Assembly: GCA_002269645.1 (NCBI GenBank)
Contig: NIVC01000412.1
Location: 682,001 to 746,000, forward strand
DNA length: 64,000 nucleotides
DNA from: Macrostomum lignano
Lineage: Eukaryota
Direction: 5' to 3'
The notes under the pieces are model-generated. The model searched no databases. It was not told where the DNA came from and was given only the letters and a program-made list of their open reading frames with translations. The position numbers and the translations under genes were made by a program. Below are positions 1-64,000 of this stretch, in pieces. How positions within the stretch are numbered: the first letter of the stretch is position 1; each line of letters opens with the position of its first letter.

Positions 1-1139
1 TACACAGCAGCCCTGTCTACTCAGACACACACTAATACACAGCTGTACACAACAGCCCTGTCTACTCAGGAACACACTAACACACAGCTGTACACAGCAG
101 CACTGTCTACTCAGACACACACTAACACACAGCTGTACACAGCAGCCCTGTCTACTCAGGAACACACTAACACACAGCTGTACACAGCAGCCCTATCTAC
201 TCAGACACACACTAACACACAGCTGTACACAGCAGCACTGTCTACTCAGACACACACTAACACACAGCTGTACACAGCAGCACTGTCTACTCAGACACAC
301 ACTAACACACAGCTGTACACAGCAGCCCTGTCTACTCAGACACACACTAATACACAGCTGTACACAACAGCCCTGTCTACTCAGGAACACACTAACACAC
401 AGCTGTACACAGCAGCACTATCTACTCAGACACACACTAACACACAGCTGTACACAACAGCCCTGTCTACTCTGGCACACACTAATACACAGCTGTACAC
501 AGCAGCCCTGTCTACTCAGGAACACACTAACACACAGCTGTACACAGCAGCCCTGTCTACTCAGGAACACACTAACACACAGCTGTACACAGCAGCACTG
601 TCTACTCAGGAACACACTAACACACAGCTGTACACAGCAGCCCTGTCTACTCAGGAACACACTAACACACAGCTGTACACAGCAGCACTGTCTACTCAGA
701 CACACACTAACACACAGCTGTACACAGCAGCCCTATCTACTCAGGCACACACTAACACACAGCTGTACACAGCAGCACTGTCTACTCAGACACACACTAA
801 CACACAGCTGTACACAGCAGCCCTGTCTACTCAGGAACACACTAACACACAGCTGTACACAGCAGCACTGTCTACTCAGACACACACTAACACACAGCTG
901 TACACAGCAGCCCTGTCTACTCAGGAACACACTAACACACAGCTGTACACAACAGCCCTGTCTACTCTGGCACACACTAATACACAGCTGTACACAGCAG
1001 CCCTGTCTACTCAGGAACACACTAACACACAGCTGTACACAGCAGCCCTGTCTACTCAGGAACACACTAACACACAGCTGTACACAGCAGCCCTGTCTAC
1101 TCAGGAACACACTAACACACAGCTGTACACAGCAGCCCT
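1..1139. repeat. 45-bp minisatellite, about 25 copies, runs off the window start
   Basis: Unit TACACAGCAGCCCTGTCTACTCAG(GA/AC)ACACACTAACACACAGCTG; track ORFs show a 15-aa period. Confidence 0.97.
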
Positions 1140-1761
1140 ATCACGCACTTATGCTCTCTGGCAGTCGAATCGTGATCTTTTGCTTAAAGCAATTTCGGAT
1201 TTTTTGTAACAATAAACTCGATCAACTGGATTACTTGAAGTAGAGAAGAAAGGACATTTATTTTAATTTGATTGATAAATAAGTTAAAAACGAATTAAGC
1301 TTCGCACACTTTCACCTGGCCGCGAGTCGCTATTTCTCGCGCTCACCTACAATGGCTAACTAGCCCAGTGTTCGGTTGCCGGGAGGGACATAAAATGAAA
1401 GAAACAGTAGTTCGTGACGAATTGAATTCAAGAGAAGCCGTAAAAACTGTTTCTTTCTGGCAGCTCCCAAAGCCTCTTTAAGAGAATTGTCCTCTCCGGC
1501 CTTTAGGTTGCATGTTTGAGGCTAATTGCTTTGGCCGATCGTTTTGTTGAAGAAATAATTATCAGGAAGGGGTCGGAAACAATTTTTAGCATTTGCTGCG
1601 TTGATTGTGTCTAAAGCCGTTTGGTCAGGTTAATTAAAACACATTTAATATAACGGTAAATAAGGTTACTTTTTAGGTCGTAATTAGGTCTATCAGGGTC
1701 TAGTAGATAATATACAGTCTGTTAGATCTAGTAATGTAGATACTGTAGGCAGACCTTGAGG

Positions 1762-2906
1762 GGTCTGGTAGGTTTTGTGGGTCTGGCAAGTCTAGTGTGT
1801 CTGGTCTAGTGGGTCTGGTAGGTCTAGTGGGTCTGGTAGGTCTAGTGGGTCTGGTAGGTCTAGTGGGTCTGGTAGGTCAAGTGGGTCTGACAGGTCTAGT
1901 GGGTCTGGTAGGTCTGGAGGGTCTGGTAGATCTAGTGTGTCTGGTAGGTCTAGTGGGTCTAGTGGGTCTGGTAGGTCTGGCAGGTCTGGTAGGTCTGGTA
2001 CGTCTGGTAGGTCTAGTGGGTCTGGTAGGTCTGGTATGTCTGATAGGTTTAGAGGGTCTGGTAGGTTTAGTGGGTCTGTAAAGTCTTGTGTGTCTGGTAG
2101 GTCTAGTGGGTCTGGTAGGCTTAGTGGGTCTGTAGATCTAGTGTGTCTTGTAGGTCTGGTAGGTCTGGTAGGTCTGGTAGGTCTAGTGGGTCTGGTAGGT
2201 CTAGTGGGTCTGGTAGGTCTAGTGGGTCTGGTAGGTCTAGTGGTTCTGGTAGGTCTAGTGTGTCTGGTAGGTCTAGTGTGTCTGGTAGGTCTAGTGGGTC
2301 TGGTAGGTCTAGTGGGTCTGGTAGGTCTAGTGGGTGTGGTAGGTCTAGTGGGTCTGGTAGGTCTAGTGGGTCTGGTAGGTCTAGTGGGTCTGGTAGGTCT
2401 AGTGGGTGTGGTAGGTCTAGTGGGTCTGGTAGGTCTAGTGGGTCTGGTAGGTCTAGTGGGTCTGGTAGGTCTAGTGGGTCTGGTAGGTCTAGTGGGTCTG
2501 GTAGGTCTAGTGGGTCTGGTAGGTCTAGCGGGTCTGGTAGGTCTAGTGGGTCTGGTAGGTCTAGTGTGTCTGGTAGGTCTAGTGTGTCTGGTAGGTCTAG
2601 TGGGTCTGGTAGGTCTAGTGGGTCTGGTAGGTCTAGTGGGTCTGGTAGGTCTAGTGGGTCTGGTAGGTCTAGTGGGTCTGGTAGGTCTGGTGGGTCTGGT
2701 AGGTCTAGTGGGTCTGGTAGGTCTAGTGGGTCTGGTAGGTCTAGTGGGTCTGGTAGGTCTAGTGGGTCTGGTAGGTCTAGTGGGTCTGGTAGGTCTAGTG
2801 TGTCTGGTAGGTTTAATGTGTCTGGTAGGTCTAGTGGGTCTGGTAGGTCTAGTGGGTCTGGTAGATCTGGTAGGTCTGGTAGGTCTAGTGGGTCTGGTAG
2901 GTCTAG
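1762..2906. repeat. 18-bp tandem repeat built from two 9-bp subunits
   Basis: Unit GGTCTAGTGGGTCTGGTA; produces the RPT/LVG/DPLDLP ORFs. Confidence 0.97.
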
Positions 2907-3585
2907 AAGGCGCAAACTCTAGAAGGCCCAATAGATCTTAAAGGAACCCCGCATCGACCTCATAACAGGTTCAATCAAAGTCTCTAAACTTCGTCTAGCC
3001 ATGGGTCTCTTTGTGTCGAAGCATGCTTTTTTCTCTCCTCATTGTTGAACCGTTGAAGGCCAATGGTAAACACGGTTTCCTGATACGCTCGCTGCTAAGA
3101 CGGACCTCTTAAACTTCCTTTCTTCTTTAAACTATTGTCGTGCACTGCCTGAAAGAGGGAGAAAGCCACTCACTTTTTTCACTACTTCTCCTTGCGGTTC
3201 TCCGGTTAGGGTCTGTTCTTCCGCTCCACGTCAGGGCTGGGGTCGACTTTCAAGTCCGGAGGGGATCCGTGGAGGCAGCCGCAGTCACTGTCTCTCTCTC
3301 TCCCCTTACCTCTTCTCCTCAGAAACTAGCTGGCTTGAGTCGTTCGACTCTTCACACGCAGGCACCCGTACGGTTGCCAAACAAGCGCCCAGACGAATAA
3401 GAGAAGTGCCACTCAACGCTTCCTACTCTTTATATTTATCCACCTACTGCAGGCCTCGGGAGAGAAATGGGGCGGGAAAGTTTTCACTAATAGTTTCTGT
3501 CAGTGTGTAAATATGCACGGTTTCTCTGGTGGTATAATACCACTGTTATGAGTCCAGCATCGAATGTGATTGATTGGATTGGATT

Positions 3586-4752
3586 GATGGTAGCTGGAGG
3601 CGGGTGGCTGATGGTAGCTGGAGGCGGGTGGCTGATGGTAGCTGGAGGCGGGTGGCTGATGGTAGCTGGGGGCGGATGGCTGATGGGAGCTGGGGGTGGA
3701 AGGCTGATGGTAGCTGGGGGCGGGTGGCTGATGGTAGCTGGGGCGGATGGCTGATGGTAGCTGGAGGCGGATGGCTGATGGTAGCTGGAGGCGGGTGGCT
3801 GATGGTAGCTGGAGGCGGGTGGCTGATGGTAGCTGGGGGCGGAAGGCTGATGGTAGCTGGGGGCGGGTGGCTGATGGTAGCTGGGGACGGATGGCTGATG
3901 GTAGCTGGGGGCGAAAGGCTGATGGTAGCTGGGGGCGGATGGCTGATGGTAGCTGGGGGCGGAAGGCTGATGGTAGCTGGGGGCGAAAGGCTGATGGTAG
4001 CTGGGGGCGGATGGCTGATGGTAGCTGGGGGCGAAAGGCTGATGGTAGCTGGGGGCGGATGGCTGATGGTAGCTGGGGGCGGAAGGCTGATGGTAGCTGG
4101 GGGCGAAAGGCTGATGGTAGCTGGGGGCGGATGGCTGATAGTAGCTGGGGGCGGAAGGCTGATGGTAGCTGGAGGCGGATGGCTGATGGTAGCTGGGGGC
4201 GGATGGCTGATGGTAGCTGGGGGCGAAAGGCTGATGGTAGCTGGGGGTGGATGGCTGATGTTAGCTGGGGCGAAAGGCTGATGTTAGCTGGGGGTGGAAG
4301 GCTGATGTTAGCTGGGGTGGAAGGCTGATGTTAGTTGGGGCGGATGGCTGATGGTAGCTGCGGGCGGAAGGCTGATGTTAGCTGCGGCTGGAAGGCTGAT
4401 GTTAGCTGGGGGCGGATGGCTGATGGTAGCTGGGGGCGGATGGCTGATGGTAGCTGGGGGCGGATGGTTGATGTTAGCTGGGGCGAAAGGCTGATGTTAG
4501 CTGGGGTGGAAGGCTGATGTTAGTTGGGGCGGATGGCTGATGGTAGCTGGGGTGGAAGGCTGATGTTAGTTGGGGCGGATGGCTGATGGTAGCTGGGGTG
4601 GAAGGCTGATGTTAGTTGGGGCGGATGGCTGATGGTAGCTGGGGGCGGATGGCTGATGGTAGCTGGGGGCGAAAGGCTGATGGTAGCTGGGGGCGGATGG
4701 CTGATGGTATCTGGGGCCGGAAGGCTGGTTGCGAGGGGCGGATGGCTGATGG
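3586..4752. repeat. 24-bp (some 23-bp) G-rich minisatellite
   Basis: Unit GCTGATGGTAGCTGGGGGCGGATG; 8-aa periodic ORFs. Confidence 0.96.
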
Positions 4753-5828
4753 TGACAAACAGTCTTCAAATGCACTTCAGCACCAGGTGCGACTCCAGTA
4801 CAGTATAAGAATCCCTATGGAATTTTTAAACTGGGTTCTCTTTCGGCAGGAGAGGCGGGCCGAACCCTCAGGACAAAACGGAACGGATGAAAGGCAAGCC
4901 AGGGCCTCTGCGATTCCCGTCCACTTATCGAAGGCTGGGCAGGGAAATTAACAGCTCGCATTTCCATCCCATACAGGCTGCCACCCCCCCCCCCCTTCTT
5001 CGCTCCGCTTGCCCTCTGGGAGAGCGGGGAATGCGCGATATATTATAGCCAGCTATACGGTACAAGAGGGGAATAGGATGGGGGCCGTTGAATCGAGAGG
5101 AATACCCCTCTGGCCTACGTGCCGTGCAATGGGGCTTTTAAAAGCCGGGTGGGCGGGGTAGGGCCGGGGCAATGGGAAGAGCGACTTAAGCTGCGGCTTC
5201 CGCGTGGCGCCGGTGGGAGAGAAGGAAATTCAAGCAGAAGGAGGATGCAGGGGACGAGGCTGGGAAATTGGTTGGGGAAGGCAGGGAAGACACGCGAGAA
5301 ATGCGGCCGCTGAAATTTTGCGCTCTCGCCCACCCTCAGCGAGCCCTCTCTGGCCTTCGTTCAGCTGCTCCTGCAACCCTCCATCTTCGACTGCGAGCTC
5401 GCTTTCAAGTGGCGAATATGCGGTTGGTTATCAGCAGTGCGCACTGCCAAGTGGAAAAAGAGAGAGAGAGAGACAGAGACAGAGAGAGTTGGAGCAATAT
5501 TGGAATTATGCTTCTTGCCACGGCTACACTGCAATTTTTAGGACAGCAAATCTGACGCCAGATGGTGAGGCAATCGGAGAGCAAGGCGGGCACGCACAGA
5601 TGCACTCTGCATAGCGGTTTTGTCCTTTGCTCCGCCACCGCAGCATTTGCGATTAAGGACAGCGTCCGAGCCTACAAGTAATCACTGCACTCGCAAAACA
5701 TCTCAGGACACCCGCACTACATGTGAAAAAGTCTTTAGGCAACAATAAGTTCACCAGCCATGCAATCATCTGACAATGTACTCCTAAAACCAAGCACTAA
5801 CCACCACTTCACTTACCAAACACTCAAC

Positions 5829-6555
5829 AACCAGATACTCCAGCAGAAAAGCACTCAACACAACCAGATACTCCAGCAGAAAAGCACTCAACAACCAGAT
5901 ACTCCAGCAGAAAAGCACTCAACACAACCAGATACTCCACCAGAAAAGCACTCAACACAACCAGATACTCCAGCAGAAAAGCACTCAACACAACCAAATA
6001 CTCCAGCAGAAAAGCACTCAACACAACCAAATACTCCAGCAGAAAAGCACTCAACACAACCAGATACTCCAGCAGAAAAGCACTCAACACAACCAGATAC
6101 TCCAGCAGAAAAGCACTCAACACAACCAAATGCTCCAGCAGAAAAGCACTCAACATCCAAATGCTCCACCAGAAAAGCACTCAACAGCCAAATACTCCAG
6201 CAGAAAAGCACTCAACATCCAAATACTCCACCAGAAAAGCACTCAACAACCAAATACTCCACCAGAAAAGCACTCAACAACCAAATACTCCAGCAGAAAA
6301 GCACTTAACATCCAAATGCTCCACCAGAAAAGCACTCAACAGCCAAATACTCCCGCAGAAAAGCACTCAACATCCAAATACTCCAGCAGAAAAGCATTCA
6401 ACATCCAAATGCTCCACCAGAAAAGCACTCAACAACCAAATACTCCACCAGAAAAGCACCCAACAATCAAATACTCCAGCAGAAAAGCACTCAACAACCA
6501 AATACTTCACCAGAAGAGCACTCAACACTACCAAATACTCCACTAGAAAAGCACT
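5829..6555. repeat. 31-33-bp minisatellite just inside innexin intron 2
   Basis: Unit close to CAACCAGATACTCCAGCAGAAAAGCACTCAACA. Confidence 0.95.
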
Positions 6556-6601
6556 CCTCGGAGAGAATACTCGATCTTAAACAAAGCAACTTTCAACTCA
6601 C

Positions 6602-7235
6602 GTCTGATTCTTGGTCCCCAGTTTTCGAATAGTCAGGTGACAGTAAGTCACCCGGGGAAAATTGGACGTCTCAGTCCAGTCGCGGCCCTCGATCAGATTT
6701 TTGAGCACTTCGTACCCAAACAGAGTGCTATTGGTGCCGATGAACTTTTGCATCAAATAGATCTGACCAATAGCGTTGCCGACAAACATCAGCCGGACAA
6801 TGAGGAAGAGTATTGTAAGCCGCATCGACGGGCTGAAGCAGAATATAAATTTTTCAACTACGCCTCGAACGCGGGAGTAGCGCCTCGTGGCCTCGGCTTG
6901 CTCTTCCAGCACCGCCACCAGGCAATGCACCGCTTTCCGACGAATGTCAGAGTCTGGTATGGCCGCATTCCGAGCGTTCTTGATCAGGATGGGCAGCCGG
7001 CGCGCTCCCACCCGCCAGATGAGGTGCGGTATCCAGGTAATGATGGCCTGGCCCGCTAGAACTATGGCCACCCATTGGTAATAGGTGATGAACTTTGCGT
7101 TGGGCAGATCCCTCGGCGAAGGGATCGGCTTGTCGGGGTAGAGGAAGTACGTGTTGGACACCCAGCAGTAGTTTTCGGCGAAGTCCTCCCAGGCTTTGGA
7201 GAATTCCTGCGGCACCCAGCACTGGATCGGCTTGC
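6602..7235 (-). CDS. inx: Innexin, coding exon 2
   Basis: GKPIQCWVPQEF...AENYCWVSNTY...YYQWV...FPRVTYC innexin motifs; acceptor CAG at 7238-7236; donor GTGAGT from 6601; phase matches exon 1. Confidence 0.93.
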
Positions 7236-10142
7236 CTGCGCACGAACGGAGTGTGTGACTGCATGTTGTCAAAGTGTACTTCAAGTTTTTACAGGCTAGA
7301 TTCCTTGCTGTAGAAAACAAGATTTTCGATAGCAAACTAATAAAAATAAGAATGACGTTTATATCAGAAAATAATAAGTGCAGAATGAATTGAGAATGTA
7401 CTCCTGCTTAGGGTCATCAGACTGTAGCCTGAGTCTGGTGTAATCGAAAACTTTTACTTCCGATCCCGCTCCCACTGTTGGAACTGGTGGCGGGCTCATC
7501 ATCCATCGCTAGAGGAGTCTCCTCAAGCTTTACACTGGGGTGGGAGGCTGGCGAAGGCTCATGAATACTCGCGCGCGCTCAGGCTGCAGACACGAGAAGC
7601 TGGGGAGCAAAGGCCCCGGAGGGGGGCTACGGGATGAGGAAACCGTTGAATAATTCACAGCAGAAGTCTCAACGACAAGGAGCAGGTTTGGAGAGAAGAG
7701 GCTTGGGAAGGGATAGCGAAGAAAGTTTCTCCACCAAACTCTGGGGGGGGGGGGGGGGGCGCTGGGTGAAGGGGCGCCAAACCTCCCGCTCCACGATCCC
7801 AGAGCTAACCAACAACATACTCAGGACGAGCTCCTGTTCATTCCTTCACCGGTGTTGAGTTGAGTGAGTGAGGGAGTGAGAGAGAGAAGAAAAAGAAAGA
7901 GAGAACGGGTGCGGAATTCAAGGGACTATTGATCCAAGCTGTGAGTGGAGAATGAGAAAGAGCGAGAGAGAGAGTATGTGTGTATTTAGCTATGCCTATG
8001 GTCAGAATGAGCTAGAGAGGAAAGCTCGTCCATTGTGGATCAAGTTTACAGACTTGCAGCAGCATGTAGCCCAAAAAAACTATATACTCGTAGATCCATA
8101 TACATATGGGCAATATATAAAAATATACATAACGCTCGCTAGTCTCAAGAACTGGGGCGCAGCACGCGGAGGCGGACCTTGAGGAGGGTGGCGCTATGCT
8201 ATTGTAGTCGAGGATCTTACTCACTTCCTGGCACTATTTAGCTAAAAACTCTCTGGCCTAACGTTACACAGTAACAGTGGTTCCGAGTGGTTGGCGGGGG
8301 ATTCACCCCCTTTACTCTGTGTTGGGAAAGCGTTTCTGTTGCCTGTGAGCGCACTTTCAAGCACAGTTACCATTTCCTTACTGTGCCTGAATTTAATTGC
8401 ACCCAAGAGTCAGTTCGCCGCTACCAGTGCAGTTTTTGCAATGCCACTGCGTGACGCCCGTCAAGCTTGTCTAGATAAGCTGGATCGCTGCTAGCGACAC
8501 TGGGACTTGCGAAGCAAGCTTTAAAAAGCCCCATGGCATTGGCAAAAAACCTAATAAACTACCAACGCAAGATAGATTTAGCAACGCTGGGAATGTTAAA
8601 TGCACACAATTAAATGGTCCAAAATGTCAAACTATGCTGACCAAGCTGAACCCAGAGCGTAGGCGCATCCGATCCAGCTGGCTAATCCCGGTTTCCGGAA
8701 TTCGGTTTTACGATGCAGCGACCGGCATTACGGCAGCTCTTGTCCAGAGAATAATTCTGGACTGTGAGGCCGCAGCTCGTTTCTCCGACGCAAATTTGCT
8801 CGGATGAGGAGCCCCATTCGACTGATTTAGATGAGGGGGGGGGGTTGCGGCAGAGTGAAGAGAAGCTGGGAGAGTTTGGAAATCGAAGCGAGTGGTTTGA
8901 GCTGGGGCAGCAGTTCGTTTCTGGCGCTGACTGAACTGGTGCTGGGAGGCGGCGGACCCTAGCAACAAACATTTTTCTCGCATAAACGTCAGTTCGATAC
9001 ATTGTCCCACAGGAGCTCGTTGAGGTCCTGCTTACTGAGGGGGGGGGAGAAGAGGGAGGAAGAAGAGGGCGCGGCGAGCGAGGATGTGGGGTAGGCATAA
9101 ATAAATATTCCCCAGGTCACGGCCGGCTTTGCCTCCTCATCATCGCCCATCGGATGGCGGCATCCTAGCAGGCGCGACGCGGAGTCCCTCCACCAGCGGC
9201 TGACGCTAGTGCCAGCGTTTGTCCCCCACTGCGGTGACTCCCCGGGGAGAGGCGGCTGTCCCCAGTCACCCTCTTATCCTCGCTAACCTCATCCTGATGA
9301 AAGAAACGCCCGCAGATCCTCAGACTCAGTCCTGTGCGCTGCCTAGGCTGAATTACATGCTCTTGTGACTTTCGAACATGCAGTCATTCGGCCTGCAGGA
9401 ACTGTTTTCACGTCAGCGAGCTGGCGCTAATCGAGGCCCGTGTTTTCTAGCTGTACAAGGGCACGCCGTGCAGTGTGATTGGGTGCATGAATGAGTGCAC
9501 AAAGTAGCCTTGTCCGACTCTTAAAGCGTATATTCAATTTGTTGGAATCGATTTTTAATTCTTTTGAAATTTGTCTTCCTAGTCAAAGTTTTCTCGAGTT
9601 TGCAAAAAAACCTATTTTTGGTCTTTTAATTTTAATCTTCCTACTCACTTCGTGCACTTTTGAATGAATAAAAGGCCCGGTTACTTCTGATAAGCCTCTG
9701 TAACTGGACAAAGTCGGTCTTAATCTGACGTTCATCCCAGTCGCAATCTCGTCAAATACAACCCCGAAACCTGCATCTATGCATTGATTATTTTCTACAC
9801 ATATTGAAAATTAAGTCAGCCCAAGGGCTAACGGAGATTCACCGAAGGGAAACTCAGCATTCAGATCCTTTTGCAATTTCAAATACTGTCAAAAATATTC
9901 ACCACATGCAGCGCCGTTGCCTGAAGCGCGATGAGTCAGCCCAGCTGAGACGTTAATTTATCCTACCCCAAATTGCGAGTGAAGAAGATTCTGTCGGGAC
10001 GGTTTTTATCAAGACTTGGCTTGTGATCTTCCGTGAAATTCGTCCCAATGAGCTTGATTTGTGAGCATGGACTCTGAAGCTATCGGTAAGGTTTGGATAA
10101 ATTCATACATAAACTCGCCTAAAGCGCACAATTTTTAATTGA

Positions 10143-10198
10143 TATATATATATATATATATAGATAGATAGATAGATAGATAGGTAGGTAGATAGACA
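10143..10198. repeat. (AT)n/(AGAT)n microsatellite
   Basis: Visible directly, next to the innexin exon 1 donor. Confidence 0.85.
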
Positions 10199-10225
10199 GA
10201 CGCGTAAACAGTCAACAGTACCTAC

Positions 10226-10376
10226 CAACATACTGTCGCAGGCCGATGATACCAATGAAGATGATCATGATGCCACCTGTGAACTGGTAGTTCAGCTGAT
10301 CGATGAAGTCGACTCCGTGGCCGCCGTACGGCGTCTTGAAAATTCGGCCAAGCTTGAGCACGAATCCGGCATCCAT
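10226..10376 (-). CDS. inx: Innexin, coding exon 1 (not in the ORF track)
   Basis: Manual translation MDAGFVLKLGRIFKTPYGGHGVDFIDQLNYQFTGGIMIIFIGIIGLRQYV(G); 151 nt, phase 1; donor GTAGGT; joins exon 2 as RQYVG-KPIQCW. Confidence 0.92.
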
Positions 10377-11810
10377 GTCGGACTCTAGTCAGGTGCGAAT
10401 GGCCAATTAAGTGCTGGCAGATTCAGCCAAGAAGCAAGTCGAGTACCTGCAGTCCCAGTTTAGATGCAATTTTTCTGGGCATTTTCGCCTCGACCTGATC
10501 CTAATTTTTTTCCGGATCTGTCGTTTGTCTGCCGGCCTCTCTCTACTTCTGTCTGTCTTTCAGTGACAGGCTCTCTGTGTGTGAAGATATAATTGACGCA
10601 GAAGTGACACGGGTCTCGGGGTATTTTTAGTTGTCCAAGAGTATTTTAAGCCTGCTTGGTCAGTCTCTTTCTCTCTTTACCTTCCTCCCTCTTCACAGTT
10701 GTACCACAAGGTCCAGCTCTTATGGCGGTTAGCACTGCCGTCCAGTGTACTACCTCTCTGGTTGCACTGGGGGATTTGCAGCTTAGTTGGTAATTGAGAA
10801 TAGGCGGGGTTTGGGATCCGGGAGGTCTGGGGGATCTGGGGTTGGTCAAGGTAAGCGGACGCCCTTCAGCAGCGACAGCAGCGGCAGCAGTGGACAGAAA
10901 ACAGTTTTGGGTTCAACTTTTTATTTCTGGGATTTCGGGCGCGCGCTTGGCGTGGCTCTCACTGGGGGGATGGGGGAGAAACGGAGGGGACGAGAAGCAG
11001 TGTGTGTGTGTGTTTGTGTGGGACGGGAAAGAGAGCGGCGTTGGGTGGGGAGTTTTGGAAACGGGGAAGGATTGGTTGGGGTGAAATCCCCCTAGTCAAT
11101 TTATTGACGGAGCTGGTGTGTGCTCCGCAGCAGCCTGCCCTCTCCCTTTGGAACTCTGTACGACAGACTAAATTTATCCCATCTAAGCCCAAAATTTCCC
11201 CTTTACTCCCTGCTACAGTATACTGGGGTCGGCTTGTCCTCCGAACCATTTAACAAGCTTAGCCCCCAGAGCCCCCAAGGCCCAGCGCCACTGGGGAGCG
11301 AGTGGCTTCTGCTGCGGGAGTTGCTCCGGGAGGGGGTTCAACTGGCTAGTCTAATATACTAGGAGCGTAAAATAGTAAAGTAAAGAATGAACTATAGAGA
11401 TCTACCATCCTCCCATTCTCTGATGCGGTGTCCGCTACTCGTCTGTTGGCTTGCATCGGCTTAATAATTAGCTAGCTATATGATGTATCATTCTCTAATT
11501 ATATATCTCTGCCCCCTCTGCACACCTCAAACATTCAATGGACTTGATTCAGCCGTGTATTTACGTTGAATCCCAACGCGGCCTCTCGCATAACACTCTG
11601 ATTAACGGTGCAATTATCTTTAGCTATCTAATAATTAGTTTTATTGCAGTCAGACCGATCCACCCAGAGCCGTCAGCACACTATATACCACTAGCTTGTG
11701 CGCTATAGCTGCATTCACTCTACTCTGGGTGGATCGGTCTGACTGCAATAAAAACTGAGTCCCCCTCTCATCTTATGCCGACAGAGAGAAAAGAGCGGGT
11801 GAGAGTGATG

Positions 11811-11869
<59 letters not shown>

Positions 11870-11946
11870 GAGAGAGGAGGGCGCCTCCAATCTCAGGCAC
11901 GGACGCGGTACATGTAAAAAGGACAAACAAGTCAAGATGATTTAAG

Positions 11947-11987
11947 TTGCCGATATTTCGAATTAGGTAAATTCTTCGTCAGGGCAA
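11947..11987 (-). ncRNA. Minimal type I hammerhead ribozyme
   Basis: Minus strand reads TTGCC-CTGACGA-A-GAATT-TACCT-AATTC-GAAA-TA-TC-GGCAA: 5-bp stem I, conserved core, 5-bp stem II, vestigial palindromic stem III, UC cleavage site. Confidence 0.8.
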
Positions 11988-12591
11988 ATGCAAAGTAGCG
12001 ACAAGTGGTGTTGTAAAAGTTATTAAATAGGCGGGTTAGAGGGGAGAGAGAGTAGGCAGGTAGATAGAGAGCGTACGGTATGTACACTTGGTGTGAGTCG
12101 ATAAAACACTATTAGAGTTGAAAATGCAAAATAAAAAACAGTGCACAAATAAAGTGAACCGCACGTGGGCTGCAGCGATCCTACACACGAAATAAATAAT
12201 GGAATAGTGCGACTGCACCGGTGTCTAAAAAGGGGAAAGAGTGACTCTAAGCACTTTACAAAATTGACCTCAATAAATAAATAAGCAGTAAATCAATAAA
12301 TAAATAAATAAGGTGAAAGGCCCTCAAAAACTTAAAAAAGAGCAATTGTACGATAAGCAAAAGAGTAAAAGTAAAAAGTGTAATAAAAAGTACAGGGTGT
12401 CAAGAAACAATAGAAATGTTGATGCAGAATAAATGCTGAGAATATACAAAAGCTGTGCTTGGGCTAGCGATAAGAATAAAAAAATTTCTAAGAAAGGAGC
12501 AATAAAAGGCTTGGTAGGTATCGGCACGGTCTGACAAAGGTAAGTAGTAGGGAAAGTGAAGTAAAAAATCAAAAGGAAAAAATAAAAAAAT

Positions 12592-13219
12592 TCAATCAGT
12601 GGTGGACTCCAGTCGACTGGGACAGAGCAGCTGCCGGAGGTTCCGCCCTTTGGTGTAGGCGGGCAGCACCGGCGCCTCGCAGCACCGGGCCACGCGGTCC
12701 TTCACCGCGGCCACCAGGGCGTCCGACCTCGCACAATGGGGCAGGATCAGCGGGATGGCCGGGTTGTGCAGCGTGCCGGCAAGCTCGTTGACGCCGTGCG
12801 GGGTTTGAGTCTTTAACACCTCGATGAGCTTGGCCTCGTGGCGCTGCCGCCGCTCGTTCGCTCTGGGTCCCGTGCCGTCACGAGACCAGATGCCGGTGAA
12901 GGCGAAGTCCGCCAAACTGTGGCCATCACTGGTGAAATGGCGGGCCACCGGAGTGTCACGGGCGTGCCGGATGTCGCCGATGTGCGCCAGCATGCGGCCG
13001 CGGATGCTGTTGGCGGTCTCGCCTACGTAGATCGTGTGGTCGCACCGGCGGCAGAACACGGCATAGACGGCGTTGGTGGCGTTGCAGTCGATCCGCTGAC
13101 TGATGATGAGCTGGACTGTCGTGGCTGCTGATCCGGGGCAGACGGAGGCGAACCTGGCGTGTGCCTGGCAGCACCTGCACAGCCGGGTCGGGTTGCACGG
13201 CAGAAAGCCGAATTCCCAC
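12592..13219 (-). CDS. PLE Cys linker plus GIY-YIG endonuclease (3' part of the interrupted ORF)
   Basis: RWEFGFLPCNPTRLCRCC...NAVYAVFCRRC..IYVGET...RMLAH...VARHF...E..LI..LKT..PHGVN; same frame as the RT. Confidence 0.93.
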
Positions 13220-13224
13220 CGTCT

Positions 13225-13624
13225 TCTTCTTCTTCTTCTTCTTCGGGCGTGCTCGGGCCAGGGCCCATGGCACCGGGCGTCAGATGGCGCCCGCCTTCCC
13301 GAGGAAGTTCAACACCGCGACGCAGTTCTCGAAAACTGCCGCGGGCTCCGGGCTTGGCCCCCAGAGGCGGCAGCGGTGTGATGTCAGGGCGGGGCAGGAG
13401 ATCAGCAGATGGGCCGCCGTCTCCTCTCCATCGCCACAGAGGCGGCAGGTGGGGGCCACGTCAACGCCGATGGCGGCCTGGAAGCCCCGCAGGGCCGGGC
13501 AGCGGTCGGCGCGCAGCTGGCAGATCAGCCGCTCCTGCCGCCGCGTGAGGTCGCTTGTCGGCTGAGGCGGCAGGCGGCCCGCCGTGCAGGCAAGGTGCCA
13601 GGCAAGCGAGCTCGTGCTCGTCGT
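13225..13624 (-). mobile_element. 5'-truncated non-LTR retrotransposon (I-group-like 3' end) nested in the PLE
   Basis: Encodes LICQLR...CRLC....ETAAHLLISCP (CCHC knuckle), stop at 13280, short UTR, (GAA)n tail at about 13222-13244; 5-bp TSD AGACG at 13220-13224 and 13625-13629. Confidence 0.88.
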
Positions 13625-15198
13625 CGTCTCGTCGGGTAGAAGCCCAGCTCCGTCAGCATCTCGTACTTGATCGTGCGCAGGAACCGCCGATTGTAGCCCT
13701 GGTGTTGCACCAGACTTGAAAACAGCCCGGTGCACGCTGCGTCGAAATCGGCCATCAGGGAACACCGCCGGGCGTATCTGAGGAGCTGGGACTTCACCAC
13801 GCCCCGGAACGTCCGCTTCGGGTGGAAAGAGTCGCGGTGAATGAGCGTTCGGCTGTCGGTCGGCTTAAAATACACCTTAGTTGCCAGGCGCTTAACGTCA
13901 CCCTCGCGGTCCCAGAAGACGGTGGTATCCAGGAAGTTGACCTCGGTGCTGCTGTAGCTCAGCTGCAACCTGATGTTCGGGTCGAGGCCATCCAGGAGCT
14001 CGTGGAAGCGGACCAGCTCGTCTCTCGTTCCGTGCCAGACGCCGAAGATGTCGTCGATGTAGCGCAGCCACAGGGCGGGCTTCTGCGGGCTGAGCTCCAG
14101 GCCCCGCTGCTCCCAGTAGCCCATGTAGATGTTACTGTAGCTGGGCGCAAACGATTTTCCCATGGCCGTGCCTTTCACTTGCAGAAAAAATTTTCCATCG
14201 AACTCGAAGTCGTTGCGCTCCAGGTTCAGCTTGAGCAAACTGAGGAGGCTCGCGTCCGGGCGCCGGGCGTCCGGGTGCTCTCTGAAGGCCCTCTGTACGC
14301 ACTCGAGTCCGGCCGCGGTCGGGATGTTAGTGTAAAGGCTGGCGACGTCCATGGTGAACAGAAAGGTCTCGCCCCGCGCCGGGCAGGTGATGTCTCTGAT
14401 GGCCGCCTGGAAATGATTGGTATCCCTGATGAAGCTGGGCAGCTGGATGACGATCGGCTGCAGGAAGCTGTCGATGAAGCGGCCGCTGGCATATGATTCG
14501 CTGTCCACGTCAGACACGATGGGCCGGCCTGGCGGGATGTCGCCGAGCGGCCACGACTCGGCAGGCTTGTGAATCTTTGGCAGGATGTAAAAGCGTCGCG
14601 TCCGGAACTCCTCCTTCGGGCAGAAGGCGGTGAACTGGCGTTTGTCGATAAGCCTGCGGTCCAGTAGCGACTGGAAGACGGCGCGGATTCTCTGGGCCGT
14701 GAAGCGGTTGATCGGCTCGTTCAGAGGCCGGTAGAAGGCCGGGTCGTCCAGCTGACGCAGGCATTCACGGACATAGTCCTGCCGGTCCAGGATGACCAGC
14801 TGGCTGCCCTTGTCGGCCGGCTTGATGACGATGGACTTGTCTGCCCGTAGATCTCGCAGTGCCTTCGCCTCCGCCTGACTGATGTTAGGAGCGTTCCTGC
14901 AGTCCCGGATGTTCTCCCTGACGTCGTCCAGCTCCGCCAGAGCGGCTTGAATTTCGGGCCGGAGGCGGCTCGGATCGATGCTGGCCGTTGGGCGGCGGGG
15001 AAGCGGCGGACCGTCGTTCACCGTCAGTTCGCGCTTGAAGCCGCGAGCCGCCGACACGGCCAGACGCTCGCCAAAGTCGCGGACGCCGGACGCCAGTGAC
15101 TCCGCCGAGGTGCACCGAGGGGCCACTACGAAGGACTGGCCGCGCTCCAGCAGTTGCAGTTCAGTCGGTGCGAGAGCGCGGCTGGAGAGGTTCGTCAC
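13625..15198 (-). CDS. PLE reverse transcriptase (5' part of the interrupted ORF)
   Basis: Motifs NLS..L...E..LL, KPADKG, LPKIHK..GRPIVS, MDVASLYTNIP, GTAMG, WLRYIDDIF, FLD. Confidence 0.95.
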
Positions 15199-15427
15199 CC
15201 TTAGTTGGGGGGGCCCATGGCTCGCCCCCGGCCCGCTCAGTTTTTTGGAAGGTCGCCCACCGTCTCCAGGGTGACGGCGAACGCCCCATCAGCAGACTGT
15301 CGCTCCAGGCTGATCTGGTCCCGTCGGAATGTCAGGACCTTGGTGTCCAGCGAGATCAGGCTGACAGATCGGTAGCTGCTCAGGAGCTGGTTCGTCTTGC
15401 GACAGAAAAGAGCGGGTGAGAGTGATG

Positions 15428-15523
<96 letters not shown>

Positions 15524-16850
15524 CCACCGCCCCTCTAGATCGACCGACAAGCCGATCGATGGCACTGGAGCGCTGAACTTGGCCTATAGAAGGGTAGCTA
15601 AAGAAAGAATGAAACAAGCGACACACATGGGGGAAGTGTTGTATTTTCCCTATACTTTCAATTCTTTTTTGCAGGCTGGGTGAACTGCGTTCTATTTTTA
15701 TTCTGTTCTAAGAAATTGGAGATTTTCAACGTCGTTTGCTGAATAAATCGTCTTTACCTCACATTGCCAACTTTCTTTTTTCATATTTCCTTTCAAAGGC
15801 AATATTTACCTGGATATAGAATTCGTGAGAGTTTCATCGATCTCCTTGCCAGTTCATATCTGGTAATGAAATTGCACTGGCTTGTCCAGGTGTATTAATG
15901 AACCTGCAGTTTTCCAATAGGCACCGTGCCGCTTGTGAAACTGATTGCCTGTCACTGTCTGACACGGTCTGCTACTCTACACAGAGCAATGACGTTTCTA
16001 GTAAACACCAGAAGTAATGAACCGCTAAGTTGAAGATTCACTGATCACACCAATATTGCTTTCGTCTCAAACCGTAAACAATGATATTTGTACCCAGTAG
16101 CGTCGTCATGGATTTTATGGTGGGGGGACAAAGCCAAGAATTCTGCATGTACTGTAAATTATTTTCAGAATCAGTGTTGTCAGCGCTCATTTTAGCGCCG
16201 CAGGCACTATATTTTGTCACCCTGAAGTAAAATTATTGATTTTCATAACGGGCCATTGGGTGGGGGGGAGGACAAAGCATTGGCATGTCCCCCCACAACT
16301 TTTACTGGGGGGAAGGACATGTCCCCCCTGTCCCCCCCCGGTGGTGACGCCCCTTGTACCTTTTTACTCCGTTCATACGTGACTCCAATCGTGACTTCTT
16401 CGTGTTTCTCTAAGCACTCCGAAACTTTCCCATCACTCCAAAAAATAAACAAAAACCCCTTTAGTGCTTTCACCACTGCTCTCAATCTTCAACTGCGTGT
16501 ATTCCTACCTGTTTGAAACGTACTTGTCAGCAATGCGTCAAATCTCTCCATTCAGCTACGAACCTGATAATCAAGTGTGACAGGTACGAGCCTCGTACAA
16601 ATGCCAGACTGAATACTGCAGTGCTATTATTAAACAGGAACTGCGCAGGCGCTTTTTATTGTTCTCTCGGGCCAACAGTCGGAACAACTGCCTGCTCCAC
16701 TGCAGCCCTGCCAAGAGAATTTTTATCAACTGAGCGCCCTTGCAACGGAGCCTTTTGTCATTTTGTGTCTCTGCCATGATTGGAAAGCCATCGCGACACT
16801 GGCATTGTGGGCGTTTTTTTTAAATTACCGCGATTTCTATAATAAGCTCA

Positions 16851-18275
<1,425 letters not shown>

Positions 18276-18609
18276 ACTGTCTAAAAGTTTCACTACATAG
18301 CATAAAAGACTTGATTTGGTCCTGAACCCGTGTTTGAAGTCCGCCACATCTAGCAGGCACTTATTTCACTCAATTACCTATAGCAGCCGCAGTGTAGTGG
18401 ACTGCGGACTGAAGGTCAGGTGCGCCCGCCCATCTGCGTAATTGGTTTTGTCAGCTCCATGGGATTTTGGCTTGAAGTTATTGGGGAAAATTTCTGTCTG
18501 TCACACGGGGCCTAGCAGGGGAGACAGCTAGATGCAATCCGCCCTACCGAATTCCTCTGCAAGGTCGAGTAAAGCTATTTTTAAGTGGCCCCTTCAGTCT
18601 GCCTATGGT

Positions 18610-18810
18610 ATGGTAAATCCAGCTGTATCTAATGGTAAATCCAGCTGTATCTAATGGTAAATCCAGCTGTATCTAATGGTAAATCCAGCTGTATCTAATG
18701 GGGTAAATCCAGCTTTATTTAATGGTAAATCCAGCTGTAACTAATATATCTAATATAATCTAATCTAATATATCTAATATCTATTAATGGTAATCCAGCT
18801 GTAATCCAGC
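18610..18810. repeat. 22-bp short tandem array, decaying
   Basis: Unit TGGTAAATCCAGCTGTATCTAA. Confidence 0.85.
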
Positions 18811-19456
18811 TTGTATCTTGTATATTAATTTATTTTTTATAATTCCCACTGGCGTCTGGGGCGTATGGAATTTTAGCCCAGCAACCCCTTATTCAGTCCT
18901 CTCATAGCCACAGAGAGCTTTACTTGATGCAGTCCAGGGCAGCTGATCTCGAACCTGAGATGGAGGATGGGCGATCAAATTCGAGTCGGAGTTTTATGGT
19001 TCGTTCGGCCAATTCTTCCGCGCGCTTCAAGGACAACTAAATAGAGTCTGGATTCGGAAACTCAGGGATAGATTTGGTAGAAAAAATGGCTTCGGTCAAG
19101 ACGGTTTCCAATCCAGACAGCTCGTATATGAAGAAATCCATGTCCGCCTCATCGGAAATTCCCCGCGGAATAGGAGTAAGATCGGGAGGAGAGAGCGGTG
19201 CAGTTCGTGCATCTCTGGGGCGCCTATTTTATGGTCATAAAAACTCGAAACGTTAGATTGGCCTCGGAAAATTGACTAAGGGTTAGACTCGGGACCCACT
19301 GCTGGTTACGAAGCTGTTTTGGTGTCAAGGAGAGAGAAGGCCAGGGGTCTCCTGCAATCGCTCCTCATAAAAAACTGAATTAAAGATATAATCAAGCTTG
19401 ATGAATGACATGAGCTAGATTTTTTACCTGTTGTATGTGGAATCTACCGACCTATG

Positions 19457-20792
19457 AGACAGGGGCGACCACAAAAAGACACTGGCGACCACCAAAAGAC
19501 ACTGGCGACCACCAAAAGACAGGGGCGACCATCAAGAGACACTGGCGACATCAAGAGACACTGGCGACACCAAGAGACACTGGCGACCACCAAGAAACAC
19601 GGGCGCCTACCAAGAGACACTGGCGACCACCAAGAGACACTGGCGACCACCAGAAGACACTTGTGACCACCAAGAGACACTGGCGACCACCAAGAGACAC
19701 TGGCGACATCAATAGACACTTGTGAACACCAAGAGACAGTAGCGACCACCAAGAGACACTGGCGACCACCAAGAGACACTGGCGACCACCAAAAGACACT
19801 GGCGACCACCAAGAGACACGGGCGCCTACCTAGAGACACTGGCGACCACCAAGAGACACTGGCGACATCAATAGACACTTGTGACCACCAAGAGACAGTA
19901 GCGACCACAAGAGACACTGGCGACCACCAAAAGACACTTGTGACCACCAAGAGACACTGGCGACCACCAAGAGACAATGGCGACCACCAAGAGACAATGG
20001 CGACCACTAAAAGACACTAGCGACCACCAAGAGACACTGGCGGCCACCAAGAGATACTGGGGACCACCAAAAGACACTGGCGATCACCAAGAGACACTGG
20101 CGACCACCAAAAGACACTGGTGACCACCAGAAGACACTTGTGACCACCAAGAGACACTGGCGACCACCAAGAGACACTGGCGACCACCAAAAGACAGGGG
20201 CGACCATCAAGAGACACTGGCGACATCAAGAGACACTGGCGACACCAAGAGACACTGGCGACCACCAAGAAACACGGGCGCCTACCAAGAGACACTGGCG
20301 ACCACCAAGAGACACTGGCGACCACCAGAAGACACTTGTGACCACCAAGAGACACTGGCGACCACCAAGAGACACTGGCGACATCAATAGACACTTGTGA
20401 ACACCAAGAGACAGTAGCGACCACCAAGAGACACTGGCGACCACCAAGAGACACTGGCGACCACCAAAAGACACTGGCGACCACCAAAAGACACTGGCGA
20501 CCACCAAGAGACACTGGCGACCACCAAGAGACACTGGCGACCACCAGAAGACAGGGGCGACCATCAAGAGACACTGGCGACATCAAGAGACACTGGCGAC
20601 ACCAAGAGACACTGGCGACCACAAAAAGACACTGGCGACCACCAAAAGACACTGGCGACCACCAAAAGACACTGGCGACCACCAAGAGACACTGGCGACC
20701 ACCAAGAGACACTGGCGACCACCAGAAGACAGGGGCGACCACCAAGAGACAGGGGCGACCACCAGAAGACAGGGGCGACCACCAAGAGACAG
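19457..20792. repeat. 20-bp minisatellite with higher-order block duplication
   Basis: Unit ACCAAGAGACACTGGCGACC; the variant block at about 19520 recurs at about 20195. Confidence 0.96.
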
Positions 20793-21759
20793 GGGATGCC
20801 CCTCTCCAGAAAATGAAAAAACGAAAAAACGAAAAGCGATTCAACAAGTCTGATACTCGTAGAAGCAACAGAGGGAGAGGAAGGCGGTTTTAGAAATTCC
20901 CGCATTCAAATGCGCCGGCATGGGCAATCTACCAAGAAGTGCTCTCGAGCTGCCTCGATCAATTGTCCCAGAATTTCTTTTTTCACCTGCATCACCTGCA
21001 GGCCATTGTGATGAGTGATGGACCTTTCAAATGGGGCGTTTCTGAGTTCAGACTCTTAGGGAGACTAAAAATAGATCCCCTAAAGCTGAGAAGCTGAGAA
21101 GAAAGAGCTGAGACGGGCTTTGATGCATGCACCTCAGCAACCAAGACGCTGAGCCCACAAGCAGCAGCTGAAAACTGCTTTCGACCCTGCGCTTCCACTG
21201 GCCTCTCCCTCTCTTCTTCTCTCTCCATCCTTCTTTTCTGCCTTTTTTGAGCTGCAAGGCGTGTTAGTTCTTAGTAGGAGACGCCGACTGTTTCATAAAT
21301 AATTCATTGAGCACCTTGCCGTAGCAGAGGCAGAAGCGGCAGAGGCGATGTTCCCGCGACAAGGCTCCGTCTTCTGCGCGTGTTCTTAGCCTCTTCGGGC
21401 TAAAAGAAGGCGGCGGCAGCCACTGATCGCTTTTCTGCATGGTCTCTCTTTGCCTTTTCTGCTAGCTCGGCCGCAGGTGGGCAGCCGCGCCCTTTCAACC
21501 GAGAATCGCCAACATCCAGCATTCATTCATCTTTCTTCTCCGCCAAGCCCGTAATGGATTCTGTCCCCGCCCCCTGTGCAGGGAGCCAGGGAGAGAAGGA
21601 TATTTCAGTTTCAAGTGTCTATCCATCTTTCTGTTTGGCAGAGCAGTGCCTCTGCTCAGGGTTGATCGAGAATATTAGAGTTCAATGAAATTCGGTTCCG
21701 TGTGTGTTAGAAATTATTGAATCAGGTGATTGATTGCGGACTGGGCCTGCTAGTTGGTC

Positions 21760-22545
21760 AGACCTGTTAGACACGGGATGGTCAGTGCCCTAGACCTGTT
21801 AGACACGGATGGTCAGTGCCCTAGACCTGTTAGACACGGGATGGTCAGTGCCCTAGACCTGTTAGACACGGGATGTTCAGTGCCCTAGACCTGTTAGACA
21901 CGGGATGGTCAGTGCCCTAGACCTGTTAGACACGGGATGTTCAGTGCCCTAGACCTGTTAGACACGGGATGGTCAGTGCCCTAGACCTGTTAGACACGGG
22001 ATGGTCAGTGCCCTAGACCTGTTAGACACGAGATGGTCAGTGCCCTAGACCTGTTAGACACGGGATGGTCAGTGCCCTAGACCTGTTAGACACGAGATGG
22101 TCAGTGCCCTAGACCTGTTAGACACACCATGGTCAGTGCCCTAGACCTGTTAGACACGGGATGGTCAGTGCCCTAGACCTGTTAGACACGGGATGGTCAG
22201 TACCCTAGACCTGTTAGACACGGGATGGTCAGTGCCCTAGACCTGTTAGACACGCCATGGTCAGGGCCCTAGACCTGTTAGAAACGGGATGGTCAGTGCC
22301 CTAGACCTGTTAGACACACCATGGTCAGTGCCCTAGACCTGTTAGACACGGGATGGTCAGGGCCCTAGACCTGTTAGACACGGGATGGTCAGTACCCTAG
22401 ACCTGTTAGACACGGGATGGTCAGTGCCCTAGACCTGTTAGACACGCCATGGTCAGGGCCCTAGACCTGTTAGACACGGGATGGTCAGTGCCCTAGACCT
22501 GTTAGACACGCCATGGTCAGGGCCCTAGACCTGTTAGACACGGTC
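21760..22545. repeat. 32-bp minisatellite, about 24 copies
   Basis: Unit CTAGACCTGTTAGACACGGGATGGTCAGTGCC. Confidence 0.96.
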
Positions 22546-23045
22546 TCATAATGGATAATGGACCTAGACCTGTTGGATGAGTTTATTTGTCGTAGTCTCA
22601 ATACTGTTAGACATAGTTACACACAATATTAATGGATGATTTGCCCGAAGAATGGCAAAGAAGAGGATTTTAAGTTCATGCCTATAATTGGAAATGAAAT
22701 TCTTTTATAAAAGGAATTTCTGTGTACTATAATATAATCTAAGATATTTGTAATTTTTCAGTCGTTTGTCTCTCAATAATGGTTTGGTGAAATACTTGAG
22801 TATTTTGAGGCCCTTAAAAGCCTGAGTAGCAAGTCTAGCCTGTTTGCCTAGTGTGATGTTTAAAACATCAAATGATTAATTTCAAAGGAATTAAAGCTCG
22901 TCAAAAAGACTCCAGCAAGATGAGAGATGAGAGATGAGAGCCATATATAGGAAATGAAATTTGAGCACGATTTTAGAGGCATTTTAAGGAATCGAGGATT
23001 CGCATAGCTAGAATTCCTCTTTGAAGCCAGGAGAACAACTGCAAG

Positions 23046-26000
23046 CGTGAGAGGGTGAGATGGGAGACGGGCATCAGGGGGAGAGGGAGAGGGGAGAGAG
23101 GGGGAGGGAGAAGGGAAAGAGGGGGAGGGAGAAGGGAGAGAGGGGGAGGGAGAAGGGAGAGAGGGGAAAACGGAGAGGGGAGGGAAAAGAGAGAGAGAGG
23201 GGAGAAGGGAGAGAGGGGAGAGAGAAGGGAGAGAGGAGGAGGGAGAAGGGAGAGAGGGGAGAGAGAAGGGAGAGAGGAGGAGGGAGAAGGGAGACAGGGG
23301 AGAGAGAAGGGAGAGGGGAGAGAGAAGGGAGAGGGGGAGAGAGAAGGGAGAGAGGGGGTGGGAGAAGGGAGAGAGGGGGAGGGAGAAGGGAGAGAGGGTG
23401 AGAGAGAAGGGAGATAGGGGGAGGGAGAAGGGAGAGAGGGGAGGGAGAAGGGAGAGAGGGGGAGGGAGAGGAGAGGGGGAGGGAGAAGGGAGAGAGGGGA
23501 GGGAGAGGAGAGGGGGAGGGAGAAGGGAGAGAGGGTGAGAGAGAAGGGAGATAGGGGGAGAGAGAAGGGAGAGGGGGAGAGAGAAGGGAGAGGGGGAAAG
23601 AGAAGGGAGAGAGGGGGTGGGAGAAGGGAGAGAGGGGGAGGGAGAAGGGAGAGAGGGTGAGAGAGAAGGGAGATAGGGGGAGGGAGAAGGGAGAGAGGGG
23701 GAGGGAGAAGGGAGAGAGGGGAGGGAGAAGGGAGAGAGGGGGAGGGAGAAGGGAGAGAGGGGGAGGGAGAAGGGAGAGAGGGTGAGAGAGAAGGGAGATA
23801 GGGGAGGAGAAGGGAGAGAGGGGAGGGAGAGGAGAGAGGGGGAGGGAGAAGGGAGAGAGGGGAGGGAGAGGAGAGAGGGGGAGGGAGAAGGGAGAGAGGG
23901 TGAGAGAGAAGGGAGATAGGGGGAGGGAGAAGGGAGAGAGGGGGAGGGAGAAGGGAGAGAGGGGGAGGGAGAAGGGAGAGAGGGGGAAAACGGAGAGGGG
24001 AGGGAAAAGAGAGAGAGAGGGGAGAAGGGAGAGAGGGGAGAGAGAAGGGAGAGAGGAGGAGGGAGAAGGGAGAGAGGGGAGAGAGAAGGGAGAGAGGAGG
24101 AGGGAGAAGGGAGACAGGGGAGAGAGAAGGGAGAGGGGGAGAGAGAAGGGAGAGGGGGAGAGAGAAGGAGAGAGGGGGTGGGAGAAGGGAGAGAGGGGGA
24201 GGGAGAAGGGAGAGAGGTGAGAGAGAAGGGAGATAGGGGAGGGAGAAGGGAGAGAGGGGGAGGGAGAAGGAGAGAGGGGGAGGGAGAGGAGAGAGGGGAG
24301 GAGAAGGGAGAGAGGGGAGGGAGAGGAGAGAGGGGGAGGGAGAAGGGAGAGAGGGTGAGAGAGAAGGGAGATAGGGGAGAGAGAAGGGAGAGGGGAGAGA
24401 GAAGGGAGAGGGGGAAAGAGAAGGGAGAGAGGGGGTGGGAGAAGGGAGAGAGGGGAGGGAGAAGGGAGAGAGGGTGAGAGAGAAGGGAGATAGGGGAGGG
24501 AGAAGGGAGAGAGGGGAGGGAGAAGGGAGAGAGGGGGAGGGAGAAGGGAGAGAGGGGGTGGGAGAAGGAGAGAGGGGGAGGAGAAGGGAGAGAGGGTGAG
24601 AGAGAAGGGAGATAGGGGGAGGGAGAAGGGAGAGAGGGGGAGGGAGAGGAGAGAGGGGAGGGAGAAGGGAGAGAGGGGGAGGGAGAGGAGAGAGGGGAGG
24701 GAGAAGGGAGAGAGGGTGAGAGAGAAGGGAGATAGGGGGAGGGAGAAGGGAGAGAGCGGGAGGGAGAAGGGAGAGAGGGGAGAGAGAAGGGAGAGAGGAG
24801 GAGGGAGAAGGGAGAGAGGGGAGAGAGAAGGGAGAGGGGAGAGAGAAGGGAGAGAGGGCGAGGGAGAAGGAGAGAGGGGGAGGGAGAAGGGAGAGAGGGT
24901 GAGAGAGAAGGGAGATAGGGGGGGGAGAAGGGAGAGAGGGGAGAGAGAAGGGAGAGAGGGCGAGGGGGAAGGGAGAGAGGGGGAGGGAGAAGGAGAGAGG
25001 GCGAGGGAGAAGGGAGAGAGGGGAGGGAGAAGGGAGAGAGGGGGGGGAGAAGGGAGAGAGGGGGAGGGAGAAGGGAGAGAGGGAGGGAGAAGGGAGAGAG
25101 GGGAGGGAGAAGGGAGAGAGGGCGAGGGGAAGGGAGAGAGGGGGAGGGAGAAGGGAGAGAGGGGGAGGGAGAAGGGAGAGAGGGGAGGGAGAAGGGAGAG
25201 AGGGGGAGGGAGAAGGGAGAGAGGGCGAGGGGAAGGGAGAGAGGGCGAGGGGGAAGGGAGAGAGGGAGGGGAAGGGAGAGAGGGGAGGGGGAAGGGAGAG
25301 AGGGGAGGGGAAGGGAGAGAGGGGAGGAGAAGGGAGAGAGGGGAGGGGAGAAGGGAGAGAGGGCGAGGGGAGGGAGAGAGGGGGAGGGAGAAGGGAGAGA
25401 GGGTGAGAGAGAAGGGAGATAGGGGGAGGGGGAAGGGAGAGAGGGGGAGGGAGAAGGGAGAGAGGGTGAGAGAGAAGGGAGATAGGGGGAGGGAGAAGGG
25501 AGAGAGGGGGAGAGAGAAGGGAGAGAGGGCGAGGGGGAAGGGAGAGAGGGGGAGGGAGAAGGGAAAGAGGGTGAGGGAGAAGGGAGAGAGGGGGAGAGAG
25601 AAAGGAGAGGGGGATCAGGGATAGAGGAGTGGTGTTGTAGGATTGAGGCTTATGATATTTGAGAATAAAAGTCACGAACCAAGTCGACACGCACATGCAG
25701 ATGAGAGCTAATTTAAGAGAAAATTTCTTTTAACGTCAGAACCCAACAAACCACGAAAATAACGCTACCGGTATCTGTGAGAAGCCTGTGAGAAGTTTAG
25801 GTGTTATAAATGTTAAGCGAGGCAGGTGCCGATGTTACTACTAATCAGTGTTTAATTCAGCAGGCAAGGAGTTTTTTATGCGCAAATAATAAATACAGCA
25901 TGAAATCTTGAAGTGTTTCAGGTTAGCGTTTGGGTTATATCGACAGCAGTTTGTGACATTCAATAGTGTTATGTTGTTGTTCTCTTCTCTTTTATTCCCT

Positions 26001-26630
26001 CTCCTGTCCATGCAGTTTCTCTTGTCTCTGCTCTCTTCCCTCTCCTCTCTCGCCTCCTCATAAGCCTCAATCCTACAACACCACTCCTCTCTCCCTGATC
26101 CCCCTCTCCGTTCTCCCTCTCTCTCCTCTCCTCTCTCCTCTCCTCCTCTCCTCTCCTCTCTCTCCTCTCCTTCTCCTCTCCTCTCCTCCCCCTCTCTCTC
26201 CTCTCCCTCCCCCTCTCTCCCTTCTCCCTCCCCCTCTCTCCCTTCTCCCTCCCCCTCTCTCCCATCCCCCTCGCCCTCTCTCCCTTCTCTCTCCCCCTCT
26301 CTCCCTTCTCCCTCCCCCTCTCTCCCTTCTCTCTCCCCCTCTCTCCCTTCTCCCTCCCCCTATCTCCCTTCTCTCTCACCCTCTCTCCCTTCTCCCGTCC
26401 CCTCTCTCCCTTCTCCCTCGCCCTCTCTCCCTTCTCTCTCCCCCTCTCCCTTCTCTCTCCCCTCTCTCCCTTCTCTCTCCCCTCTCTCCCTTCTCCCTCC
26501 TCCTCTCTCCCTTCTCCCTCCTCCTCTCTCCTCTCCCTCCCCCTCTCTCCCTTCTCCCCTCTCTCTCTCTTTTCCCTCCCCTCTCCGTTTTCCCCCTCTC
26601 TCCGTCTCCGTCCCCCTCTCTCCCCTCTAC
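23046..26630. repeat. Large inverted repeat: GA-rich arm (23046-25655), about 400-bp spacer, CT-rich arm (26058-26630)
   Basis: The unique inner segment of about 55 bp (GGGGGATCAGGG...GCTTATGA) recurs inverted at 26058 onward; the outer motif GGGGAAAACGGAGAGGGGAGGGAAAAG is also mirrored. Confidence 0.88.
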
Positions 26631-27829
26631 TGGCCCAGTGTCAAAGTAAAGTAAAAGATTCTGTAAATATTTATGTAACAGCACAAGCGCTTTCACTCGC
26701 GTTTTCCCATTGCAAACTACGGACCAAGCCGAAATGATGGCACCATCACACAGAGACATGATAACAATCTGTACTTAGTAAAAGTCCCATTTGTAAAGCC
26801 TGCAGTGCAGCAGTTGGTTAGATATGTACGAAGTATGTGTATATTAGTGAGTGCGGCACTCATTTGTGGTGATGGACAAGATAGATGCGATAGACAGCCA
26901 AAGCCTTCATCGAATAACGCCAAGCACAAGCAACTCCCGGTCCCACCTCATGATGACAAGTCGAGCCTTCGACGCTCTCTCTCTCTCTCTCTCGCCCACG
27001 CACAGATTCAAGTTGCCAGTTCTTCTAGCTGGTCCACGTGTATAAAGCTATGATCAATATCGTCTCCGTGGCCAATTGCCTTTAATTTTCTCCCTTCAAT
27101 CGAAAGTCTGGACGAGTCTTGAAGCATCTATTTACAGTATCATCTCTATTGTTTGATTGGATTGATTTTTCAAACGCAGACATGTGAGCCGAGATTATCC
27201 ACCGATAATCTTTAAAGAATTAATCTAATTATTATAGCCAAAGAAATTAAATTTGTTACAATTAAAGGTCACTCGGCAGCTCCTAAAGTCCCATCAAACA
27301 ACTTTTTAGCCTCTTTGGCTACAAATTACAATAATATCATAACTTTTTATAACTTTTAAACTGTAAGCTAACTCTTACTGACAGACTACTCATCAGTACT
27401 ACATGTATGAATATGTGACTACTGACAAAATATTGTCTGTCGTTTGTATCTTGATTTCTAGTAAAAAATCTGAAATATAATACAACTGAAGCAAATTTAA
27501 AAAAATTTAAAGTTTTATTTATGTATGTTCAATTAAAAAATATATATTCAACAAATAGATGTAGCAATTAAAAATGGGAATTAAAATCTTAGAAAAACAA
27601 CTAGCTAGCCACTACTGAAAAGCTGTTTGGCAAAGCTGTTTGGTATATACTCGTAGATTTACTGCAGCTAAAAGTAAATCGATATAACCAATCTAAATCT
27701 AATCTAATCTGTTTAGAATCTATAAATCTAAACACAATGTGTTTATGAGAAAACTGCACATGTACTTTCATCGTAGACGCATGAATCGTTAGTACTCGTA
27801 AATAGTAGATGTACTATTAATAATTTTCC

Positions 27830-28247
27830 TCAGATGCGCTCGTCATCTACTGAAGGCAGCTGATCTGCGGAGGACGGCACCGCAAACTTTCCTCTGAATC
27901 TCAGACTGATAGCCGAATCTGCAACTGATTTACTTCTAAACCCGACGTCTGGCTCGCGTAGAAAGTCAATCCTACACGAGCTGTCACTCAGGCAGGGCGC
28001 TTGGAGCAGTTCGAGAACTGCCACGGAGTTGCTGCCCTCTCTCAGCACCGCTCTGGGTACGTACAAGGTCACCTGGGGGCCGGCGCAGGGCCAGTAGCGA
28101 CCCAAGTTGAAGCCGTTGATCCACAGCTGACCTTTGCAAAATGTGGACAAGTTGGCGTAAGTGTCGGTCAGGTTGTTCTTGTCCAGGATAAGCCTGCCCA
28201 TGTACAGGCTGGCCTGGGCTGCCTGAGGTTCTTCTGATGCCGCCAGA
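27830..28247 (-). CDS. GLB1: Beta-galactosidase (GH35), exon 5 (last)
   Basis: KGQLWINGFNLGRYWP..GPQVTLYVP; acceptor TTTTAG, phase 2; stop at 27830. Confidence 0.93.
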
Positions 28248-28339
28248 CTAAAATTTTGAGTTTTTATGGATCTTTGAAAACCTTATTGACATCATTTTCA
28301 GATATTTAAGGTCAGTTACTTATCCTTTAGATTGGTCGC

Positions 28340-28560
28340 TGCTCAATCTGGGGATCTGGGAGGGTGGCTGCTCAATCTGGGGATCTGGGAGGGTCGACCG
28401 CTGCTCAATCTGGGGATCTGGGAGGGTCGACCGCTGCTCAATCTGGGGATCTGGGAGGGTCGCTGCTCAATCTGGGGATCTGGGAGGTTGGCTGCTCAGT
28501 CTGGGGATCTGGGAGGTTGGCTGCTCCACCTAAGAATCTGGGAGGCTGACTGCTCAGTCT
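28340..28560. repeat. 29/33-bp minisatellite in GLB1 intron 4
   Basis: Unit close to GCTCAATCTGGGGATCTGGGAGGGTCG. Confidence 0.88.
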
Positions 28561-28690
28561 GGGGACTTCGAAGGGTGGCTTCCCAAGTCGAGTGCATGAA
28601 AGAGTACCTGCTTAATCTGAGAATTTGGCTAAGCAATACCCTCTAAGAGACTAATATGAAAACAAACAAAGCAGAGCAATCAAACAATAC

Positions 28691-28794
28691 CGCTTAGCAT
28701 AAGGCAGTTTAGCGGCCAGACGGTCAAAGTCCAGCGAGTAGCTGCGCCAGCCATTCAGAGGCGCACCGTTTAGAGTCACCTGGCCGATGATTCC
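28691..28794 (-). CDS. GLB1: Beta-galactosidase, exon 4 (not in the ORF track)
   Basis: GIIGQVTLNGAPLNGWRSYSLDF; CAG acceptor, GTATTG donor; phases 0 and 2 are consistent. Confidence 0.88.
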
Positions 28795-29474
28795 CTGTTG
28801 TACGAGAAGTTATTGCTAGTAGCAAATTTTGTACTGTGAGAATGAAGCCTATTGTCCGACTTTCTAACAACGTACACAGTAAGATAATAACATTTACAGA
28901 GATATTTTAGGAGAAACTTAAAGAGAGAGATCTATATAGAAACGTCTCAACCAGATGAAAATGCTACCTAGGCCAAGAAGCGTCACAGTCATTTGCGTCC
29001 CCCCCCCCAGGGTAACTCAGGTACATGTAAAATAGAAAACAATTGACTCTAAAAGACTCTAAAACGACTAGATATCACGGTACAAGTCGCCTAGTCACTA
29101 AAAAGTCGCTAAAAAGCGGTCAAAGAGTCTTTTTGAAGCGTTTTATTGTCTAGTGCGACTCTGACGCGATTCTGTGGAAATGCAAGTGACTGGAAGTGTT
29201 TGAAGAGTCATAAAGATTAGTGCAACACGATTCTTGGACGACACTTTCATGACTCTTACGATTCGACAACGTAATGTGACGCGCTTGTGACGCATTAGAC
29301 GCGTTAAGAGTCGTTAAAAAGTCACAAGAGAGTTTTTTAAAATGCCTTTTTAGCAATTCTTGTAACCGTATCGTTTTCAGACGATGTCAGGTAAACTGAA
29401 GCCGAATATAACAGTTGACGCATACAGCATGCACGAACGCAATCAGTGCCACAAAGTACCTCTGACCAACTAAC

Positions 29475-29970
29475 CTTGACATTGCCCTGGATATCCGGGC
29501 CCGAGTTCACGTGACCGCAGTTCTCCACAAGCAGCCAGATGTTCCTGATGCTACTCAAATCGCTGGCAGTGAAATTCAGCACCGCCGCCGACTCTGCATA
29601 GCTGATGAAGCCGAGAAACTGGCCAAGCGACGGTTTCGAACTGCTTGAAGCGAATGCGTAGACGAAATCGCGAACTTTTTCTACTCGAAGTGAATACGAG
29701 GAAGTCAGAGATGGTGCGACCGCTTTGAAATCCTCAGAAATTTGAGTTCCGTACAGAGCGAAGCCTTGAAATTGGCCCAATGACTCCATGGTAACCGGAA
29801 GTTTGCCGTCCAAACGATTTACAATTAGCGAGTCCAAATTTCCAAGCAAGCTGGCTGAGCGCTGAAGCTTAACTCTGCCAAAAGATGATGCGCTTGAATT
29901 TCGTGGTACCGGCGAAGGTTGACGACCCGTTGCGTCTTTTATCACCTGGCGAATGAGCTGGTACTTGTAC
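29475..29970 (-). CDS. GLB1: Beta-galactosidase, exon 3
   Basis: KYQLIRQVI...PVTMESLGQFQGFALY...LLVENCGHVN; phases 2 and 0. Confidence 0.92.
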
Positions 29971-30120
29971 CTGCGCACGTTTAAATGGGTTTGTTTTTTT
30001 ACAATCAGGCCATGCAGGGGGCTGTGAATGCGAGCCTAAATAAACAAAAGTAACTTGACGAAAAACTGGGATAAGTTCAACAAAAAATTTCCCACAGGAA
30101 AAAACCATCGCCCATTTAAA

Positions 30121-30787
30121 GGAGACATACAGTAGACATAAAGGAGACATACAGGAGACATACAGGAGACACAGAAGGCATACAGGAGACATACAGGAGA
30201 CATACAGGAGACATACAGGAGACATACAGGAGACATACAGTAGACATACAGGAGACATAAAGGAGACATACAGGAGACATACAGGAGACATACAGGAGAC
30301 ATACAGTAGACATACAGGAGACATAAAGGAGACATACAGGAGACATACAGTAGAAATACAGTAGACATACAGTAGACATACAGGAGACATACAGGAGACA
30401 TACAGGAGACATAAAGGAGACATACAGGAGACATACAGGAGACATACAGTAGACATAAAGGAGACATAAAGGAGACATACAGGAGACATACAGGAGACAT
30501 ACAGGAGACATACAGTAGACATAAAGGAGACATAAAGGAGACATACAGGAGACATACAGGAGACATACAGGAGACATACAGGAGACATAAAGGAGACATA
30601 CAGGAGACATACAGTAGACATACAGGAGACATACAGTAGACATAAAGGAGACATACAGTAGATATACAGGAGAAATACAGGAGACATACAGGAGACATAC
30701 AGGAGACATACAGGAGACATACAGGAGACATACAGGAGACATACAGGAGACATACAGGAGACATACAGGAGACATACAGGAGACATA
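30121..30787. repeat. 11-bp minisatellite in GLB1 intron 2
   Basis: Unit ACATACAGGAG, about 60 copies. Confidence 0.96.
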
Positions 30788-31289
30788 CTGGAAATGGTGA
30801 ATTTATTAACAAGTGAATTGCTGCGATTCCACGAAACTGGAACCAGATGGAGAATTAAAAAACTGACCCGAAGCACAACTATCGAGTTTGTTTTCTACAT
30901 TTTCACAAGAAGTATTTGATGTTTGCGGCCGAAGATTCGAGTGTTCGACGCAACGAGAAAGAAATAATTATAGGTGAAACAATCTACGCCTTATATCTGA
31001 TGGTGTTTTTAGTACCAAAAGAGCAATTATTTCTTAATTAAAACATGATTAAACTGCTTAAACTGCTTTCTTGAGCATTTCTGCCAGATTTGGTGCATCT
31101 TGTTTTGGTCAGAATAGTTATATCGTGTCAAAATCTGTTTAAATGAGTGACAATATGGCGTCCTAGCGGACTACTACACATGCAGTGACTGCTTATAACT
31201 AAGCGAAGCGAGTCCTAAGCGCCACAACGAAATTTTACAATGACGACAGTCGGGAGAGTTGTACTTAGCCAGACATTTCTAACACCCAC

Positions 31290-31590
31290 CGAGTGTCGCC
31301 ATTCTCAGCTATTGGCGCGTCATAGTCGTACGAAGTTGGCTGCGGCTCAAATGGCGGCGAGTTGGCGCCGTTCCAGTAGCCGAAATTCGTGCCCCCGAAG
31401 AACATGTAGATGTTGACGTTGACACCGTAGGCCAGCATCCGGGCGAGGCCGTCTGCGACCAGTTGGGCGCCAACTCGGACGTGCGGACTGGACCAGTGGT
31501 CCAGCCAGCCAGCGTAATACTCAGAGTTCACCAACGGGCCCTTGGGCTGTAAGGCTCGTAGCGGAGCGAACGTGTCCTTCAAGGAGCGGG
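31290..31590 (-). CDS. GLB1: Beta-galactosidase, exon 2 (nucleophile region)
   Basis: PKGPLVNSEYYAGWLDHW...NIYMFFGGTNFGYWNGAN...TSYDYDAP; phases 1 and 2. Confidence 0.95.
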
Positions 31591-31755
31591 CTGCGGGAGT
31601 CATGGCGGGAAGTTACATTTAGTAAAAAACCATGGACTACTATATTTCAAGATGGTCAAGCGCAAAGTAGAATTGCGTTTACTAAACAATTTTATCAGGG
31701 ATTCGCTTTTTACATGAACCGAAAAAGACAGATTTAAGAAAAGGCCTGCCAATTA

Positions 31756-32078
31756 GCTCATAAAGTGGAGCCCGAGTAACCCATGTACACAAATGATACG
31801 TCATTCTGCTCATAGTGACACCAGGTAGCTGGGTTTGGCAAAAAGCGACAAAAGTTAGACTTCGGATAAGTGAGAACAAGCAAGGAGATAATTAGGGACT
31901 CCACTTTATGAGCTGAGCTTAAGTTGATACAATATTCCCAATTATCCCCTTGCTTATTCTCCCCTAACCAAAGTCTAACTTTCGTCGCTTTTTTGCCAAA
32001 CCCAGCTTCCTGGTGTCCCTGTGAGCAGAATGACGTATCATTAGTGTACATAGGTTACTCGGGCTCCACTTAATGAGC
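31756..32078. mobile_element. MITE-like foldback with about 140-bp inverted arms and a possible TA TSD, in GLB1 intron 1
   Basis: GCTCATAAAGTGGAGCCCGAGTAACC... is mirrored by ...GGTTACTCGGGCTCCACTTAATGAGC; TA on both flanks. Confidence 0.85.
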
Positions 32079-32754
32079 TAATGACAGGACCTTTGTCTAG
32101 CCAATCCAAACAAGAAAGGTAATTTTGTTCACTTGCCGTTCTCTGGTAGCATGTCTATACTAGCTTTAGCTTTCATAAACTGCATGTAAGACAGAAGGCA
32201 TACAGTTATAACTTATATTTACTTGTTTCATTTGCAAGTGGGAAGTGGAAGTGGAATTCGCAAGTGGAATTTAAAATGATCGATCGTCTACTCTTGTTGT
32301 CTACTCTTGAGGCATTGTACATTAGACAGCTAAAGCCCACCATGAACATCCAACTTGGTGGTAGAGGGGCGAGTGTCCATCTAAGGGTGTTCTGACCCCA
32401 TGCGCTTGCCTCTTATTTAGGGCTATCTAACTCTGCTACCAAAACTTGCATCATTTTGGCTTACTAGACTTTAAAAATTTACCATCTCTCTGCATCTATA
32501 ATATTGCCTGAAGATGCCGATTGTTCGGCGAAACATGTCACGCGAAGATTAATAAAATAGTAATTTGGTATTATTTAAAAAATGCGAATGTTCGTTTTTG
32601 TTTTTGTTCTCCTGGCTTTTATCAAACGATGTATCTTACCTCGACTCTACCAAGTGGAAAGTCAATAGAAGCCACCGGGATCGAATCGACTAATGGGTTT
32701 CAAACACTAACTATGGACGATACTCGAAGAAACATACAGAGACGGATGACTTAC

Positions 32755-33493
32755 TTCCGTCAACGCCAAAGTCTATAGTAGCATAGAACTGTCTCTCCTT
32801 GGCGACGCACGTTAAAGTGTTATCGGTGCTAAACAGCACCGTCTGGTTGCCTAGGTAACGCCTGCCCAGCTGGTACAGATGCCGGATGTAGGCCAGGTCG
32901 CACTGACCAGTGCTACCGTACTCATTCTCCAGCTGCACCATGATCACATTGCCGCCGCTGGAGTACAGACGCCTGGCGATGATGGGCAGCAGGACGGCCA
33001 TCCATTCGTCGACTGCGGCCAGGAACTGCGGGTCGCTGCTGCGCATCACCATGGAGGCGTTGCGCTGCAGCAGCCAGGCTGGCAGGCCGCCGAAGTCCCA
33101 CTCGGCGCAGATGTACGGACCGGCGCGCACAATGGCCAAGAGGTCGTGCTTCTGCGCCAGCGCCAGGAACAGGTCGAGGTCGGCCGAGCCGGTGAACCGG
33201 TGCTGGCCCGGCCTGGGCATGTGGAAATTCCAGGGCACGTAGATTTGCACGGCGTTCAGGCCGGCGGCTCGCATTTTGGCCAGCCGATCGTCCCAGCTGT
33301 CAGGAAGCAGGCGGAAGTAATGAATGCTGCCGGATATGTACTGGAATGGTTGGCCATCCTTTAAAAAAGTATTGTTGTCGTAGTCAATTATGAAGCTTCT
33401 TTGAACGCTTGAATCATGTTGAACTGCTATGCTGAAGGAGATAAACCAGGCAGCGAATAGTAGGGCTGTAAAATCGATAAAGTTTACAAGCAT
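32755..33493 (-). CDS. GLB1: Beta-galactosidase, exon 1 (signal peptide, acid/base catalyst)
   Basis: FLKDGQPFQYISGSIHYFR, YVPWNFH, GPYICAEWDFGGLP, QLENEYG; ATG at 33493; donor GTAAGT; spliced product about 685 aa. Confidence 0.96.
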
Positions 33494-35054
33494 TTTTTTC
33501 AGTAGCAATATGCTCAGTCGTATACAGGGACAACTAAAATTCACTTTTTTAAAAGGATGTTTTAGTTGTCCCCTGGTCGTATAGTTTAAACTAAAGTTGT
33601 TTTGTTTGAAAATTTACATGCTAACCAATCACTCGAAATTCTAGGCATAATAACTTACCAGAATAGTCAATTTTCCGTGCCATACTTTTAAATGAGACAG
33701 TCTGAAATCGTCATGTAATTGTAATACATTCATTAGTAATAGTCATTAAAAAAGGAAAGTAAAAATTGGTACAGATTTATGATGGATTAATTAACTTTCT
33801 TTTTTACCTACAAAAGCTTAATTAATTTCTATAGCTGTAAAAATTCGGGAAGTTTTTGGCAAACTATACGGTTCGTCACAAACCGTTCGACATTTTTACT
33901 CAAACAAAGCTGGATTCTGACAGTTAACATTGTCCCACCATTTTTGGCGTAAAGTATATCGCTAAAATTAGAAAAAATAAAGTTATGGAGACGCAATAAC
34001 AATGCGCTAACCTTAGTGTCGCTGTTAGGTGAAATTCGGCTTTTTACTTCCTAATTAGAAATATGATGACAATTATATTCTTAATTTTGCAATGCTTTCT
34101 TGTAAAATTTGTATTTTAAATAAGCTATTTAAGTTAAGCTGTAAAACAATTTTTTTAATTTAAAGCGTAGTTTATGACACTGGTTATTTTAAAATAAACG
34201 AAATAGTAAATTAGCTGAAAAATAAGAACATAGTATGGGTGAAAAAAATTAACAGATATGTTTCCACGAACTATTTTGCCACAAATTGACAACTACTACT
34301 ACTTCGGACTGCGGCATTGCATTTCAATAGCTATAGTATAGGTAGGCGGTAGGTAGGCCTAAATGTTAAGTGCTAGTAAATAGATTTAAAGACCCATTTT
34401 TATTTTTTATTAGCCTAATCTAGCTATTCTTCAAAGTATTTTATTTCAGGTAAAAATAAGGACGGTAAAGTGTATTAATAGTATTTTAGACCATGGTATT
34501 GGCATAAAAGCTAAGGCCTAAAGGGCAAGGTAGTAAGGCTATGCCTAAAGGGTAAGGGTGCAGCATGCAGGTCGTTTCTTTCTTTGACGTCTGTTAGTCA
34601 GATTTATACAAGAAGAACATAAGGGCCAAGCTGGGCTAGCCCTAGGCTTGTTATAAATTAATAGGGCTATCTACTATACCAAATGGCAAGTTTGTTATAA
34701 AACACAGCTTTTTAATAATGTAGGCCTAACTTACTTGCAATTGCATTTTGAGTTTCTGAATTTTTTTACATATTATTGGCTTAGGCCAAGCATACAAATG
34801 GTCAATGGTGCAGGTTTTGGCATTCCTTTGGTTTACAATCATTGAAATTAGTGACAATCCCCATTAGAGAGATAGGGAAGATACAAAATTGTTGTTTATT
34901 TCATCAAAATGCAAAAAAAACTGTGTAGACAAGCACTCCAATCCTTTTTATTTATCCATCATAACACTAGCTGCATGTTTAAATGAAACAAGAAAGTAAA
35001 GGGGTTATAGTGATCCATTTCACAGTTCCAAGAATCCAAAGATGATCCTATTGA

Positions 35055-35577
35055 CCTATATCCACTTCAGTTTACAATCATTTAAATGGAAGAAATACAT
35101 GTAAATGATCGTGAACCGAAGCTAGCATATATGTGTGTAAAGGGGTTTTGGTGTTTTACAAGCTCTATCTGAAATCGATCACTATCTCAATACATGGCTA
35201 GCTTCAGTTCACGATCATTGACATGTATTGCTTACATCTAAATGATCATAAACCAAAGCTGAGGGGGGGTGGCAGCGTGCAGAGAATAATTAAGCATCAA
35301 GATGACATTTCAATTGCCAACAAGCCACCAAATAAATATATGACTACATATGTCTTTGACACCCCCCCCTCAGCTTCGGTACACGATCATTTAAATGGAA
35401 GAAATACATGTAAATGATCGTGAACCAAAGCTAGCCATGTATTGAGATAGTGATCAATTTCAGATAGAGCTTGTAAAATACCAAAACCCCCTTACACACA
35501 TACGCTAGCTTTGGTTCACGATCATTTACATGTATTGCTTCCATTTAAATGTTCGTAAACCAAAGTGGATATATAGG
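35055..35577. mobile_element. Foldback/MITE with about 215-bp arms and a 90-bp spacer
   Basis: Arms 35055-35270 and 35361-35577 are reverse complements; internal ATGATCGTGAACC repeats. Confidence 0.85.
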
Positions 35578-35904
35578 ATCCTCGTCATTGCCATGCCATG
35601 AAAGAAACCATTTGTCAGTTATTCCGTTCAGTTTTTTTTAATGTAACGAATAAGCTCAGTTTAACAATTTTTGTTTATTTCAAGCAAGCTATGATCATAT
35701 ATATGAAAAATTATGGGGATCGTGAACCAAAATGTAGGTGGAAAATGATCGTAAACCAAAGGAATGCCCAGGTTTTTTGGGGTCAATTTGTTTTGGGGAC
35801 AGACATTTCTTGATTTCTATGGCAAGTTGCTTTCTATAATAAATATACTTTGTACAAATGAGAATTTTTGGTTAGGCCTAGGCCTAGTAATGATCATTTA
35901 GGCA

Positions 35905-36886
35905 CAGTGATGGGCACTAGTGCCGCTAAATTTAAATTCTGCTAAAGCGCCGCTAACATTTTGTTAGCGCTACTAATTCTGCTACATTGAAATTCCAATT
36001 AGCACGCGCTATCAAAGTGGCGCTAATATTTTCTGAAAATTGCTAATTGCGCTAAATTTATTTTTTGCTATAAACTAGATGGTTAATAACTGTTTAATAC
36101 TTAAAATGAGACCCTATTTGAGTAATAAGTTAAATATTATGTAATCCCACCTATATTAGGGCCTAAATCTCTAAAATGTTTCTAATTTTCTTAGAAATGT
36201 GAAACAAAATTTGAATTTCTTTTTTTCGCTTTCATTATCAACAATAAATCTTGTTTTTGTCATTGAGTTTTAAAAGTTTTCTTACTACTTTTAATTTGTT
36301 AGCAAAAGGTTATTGATTAATTTAATTTAATTTAATAATTTAATCAAAGAATTCAACATTCAACTCAATTGATATTCTAAGTGCTAATGCAAAGCAACAG
36401 GCTATACCAACAGGGTGAAAGTGGGGTTAATAAATCCTTTACCACCATTTCAAGCTGATGATCTTGCTTTTCTTCTTGAGTATAAGAAGGTCATGGCCCC
36501 AGTAGCAAGGGCCCTTAATGTTCTTCAAGGCAAACAGCTATAATTTAGGAACTCTTTCTATCAACTGTTGCTCTGACAGTTTAGTGGCTTGAAGATTTTT
36601 TATTAGGATTGATAATAAAAACAAATTATTAGCAATAGCATTATTAGCTTATTCATTTAAAATGTGAATATTAAAAATATGCAAAAATGCATAAATACAT
36701 GTGAAATGGCAGTTTATTTTAAATATATTTATTAATTAGCGCATTTCAAAATTAGCAGCACCAATTGCACTAAATTCAAAGTAGAAATAGTGCCCGCTAT
36801 TAGCAATCGCTAATTTTTGTCTTCTATTAGTTAGCAACAGTGCTAATTAGCGGCGCTAAAAATAAATTTAGTGGTGCCCATCACTG
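35905..36886 (+). mobile_element. Internally deleted hAT DNA transposon
   Basis: TIR CAGTGATGGGCAC; 8-bp TSD TTTAGGCA/TTTAGGTA; transposase remnant FLLEYKKVMAPVARALNVLQG at about 36442-36534. Confidence 0.88.
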
Positions 36887-37799
36887 TTTAGGTATAATAC
36901 TATTTACATAGTACTAGGCAACATACTTGCAATATTTACATTTTATCAATAATTGCCATCATTTCAATTCAAGGTAATGATAAATGATAGGCATTTTATA
37001 GGCCTAATTTAACATTTACATCAATGATTTGGCCTAGTTTTGGCTTAGTTATTGTATTAATATTTACATTTCATAATTTGAAAATTTCATTTAAAGGTTC
37101 AGTTAGTCTCTTAGGATGATTGAAACTAAGGATGAAATATTTATTTAAAAAAACTATTTATTGGCCTACTATTTCAAACAAAATGTCATTGGACAAAAAA
37201 TTTAAACTAACACTGCTAACATTTTGTGTAGATTGTTTTGAATTTGTCTTAGGCCAAGACAAAGTATTCAGTCTAGACAACCTATATTTAGAGTATCTTT
37301 ATGCAATATACAATAAGAAAAGCATAAAAATATTTATTGGTTATATTCTTATAGAAAACATACAAATTTATACAATACATTAGAAATTTTCATTATAGTA
37401 AATGATCAAAGGTAAATGAATTGCTGCTTAGTCTTAATTATTTTAGTAAACCTTTAAAAAACTAGAAACTTTCAAGTTTTATAATTTAAAATAATTTTCT
37501 TTCTAAACTAAAATGACTATCACTAGCCAAAAGTCTTATTTTTTTATCAAAATGACTTGTTTATCACCAAAGTGTCATTACAAAAAATATTTTAATCTTA
37601 TACAAACAATATATAGAAAATTTATAGATCATCTAACATTTTTGCATATGATATATTACTTTCTTGATTATAGCCTATTAGACTATTAGATTGCAACTTA
37701 TTATACTTCTTATTAAATCAAAAATAATTTAATATGAAATCAATAAAATACCCAGACAAGTCATTATTAGTATATTTCTAAGATATGCTATTGTGGGTC

Positions 37800-38460
37800 A
37801 ATGAGAAAATCCTACAGGAAGGCTTACTTGTATAAGCTCCTCCTATAATGAGGTTTTCCTAAGCAATGTTTTCCTGCAATAATGTTTTTTTACTTGAAGT
37901 TTTCTAGCCTATCTTTCTCATAGAGATTTCCTTACCAAGATTTTTTTCAATAAAGTTTTTATGCAATGGTTTTTCCCACTAAGGTTTTCTAGGGTTTTTT
38001 CAATTGGAATTTTAAGTCAAAATTCAATTGGATTTGAAATCTAGTCTAGTCTAAGTCTAATCTAGTTTAGTTTTTAATCTACTCTAGTTTATATCTAGTC
38101 TAGTTTAGCCTAGTCTATAGTCTAGTCTAAGTCTAATCTAGTTTAGTTTTTAATCTACTCTAGTTTATATCTAGTCTAGTTTAGCCTAGTCTATAGTCTA
38201 GTCTAGTCTAATCTAGCATTGTCTATAGACTAGATTTGACTTGAAATTTAATTTGAAAAAACCTATAAGAAAATCCCAATGGGAAAACTCTAGTTGGAAA
38301 ACTTTGCTACAGGGAAATCTAAATGTCAATGAGAAAAGCTTGCTGGGAAAATCTCTAGCAGGAAGAACTTGTATGAGAAAACCTTCCACAAGAAAACCTT
38401 GCTATAGGAAAACCTTGAGTGGGCAAACCTCAAGGTAAAAACTTACAGGAAAGTCTTATG
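37800..38460. repeat. Degenerate inverted repeat around a 2 x 76-bp CTAG-rich core
   Basis: GGTTTTCC-type subrepeats on the left, GGAAAACC-type on the right; core duplication at 38045-38196. Confidence 0.55.
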
Positions 38461-39052
38461 CTCCCACTATTATGTAATTTTTATTATAGAATATTTGTTA
38501 ATTTTATAAAAGAAACATTTGCCTAAAAGAATATCTGATGTCATTTTTATTTATATAATGGTATGTTTGGCTTATTGTTTCAAAGATGCCTATATTAAAA
38601 TTTTTGGCATTTATAATATATTTGGATATAGGCTTAGTATACATTCATCGGCATTCAAATTAATATATATTTAAGACTTTAGGCCTTCACAATTTAAAAG
38701 TTAATAAAAATATTTTTAAATTGTATAGACCTATTTTTTCTAAGCTTAAAGATGTCTTTTGAAAATTGGTCTAGAAATAGGTCTAACAAAGTTGTTAATA
38801 TTTTTGGTATTAGTATACATAGTTTCTATAATGCAATTTTCTAATACTTGGCTATGATCTATTTCCAGAGTATTAGACTTAGTGTTTTTTGAAAATTCAT
38901 TTTTGTTTGTCTTTTAAAAAGCTTAATTGATTACTTAGATTTAAAATTTATCAATTGCTTTTTTGTTTCTTTAAATAAGATATAAAATATTTTACATCAA
39001 TGTTTATAAATTCAATTTTTCAACTTTAATTTTGAGGTCAATCTTAATCTGT

Positions 39053-39647
39053 CCCTATAGGAAAAAGTTGTAAAACCGCGGACGGTGTCCGGCGCACTTT
39101 TGAAATTTTTCTAAAGCGCAGCGCGCGCACAGGCGCATCGCCTGCGCGCGCGCGCTGCCCTTTCTTACTGGCTGCTGCTCTAGCAAATACATATACATGG
39201 AAATGGGTATAATACCCCTGTTGAAGGGGCTTATACACTCGTAATTTATTAAGCTTAGAGATGTTCCGAGAATTCAATTTCAATTTTCCAAAATTTGAAA
39301 TTTTTTAGAGCAAATTTCAATTTAGAAAAAAATTTAGAAGTGAAAATTTTGGTAGTGTCTAAAGAGTCGCTAAAAATAAACTACTTTCTACTACATATAC
39401 ATGTATTAATTTTTGCTTAAGCAGTAAATTGAAAGTAAAAAAGTGAGTGTTGATCATACTAAACTTTGTTTTTCTGAATTATGATTTCGGGAAATTTCAA
39501 TTTTGATTTTGGAAAGTTAGCAAATTTTGATTTCGACGAAACTGCAGATCTTTCGGAACATCTGTAATAATCCTAAAGCGCGGTAAAATAGTTTGACTCT
39601 TTTCTAAAGCGCGCGTCCGCGGATTTTTAACATTTATTCCAATAGGG
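39053..39647. mobile_element. Non-autonomous TIR transposon, 595 bp, with perfect 8-bp TSD
   Basis: Imperfect TIRs of about 33 bp, CCCTAT(A/T)GGA...CCGCGGACG; TSD TAATCTGT at 39045-39052 and 39648-39655. Confidence 0.88.
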
Positions 39648-40183
39648 TAATCTGTCACTAAAATTGTTGTTACTGAAAGGCTCTGTTGCCAAAATTAGCT
39701 AATGCTGAAATGAAATAGATTCTTTTAAACAACTAAATATATGACAATGAAGAAAAAATAATATATGAGCATAAGTTGGCAACAAAGTCTATATGATAAA
39801 TTCTGAATTAACCAAATAAATTCTAGCAATACATATATAGCATTAGACATAGTGGTAAAAAGTGTTTTTGAAAGGTTCAATATAATTTTTATTAATTTTT
39901 TTCAAAAGGCCAAACTGCCATAAACAAAAGCTTTGTACCAAATGCACAAAACAAAAAAACATTCAACAAATCAACAAAACCTCTGCAACATGAAAGCCAA
40001 GGAAAGAACAGTCAAAAGTTAATCATCAACATTGTTGTGAGGCTTCTCCACATATAGTCTACCATCTGCTGTGAATGTCATCAATGTCATCAGCAATAGC
40101 ATTGGCAAATTTAGGAATTGCTTGACACTAATGCCAGACTGACAGTTTGTGAGATTGTGGACTATTCTATTTATCAGTGCTAA

Positions 40184-40477
<294 letters not shown>

Positions 40478-40830
40478 TAGGAATATTTATTTAATAATAT
40501 ACATGCGCAACCACCCTGATTTACATCGGATGTACAACTTACTTTTTGACCAAAAGTGCGACTTGCACACACTTTGTGTCGACACTGGAAGTGTAATTTG
40601 TGGGTAAACGGCGGGAGTACCTTTGCCTGTATTATTCATTCTAAATACCTCGTCATCTAATTAGTACTACGTCTATATTTTTGGGTGGGCTTTTTTGCGA
40701 CTTACCTCGGCTGGGCCCCTCGCCAGCCATCCGGGTGTCGCGCATGTGTGTTCATTACTAACTCTAACTGTGCATGTCTGAAAGTCTAAAAAACATCAAC
40801 TGATCGATATGTGGTGTTTATCAGTTTATG

Positions 40831-41149
40831 GGGTTTTAGCCTATTAGTTAGAGTGTCGGACTCATGACTGAAAGGTCGGGGGTTCGATTCTCGATACTTT
40901 TGTGATAATTTGTCTTTGAGCAAGACACTTAACTCTGCATTGCTTCAGTCTGTTCACCCAGCTGTAAAATGGGTGCCAGCATTAGCTGGGGTAGTTAAGG
41001 GTTGTGTGGCGACCGCTCCCCCCCCCCCCCCCGGTCCTTGGACTGAACAGCCGTACGCAGGCTTCAGATGCGCCGCGCAATAGCTGCGGCTGAGCTGTCG
41101 GCTGCACATCTGCCATTAGGGCAGGTGTAATTAATTATTATTATTATTA
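40831..41149 (+). mobile_element. tRNA-derived SINE with CORE-like domain and (TTA)n tail
   Basis: tRNA-like head with B box GGTTCGATTC; CORE-like TTGAGCAAGACACTTAAC...GCTGTAAAATGGG; 13-bp TSD TTATCAGTTTATG at 40818-40830 and 41150-41162. Confidence 0.88.
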
Positions 41150-41229
41150 TTATCAGTTTATGCATTAAATATTCATTTATGTAACCTTAAATTTCGATTT
41201 TTATACAATAATTGATGTGTTCCTCTCAG

Positions 41230-41349
41230 CATCGCCTGCTAGACCGGTTCCTGTTCGAGGACTGTCCGTATTCGCTGCGCAAGACTCGGATTAATCCTGC
41301 TGAAGGCGGCGACACGCACCAGAAACCCGTGCTGGTACCGTCAGATCAG
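41230..41349 (+). CDS. COX5B: COX5B-like, internal exon (not in the ORF track)
   Basis: [14 protein letters not shown]...[15 protein letters not shown] resembles the G(T/S)K..P.LVPS motif; 120 nt, phases 0 and 0. Confidence 0.8.
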
Positions 41350-41367
41350 GTGTGTAAGAGCGCGATT

Positions 41368-41870
41368 GGGGTTGTGGATAGGGACTGCTGAGGGTTGTGG
41401 ATAGGGACTGCTGAGGGTTGTGGATAGGGACTGCTGAGGGTTGTGGATAGGGACTGCTGAGGGTTGTGGATAGGGACTGCTGAGGGTTGTGGATAGGGAC
41501 TGCTGAGGGTTGTGGATAGGGACTGCTGGGGGTTGTGGATAGGGACTGCTGGGGGTTGTGGATAGGGACTGCTGAGGGTTGTGGATAGGGACCTCTGAGG
41601 GTTGTGGATAGGGACTGCTGGGGGTTGTGGATAGGGACTGCTGAGGGTTGTGGATAGAGACTGCTGAGGGTGGATAGGGACCTCTGAGGGTGGATAGGGA
41701 CCTCTGAGGGTGGATAAGGACCTCTGAGGGTGGATAGGGACCTCTGAGGGTGCATAAGGACCACTGAGGGTGGATAGGGACCTCTTAAGGGTGCATAGGG
41801 ACCTCTTAAGGGTGCATAGGGACCACTGAGGGTGGATAGGAACCTCTGAGGGTGGATAGGGACCGCTGAC
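41368..41870. repeat. 23-bp array grading into a 20-bp array in a COX5B intron
   Basis: GGGTTGTGGATAGGGACTGCTGA, then GGGTGGATAGGGACCTCTGA. Confidence 0.93.
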
Positions 41871-42026
41871 GAACCTCGAGGATTGAAGATTACACAACCG
41901 AATAAACTACCAGAGCCCACATCGAAATGCAGCATGTAGAAATGTCAGAAATTAAATAGAAAACTCTTATATTTCTACTTCAAGTAGTTGCAGTGGATAC
42001 TAATTAACAAACACACTGCTTACTAA

Positions 42027-42260
<234 letters not shown>

Positions 42261-42699
42261 CAGCTTCCTTGTGTTTTCTTGTAGTTATATGTATTATCGA
42301 TACATATCGGCAGACCAGCTTGCCGCCTGATGTGTCGTGACTGCATCGTTTATTGTTTGTCACCTTCAGTTTGGATGATAATTATATTAACTAAGTAATA
42401 CAAAAGCAAACTCTATGCAAATTATATATATTTATGTATTATTTATAAGTTACTAGTAAATGGTAATTAAGTCTTCATAGAGTCGGTATATAGCAGTTTC
42501 AAACCGGTCATAAAACAGCAAATAAAATTTGCTTCAACAATGGCTAATATTGATTCGCTCTTTGTTGTGTTTGCATCTGTTTTTTTAGTTTACTACTACT
42601 TGTATTAGCATATGTAGAATACGTTTAGTAAAGGTTAGCGTAGCCCGATGGGTTAGCCACGCTAATCCCTAATCCCTTTTATCTAAGGGATATTTATTA

Positions 42700-43170
42700 A
42701 AGGGATCCCTAATCCCTAATCCCTTTTATCTACGCTAATCCCTCCCCATCCCCTTTTATCTACGCTAATCCCTCCCCATCCCCTTTTATCTACGCTAATC
42801 CCTTCCCACCCCCTTTTATCTACGCTAATCCCTTCCCACCCCCTTTTATCCACGCTAATCCCTTTCCAACCCCCTTTTAGCCACGCTAATCCCTTTCCAA
42901 CCCCCTTTTAGCCACGCTAATCCCTCCCCATCTCCTTTTAGCCACGCTAATCCCTCTCCATCTCCTTTTAGCCACGCTAATCCCTCCCCATCTCCTTTTA
43001 GCCACGCTAATCCCCTCCCTACCCCTTTATTATTCAACGCTAATCCTCTCCCACCCCTTTATTTAGCAACGCTAATCCCGTCCCCAGTCCCCACATCTTC
43101 CTTGCAACGTTAATTCTCTCCCCTCACCTGTTACTTAGCTGAATTAATACTTAGCAACGCTAATCCCCTC
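42700..43170. repeat. 30-bp minisatellite directly upstream of SAS-4
   Basis: Unit ACGCTAATCCCTCCCCATCCCCTTTTATCT, decaying toward the 3' end. Confidence 0.9.
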
Positions 43171-43305
43171 CCCGAGCCCCGCCCTAGCTGCAAGCGAGCT
43201 TCGGTTGCATTGCTGCTATTTGCAGAGCTCACTCATAGTTATTCGCAGGCGTGTGCTCCAGTGAGTGTCTTATTTGCTCAAATTGCTGAACCTCCGACTC
43301 GCCCC

Positions 43306-44674
43306 ATGCTGCGCAGTCAGGAGAGCAATTGCTTCGCTCCCAGCAGCCGTTCCTGGGTGCAGCGAGCTGGCGTCGTGTTGAACTACCTGCCTGACGATGA
43401 CGAGGCCCTGTTCGACGATCAATACGACGCCAACGACAACCATGTCAGCGGCAAGAGCATTATTAACGAGGTCGCCGCGGCCGAAGGCTCCGAACCTGTT
43501 GACGATGGATTCGACGAAGGATCTCGCCGAGACTCTGACAAGGAGAACCTGTTGCAGCCGGCTGGCGGCACCAGCGCCTCGTCGGCTACGGACCTGCGCA
43601 GCAGCCACAACGGCGGCGTTGGCAACGACGAAATTCCTCTGGCCGGCTGTCCGGATCGCCCATTCGAGGACCTCCTTGAAGAGACGCTGAACAGTCGCGG
43701 GAAAGTTGGAGGCGGCGGCGGCGGTGGCGGTCAGCAGCAGCGCCAGAAGCAACCAGCGGGAGGCGGCGGCGGCGGCGGCGGCGGCGGTGCCAAGCCGAAG
43801 TTCCGGTTCCTGCGCCGTGGCGAGGGCATCAGCCGGTTCAACAAAGGCGGCCTAGCCAGAAAGCCAAAGAAGCCGCCGGCAAAGCAGAAACAGGCTCAAC
43901 AAGTGGCCTCTTCAACGGCTCCAGTTGGCGCATCGAAGACTCCACCAAAAGTTTCGGCAGCAACAACTGTGAGGCCTGCCGCAGGCGGAGCAACATCAAT
44001 TAGAGCTCAGACTGCGGCAAATTTCCAGGGCCAGCACCAGCAGCAGCAGCAACAGCAATTGATGCTTACCCAACTGATTAACCGACAGCAGCAGCAACAG
44101 CAGCAGCAGCGCCAGAGGCCGCCTTGTTTTGAAGATCGCGACGATGGCGAGCCGGCCAGGGCGCCCACGGCCTGCTCGGACACGCGCGACGATCTGGAAG
44201 AATTTGAACTACTCGAAGCTGCGGCAGATAACTCGGTGGTGTCGCAGTTCTCCGCTCTGGCATTGCTAGACAAGGCCACGGTGAAGCGTCACGTGACTAA
44301 CCGGTTGAGAGAGTCTGAGCAGCGCCGGGCTCAGCAGCAGCAATTAATTTATCCTGGCACGGACGAAGACGACATACCGAGCGTGTCCGATGATGACGAA
44401 GAGCGTCTGGCCGATTCCATGCGCGAATTCAGCGGCCACAACTCGTCGGCTGCTTCGCAAAGCGACTCCGGTCGGGCCTCGGCTCAGCATCAGCTGATGC
44501 AGCAGCAGCACCAACAACAACAGCTGGGCACTCGGCGTCACGAGTTTCACGACAGCGAAGAATGGGGCGGCGGCGCTGGTCTGCCGCCTGCGGCAAATTC
44601 GGCCACGGTTGATAGCGAGGCCACGCCAACCTGCAGCCTGCTGGATCCGCCCGCTGCGGCTTCCGGAGCTCATG
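43306..44674 (+). CDS. CENPJ: SAS-4/CPAP centriole protein, exon 1
   Basis: PFEDLLEE, PKFRFLRRGEGISRFN (tubulin-binding PN2-3-like region) and DLEEFELLEAAAD motifs; donor CATG|GTGGGT, phase 1; first ATG assumed to be the start. Confidence 0.85.
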
Positions 44675-45312
44675 GTGGGTAGGGTTCAGCTCATGGTGGG
44701 TAGCGAGGGGTTCAGCTCATGGAGGGTAGCGAGGGGTTCAGCTCATCGAGGGTAGCGAGGGGTTCAGCTCATGGTGGGTAGGGTTCAGCTCATGGTGGGT
44801 AGGGTTCAGCTCATGGTGGGTAGGGTTCAGCTCATGGTGGGTAGGGTTCAGCTCATGGTGGGTAGCGAGGGGTTCAGCTCATGGAGGGTAGCGAGGGGTT
44901 CAGCTCATGGAGGGTAGCGAGGGGTTCAGCTCATGGTGGGTAGGTTCAGCTCATGGTGGGTAGGGTTCAGCTCATGGTGGGTAGGGTGGGTTCATCTCAT
45001 GGTGGGTAGGGTTCAGCTCATGGAGGGTAGGGAGGGGTTCAGCTCATGGAGGGTAGGGAGGGGTTCAGCTCATGGTGGGTGTGAGCAGGGTTCAGCTCAT
45101 GGTGGGCAGGGTGTGAGCAGGGTTCAGCTCATGGTGGGCAGGGTGTGAGCAGGGTTCAGCTCATGGTGGGCAGGGTGTGAGCAGGGTTCAGCTCATGGTG
45201 GGCAGGGTGTGAGCAGGGTTCAGCTCATGGTGGGCAGGGTGTGAGCAGGGTTCAGCTCATGGTGGGCAGGGTGTGAGCAGGGTTCAGCTCATGGTGGGCA
45301 GAGTGTGAGCAG
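44667..45312. repeat. 21-28-bp minisatellite overlapping the SAS-4 exon 1 donor
   Basis: Unit GGGTTCAGCTCATGGTGGGTA and variants. Confidence 0.95.
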
Positions 45313-45579
45313 GGGTACAATAGTAAGCGCATCTGACTCGCGCCACGACCCCTGGTTTGATTCCGTGCGCATGTGTACATGCCTGATGATTAGAAAGTCA
45401 GGGCAGCTGTACACCCTCTGAGAGCGTGTGTATGGGCAGAATTGTCTCAGCGCTATTGGCGGGACGATTTCGCTGAAGGCGTTGCGTCAGGGTGCCCGCA
45501 GCTCTCCTGCTGTAGCAGACCCACTCTTGAGCCCAGTGAGTCTTTTTATCCCACCGCTGCCACCAATCCCTATTGCCAG

Positions 45580-45812
45580 GAGGCGGCCAACTCTTCCAGC
45601 AGCCGCCGGTGCCGCCCGCGTCATCCACCAACGCCGTGACAGCCGCCAGTGCCGTCGCCGCTGCCGCAGCCGCCGAAGCGGCCAGTCTGATGATTTTTCC
45701 TCAGGCAAAAACTGCCAAACAGGCAACCGCGGCTGCTCAGGACAGCATTGTGGCCACCTCGGTGCTGCGAGAGAAACTGCGCGAGCTGGAGGCCGAAATT
45801 GAACGATTTCAG
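45580..45812 (+). CDS. CENPJ: SAS-4/CPAP, exon 2
   Basis: SLMIFP...VLREKLRELEAEIERFQ; acceptor phase 1; donor GTTAGA. Confidence 0.88.
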
Positions 45813-45837
45813 GTTAGAATGAGTTTACTCTAATCTT

Positions 45838-46677
45838 AAACCCGCAGCCGCATGCCATAAACCCAAAGTTTACTAATCATAAACCCCCTAACCCCCAGTT
45901 TACTAACCATGAACTCCAATTCACTAGCCATAAACCCAACCCGCAGACCATAAACCCCCCAATTCACTAGCCATAAACCCCAACCCGCAGACCATAAACC
46001 CCCCAATTCACTAGCCATAAACCCCAACCCGCAGATCATAAACCCCCCAATTCACTAGCCATAAACCCAACCCGCAGACCAAAACTCCCCAATTCACTAG
46101 CCATAAACCCCAACCCGCAGACCATAAACTCCCCAATTCACTAGCCATAAACCCCAACCCGCAGACCAAAAACTCCCCAATTCACTAGCCATAAACCCCA
46201 ACCCGCAGACCATAAACCAACCCCCCAATTCACTAGCCAAAAACCCCAACCCGCAGACCATAAACCAACCCCCCAATTCACTAGCCAAAAACCCCAACCC
46301 GCAGACCAAAACTCCCCAATTCACTAGCCATAAACCCCAACCCGCAGACCATAAACTCCCCAATTCACTAGCCATAAACCCCAACCCGCAGACCAAAAAC
46401 TCCCCAATTCACTAGCCATAAACCCCAACCCGCAGACCATAAACCAACCCCCCAATTCACTAGCCAAAAACCCCAACCCGCAGACCATAAACTCCCCAAT
46501 TCACTAGCCATAAACCCCAACTTGCAGACCATAAACCCCCCAATTCACTAGCCATAAACCCCAACCCGCAGACCATAAACCAACCCCCAATTCACTAGCC
46601 ATAAACCCCAACCCGCAGACCATAAACCCCCCAACTCACTAGCCATAAACCCCAACCCGCAGACCATAAACCCCCAG
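45838..46677. repeat. 37-41-bp minisatellite abutting the SAS-4 exon 3 acceptor
   Basis: Unit close to TTCACTAGCCATAAACCCCAACCCGCAGACCATAAACCCCCCAA. Confidence 0.95.
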
Positions 46678-47295
46678 CTGTCCAAGCTGAAACGCGAGCT
46701 GGAGTCGGAGCGGGCCGGCCTGGCGGCGGAGCGCCGCAAGCTGGAGGAGGAGCGCCGGTCCGCAGCCGAGGCGACGCAGCGCGAGCGCGAGGCCGAACAG
46801 CGCAAGCTGCGCAAAGAGCGCCGCCTGCTGGACGACTACGCCAAAGCTTTGAAGGCTGGCGCCGGGCGCGAGGGCCGCGAAGAGTCCGAACGCCTGCGCC
46901 AGGAGTTGGCCGCACTGCGAGACGAATGCGCGCAGAAGGAGGCGCGCTGGTCCGCCAATTTGGCTCGCCTGAGAGATCGGGCCGAGAGCTTGGAGGCTGA
47001 GAAGGCCGAGCTGAGACAACGGGTGCAGAATCTGGAGAAGGAGCGTCTGCAGCTCAAGGCGTTGAAGGCCGCGCCAGCGCCAGTTCAGGCGCTTCCACCG
47101 ACGGCGCCTTCACCGCCGCCTCAACAGCAGCCTCAGGCGCCTCAGCCGCCACCGCCGCCGCCTCCTCCTCCTCCACCAATGTTGACGCAACGACAGCAGC
47201 AGCAACCGCAGCTTCAGCTTCAGCAACAGAAAGTTCGCGAGGATGAAGAAATGCCGTTGACTGAGTCTCGGCACCCGAATGGTCGGATTGAGCAG
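46663..47295 (+). CDS. CENPJ: SAS-4/CPAP, exon 3 (coiled coil); acceptor at 46663 or 46678
   Basis: RKLRKERRLLDDYAK...ARWSANLARLRDR matches the CPAP coiled coil; both acceptors are phase 0; donor GTTTGT. Confidence 0.88.
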
Positions 47296-47307
47296 GTTTG
47301 TGACCTC

Positions 47308-48492
47308 TGAGTGTGGGGTTTGAGGGCGATTCTCAGTGTGGGGTTTGAGGGCGATTCTCAGTGTGGGGTTCAAAGGCGATTCTCAGTGTGGGGTTTGAGG
47401 GCGATTCTCAGTGTGGGGTTGGAGGGCGATTCTCAGTGTAGGGTTTGAGGGCGATTCTCAGTGTGGGGTTGGAGGGCGATTCTCAGTGTGGGATTTGAGG
47501 GCGATTCTCAGTGTAGGATTGAGGGCGATTCTCAGTGTGGGATTTGAGGGCGATTCTCAGTGTGGGGTTTGAGGGCGATTCTCAGTGTGGGGTTCAAAGG
47601 CGATTCTCAGTGTGGGGTTGGAGGGCGATTCTCAGTGTGGGGTTTGAGGGCGATTCTCAGTGTGGGGTTGGAGGGCGATTCTCAGTGTGGGATTTGAGGG
47701 CGATTCTCAGTGTGGGGTTCAAAGGCGATTCTCAGTGTGGGGTTCAAAGGCGATTCTCAGTGTGGGGTTTGAGGGCGATTCTCAGTGTGGGGTTCAAAGG
47801 CGATTCTCAGTGTGGGGTTCAAAGGCGATTCTCAGTGTGGGGTTTGAGGGCGATTCTCAGTGTGGGGTTGGAGGGCGATTCTCAGTGTGGGGTTGGAGGG
47901 CGATTCTCAGTGTGGGGTTGGAGGGCGATTCTCAGTGTAGGGTTTGAGGGCGATTCTCAGTGTGGGGTTGGAGGGCGATTCTCAGTGTGGGGTTGGAGGG
48001 CGATTCTCAGTGTGGGATTTGAGGGCGATTCTCAGTGTGGGGTTTGAGGGCGATTCTCAGTGTGGGATTTGAGGGCGATTCTCAGTGTGGGGTTGGAGGG
48101 CGATTCTCAGTGTGGGGTTTGAGGGCGATTCTCAGTGTGGGGTTGGAGGGCGATTCTCAGTGTAGGGTTTGAGGGCGATTCTCAGTGTGGGGTTTGAGGG
48201 CGATTCTCAGTGTGGGGTTGGAGGGCGATTCTCAGTGTGGGATTTGAGGGCGATTCTCAGTGTGGGGTTTGAGGGCGATTCTCAGTGTGGGGTGTGAGGG
48301 CGATTCTCAGTGTGGGGTTTGAGGCCGATTCTCAGTGTCGGGTTGGAGGGCGATTCTCAGTGTGGGGTTGGAGGGCGATTCTCAGTGTGGGGTGTGAGGG
48401 CGATTCTCAGTGTGGGATTTGAGGGCGATTCTCAGTGTGGGGTGTGAGGGCGATTCTCAGTGTGGGGTTTGAGGCCGATTCTCAGTGTGGGC
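47308..48492. repeat. 25-bp minisatellite in SAS-4 intron 3
   Basis: Unit GAGGGCGATTCTCAGTGTGGGGTTT. Confidence 0.96.
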
Positions 48493-48612
48493 TTCGAGTA
48501 CGATTCTTCTTAGTGAGAATAAGTGAAAGATTCTTAGTCGAATTTCAATGCAGGATTCTACTTCCGGATAGCACAGTTAATCCTTAATCGATCCCTAAAT
48601 CAATAACTCCAG

Positions 48613-48939
48613 GTGTTCCCCGACGGTCGCCGTCGTGTGAACTTTCCCAACGGCACCGTGAAATTGATCTCAGCCGATGGCTCTACCGTGACCACCAATT
48701 ATTTCAATGGCGACGTCAAGACTGCCTACTCTGGCGGCGATAGCGGCGTCCCCGGCAGCGACAGTCGAGTTGTGTACCGATACGCCGACACGGGCACCGT
48801 ACATACTACTTACAGCGACGGCAGGCAGTTGTTAGTGTTCGCTAACGGCCAGTCCGAGACCGTGATGCCTGATGGCTCCAGGGAGATTCAGTTTCCCGAT
48901 GGGGTGGTCAAGTCTGTCAGCGCCGACGCTACGGAGGAG
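48613..48939 (+). CDS. CENPJ: SAS-4/CPAP, exon 4 (TCP10/G-box domain)
   Basis: FPDG/FPNG beta-hairpin repeats, YFNGDVK, YRYADTGTVHTTY; phases 0 and 0. Confidence 0.93.
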
Positions 48940-48974
48940 GTGAGCTGCGGTTGCGGGTAGTGAAGATGGAGCGG

Positions 48975-49715
48975 AGAGGCTAAGACAGTGATGTATGTAG
49001 CTGAGAGACTGGGACAGTGGTGGAGCTAAGAGACTGGGACAGTGATGGAGCGGAGAGACTGGGACAGTGATGGAGCGGAGAGACTGGGACAGTGATGGAG
49101 CGGAAAGACTGGGACAGTGGTGGAGCTAAGAGACTGGGACAGTGATAGAGCTGAGAGACTGGGACAGTGATGGAGCTAAGAGACTGGGACAGTGATGGAG
49201 CGGAGAGACTGGGACAGTGATGGAGCGGAGAGACTGGGACAGTGATGGAGCGGAAAGACTGGGACAGTGGTGGAGCTAAGAGACTGGGACAGTGATGGAG
49301 CTGAGAGACTGGGACAGTGATGGAGCTGATAGACTGGGACAGTGATGTAGCCGAGAGACTGTGACAGTGATGGAGCTAAGAGACTGGGACAGTGATGGAG
49401 CGGAGAGACTGGGACAGTGATGGAGCGGAGAGACTGGGACAGTGATGGAGCGGAGAGACTGGGACAGTAATGGAGCTGAAAGACTGGGACAGTGATGGAG
49501 CGGAGAGACTGGGACAGTAATGGAGCTGAAAGACTGGGACAGTGATGGAGCTGAGAGACTGGGAAAGTGATGTCGCTGGGAGACTGGGACAGTGATGGAG
49601 CTGAGAGACTGGGAAAGTGATGTCGCTGAGAGACTGGGAAAGTGATGTCGCTGAGAGACTGGGACAGTGATGGTGCGGGGCGACTTTAAAAGTGATGGAG
49701 CGGAGAGACTGGGGC
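48975..49715. repeat. 25-bp minisatellite in SAS-4 intron 4
   Basis: Unit AGACTGGGACAGTGATGGAGCGGAG. Confidence 0.96.
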
Positions 49716-49758
49716 AATGACAAATAAAGAGATTTACGACCTCCTCTACCTGCCGCAG

Positions 49759-49998
49759 GTGTCGGCTTTCCCTGACGGCACCCGGCTGCGCCTAGTGAAC
49801 GGACCGACGCCCCTGAAGGAGATCTACTTCCGCAACGGTCAGAAGGAGGTGCACACTCCGCAGTACCGCAGTCGGGAGTACCCGGACGGTACTAAGAAGA
49901 CAATTTATCCCGACGGCAGACAGGAGACCAGGTACGCTTCTGGCCGAGTTAGGATCAAGGACCGCGAAGGTCGGGTGCTCATGGATCGGAAGCCTTAG
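49759..49998 (+). CDS. CENPJ: SAS-4/CPAP, exon 5 (end of TCP10/G-box domain)
   Basis: [38 protein letters not shown] then stop; acceptor CCGCAG. Confidence 0.95.
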
Positions 49999-50698
49999 CC
50001 GTCGGAAATATTGAAAATATCTTTTATAATTTTAAAGTGACTTCGAATTTTAATTGTCCAGGATTCAATTTACTTCATCTTTCCCGCTCATGATTATCTA
50101 CTGTACTATAAGTAGAAGTTGACGCGTTATCTGCCTGAATTTTAGTCTAGGTCTAACTTTATACCCGTTGACAATGTTAATTTATATATATACTTCCTTG
50201 CTGGTCCAAGCTGTGCTTAGTAATATAAATTAATCGTTTTTATAGCTTGTTGTATAAATATTAAACTGTTTACTAATTGTATTCTTACATTAGTAGTTGC
50301 GTTTCATTTTAACTACATGTAGTTACTTGAAATTTATCTGCCAATTATTTATCTGGAACAGCAACACATTCCACAGTTGGTTAATTATTTTTTTAGAAAT
50401 TTTTTCGCTTGGTTACTTTTAGTAGTAGTTCAGTTTGCTAAATTTTATAGCGCTTGTTTCGGTGAAACTGCGATGCAATTCCGCCCAACATTTCCTAATC
50501 GAGCTGAAATTTATTTAGGCTTACATTTTCTATTATTTTTATACACTTTTGCAAAGCCATACTCAACTGCCGTTATAAAGCATTTGGATAATTTTGAAGG
50601 ATAATTTACCATTCCATGGGACCACGGGAACTCTTGGTCTTGGTCTGGTTCAACTAATAAGGGAATTTTGTCTTGAGCAATTAAAACATATCAATATG

Positions 50699-51352
50699 AA
50701 CCCCTACCCCCTATGTACACTCGATCTTAACCAACCCCCTACCCCCTATGTACACTCGATCTTAACCAACCCCCTACCCCCTATGTACACTCGATCTTAA
50801 CCAACCCCCTACCCCCTATGTACACTCGATCTTAACCAACCCCCTACCCCCTATGTACACTCGATATTAACCAACCCCCTACCCCCATGTACACTCAATC
50901 TTAACCAACCCCTACCCCCATGTACACTCAATCTTAACCAACCCCTACCCCCATGTACACTCAATCTTGACCAACCCCTACCCCATGTACACTCAATCGT
51001 AACCAACCCCTACCCCCTATGTACACTCAATCTTGACCAACCCCTACCCCATGTACACTCAATCGTAACCAACCCCTACCCCATGTACACTCAATCTTAA
51101 CCAACCCCTACCCCATGTACACTCAATCGTAACCAACCCCTACCCCCATGTACACTCAATCGTAACCAACCCCTACCCCCTATGTACACTCAATCTTGAC
51201 CAACCCCTACCCCATGTACACTCAATCGTAACCAACCCCTACCCCCTATGTACACTCAATCTTGACCAACCCCTACCCCATGTACACTCAATCTTAACCA
51301 ACCCCTACCCCATGTGCACTCAATCTTAACCAACCCCTACCCCCATGTACAC
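50699..51352. repeat. 33-36-bp minisatellite
   Basis: Unit close to AACCAACCCCCTACCCCCTATGTACACTCGATCTT. Confidence 0.94.
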
Positions 51353-51974
51353 TGAATTTTAACTGTTTGTGTATTAAAATTAGATTAAATTCAATTATTT
51401 GCAAAAATATTTTCATTCGCCTGTTCCCACCTATACAAAAATTTTTTATCTGCAATTAAATAAATTCCCTCCAATAGTAAAACAACTTGGTTTGTTGTTC
51501 ATTAATTAGCTAATTTTTGCTCATATATTTATGCTACCGTCCACATTGCTACTGATTTCGTTATGATTTGTCCTGCAATTCTTCGATTTTATTGTATAAA
51601 AACTGCCGGTCATTGTTTATCGTATATGTTTTCGTTTATCAGGTTGAATTAACTCAACTGGTTTGATTTAATGAACTGTCCGTCCCCTAAAACTCGCTGT
51701 TTTTAAATTCACTCACGCCCTTGACACTTGTGTTGTATGCCGGACACATACCTGCTTGCTAATCAATAAACACTTTTTTGTAAAGTTTTCACTAAGCATT
51801 GTATGCTCCCTTTGCGTTATTGATTCTATATAATTATATATACAATGAATTAATTAATATATATAATTCTATACAAATTCATGTTTCCCATCGAATGAGC
51901 GGTACTACTTTGTGACTAAAATTCACTAATTGACTGAGTGAGGCTAACTGTCATTCATGGGTGATGGCTCAATA

Positions 51975-52289
51975 TATGGCCTGTGAACATTGGGGAACTG
52001 GATCAATATGGCCTGTGTACATTGGCGAACTGGATCCATATGGCCTGTGTACATTGGGGAACTGGATCAATATGGCCTGTGTACATTGGCGAACTGGATC
52101 AATATGGCCTGTGTACATTGGGGAACTGGATCAAAATGGCCTGTGTACATTGGCGAACTGGATCAATATGCCCTGTGTACATTGGCGAACTGGATCAATA
52201 TGGTCTGTGTACATTGGGGAACTGGATCAATATGGCCTGTGTACATTGGCGAACTGGATCAATATGGCCTGTGTACATTGGCGAACTGG
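51975..52289. repeat. 32-bp minisatellite, about 10 copies
   Basis: Unit GGCCTGTGTACATTGGCGAACTGGATCAATAT. Confidence 0.94.
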
Positions 52290-53304
52290 TCAGTGCGTAC
52301 ATCAAGCCTCGAAAAAATCTCAAAAACGTTAAAACTTTAAATTTGTTTTGAGCGTTTAACCGTACCGTCTAAAATAAATTTATTACACGCGCTGATCGAC
52401 AAATAGATGAAATTGATTTATTTGCAATTTTTCAAACGCGCTAGCACGGCTTTATGTACAACAGAGCAGTGCGTGCCAAGCTTAAAATAATATTTCTATA
52501 ACTATGGGGCATAATTAAATTTGTAATTAATTATTGACAAGCAAACGCTGTGAAATGTTAAGAAAATCAACTAAAAATAATGGTTAAAGCCTGATAAAAT
52601 TACAATTAGGACAAGAAAAAATGTCACTTCACAACGCTGTACAAAATATTTATTTATGAAGATTATGATTTATAAATAGCAATTGAGTTTAAACGTGTAC
52701 AGTATGCGGAGACTTACGTAGCTAATTTATACTACTATTATTAGTACACTGAGAAAGAGTGAGACAGATCGGCTGTCAAAGCACGCACAGAAGAGACAGT
52801 TATCGCGCAGTTAAGGGGAACAGGATTTAGAAAGACAAAATTCACGGGACCGAGGGACCGAGTTTACTTATTAATAAACATATATTCTCCCTTGACTATT
52901 ATGAATGAGCGGACGAATTAAATGTTGATTTGTAACAGTGTTCATTCTGTTTTGTTTGTCAATTTTGATTGAAGTCTGGTTATAGTACATTACATCAGCT
53001 CTATTTTAGTGCCTTATTATATTCAAATCTTATTAATCAAACTAACAAAAATATTCTTTAATAAAATTTCTGCTACTTATAGTAAGCAAAAAAATAATAA
53101 GAAAATACAAATTTAATAAATAATTACAACAAAAATAGCAAGTTTGACGGGAGGCGCAATTATATAACTAATACTACTTACAGAGTAGATAAGTATTAAT
53201 AACACAGATATGCTGCTGGGTTTGAAATTAATTTATAAAATAGTGGCCATTTATAAATAAAAGCTTAAAGGATGAAGGTGATTATCAGAGATTGAAAAGC
53301 GATA

Positions 53305-54158
53305 CTCAGGTAGATTGTAGGGCGATTCTCAGGTAGATTGTAGGGCGATTCTCAGGGAGATTGTAGGGCGATTGTCAGGGAGATTGTAGGGCGATTCTCA
53401 GGGAGATTGTACGGCGATTCTCAGGGAGATTGTAGGGCGATTCTCAGAGAGATGGTAGGGCAATTCTCAGAGAGATTGTACGGCGATAAGGGCGATTCTC
53501 ATGGAGATTGTAGGGCGATTCTCAGAGAGATGGTAGGGCAATTCTCAGGGAGATTTTAGGGCGATTCTCAGGGAGATTGTAGGGCGATTCTCACGGAAAT
53601 TGTAGGGCGATCCTCAGGTAGATTGTAGGTCGATTCTCAGGTAGATTGTAGGGCGATTCTCAGGGAGATTGTAGGGCGATCCTCAGGGAGATTGTAGGGC
53701 GATTCTCATGGAGGTTGTGGGGCGATTCTCAGAGAGATGGTAGGGCGATTCTTATGGAGATTGTAGGGCGATTCTCAGGTAGATTGCCGGGCGATTCTCA
53801 GGGAGATTTTAGGGCGATTCTCAGAGAGATGGTAGGGCACTTCTCATGGAGATTGTAGGGCGATTCTCATGGAGATTGTGGGGCGATTCTTATGGAGATT
53901 GTAGGGCGATTCTCAGGTAGATTGTAGGGCGATTCTCAGGGAGATTTTAGGGCGATTCTCAGAGAGATGGTAGGGCAATTCTCAGGTAGATTGTAGGGCG
54001 ATTCTCATGGAGATTGTAGGGCGATTCTCAGGGAGATTTTAGGGCGATTCTCAGAGAGATGGTAGGGCACTTCTCATGGAGATTGTAGGGCGATGCTCAT
54101 GGAGATTGTAGGGCGATTCTCAGGGAGATTGTAGGGCGATTCTCATGGAGATTGTAGG
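53305..54158. repeat. 23-bp minisatellite
   Basis: Unit AGGGCGATTCTCAGGGAGATTGT. Confidence 0.95.
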
Positions 54159-55061
54159 GTATGGAGATTTTAGTCTAAGGCAATTTACTTTAAGGCTAAC
54201 AAAGACCAGATAAAGGGGGCAATTAAAGCGCTTTATACATGACATCCCATAGCTAACATATCAGGGGAAGTTTTAAGCAAATCGTGTTAACAGCACACTT
54301 GCGACACTCACAGCGGAGAGAAACGCAAAAAATTAGCAAAACAGACAAAAATAAACACCTAACGCACACGACGGCAAAGCAGTGCTTTTCAACCCAATTA
54401 TTACATAAACAGCAAAATTAATCGGATAAGAACATAAAAATTCCTTGATAAGAAACCAGCGCATAAAGTACAGGCAGTTATATAATTTTACGCGATTTAG
54501 TGATCAAAATGTTACCCAAATTTAAGCACTGGAATGCGATTTAAACAAAACGATTTAGAAATTTAAGATTAAAAGAATATAACCCTTGGAAAGCATGCCT
54601 AAGTACTGATGCTGACAGTAGTCAGTAGCTAATATTAATCTTTATATTCACCAAGTACAAGCACAAAAAAACTAAATACTTCAATACCAGCGCATGCAAG
54701 GAGACAGACGGAAAGACTAATTTGAAATTACAAATTTAAGCTGTTTTGAGTTGCTATTGATAGTATTGCATTACATAATAATAATCCTTATTTTCCAATA
54801 AAATTGCTTTCATGTGAAAAAAATTGCACTATTTGGAAAGTGAATCCAATTTTATGTCTCTGCAGAGTCAACCACCTTCTTCTCTTCTTCTCTCTCCTCT
54901 CCTATCTCATCTCTCTTCTCCTCTAGTTCTTTCTTCCGGCCCTAGTGTTTGCCGACAGATTAGAATTTGCGATGAAAGGCAAGATGGCAGCCCAGCTGTT
55001 GTAATTCTGCTCTTCAAAAAATGCATCTAGCCAATCTGGTCAGCTGGTCAAGCCGGTCGTG

Positions 55062-57215
55062 TCACAAGACCGACGCCTCGGCGCGCTCTAGCAAGTCGCG
55101 ATCTTCGCCAAGAAATTCGCGCATCAGCTGCCTGGCGTCATCTCTCAGCCAATAGGAGCGCAAGGCCAGGCACTCGGCCTGGCAGGCCTGGATAACAGAC
55201 GACCTGCTAGTCGAATGCATCAGCGCTTTAGTCTGGCGCACATTCTCGGCGCCGACGCTGGCGCCAATGCTGGCGCAACGGACGGCGGCTTCCTGTTGAA
55301 ATGTGTCGGCAAAGATCACGCTAGACACCAGGCCCCGAGTGCAAGCCTCGTTAGCTGTGAGCTTCCGTCCGGCAAGCAGCATCTCAGAGGCGGTCGGCTT
55401 GCCCAACGCCTGACGCAGAGTGTAGGACACGCCAGCCTCGCACGGCTGCTTGAGCTTGGCGTAGGGCAAATAAAAATAGGCGCTATCGCTAGCGTAGACA
55501 AAATCGCACAGCGGCAGCAGGGCCGCGCCTAAGCCTACGCAAGCTCCTGTAACCGTGGCAACCAATAACTTGGGAAATTCAACCATAGCCGACACTAAGC
55601 GTTGCAATTCGTCAGTGAGCTGATTGACAGCTAGAGAAGCCTCCTGACCGGGCTTGGCTGCTAGCATTGAGCTGAGATCGACTCCCCTACTGAAGCAGCG
55701 GGGATCTGTGTTAGCCAGACGGACCAGCCTGCAAGCTGGATTGTCCAGCGCCTGCTGCAGCGCCCGGCACAGCTCCTGCATCAGACGGACTGTGAAGCAG
55801 CAGCCAGGCTGTCCAGTGCCATTCCTGGGCCCAACTAGCCAGATTTCAAACACACCCGGACTGTGGGCCGGCTGTTTAACAAATAACTCATGATAATTGT
55901 TGCGAATATGAGTTGTTTTCTTTGCTTGCAGCTGCTGCTGCTGCTGCTGGGACTTCGGTTTAGCCTTGGCTGACACAGTGGACACAGCAACTGAGCGCGG
56001 CTTCTGATTAGGCAAGTACAGAGTCAGCGAGTTGTCAGTTGAACAGCGCACCTTCTTTAAGCGGCCAATTCTAACCATATCCTCGATGACCGCTTCGGCT
56101 AGTCCGGCACCGACTCGGAGCTTCTTGCACACTGCTTGCACTACTCGATCTAGTAGTACCTTGCGCTTCAACCGACGGATGCTATCAATAGCGTCGATAA
56201 CTCCGGCGTGGTAGCGGCGAAGATCGCTAGACGACGATGTCGGCGTCTGCGGCAGCGAAGGCTGCGACTGTTGCTGCTGCTGCTGCTGTTGTTCAGGCCG
56301 CGGCGAAGGCTCCAGAGGCGGAGACGAGGCCGGAGCTAGAAGAGCCGAAGGAGAATCGACAGCGGATGCAATCAAAGCAACAGGAGCTGTCGAAGGAGAC
56401 GAAGGAGACAAGTGTCGAGGCGTGACCGGAGCGCTGCCGCCTTCTAATCCGTATTTCAAATTCCAGTCAATAGATGCTGGTGGCAGAGCCGCTAGCTCTG
56501 ACTGCTGCTGCTGCTGCATCTGAGACGGAATTGGCAGCGGCGGCGACTGCGACTGCTGCGACGGTGGCAACGGCTGAGGCGGCTGCGAAGGCTGCGAATT
56601 TGGCGATACGGTTGAAGAAGCAGCGGACGATGCGGCGGACGAAGCAGACGACGAAGAAGAGGATGCAGACGCGGCTGAAGACGGATTAGAAGCAGAAACT
56701 GTTGAAGCGTCATCTACAGATTTTTGCTGATTCTTTTTCTTGGCTTGCTGCTTCTGCTGCCTTGGCTGCAATTTCTGCAGCCTTTTCTTGGCTTTTCTCT
56801 TTGGCAAAGCCAGCACGCGAGCCCGTTGCGGTTGCTGTTTGCCGCCTTTCTTTCGCATCAGTTTAGCAGCTGTCTGCTGCTTCTGCGGCAATTTCTGAGC
56901 CTGCGGCGGTTCGGGCTGCGACTGTTGCAGCTGTTTCAGGGCCATCAGCTTCGGCAGCCTCGGCTGAGTCTGCTGCTTTTTCGGAGAGCCCTGGTCAATT
57001 GGTTGCTGCTCCTTTGAAGAGCTCGGTGAACTGGCATTCGAAGCCGAATTATTTGAATTCTTTGATCGGTTATGAAAATCTCTGACCAATCGGTAAGCAA
57101 CAGGCATGATCTCTGTGGCCGGCTCCCAGGTGTCCTGACTGGATTTGAAACCAGTCCAGCGGATCCTGTATTCAACTCGGCCTTGCTTCTTGCGCTTGTC
57201 AATTATCTTGGAGAT
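55062..57215 (-). CDS. CDYL: CDYL-like protein, exon 2: chromodomain, winged-helix-like segment, crotonase fold
   Basis: ISKIIDKRKKQGRVEYRIRWTGF...DTWEP (chromodomain); GLGAALLPLCDFVYA, ASEMLLAGRKLTANEACTRGLVS (CDY-type enoyl-CoA hydratase fold); acceptor GCACAG; the exon extends upstream of the track ORF. Confidence 0.93.
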   Translation of the reverse strand: MSKIIDKRKKQGRVEYRIRWTGFKSSQDTWEPATEIMPVAYRLVRDFHNRSKNSNNSASNASSPSSSKEQQPIDQGSPKKQQTQPRLPKLMALKQLQQSQPEPPQAQKLPQKQQTAAKLMRKKGGKQQPQRARVLALPKRKAKKRLQKLQPRQQKQQAKKKNQQKSVDDASTVSASNPSSAASASSSSSSASSAASSAASSTVSPNSQPSQPPQPLPPSQQSQSPPLPIPSQMQQQQQSELAALPPASIDWNLKYGLEGGSAPVTPRHLSPSSPSTAPVALIASAVDSPSALLAPASSPPLEPSPRPEQQQQQQQQSQPSLPQTPTSSSSDLRRYHAGVIDAIDSIRRLKRKVLLDRVVQAVCKKLRVGAGLAEAVIEDMVRIGRLKKVRCSTDNSLTLYLPNQKPRSVAVSTVSAKAKPKSQQQQQQLQAKKTTHIRNNYHELFVKQPAHSPGVFEIWLVGPRNGTGQPGCCFTVRLMQELCRALQQALDNPACRLVRLANTDPRCFSRGVDLSSMLAAKPGQEASLAVNQLTDELQRLVSAMVEFPKLLVATVTGACVGLGAALLPLCDFVYASDSAYFYLPYAKLKQPCEAGVSYTLRQALGKPTASEMLLAGRKLTANEACTRGLVSSVIFADTFQQEAAVRCASIGASVGAENVRQTKALMHSTSRSSVIQACQAECLALRSYWLRDDARQLMREFLGEDRDLLERAEASVL

Positions 57216-58979
57216 CTGTGCAAATGGAGTGAGTCAAAGTTGCACGAGTCACAATTTGGCTAAAGGAGACCAAGATCTCAAGCACTGTTACAATAGATAG
57301 AATTTGAGATTTCCTTAATCAACAAACTGCTAATAGGCTTTAATTTTGAAATTTTTATGCATGCTAAGAAAACTTCTTATAACTAAATATAGAGAAAAAA
57401 TCATCTAAATAAATGTTATATAATGCATAGTACAAAATCTTTATGCCATTTGTATTAGGTATAAGAAACATTGGGTGAAATTTTAATCTTTACTTTTCCT
57501 AATACAGGTAAAAAGTTGAATTCAGTTGTCTTTATACTTCTTCTATATACTTCTACTGACACATTAAGAACAAAAAGTAAAAAAGTAAGGAATATCAAAA
57601 AAGTTTTAAGCGAGATATTACATTGATTATAGTTGTAAACTATCAAGATATGAGTGCCAATATATTAGTATAAGCAAGATATCAATATTTTTCTAAACAA
57701 AAAACATTTTAATTATTTCTTAGGCTTAATAAATTGTGGTTAAAATTAAAGTGATACTAAATAATTCTTAAAATATTTTTATTATATACATATAAAATAC
57801 AAAGTAAGTTAAGCAAAGCCTATGTTCTTTCTTTGTTATGAACATTAACTAAGCTTTGGCGCACTAAGTATTTATTAATTTATAGCAGTTTTCATTTTTA
57901 TAGGTATTAATAACTATCTGCATAAAACATTTGGCTATATAATAGGCATTTTTGGATTCTTTTATTGAATATCTAAGACAAAGTACTGACTACTTTAAAG
58001 GGTCCTTATGTTGCAATGCAAAACCCTATTGGAATAAGCTAACAAATTGCGGACATGTGTCTGTCGCGTTTACAAAATTTTTCAGTGTTGCGTCGCAGTG
58101 GAGTCTTCAGCAAGTGGTTTCACATCGCAGAGGAGTCATTAAGCAGCTGGTGTTGCATTGGTGTTGCAGAGTCCATGGTTTTGTTTGGTAGTGTTGTGAC
58201 ACTGTTGCAGTCGTCAGGTGCCACAACTTCTTAAAAGATGAGCTTCTTGTAATTTTTTGTTTTATCCTCTTTTTTGTTTCAACTTACTTTTATGTCATTT
58301 ATAATATAACATGTGAATAGACAATATTTGCTGTTGCGGACTTGAAATTAAAGTTTCTTGTTTTCTAGTTTTGATTTTGACATTTTTTGCTAATGACAAA
58401 CATTGAGAATTGAGTGAACTGAACTCAGATGAAGTGACCGCTGGGCCAGCTGCTAGCCTGCTATGAATTGTGAAAAACAAGTAACAAGTAATACTTGTTA
58501 GTTATAAAGCATATGCTGTTTTTCTAATTGCTGTACCTTTGTTGTTTTATTTTTTATTGTTTTTAAATTTCATTTCTTTTTCTGTGAAATTGAAAGGAAT
58601 ACTGGTCTTAGTCTTTGGAGTGAATGGCAGAACAGGAATTATCAATTTAAGTGAATGCTCTCCCCCCCCCCAGTTATTCAGTCAACAGACATTGGTTTTG
58701 CATGTCTGCATCACCCCCCCCCCCTAGTCAACAAAATTTGGTATTGCGTTGCACTTTTGAGGGCACAATTTTGGCACCCATGTCGCACATCTATAGGTTT
58801 TTGAAACTTATTCTAATAAGGATGCAAAAAAGGTCTTTTATTGTTGCAACCTCTTCTAATAATGTCTGGCTTATAAATCCTGAGTAAATTTGTTTTGCTT
58901 GCATAAACTTGAAAATATAGTAAAGTGGTCACTTTTTCCTATGTACGGTCTTCGTTTTCTAGGTACAATACCATAAAAG

Positions 58980-59621
58980 TAGTGTTCCGCCATAAGGAAG
59001 GTCCATGTACTGTAGCCGTAGCTGTAAGCAAAACTATGGCTTACTCCAATTCTCCGTATTCCATAGCTGTAGGGACCCCAAAATTACTATATTCCCGTAG
59101 TTCCCATAGCCATAGCCGTAGATTTAACAAAAAGTCTAAAAAATAAAATATTTTGAATCAAGAAGATAACTTAGTGCTTAAACAACTGCAAATAAAACTA
59201 GAAAATAAAAGAAACACTTAATTGACTTTGTAAGATTATGTTTTGTCTTTTTTCAAAGCAACAATACTTAATCATTATTAAAAGTACTAACGCCGAACTT
59301 TTTCACATTAATAAAAATTAGAGTTTGCTAGTGTTTTATTGTATTTTTTAGGTATATTTTATAAGTTTCTAGGTTAATAATACAGTTTAATAAAAGTATA
59401 TTTGTTTTACTCTATCTGTTTCTAATATTTTTCAATTTTTAACATTAATAACTACAGCTACGGGAATCTACGGAATGTGACAGGCATTGACAGCAACTAC
59501 TATATTTCCATAGTTGTAGCCACAAGAGCAGCTAGCTACCGTAGGCGTATCCACCTATTTTACCGTATTTGCCGTAGGATCCTGTAGCCATAGGCCTAGC
59601 TACAGCTATGGCAGAACACTA
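58980..59621. mobile_element. hAT-like MITE in CDYL intron 1
   Basis: TIR TAGTGTTC(C/T)GCCATA; subterminal CCATAGC(C/T)GTAG repeats; CATAAAAG on both flanks, offset by 4 nt on the right. Confidence 0.72.
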
Positions 59622-60132
59622 CTTACATAAAAGCCTAAAACTAGGCTTAATAGTTTGAGAATGTGAAAATAAAGTTAGATATGATGACATTTTTCATTTT
59701 AAAAATCAACTAAATATTACCTAAAATAAATTAAAACATAGGCTGACTTCATATGCTAAGTAATACTAATTAGGCCAGGGCTTATAGTAAGGGCTGTACC
59801 TGTAAGGCAAAGAAAGTTATTTAATCTTAATAATAATAGCTAAGTTAAATACATTAAATGGTCGAATTAGCACTGGTAGGAAAAATGATTTAAATAATCC
59901 AACATTTAGAACCTAATACAATTACAAATCAAAGACAGAGAGATTTAGTTCAAGCTCTAGGCCTACCCAGCCTTAGCCTTATGTTATGATGTCTTCAAAA
60001 TATCCCTCTAGTCTAAACTCTGCATAAATAGTTTTACCAAGATGGCAAGTTTACAGCTTAAAATAAAAAAACTATAAGCAAAAAAAGTTTTAGCGTAAGT
60101 AGCACGTGTTTAATCAATCTTTCTATACTTAC

Positions 60133-60150
60133 TCTGTAGCTTCTTCCCAT
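60133..60150 (-). CDS. CDYL: CDYL-like protein, 18-nt coding part of exon 1 (MGRSYR)
   Basis: ATG GGA AGA AGC TAC AGA followed by GTAAGT; phase 0; completes the chromodomain as YR-ISKIIDKR. Confidence 0.72.
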
Positions 60151-61634
60151 TTGCGTTTTAGATCAAACGTAGAATACTTTGACGCGCGGTTTTAGTCAAA
60201 TGATTCAAATAGCTGTTAGCAAAAAATGAAATAGGATAGATTCAAGCGCTATTTATTTCTTTTTTTGATATTTACTGCAGATAACATTAAAGCAATGACT
60301 ATACAAAATCTGTCAGAAACAAGTAAATTGTAGTTTCGATCTCTAGCTCGATCTCTCTAGCAAGTTTTACCTTTTTTGAATTAGTGCCTTGAACTGACTT
60401 AAATTAAAATAATATTTTAAGTTTTAATAACCGTCTTGTCGCAATTTTGCACAGACTGATATCTAGGCGTAAACTCTTATGCATCTGCATAGGCCTCCCG
60501 CATACAAATAGTCCAGAAGTTAAAACTACAAATATAGCCCCATAACTGCGCGAAAATATAGAAGAAGATATTTTAAAATGATTCAAAACGAGGGACATTG
60601 ATCGGGTCAAAATCAAAATCAAAAGCTCCTGAATAAAATCGTGCCTTTCTGATTGCACGAGATAAAAATTTATGTAAAGATATAAATGTATTATCTTGAA
60701 CACTGAATATATTATTATGGCTGCATGCTTCCTGATTAACCTGCCTCGACATTTTGCTTTTTAGCTACATGCCTGCGCAGAGCCTTTATGTACATATAAC
60801 ACAGGTCTCCAGTATTCATCTCATCACTGCACCCAATGTAAAGCGATGGTTTTCTACGGCTGTAATATGGTCTAATGCATTCACAGAATCCGCAAGAAGG
60901 ACTTTGAAAAGCCTTACACAGCAGCAGTACTTCAACTTTGATAACTAACCGCTTTATAACTGTTTATAAAATTTCGCTGGGGTCTAGAGCCACTGCAGGA
61001 AGATGAAAATTGGTCGAAAGCTCTGTGGCCCCAAATTTGACAACTGCTGAAACAGCGGATCGCCTTCAAGCTAAAAAAGGGTGCATGTTATATAATTGCA
61101 TCCATGCATGTACGTACACGCTGTACACAGAAATTATGAGTGGTACATGCATGTATCCCATGAAGAGCCCCTGTCGCTTTTTGAACGGAAATGCACCAAG
61201 ATAATACCAACAAATTCCAAAACTACAGTACAGCCTCACATGAATGACCTCGGATGAGGCTTGAAGTCACAGCTGGTAATTATCATTCAACAAAATGGAA
61301 AAAATGCGTTTGACCCTCCGGGGTGAAGTAGTGTAGTGCGTGTACCGGTATCCGAGGTCTGCGCACAGCTTTTAGCAGCTAGGTTACATGTACTGGCCTC
61401 GCGTCTTAAATCTACTGGCCTCGCGTCGACTACTACACTATTTATTGGTCGCAACTTGTACATTTTAACTACATCTAATCAGAGACGCTATATACATGTA
61501 CATGTACATGTTATGATGACATTTTCAAGCTTAAAGTATAACCTGCACTCGCTCATGGTGGCTCATGCTGGCCAGGGGTGTACATGAATATTCACCATGG
61601 CAATTTTAATGTTTAAGTTAAAACAAGCGGCATT

Positions 61635-63230
61635 ATGGAGGCCGTACATGATGAAGTTCTGTGTGATAGATTTTTATTGCGTACCCTTCTCAAACAACAC
61701 CTAATGGGGTCGGAGCTGACCCAAGGACTATTAGACCCGAGTGTTCCTATAGTGGTCCTTGAGCTGACCGTGGAGCGAGCGACTGGACACTGGACTACCT
61801 CAGGCCCAAGCCATCAAAGGAGGTAGCCACGCAGACACAAGCAGCTCATTTTGAGTCCAGCTACGACAACTGCGGCTCGATCAGTGGTGCAGGTGCATTG
61901 TGGCGGACCAACCTGTCAAGCTGCTCTTTGACTCCGGTTCGCGAGTCTCTATCATCACCAAGATACAACAGACTTCTGACCAACGTGTCCCTGTAGACAT
62001 CTACGGAAGCTGGTCGCTTTCAACGGCAGCAAAATCTGCATGCTTCGTGAATCCTGACCTCGGTGCAGCTCAAGGACAAGGGGCCGGTTGCCTTGCGTCA
62101 ACATAAGCGTGGTCAAGACAGGATCCGACATACTGTGGTGCGACCTCATGGATCAGCTGAGACTGCGGATCGTCGCTGCAGACGGTGAGCGAGTGCAGGC
62201 AGTCGGCACGAGAGTCCTGACTGACTGGATCCCAAGCCGGTATGACCAGTTTACTCAGGAACTCAGACACATCACAGGATTTCAGCACAGGCCGCAAGTC
62301 AACCCCGCGGTGCAACCGACAGCTCAACCGTTGCGCAGAGTGCTGCCCAGCCTAAGAGATTCGGTTCAAAAAGAGGATCAACATCTGCTGCAGCAAAAGC
62401 ATCATTGAGGAGACCGACGCCTCAAACTGGGTGTCAAACCTAGTCGTGGTGCCAAAAGCGATCATGACCAGACTGATCTGCAACGACCTGAGAGTCCCAA
62501 ACAAGAGAATCATACAGAAGAGGTCACGATGCCTCTCCAATTTAGAACTTGAATTTGTCATGCAGCTGGAGCTGACCGAGAACTGCAAAAATCTGACGGC
62601 TTTAGGGACAGAACGAGGCCTATTTCGATATCGAAAGGATGTGATTCAAGGGTGCAGTGCACCCTATTGGCGACATTGCGGCGCACGTGGCATCACGGGA
62701 AGAGCATGGCAATTAGCACCCGATCAAGGTGCTACAAGTTTTGATGACGCACAACGTGACCATCAACACAGTCAAGTGCACCTGGCACCATGCAAGGATG
62801 AGGTTAACTTCCTAGGCTAATCAAGCTATCGAGCATTGTTGTTGTTAAACGAGGGTGGGAAGCAGTGCTACCCGCGGATCAGCCCAGAGAAGGGCTCTAC
62901 CGCTAGCTTACAGGGCCTATCTACCAGGGGCATTTAGCCCGAGCAGCCCAGATTGGGTCCAGGACTCAAGGCCTGGTGAGAGTGCCTTATTGGATGCTAC
63001 TCACCCAAGCCTATGGACTAAGACATCGCCTACCCATAGTGGAATCAGGAACGGTGCTAGGACCGAGTCCACCCAAGCCACTCGCCAGCGACAAAGTCCC
63101 GAGTGGAAAGCAGTCCGAGAGCGGGAAAACCCGAAGTCTACGGAAAAAGCTAAATTATTGGAGCGAGTCTCGAAGCTTATTACAATGGGCGAGTCTCCTA
63201 TCAGGAGTAGGATCAGGCTCCTATAGGGCT
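61635..63230 (+). mobile_element. Decayed Ty3/Gypsy LTR retrotransposon (gag-pol remnant)
   Basis: Protease LLFDSGSRVSII; RT fragments ITGFQHRPQVNP, WVSNLVVVPK, a disrupted YxDD-like site and EVNFLG; many frameshifts and stops; LTRs not identified. Confidence 0.82.
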
Positions 63231-64000
63231 GCAAGCCTCAAGGCTTTTTCGCTATCCAGAGCGTTAAGGTGCAGTCGAAATGTAAGCTGTGACATCTCAA
63301 TTTTATTGCACAAACGCAAAAAATCCAATCGACATTTTTATTTTTCCTACTTAAAGTAGACGAAATGTGCGCTACTCCAATTTTATATAGAATCCGCACG
63401 ATGAATTTCGCCACAAAAGCGTAAAGCTCAGAGAATTAGGCTTAGCTTGCAGCATTGTTCAGGCTTAAATAGGCAGTCGGACACCCCAACTGCCGGGCTG
63501 GTCCGGAGTCAATGGGTTAACTGAATTGCTCTCAAAATACCCCATTGGCACTCACTTGACCAGCTTTTTTGTTGCCTTTAATCCAAAAGTTTTCAAATAT
63601 TTCTGGGCTTTAGGAAACGAGCATTCAACATGTAAATGTACATAAATAGGTGAATGACAAAGACTACTTGATCCTTGACGAGATCAATAGTCCAACACTG
63701 ACCAGCAGATTTTCAAACAACTTTTTTTTAATTTTTCCAATGTTACATTCTTTCAAAATCTTCTACGCATAGTTTTGTCATTTTCTACTGTAAGTAATAT
63801 AATAGCGTGTGTGTAGAATTATTTACCGGAGAAATTGGCCGGATTGCATGAGCTGCGCATTGAGGAGTTTAAACAGCAGTTGCAGTTGCCATTTTAACCA
63901 GGCGGTCCGGAGACGAAGGGTGAACTATAACGAGCTTACACAGCCATGAATTCCATCCCATCGACACTTGAAATTGACAGTCGAAATTTTTATGTAGAAT

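What the first reader, a model, noticed from the sequence alone, without database searches (positions are those of the whole stretch)
56011..56213. CDYL-like protein with an inserted SAMD1/KAT6-type winged-helix domain (chromo + WH + crotonase)
Seen in sequence: between low-complexity tracts the ORF holds a compact segment of about 68 aa, YHAGVIDAIDSIRRLKRKVLLDRVVQAVCKKLRVGAGLAEAVIEDMVRIGRLKKV. It aligns without gaps to my recollection of the winged helix of KAT6A ([28 protein letters not shown]...LELSVKDGTILKV) and SAMD1 (YQEWILDTIDSLRSRKARPDLERICRMV). Established: those WH domains bind unmethylated CpG DNA, and vertebrate CDY/CDYL proteins have only a methyl-lysine chromodomain and a crotonase fold. 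Inference: this protein may join a histone-methyl reader, a CpG/DNA sensor and an acyl-CoA-binding corepressor in one chain, an architecture I do not recognise as described. SAMD1's RK dipeptide aligns to LK here, so DNA specificity may differ.
Basis: partly seen in the sequence, partly recalled or inferred. Interest (0 to 1): 0.8.

Follow-up and report, generated by a model that had tools for sequence, protein, structure and literature searches.

The report
Flatworm CDYL with possible winged-helix insert
A flatworm (Macrostomum lignano) version of the chromatin co-repressor CDYL carries, between its histone-reading and enzyme-like domains, a small basic folded module that weakly but specifically resembles the CpG-DNA-binding winged helix of SAMD1/KAT6A; the resemblance is suggestive but not proven.

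Summary
The 68-aa segment YHAGVIDAID...LTLYLP is encoded on the minus strand at 56010-56213. It lies inside one uninterrupted 2.15-kb exon that also encodes a chromodomain and a crotonase (ECH) domain. The gene is the Macrostomum lignano CDYL orthologue; two annotated copies are 99% identical.

The winged-helix (WH) reading is only partly supported.

For it:
- The segment's best Pfam match, and for two of three constructs its only match, is SAMD1_WH (E 0.001-0.003). That beats all 15 shuffled or reversed controls.
- MAFFT reproduces the gapless register with the solved SAMD1, KAT6A and ZMYND11 domains. It keeps the key DNA-contacting lysine, an invariant Arg and most of the hydrophobic pattern.
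- AlphaFold2 from the single sequence predicts alpha1-alpha2-alpha3-beta1-beta2, the SAMD1-type order.
- Between gene copies the segment has 4 synonymous and 0 non-synonymous changes.

Against it:
- The score (18-19.5 bits) is below Pfam's cut-off of 24.5. ZMYND11, the most distant solved member, scores 36.6.
- The invariant HG motif is missing.
- The models are low confidence (pLDDT 58-64), and Foldseek finds no significant match.
- No homologue exists outside M. lignano among 1.84 billion representative proteins.
- Six deuterostome CDYLs lack the segment.

The architecture is not annotated and I found no paper describing it. Verdict: a real CDYL variant with an inserted folded basic domain, probably (about 0.6) a divergent SAMD1-like WH. 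DNA or CpG binding is untested. Interest is moderate.

The parts
60133..60150 (-). Exon 1 of the CDYL-like gene: ATG GGA AGA AGC TAC AGA (MGRSYR), followed by a GTAAGT donor. It holds the first aromatic-cage Tyr of the chromodomain.
   Evidence: identical to the annotated start of P0001 in locus L001. Gene model.
57216..60132 (-). Intron of about 2.9 kb (GTAAGT ... TTTGCACAG).
   Evidence: One search shows the donor and acceptor contexts in the window and in L001. One search shows collinearity with L001.
55062..57215 (-). Exon 2: one uninterrupted reading frame of 717 codons plus stop. It encodes the rest of the chromodomain, linker 1, the candidate WH, linker 2 and the crotonase domain. The whole protein is 723 aa.
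57066..57215 (-). Chromodomain (exon-2 part). Aromatic positions are Y5 (in exon 1), W26 and F29.
   Evidence: Pfam Chromo E 5e-11 / 1.9e-11. Top PDB sequence matches are CDYL, CDYL2 and CDY1 chromodomains, E 1e-10 to 5e-9. Alignment A1.
56214..57065 (-). Linker 1, 284 aa of low complexity: Q/S/P/K-rich, with several basic clusters such as KRKAKKRLQK.
   Evidence: It holds 6 of the 7 non-synonymous differences and one of the two codon indels between gene copies.
56010..56213 (-). Candidate SAMD1-like winged-helix domain, 68 aa, pI about 10. Predicted order is alpha1-alpha2-alpha3-beta1-beta2.
   Evidence: Pfam SAMD1_WH E 0.001-0.003, profile positions 3-54 of 63. BLASTP to the SAMD1 6LUI chain E 8e-5. 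hhalign Prob 42%. AF2 secondary structure. MAFFT A3. 4 synonymous and 0 non-synonymous differences between copies.
56160..56177 (-). Basic motif RRLKRK at the predicted C-terminal end of helix alpha1. It aligns to SAMD1 R43-S-R45-K46-A-R48 and KAT6A K21-K-Q23-K24-Q25-R26, the element those proteins insert into the CpG major groove. It also fits a monopartite NLS consensus.
   Evidence: Alignment. Residue roles from PMC8115922 and PMC9881136. Helix end at this position in the AF2 model.
55110..55796 (-). Crotonase / enoyl-CoA hydratase-isomerase fold (ECH_1), the CDY/CDYL C-terminal domain.
   Evidence: Pfam ECH_1 E 2e-31. The top PDB matches are CDY2 2FW2 (E 7e-35) and CDY1 2FBM (E 9e-34); CDYL 2GTR follows at 2e-31, level with peroxisomal/mitochondrial enoyl-CoA isomerase ECI2 (2F6Q, 4U18; 1-2e-31). 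Best database relatives are CDYL/CDYL2, E 1e-38 to 3e-50.

Best explanation
This is the Macrostomum lignano orthologue of CDYL. It has an N-terminal methyl-lysine-reading chromodomain and a C-terminal crotonase-fold domain. Inside its long disordered hinge sits a roughly 70-residue, strongly basic, folded module. That module is most likely a highly diverged member of the SAMD1-like winged-helix class (SAMD1, KAT6A/B WH1, ZMYND11). Proposed mechanism, all inferred: the chromodomain docks on H3K9/K27-methylated nucleosomes. The crotonase domain oligomerises and supplies the CoA-binding, crotonyl-CoA hydratase and corepressor function, as in vertebrate CDYL. [quoted passage not shown] The result would be multivalent histone-plus-DNA anchoring. 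What is shown: the sequence, the single-exon architecture, CDYL orthology, a sub-threshold but specific profile match, the predicted alpha3-beta2 order, and conservation among gene copies. What is inferred: the WH fold itself, any DNA binding, and any preference for unmethylated CpG.
For: Architecture: all three domains lie in one open exon. The layout is the same in two annotated M. lignano proteins, P0001 and P0012.

CDYL orthology.

WH evidence:
- SAMD1_WH is the best Pfam family hit for the isolated segment with three different boundaries (E 0.0032, 0.0018, 0.0011). It is the only hit for two of the three constructs.
- Fifteen shuffled or reversed controls gave a best E of 0.013.
- The only other hit to the real segment is Ribosomal_S25, by my knowledge also a winged helix (E 0.14).
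- BLASTP to SAMD1 gives E 8e-5 and to KAT6A E 0.027. hhalign E is 2.6e-4.
- In the ungapped-score test, 0 of 5000 shuffles reached the SAMD1 score and 11 of 5000 reached the KAT6A score.
- MAFFT places the segment in the same gapless register as the three solved domains. I39, K46 and R53 (SAMD1 numbering) are invariant, and hydrophobic residues are kept at positions 35, 36, 39, 42, 54, 58, 73, 77 and 82 in all four sequences; position 85 is Val here, in SAMD1 and in KAT6A but Thr in ZMYND11.
- K46 / KAT6A K24 is the main base-contacting residue; the K24A mutant binds 32-fold more weakly.
- AF2 single-sequence models give H-H-H-E-E, with helix 1 ending at the aligned R45/K46 position.
- The segment has a pI of about 10, like SAMD1 (10.5) and KAT6A (9.4).
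- Between gene copies the WH has 4 synonymous and 0 non-synonymous changes, against 8 and 7 in the linkers. Folded domains together against linkers give Fisher p = 0.01.

Biological setting: M. lignano is reported to retain DNMT1 and DNMT3 and low-level 5mC (PMC11292947). A methylation-sensitive CpG reader is therefore biologically conceivable.
Against: - The Pfam score is 18-19.5 bits, below the gathering score of 24.5. ZMYND11, the most distant solved member, scores 36.6.
- With the whole protein as query the E-value is only 2.7-2.9.
- phmmer of the segment against all PDB sequences finds nothing at E <= 10.
- The HG motif, invariant in SAMD1, KAT6A and ZMYND11, is L-R here. SAMD1 wing residues Y87/K88 are C/S, and Pro49 is Val.
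- AF2 confidence is low (pLDDT 58.5 and 63.6, pTM 0.40-0.43). Foldseek against PDB gives no hit with E < 0.7 or E < 3.1 for the two models, and the one SAMD1-like WH chain listed, ZMYND11 9LOA, aligns badly (TM 0.24).
- No homologue of the segment other than the M. lignano protein itself appears among 1.84 billion representative proteins.
- Six deuterostome CDYLs have no SAMD1_WH signal.
- The WH-only synonymous/non-synonymous contrast is not significant (p = 0.13).
- ZMYND11's WH did not bind DNA in EMSA, so membership would not guarantee DNA binding.
- Known SAMD1-like WH domains sit at the extreme N-terminus, whereas this one is internal.
Confidence: 0.6

Rival explanations
1. The segment is a real folded, conserved module, but its resemblance to SAMD1/KAT6A is chance or convergence between basic helical domains. 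It would then be a lineage-specific helical domain that mediates protein-protein contacts or oligomerisation in the CDYL hinge.
For: All similarity statistics lie in the twilight zone: sub-threshold Pfam, hhalign Prob 42%, and no PDB hit by phmmer. One of 15 shuffles already reached E 0.013. Foldseek gives no WH hit. The HG motif is absent. There are no homologues elsewhere.
Against: The best Pfam hit among 24,736 families is exactly the family seen by eye. The match is in one consistent gapless register, covering 52 of 63 profile positions. The functionally central Lys and the hydrophobic core pattern are kept. The predicted alpha3-beta2 order and the position of the helix-1 end match SAMD1. 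The chromatin-protein context fits.
Confidence: 0.25
2. The segment is a true SAMD1-like winged helix that does not bind DNA, or binds it without CpG or methylation specificity. ZMYND11's WH behaves this way. It would serve as a protein-interaction or structural module.
For: ZMYND11 WH showed no DNA binding in EMSA (PMC9881136). R45 is replaced by L, Y87/K88 and R94 equivalents are not conserved, and Pro49 and HG are lost.
Against: The alpha1 C-terminus is more basic than in ZMYND11: RRLKRK against RNQKQI. The K46/K24 and R48/R26 equivalents are kept. CpG cytosines are read by main-chain carbonyls at positions 45 and 46, and KAT6A has Gln at position 45, so the side chain there is not critical. 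The pI is about 10.
Confidence: 0.3
3. The segment is not a domain. It would be a less-biased stretch of the disordered hinge whose basic patch (RRLKRKV) acts as a nuclear localisation signal.
For: RRLKRKV fits the monopartite K-K/R-x-K/R consensus (my knowledge). The AF2 models are low confidence. The segment is flanked by low complexity.
Against: Both AF2 runs predict three long helices plus a beta-hairpin rather than coil. The segment has regular hydrophobic periodicity that matches a known fold. It shows no non-synonymous change among three gene copies, while the true linker accumulates them. Linker 1 already has stronger NLS-like clusters.
Confidence: 0.08

Closest known systems
CDYL / CDYL2 / CDY (chromodomain Y-like proteins of deuterostomes)
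   Same: An N-terminal chromodomain with aromatic cage positions, a long disordered hinge and a C-terminal crotonase fold, in the same order. The best sequence relatives and the best solved-structure matches for both domains are CDY/CDYL proteins.
   Different: The hinge contains an extra folded basic segment of about 68 aa. This segment is absent from the hemichordate, amphioxus and fish CDYLs examined. The cage Tyr after the Trp is Phe here.
SAMD1-like winged-helix domains (Pfam PF21524: SAMD1, KAT6A/KAT6B WH1, ZMYND11; PDB 6LUI, 7Y43, 8H7A, 9LOA)
   Same: Size, basic charge and the predicted alpha1-alpha2-alpha3-beta1-beta2 order. A gapless register with the invariant Ile, Lys (K46/K24) and Arg (R53), and most of the hydrophobic core pattern. 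A basic C-terminal end of alpha1, the element that reads CpG in SAMD1 and KAT6A. An occurrence in a chromatin regulator.
   Different: The score is below the Pfam threshold. The HG motif and Pro49 are missing, and the wing residues are not conserved. The domain is internal rather than N-terminal. It is fused to chromo and crotonase domains, not to SAM, MYST/PHD or PHD-bromo-PWWP-MYND. Only 21-24% identity to SAMD1 and KAT6A and 16% to ZMYND11.
Polycomb-like proteins (PHF1 / MTF2 / PHF19)
   Same: One chain joins a histone methyl-lysine reader (Tudor) with a winged helix that binds unmethylated CpG.
   Different: A different WH subclass that reads CpG through the W1 loop in the major groove. 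It has no crotonase domain and no sequence relationship to the segment here.

Membership tests
CDYL family | N-terminal chromodomain with an aromatic cage | tested here: met
   Pfam Chromo E 5e-11 and 1.9e-11, above the cut-off. Top PDB matches are CDYL 7N27/2DNT and CDYL2. Y5, W26 and F29 align with the Y/W/Y of CDYLs.
CDYL family | C-terminal crotonase (ECH) fold most similar to CDY/CDYL | tested here: met
   ECH_1 E 2e-31. The top PDB matches are CDY2 2FW2 and CDY1 2FBM (E 7e-35 and 9e-34). CDYL 2GTR (2e-31) scores level with enoyl-CoA isomerase ECI2 (2F6Q, 4U18). Database relatives with chromo plus ECH score E 1e-38 to 3e-50, against 1e-11 to 4e-14 for stand-alone ECH proteins.
CDYL family | Methyl-lysine histone binding, and CoA binding or crotonyl-CoA hydratase or corepressor activity | not testable with these tools
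   These are biochemical properties, known for vertebrate CDYL from the literature (my knowledge).
SAMD1-like winged helix (PF21524) | Profile match at or above Pfam's gathering score | tested here: not met
   18.0, 18.8 and 19.5 bits against a cut-off of 24.5; E 0.0032 to 0.0011 for the isolated segment and 2.7-2.9 in the whole protein. Positive controls: SAMD1 100.8, KAT6A 97.4 and ZMYND11 36.6 bits.
SAMD1-like winged helix (PF21524) | Three alpha helices followed by two beta strands joined by a wing loop (fold of 6LUI / 7Y43) | tested here: inconclusive
   AF2 single-sequence models give H-H-H-E-E in the right places, but with pLDDT 58.5 and 63.6. Foldseek against PDB finds no significant match. 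No deeper alignment could be built.
SAMD1-like winged helix (PF21524) | Invariant Lys at the C-terminal end of alpha1 (SAMD1 K46, KAT6A K24), flanked by basic residues | tested here: met
   The Lys is invariant in the 4-sequence MAFFT alignment. RRLKRK aligns to RSRKAR and KKQKQR. Roles.
SAMD1-like winged helix (PF21524) | HG motif between alpha2 and alpha3, invariant in the three solved members | tested here: not met
   It aligns to L-R. A V-G lies two residues downstream and would need an indel.
SAMD1-like winged helix (PF21524) | Binding of unmethylated CpG DNA (not universal: ZMYND11 lacks it) | not testable with these tools
   Needs EMSA, ITC or PBM. Family behaviour from PMC8115922 and PMC9881136.

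The most novel reading that the evidence does not exclude
In the Macrostomum lineage, CDYL acquired a functional SAMD1-type winged helix that reads CpG DNA. One corepressor chain would then integrate histone methylation (chromodomain), DNA sequence or methylation state (WH) and acyl-CoA chemistry (crotonase). That combination is not described for any CDYL, and it would occur in an animal that still has DNMT1/3 and low-level 5mC.
Probability: 0.3. Interest if true: 0.55.

Novelty: new variant of a known kind. Interest (0 to 1): 0.38.

Why it matters
If the insert is a working SAMD1-like winged helix, it would be the first CDYL with a built-in DNA reader. It would also extend a recently defined CpG-binding WH class, known from SAMD1, KAT6A/B and ZMYND11, to a new architecture and to a flatworm. 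That would give a natural experiment on how histone-mark and DNA-sequence reading are combined in a corepressor. M. lignano is a tractable regeneration model with RNAi and transgenesis (my knowledge) and some DNA methylation. If the resemblance is only chance, the gene is an ordinary CDYL orthologue with a lineage-specific hinge module. The concept of a methyl-histone reader joined to a CpG-binding WH already exists in Polycomb-like proteins, which limits the surprise.

Tried and rejected
- Word-indexed homologue search with the 83-aa segment found nothing.
- The full-length query was swamped by low-complexity words and returned only the species' own protein.
- A concatenated chromo+WH+ECH query, an artificial sequence with the low-complexity linkers removed, returned deuterostome CDYLs and bacterial ECHs only. 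It returned no flatworm or other spiralian orthologue.
- Exhaustive phmmer of the 89-aa segment against 1.84 billion representative proteins found only P0001.
- phmmer of the segment against PDB sequences gave no hit at E <= 10.
- Two AlphaFold2 single-sequence runs (89 aa and 76 aa) gave low-confidence models. Foldseek against PDB gave no significant hits; the top non-significant hits include proteasome and eIF3 subunits. A deeper alignment could not be built, because only M. lignano copies with an identical segment were available.
- A 3-sequence HMM of the solved WH domains against all 1067 six-frame ORF pieces of the window ranks the CDYL exon first, but only at E 0.031.
- The metagenome scan found only a bacterial-type ECH.
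- Exact look-ups aimed at transcript evidence failed. The spliced protein was not accepted, and the internal-ATG ORF is not on record.
- Literature: no paper links CDYL to a winged helix in context (the three co-mentions are unrelated), and none pairs Macrostomum with CDYL.
- Considered and rejected: a gene-model fusion artefact, because all domains share one uninterrupted exon. Also rejected as the main reading: a pure NLS or disordered linker, because the predicted secondary structure is regular and the segment is conserved.
Full report
**1. What is in the sequence**

The finding lies on the minus strand. Translating 55062-57347 shows one open frame that reads ...ISKIIDKRKKQGRVEYRIRWTGFKSSQDTWEP... 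through to ...ERAEASVL*. The quoted peptide is present exactly. YHAGVIDAIDSIRRLKRKVLLDRVVQAVCKKLRVGAGLAEAVIEDMVRIGRLKKVRCSTDNSLTLYLP occupies 56213 down to 56010. It is flanked by poly-Q/S/P tracts on both sides.

The frame opens at a TTTGCACAG acceptor, so exon 2 is 57215..55062 (717 codons plus stop). The 18-nt first exon, ATGGGAAGAAGCTACAGA followed by GTAAGT, lies at 60150..60133. This matches the annotated start MGRSYR of the database protein P0001. The complete protein is 723 aa.

**2. Organism and gene copies**

The only close database relative is P0001, [quoted passage not shown]. It is 721 aa and 99% identical. A further copy, P0012 (Mlig010982g1), sits in the same 90% cluster.

The P0001 locus (L001, assembly GCA_002269645.1) is collinear with the window. 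Non-coding flanks are 87-96% identical, whereas the coding exon differs at only 26 codons plus two single-codon indels. The window is therefore another copy or haplotype of the same M. lignano gene. The 68-aa segment is identical in all three copies.

**3. CDYL orthology**

- Pfam finds Chromo (E 5e-11) at the N-terminus and ECH_1 (E 2e-31) at the C-terminus.
- The best solved-structure sequence matches to the chromodomain are CDYL, CDYL2 and CDY1.
- The best matches to the crotonase domain are CDY2 and CDY1. CDYL (2GTR) follows, level with the enoyl-CoA isomerase ECI2.
- A query made of the three ordered regions with the low-complexity linkers removed (an artificial concatenation) returned CDYL/CDYL2 from Ptychodera, Branchiostoma and Fundulus at E 1e-38 to 3e-50. 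All of these carry chromo plus ECH. Stand-alone bacterial-type ECH proteins scored far behind.
- The aromatic positions of the chromodomain (Y5, W26, F29) align with those of the CDYLs.

**4. Is the insert a SAMD1/KAT6-type winged helix?**

*Evidence for*

(a) Pfam scan. Scanning the isolated segment against all of Pfam gives SAMD1_WH (PF21524) as the best family in every case. It is the only family matched by the 102-aa and 81-aa constructs.

| Construct | E-value | Bits | Other hits |
|---|---|---|---|
| 102 aa | 0.0032 | 18.0 | none |
| 81 aa | 0.0018 | 18.8 | none |
| 68 aa | 0.0011 | 19.5 | Ribosomal_S25, E 0.14 |

Each match covers profile positions 3-54 of 63. Ribosomal_S25 is itself a winged-helix protein by my knowledge. 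One reversed and fourteen shuffled versions gave best E-values of 0.013, 0.073, 0.093 and 0.18, or nothing.

(b) Check of the recalled sequences.

(c) Pairwise and profile comparisons.
- BLASTP of the segment against these chains gives E 8e-5 (SAMD1) and 0.027 (KAT6A) as single comparisons.
- hhalign against a 3-sequence profile gives E 2.6e-4 and probability 42%.
- The gapless alignment has 14/66 identities to each.
- Its best ungapped score was reached by 0 of 5000 shuffles for SAMD1 and 11 of 5000 for KAT6A.

(d) Independent alignment. MAFFT of the segment with SAMD1, KAT6A and ZMYND11 reproduces the same gapless register through the three helices and the first strand.
- Three residues are invariant across all four: Ile39, Lys46 and Arg53 (SAMD1 numbering).
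- Hydrophobic residues are kept at 35, 36, 39, 42, 54, 58, 73, 77 and 82 in all four. Position 85 is Val in the segment, SAMD1 and KAT6A, and Thr in ZMYND11.
- A Gly is kept at the alpha3-beta1 turn, as in KAT6A and ZMYND11.

(e) The DNA-reading element. The structural papers identify the C-terminal end of alpha1 as the part inserted into the CpG major groove.
- Lys46 (SAMD1) / Lys24 (KAT6A) makes the base contacts. K24A weakens binding 32-fold.
- The cytosines are read by main-chain carbonyls of residues 45 and 46.
- Residue 45 is Arg in SAMD1 but Gln in KAT6A.
- Here the motif is RRLKRK. The Lys and the following basic residue are kept. The Leu at position 45 falls at a position that varies within the family.

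(f) Predicted secondary structure. AlphaFold2 from the single sequence predicts H-H-H-E-E(-E) for the 89-aa construct and H2-19, H22-35, H40-54, E58-61, E67-70 for the 76-aa construct. This is the "three helices then two strands" order described for SAMD1. Helix 1 ends at the residues aligned to R45/K46.

(g) Charge. The segment is strongly basic, with pI about 10.0, similar to SAMD1 (10.5) and KAT6A (9.4).

(h) Constraint between gene copies. Counts are for the window copy against L001.

| Region | Synonymous | Non-synonymous |
|---|---|---|
| Candidate WH | 4 | 0 |
| ECH domain | 7 | 0 |
| Two linkers | 8 | 7 (plus both indels) |

Folded domains against linkers give Fisher p = 0.01. The WH alone gives p = 0.13.

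*Evidence against*

- The Pfam score is below the curated cut-off of 24.5 bits. ZMYND11, the most divergent solved member, scores 36.6 bits; SAMD1 and KAT6A score about 100.
- With the entire protein as query the E-value falls to 2.7-2.9.
- phmmer of the segment against all PDB sequences finds nothing at E <= 10.
- A 3-sequence HMM ranks this exon first among 1067 ORF pieces of the window, but only at E 0.031.
- The HG motif, invariant in the three solved members, is L-R here. Pro49 is Val. The SAMD1 wing residues Y87/K88 and R94 are not conserved.
- Both AF2 models are low confidence (mean pLDDT 58.5 and 63.6, pTM 0.40 and 0.43). Foldseek against PDB gave no significant match. The one SAMD1-like WH chain that appeared (ZMYND11 9LOA) aligned badly, with TM 0.24 and rmsd 9.8. 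This is an inconclusive test rather than a refutation, because the tool warns that low-confidence models give meaningless matches.
- An exhaustive HMMER scan of 1.84 billion representative proteins found no relative of the segment other than the M. lignano protein.
- The six deuterostome CDYLs show no SAMD1_WH signal, even at E <= 10, and have nothing alignable at that place.

**5. Most likely mechanism**

I take the protein to be a CDYL-type corepressor. Established knowledge for vertebrates, not tested here, is that the chromodomain binds H3K9me2/3 and H3K27me2/3, and that the crotonase fold is oligomeric and CoA-binding with crotonyl-CoA hydratase activity.

The hinge has gained a small basic winged helix. 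The best-supported mechanistic guess is an added DNA contact through the alpha1 C-terminus. This would make chromatin binding multivalent.

Whether binding is CpG-specific or methylation-sensitive is open. The central Lys is there, but the wing determinants are not, and ZMYND11 shows that family members can lack DNA binding. M. lignano is reported to retain DNMT1 and DNMT3 and low-level 5mC, so methylation-sensitive reading is at least meaningful in this animal.

My probabilities:

| Claim | Probability |
|---|---|
| Folded domain | about 0.85 |
| Homologous to the SAMD1-like WH class | about 0.6 |
| Binds DNA | about 0.45 |
| Prefers unmethylated CpG | about 0.3 |

**6. Comparison with what is known, and novelty**

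The gene is a member of the CDYL family; both defining domains were tested and met. Membership of the insert in PF21524 is not established. The profile threshold and the HG motif were tested and not met, the fold test was inconclusive, and the key-Lys test was met. I therefore describe it as a "candidate divergent SAMD1-like WH" and do not file it as a member.

The precomputed Pfam annotation of P0001 lists only Chromo and ECH. Its source names are "hypothetical protein" and "Chromo domain-containing protein". The literature searches found no paper that links CDYL with a winged helix in context (three unrelated co-mentions) and none pairing Macrostomum with CDYL. The architecture thus appears undescribed.

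Conceptually, a methyl-histone reader joined to a CpG-binding WH already exists in Polycomb-like proteins. Lineage-specific domain insertions in chromatin proteins are also common. I rate this a new variant of a known kind, of moderate interest, pending a confident fold assignment and a DNA-binding assay.

Noticed in passing
window 1-54200, e.g. 16851-18282, 23079-25613, 47306-48507, 51974-52289, 53288-54159: The window is packed with long minisatellite arrays: 38 TRF rows with score >= 200 (overlapping rows can describe the same array). Examples are CTGTCTGT x179 and a purine-rich 21-mer x124 with GC skew up to 0.88. Many of the long mechanical ORFs overlap these arrays. The two arrays just downstream of the CDYL-like gene are also present in the second copy, L001.
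   Followed up: partly
window 6598-7335 (-): An ORF piece with a strong Innexin match (Pfam E 9e-49). It is probably an exon of a gap-junction innexin gene.
   Followed up: partly
window 32711-33544 (-): An ORF piece with a strong glycosyl hydrolase family 35 (beta-galactosidase) match, E 2e-73. It is probably an exon of a GLB1-like gene.
   Followed up: partly
window 13280-15198 (-): Weak, sub-threshold reverse-transcriptase (RVT_1, E 2e-4) and zf-RVT (E 2e-4) matches in adjacent ORFs. This is probably a decayed non-LTR retroelement.
   Followed up: no
window 51974-64000 vs L001 (GCA_002269645.1 NIVC01000118.1): The window is collinear with a second M. lignano locus. Non-coding DNA is 87-96% identical, but the CDYL-like coding exon is about 98.8% identical. 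A third annotated copy (P0012, Mlig010982g1) differs from P0001 by one residue. This is consistent with the duplicated or polyploid genome of this species.
   Followed up: partly
P0002-P0007 (deuterostome CDYLs), chromodomain region: Six of the seven CDYL proteins give a sub-threshold hit to Pfam Mtf2_C, the Polycomb-like MTF2 C-terminal domain (best E 6e-5). I assume the hit falls on the chromodomain, reflecting a chromo-like fold of that PCL domain, but its position was not examined. It is a side link between CDYL and PCL proteins.
   Followed up: no
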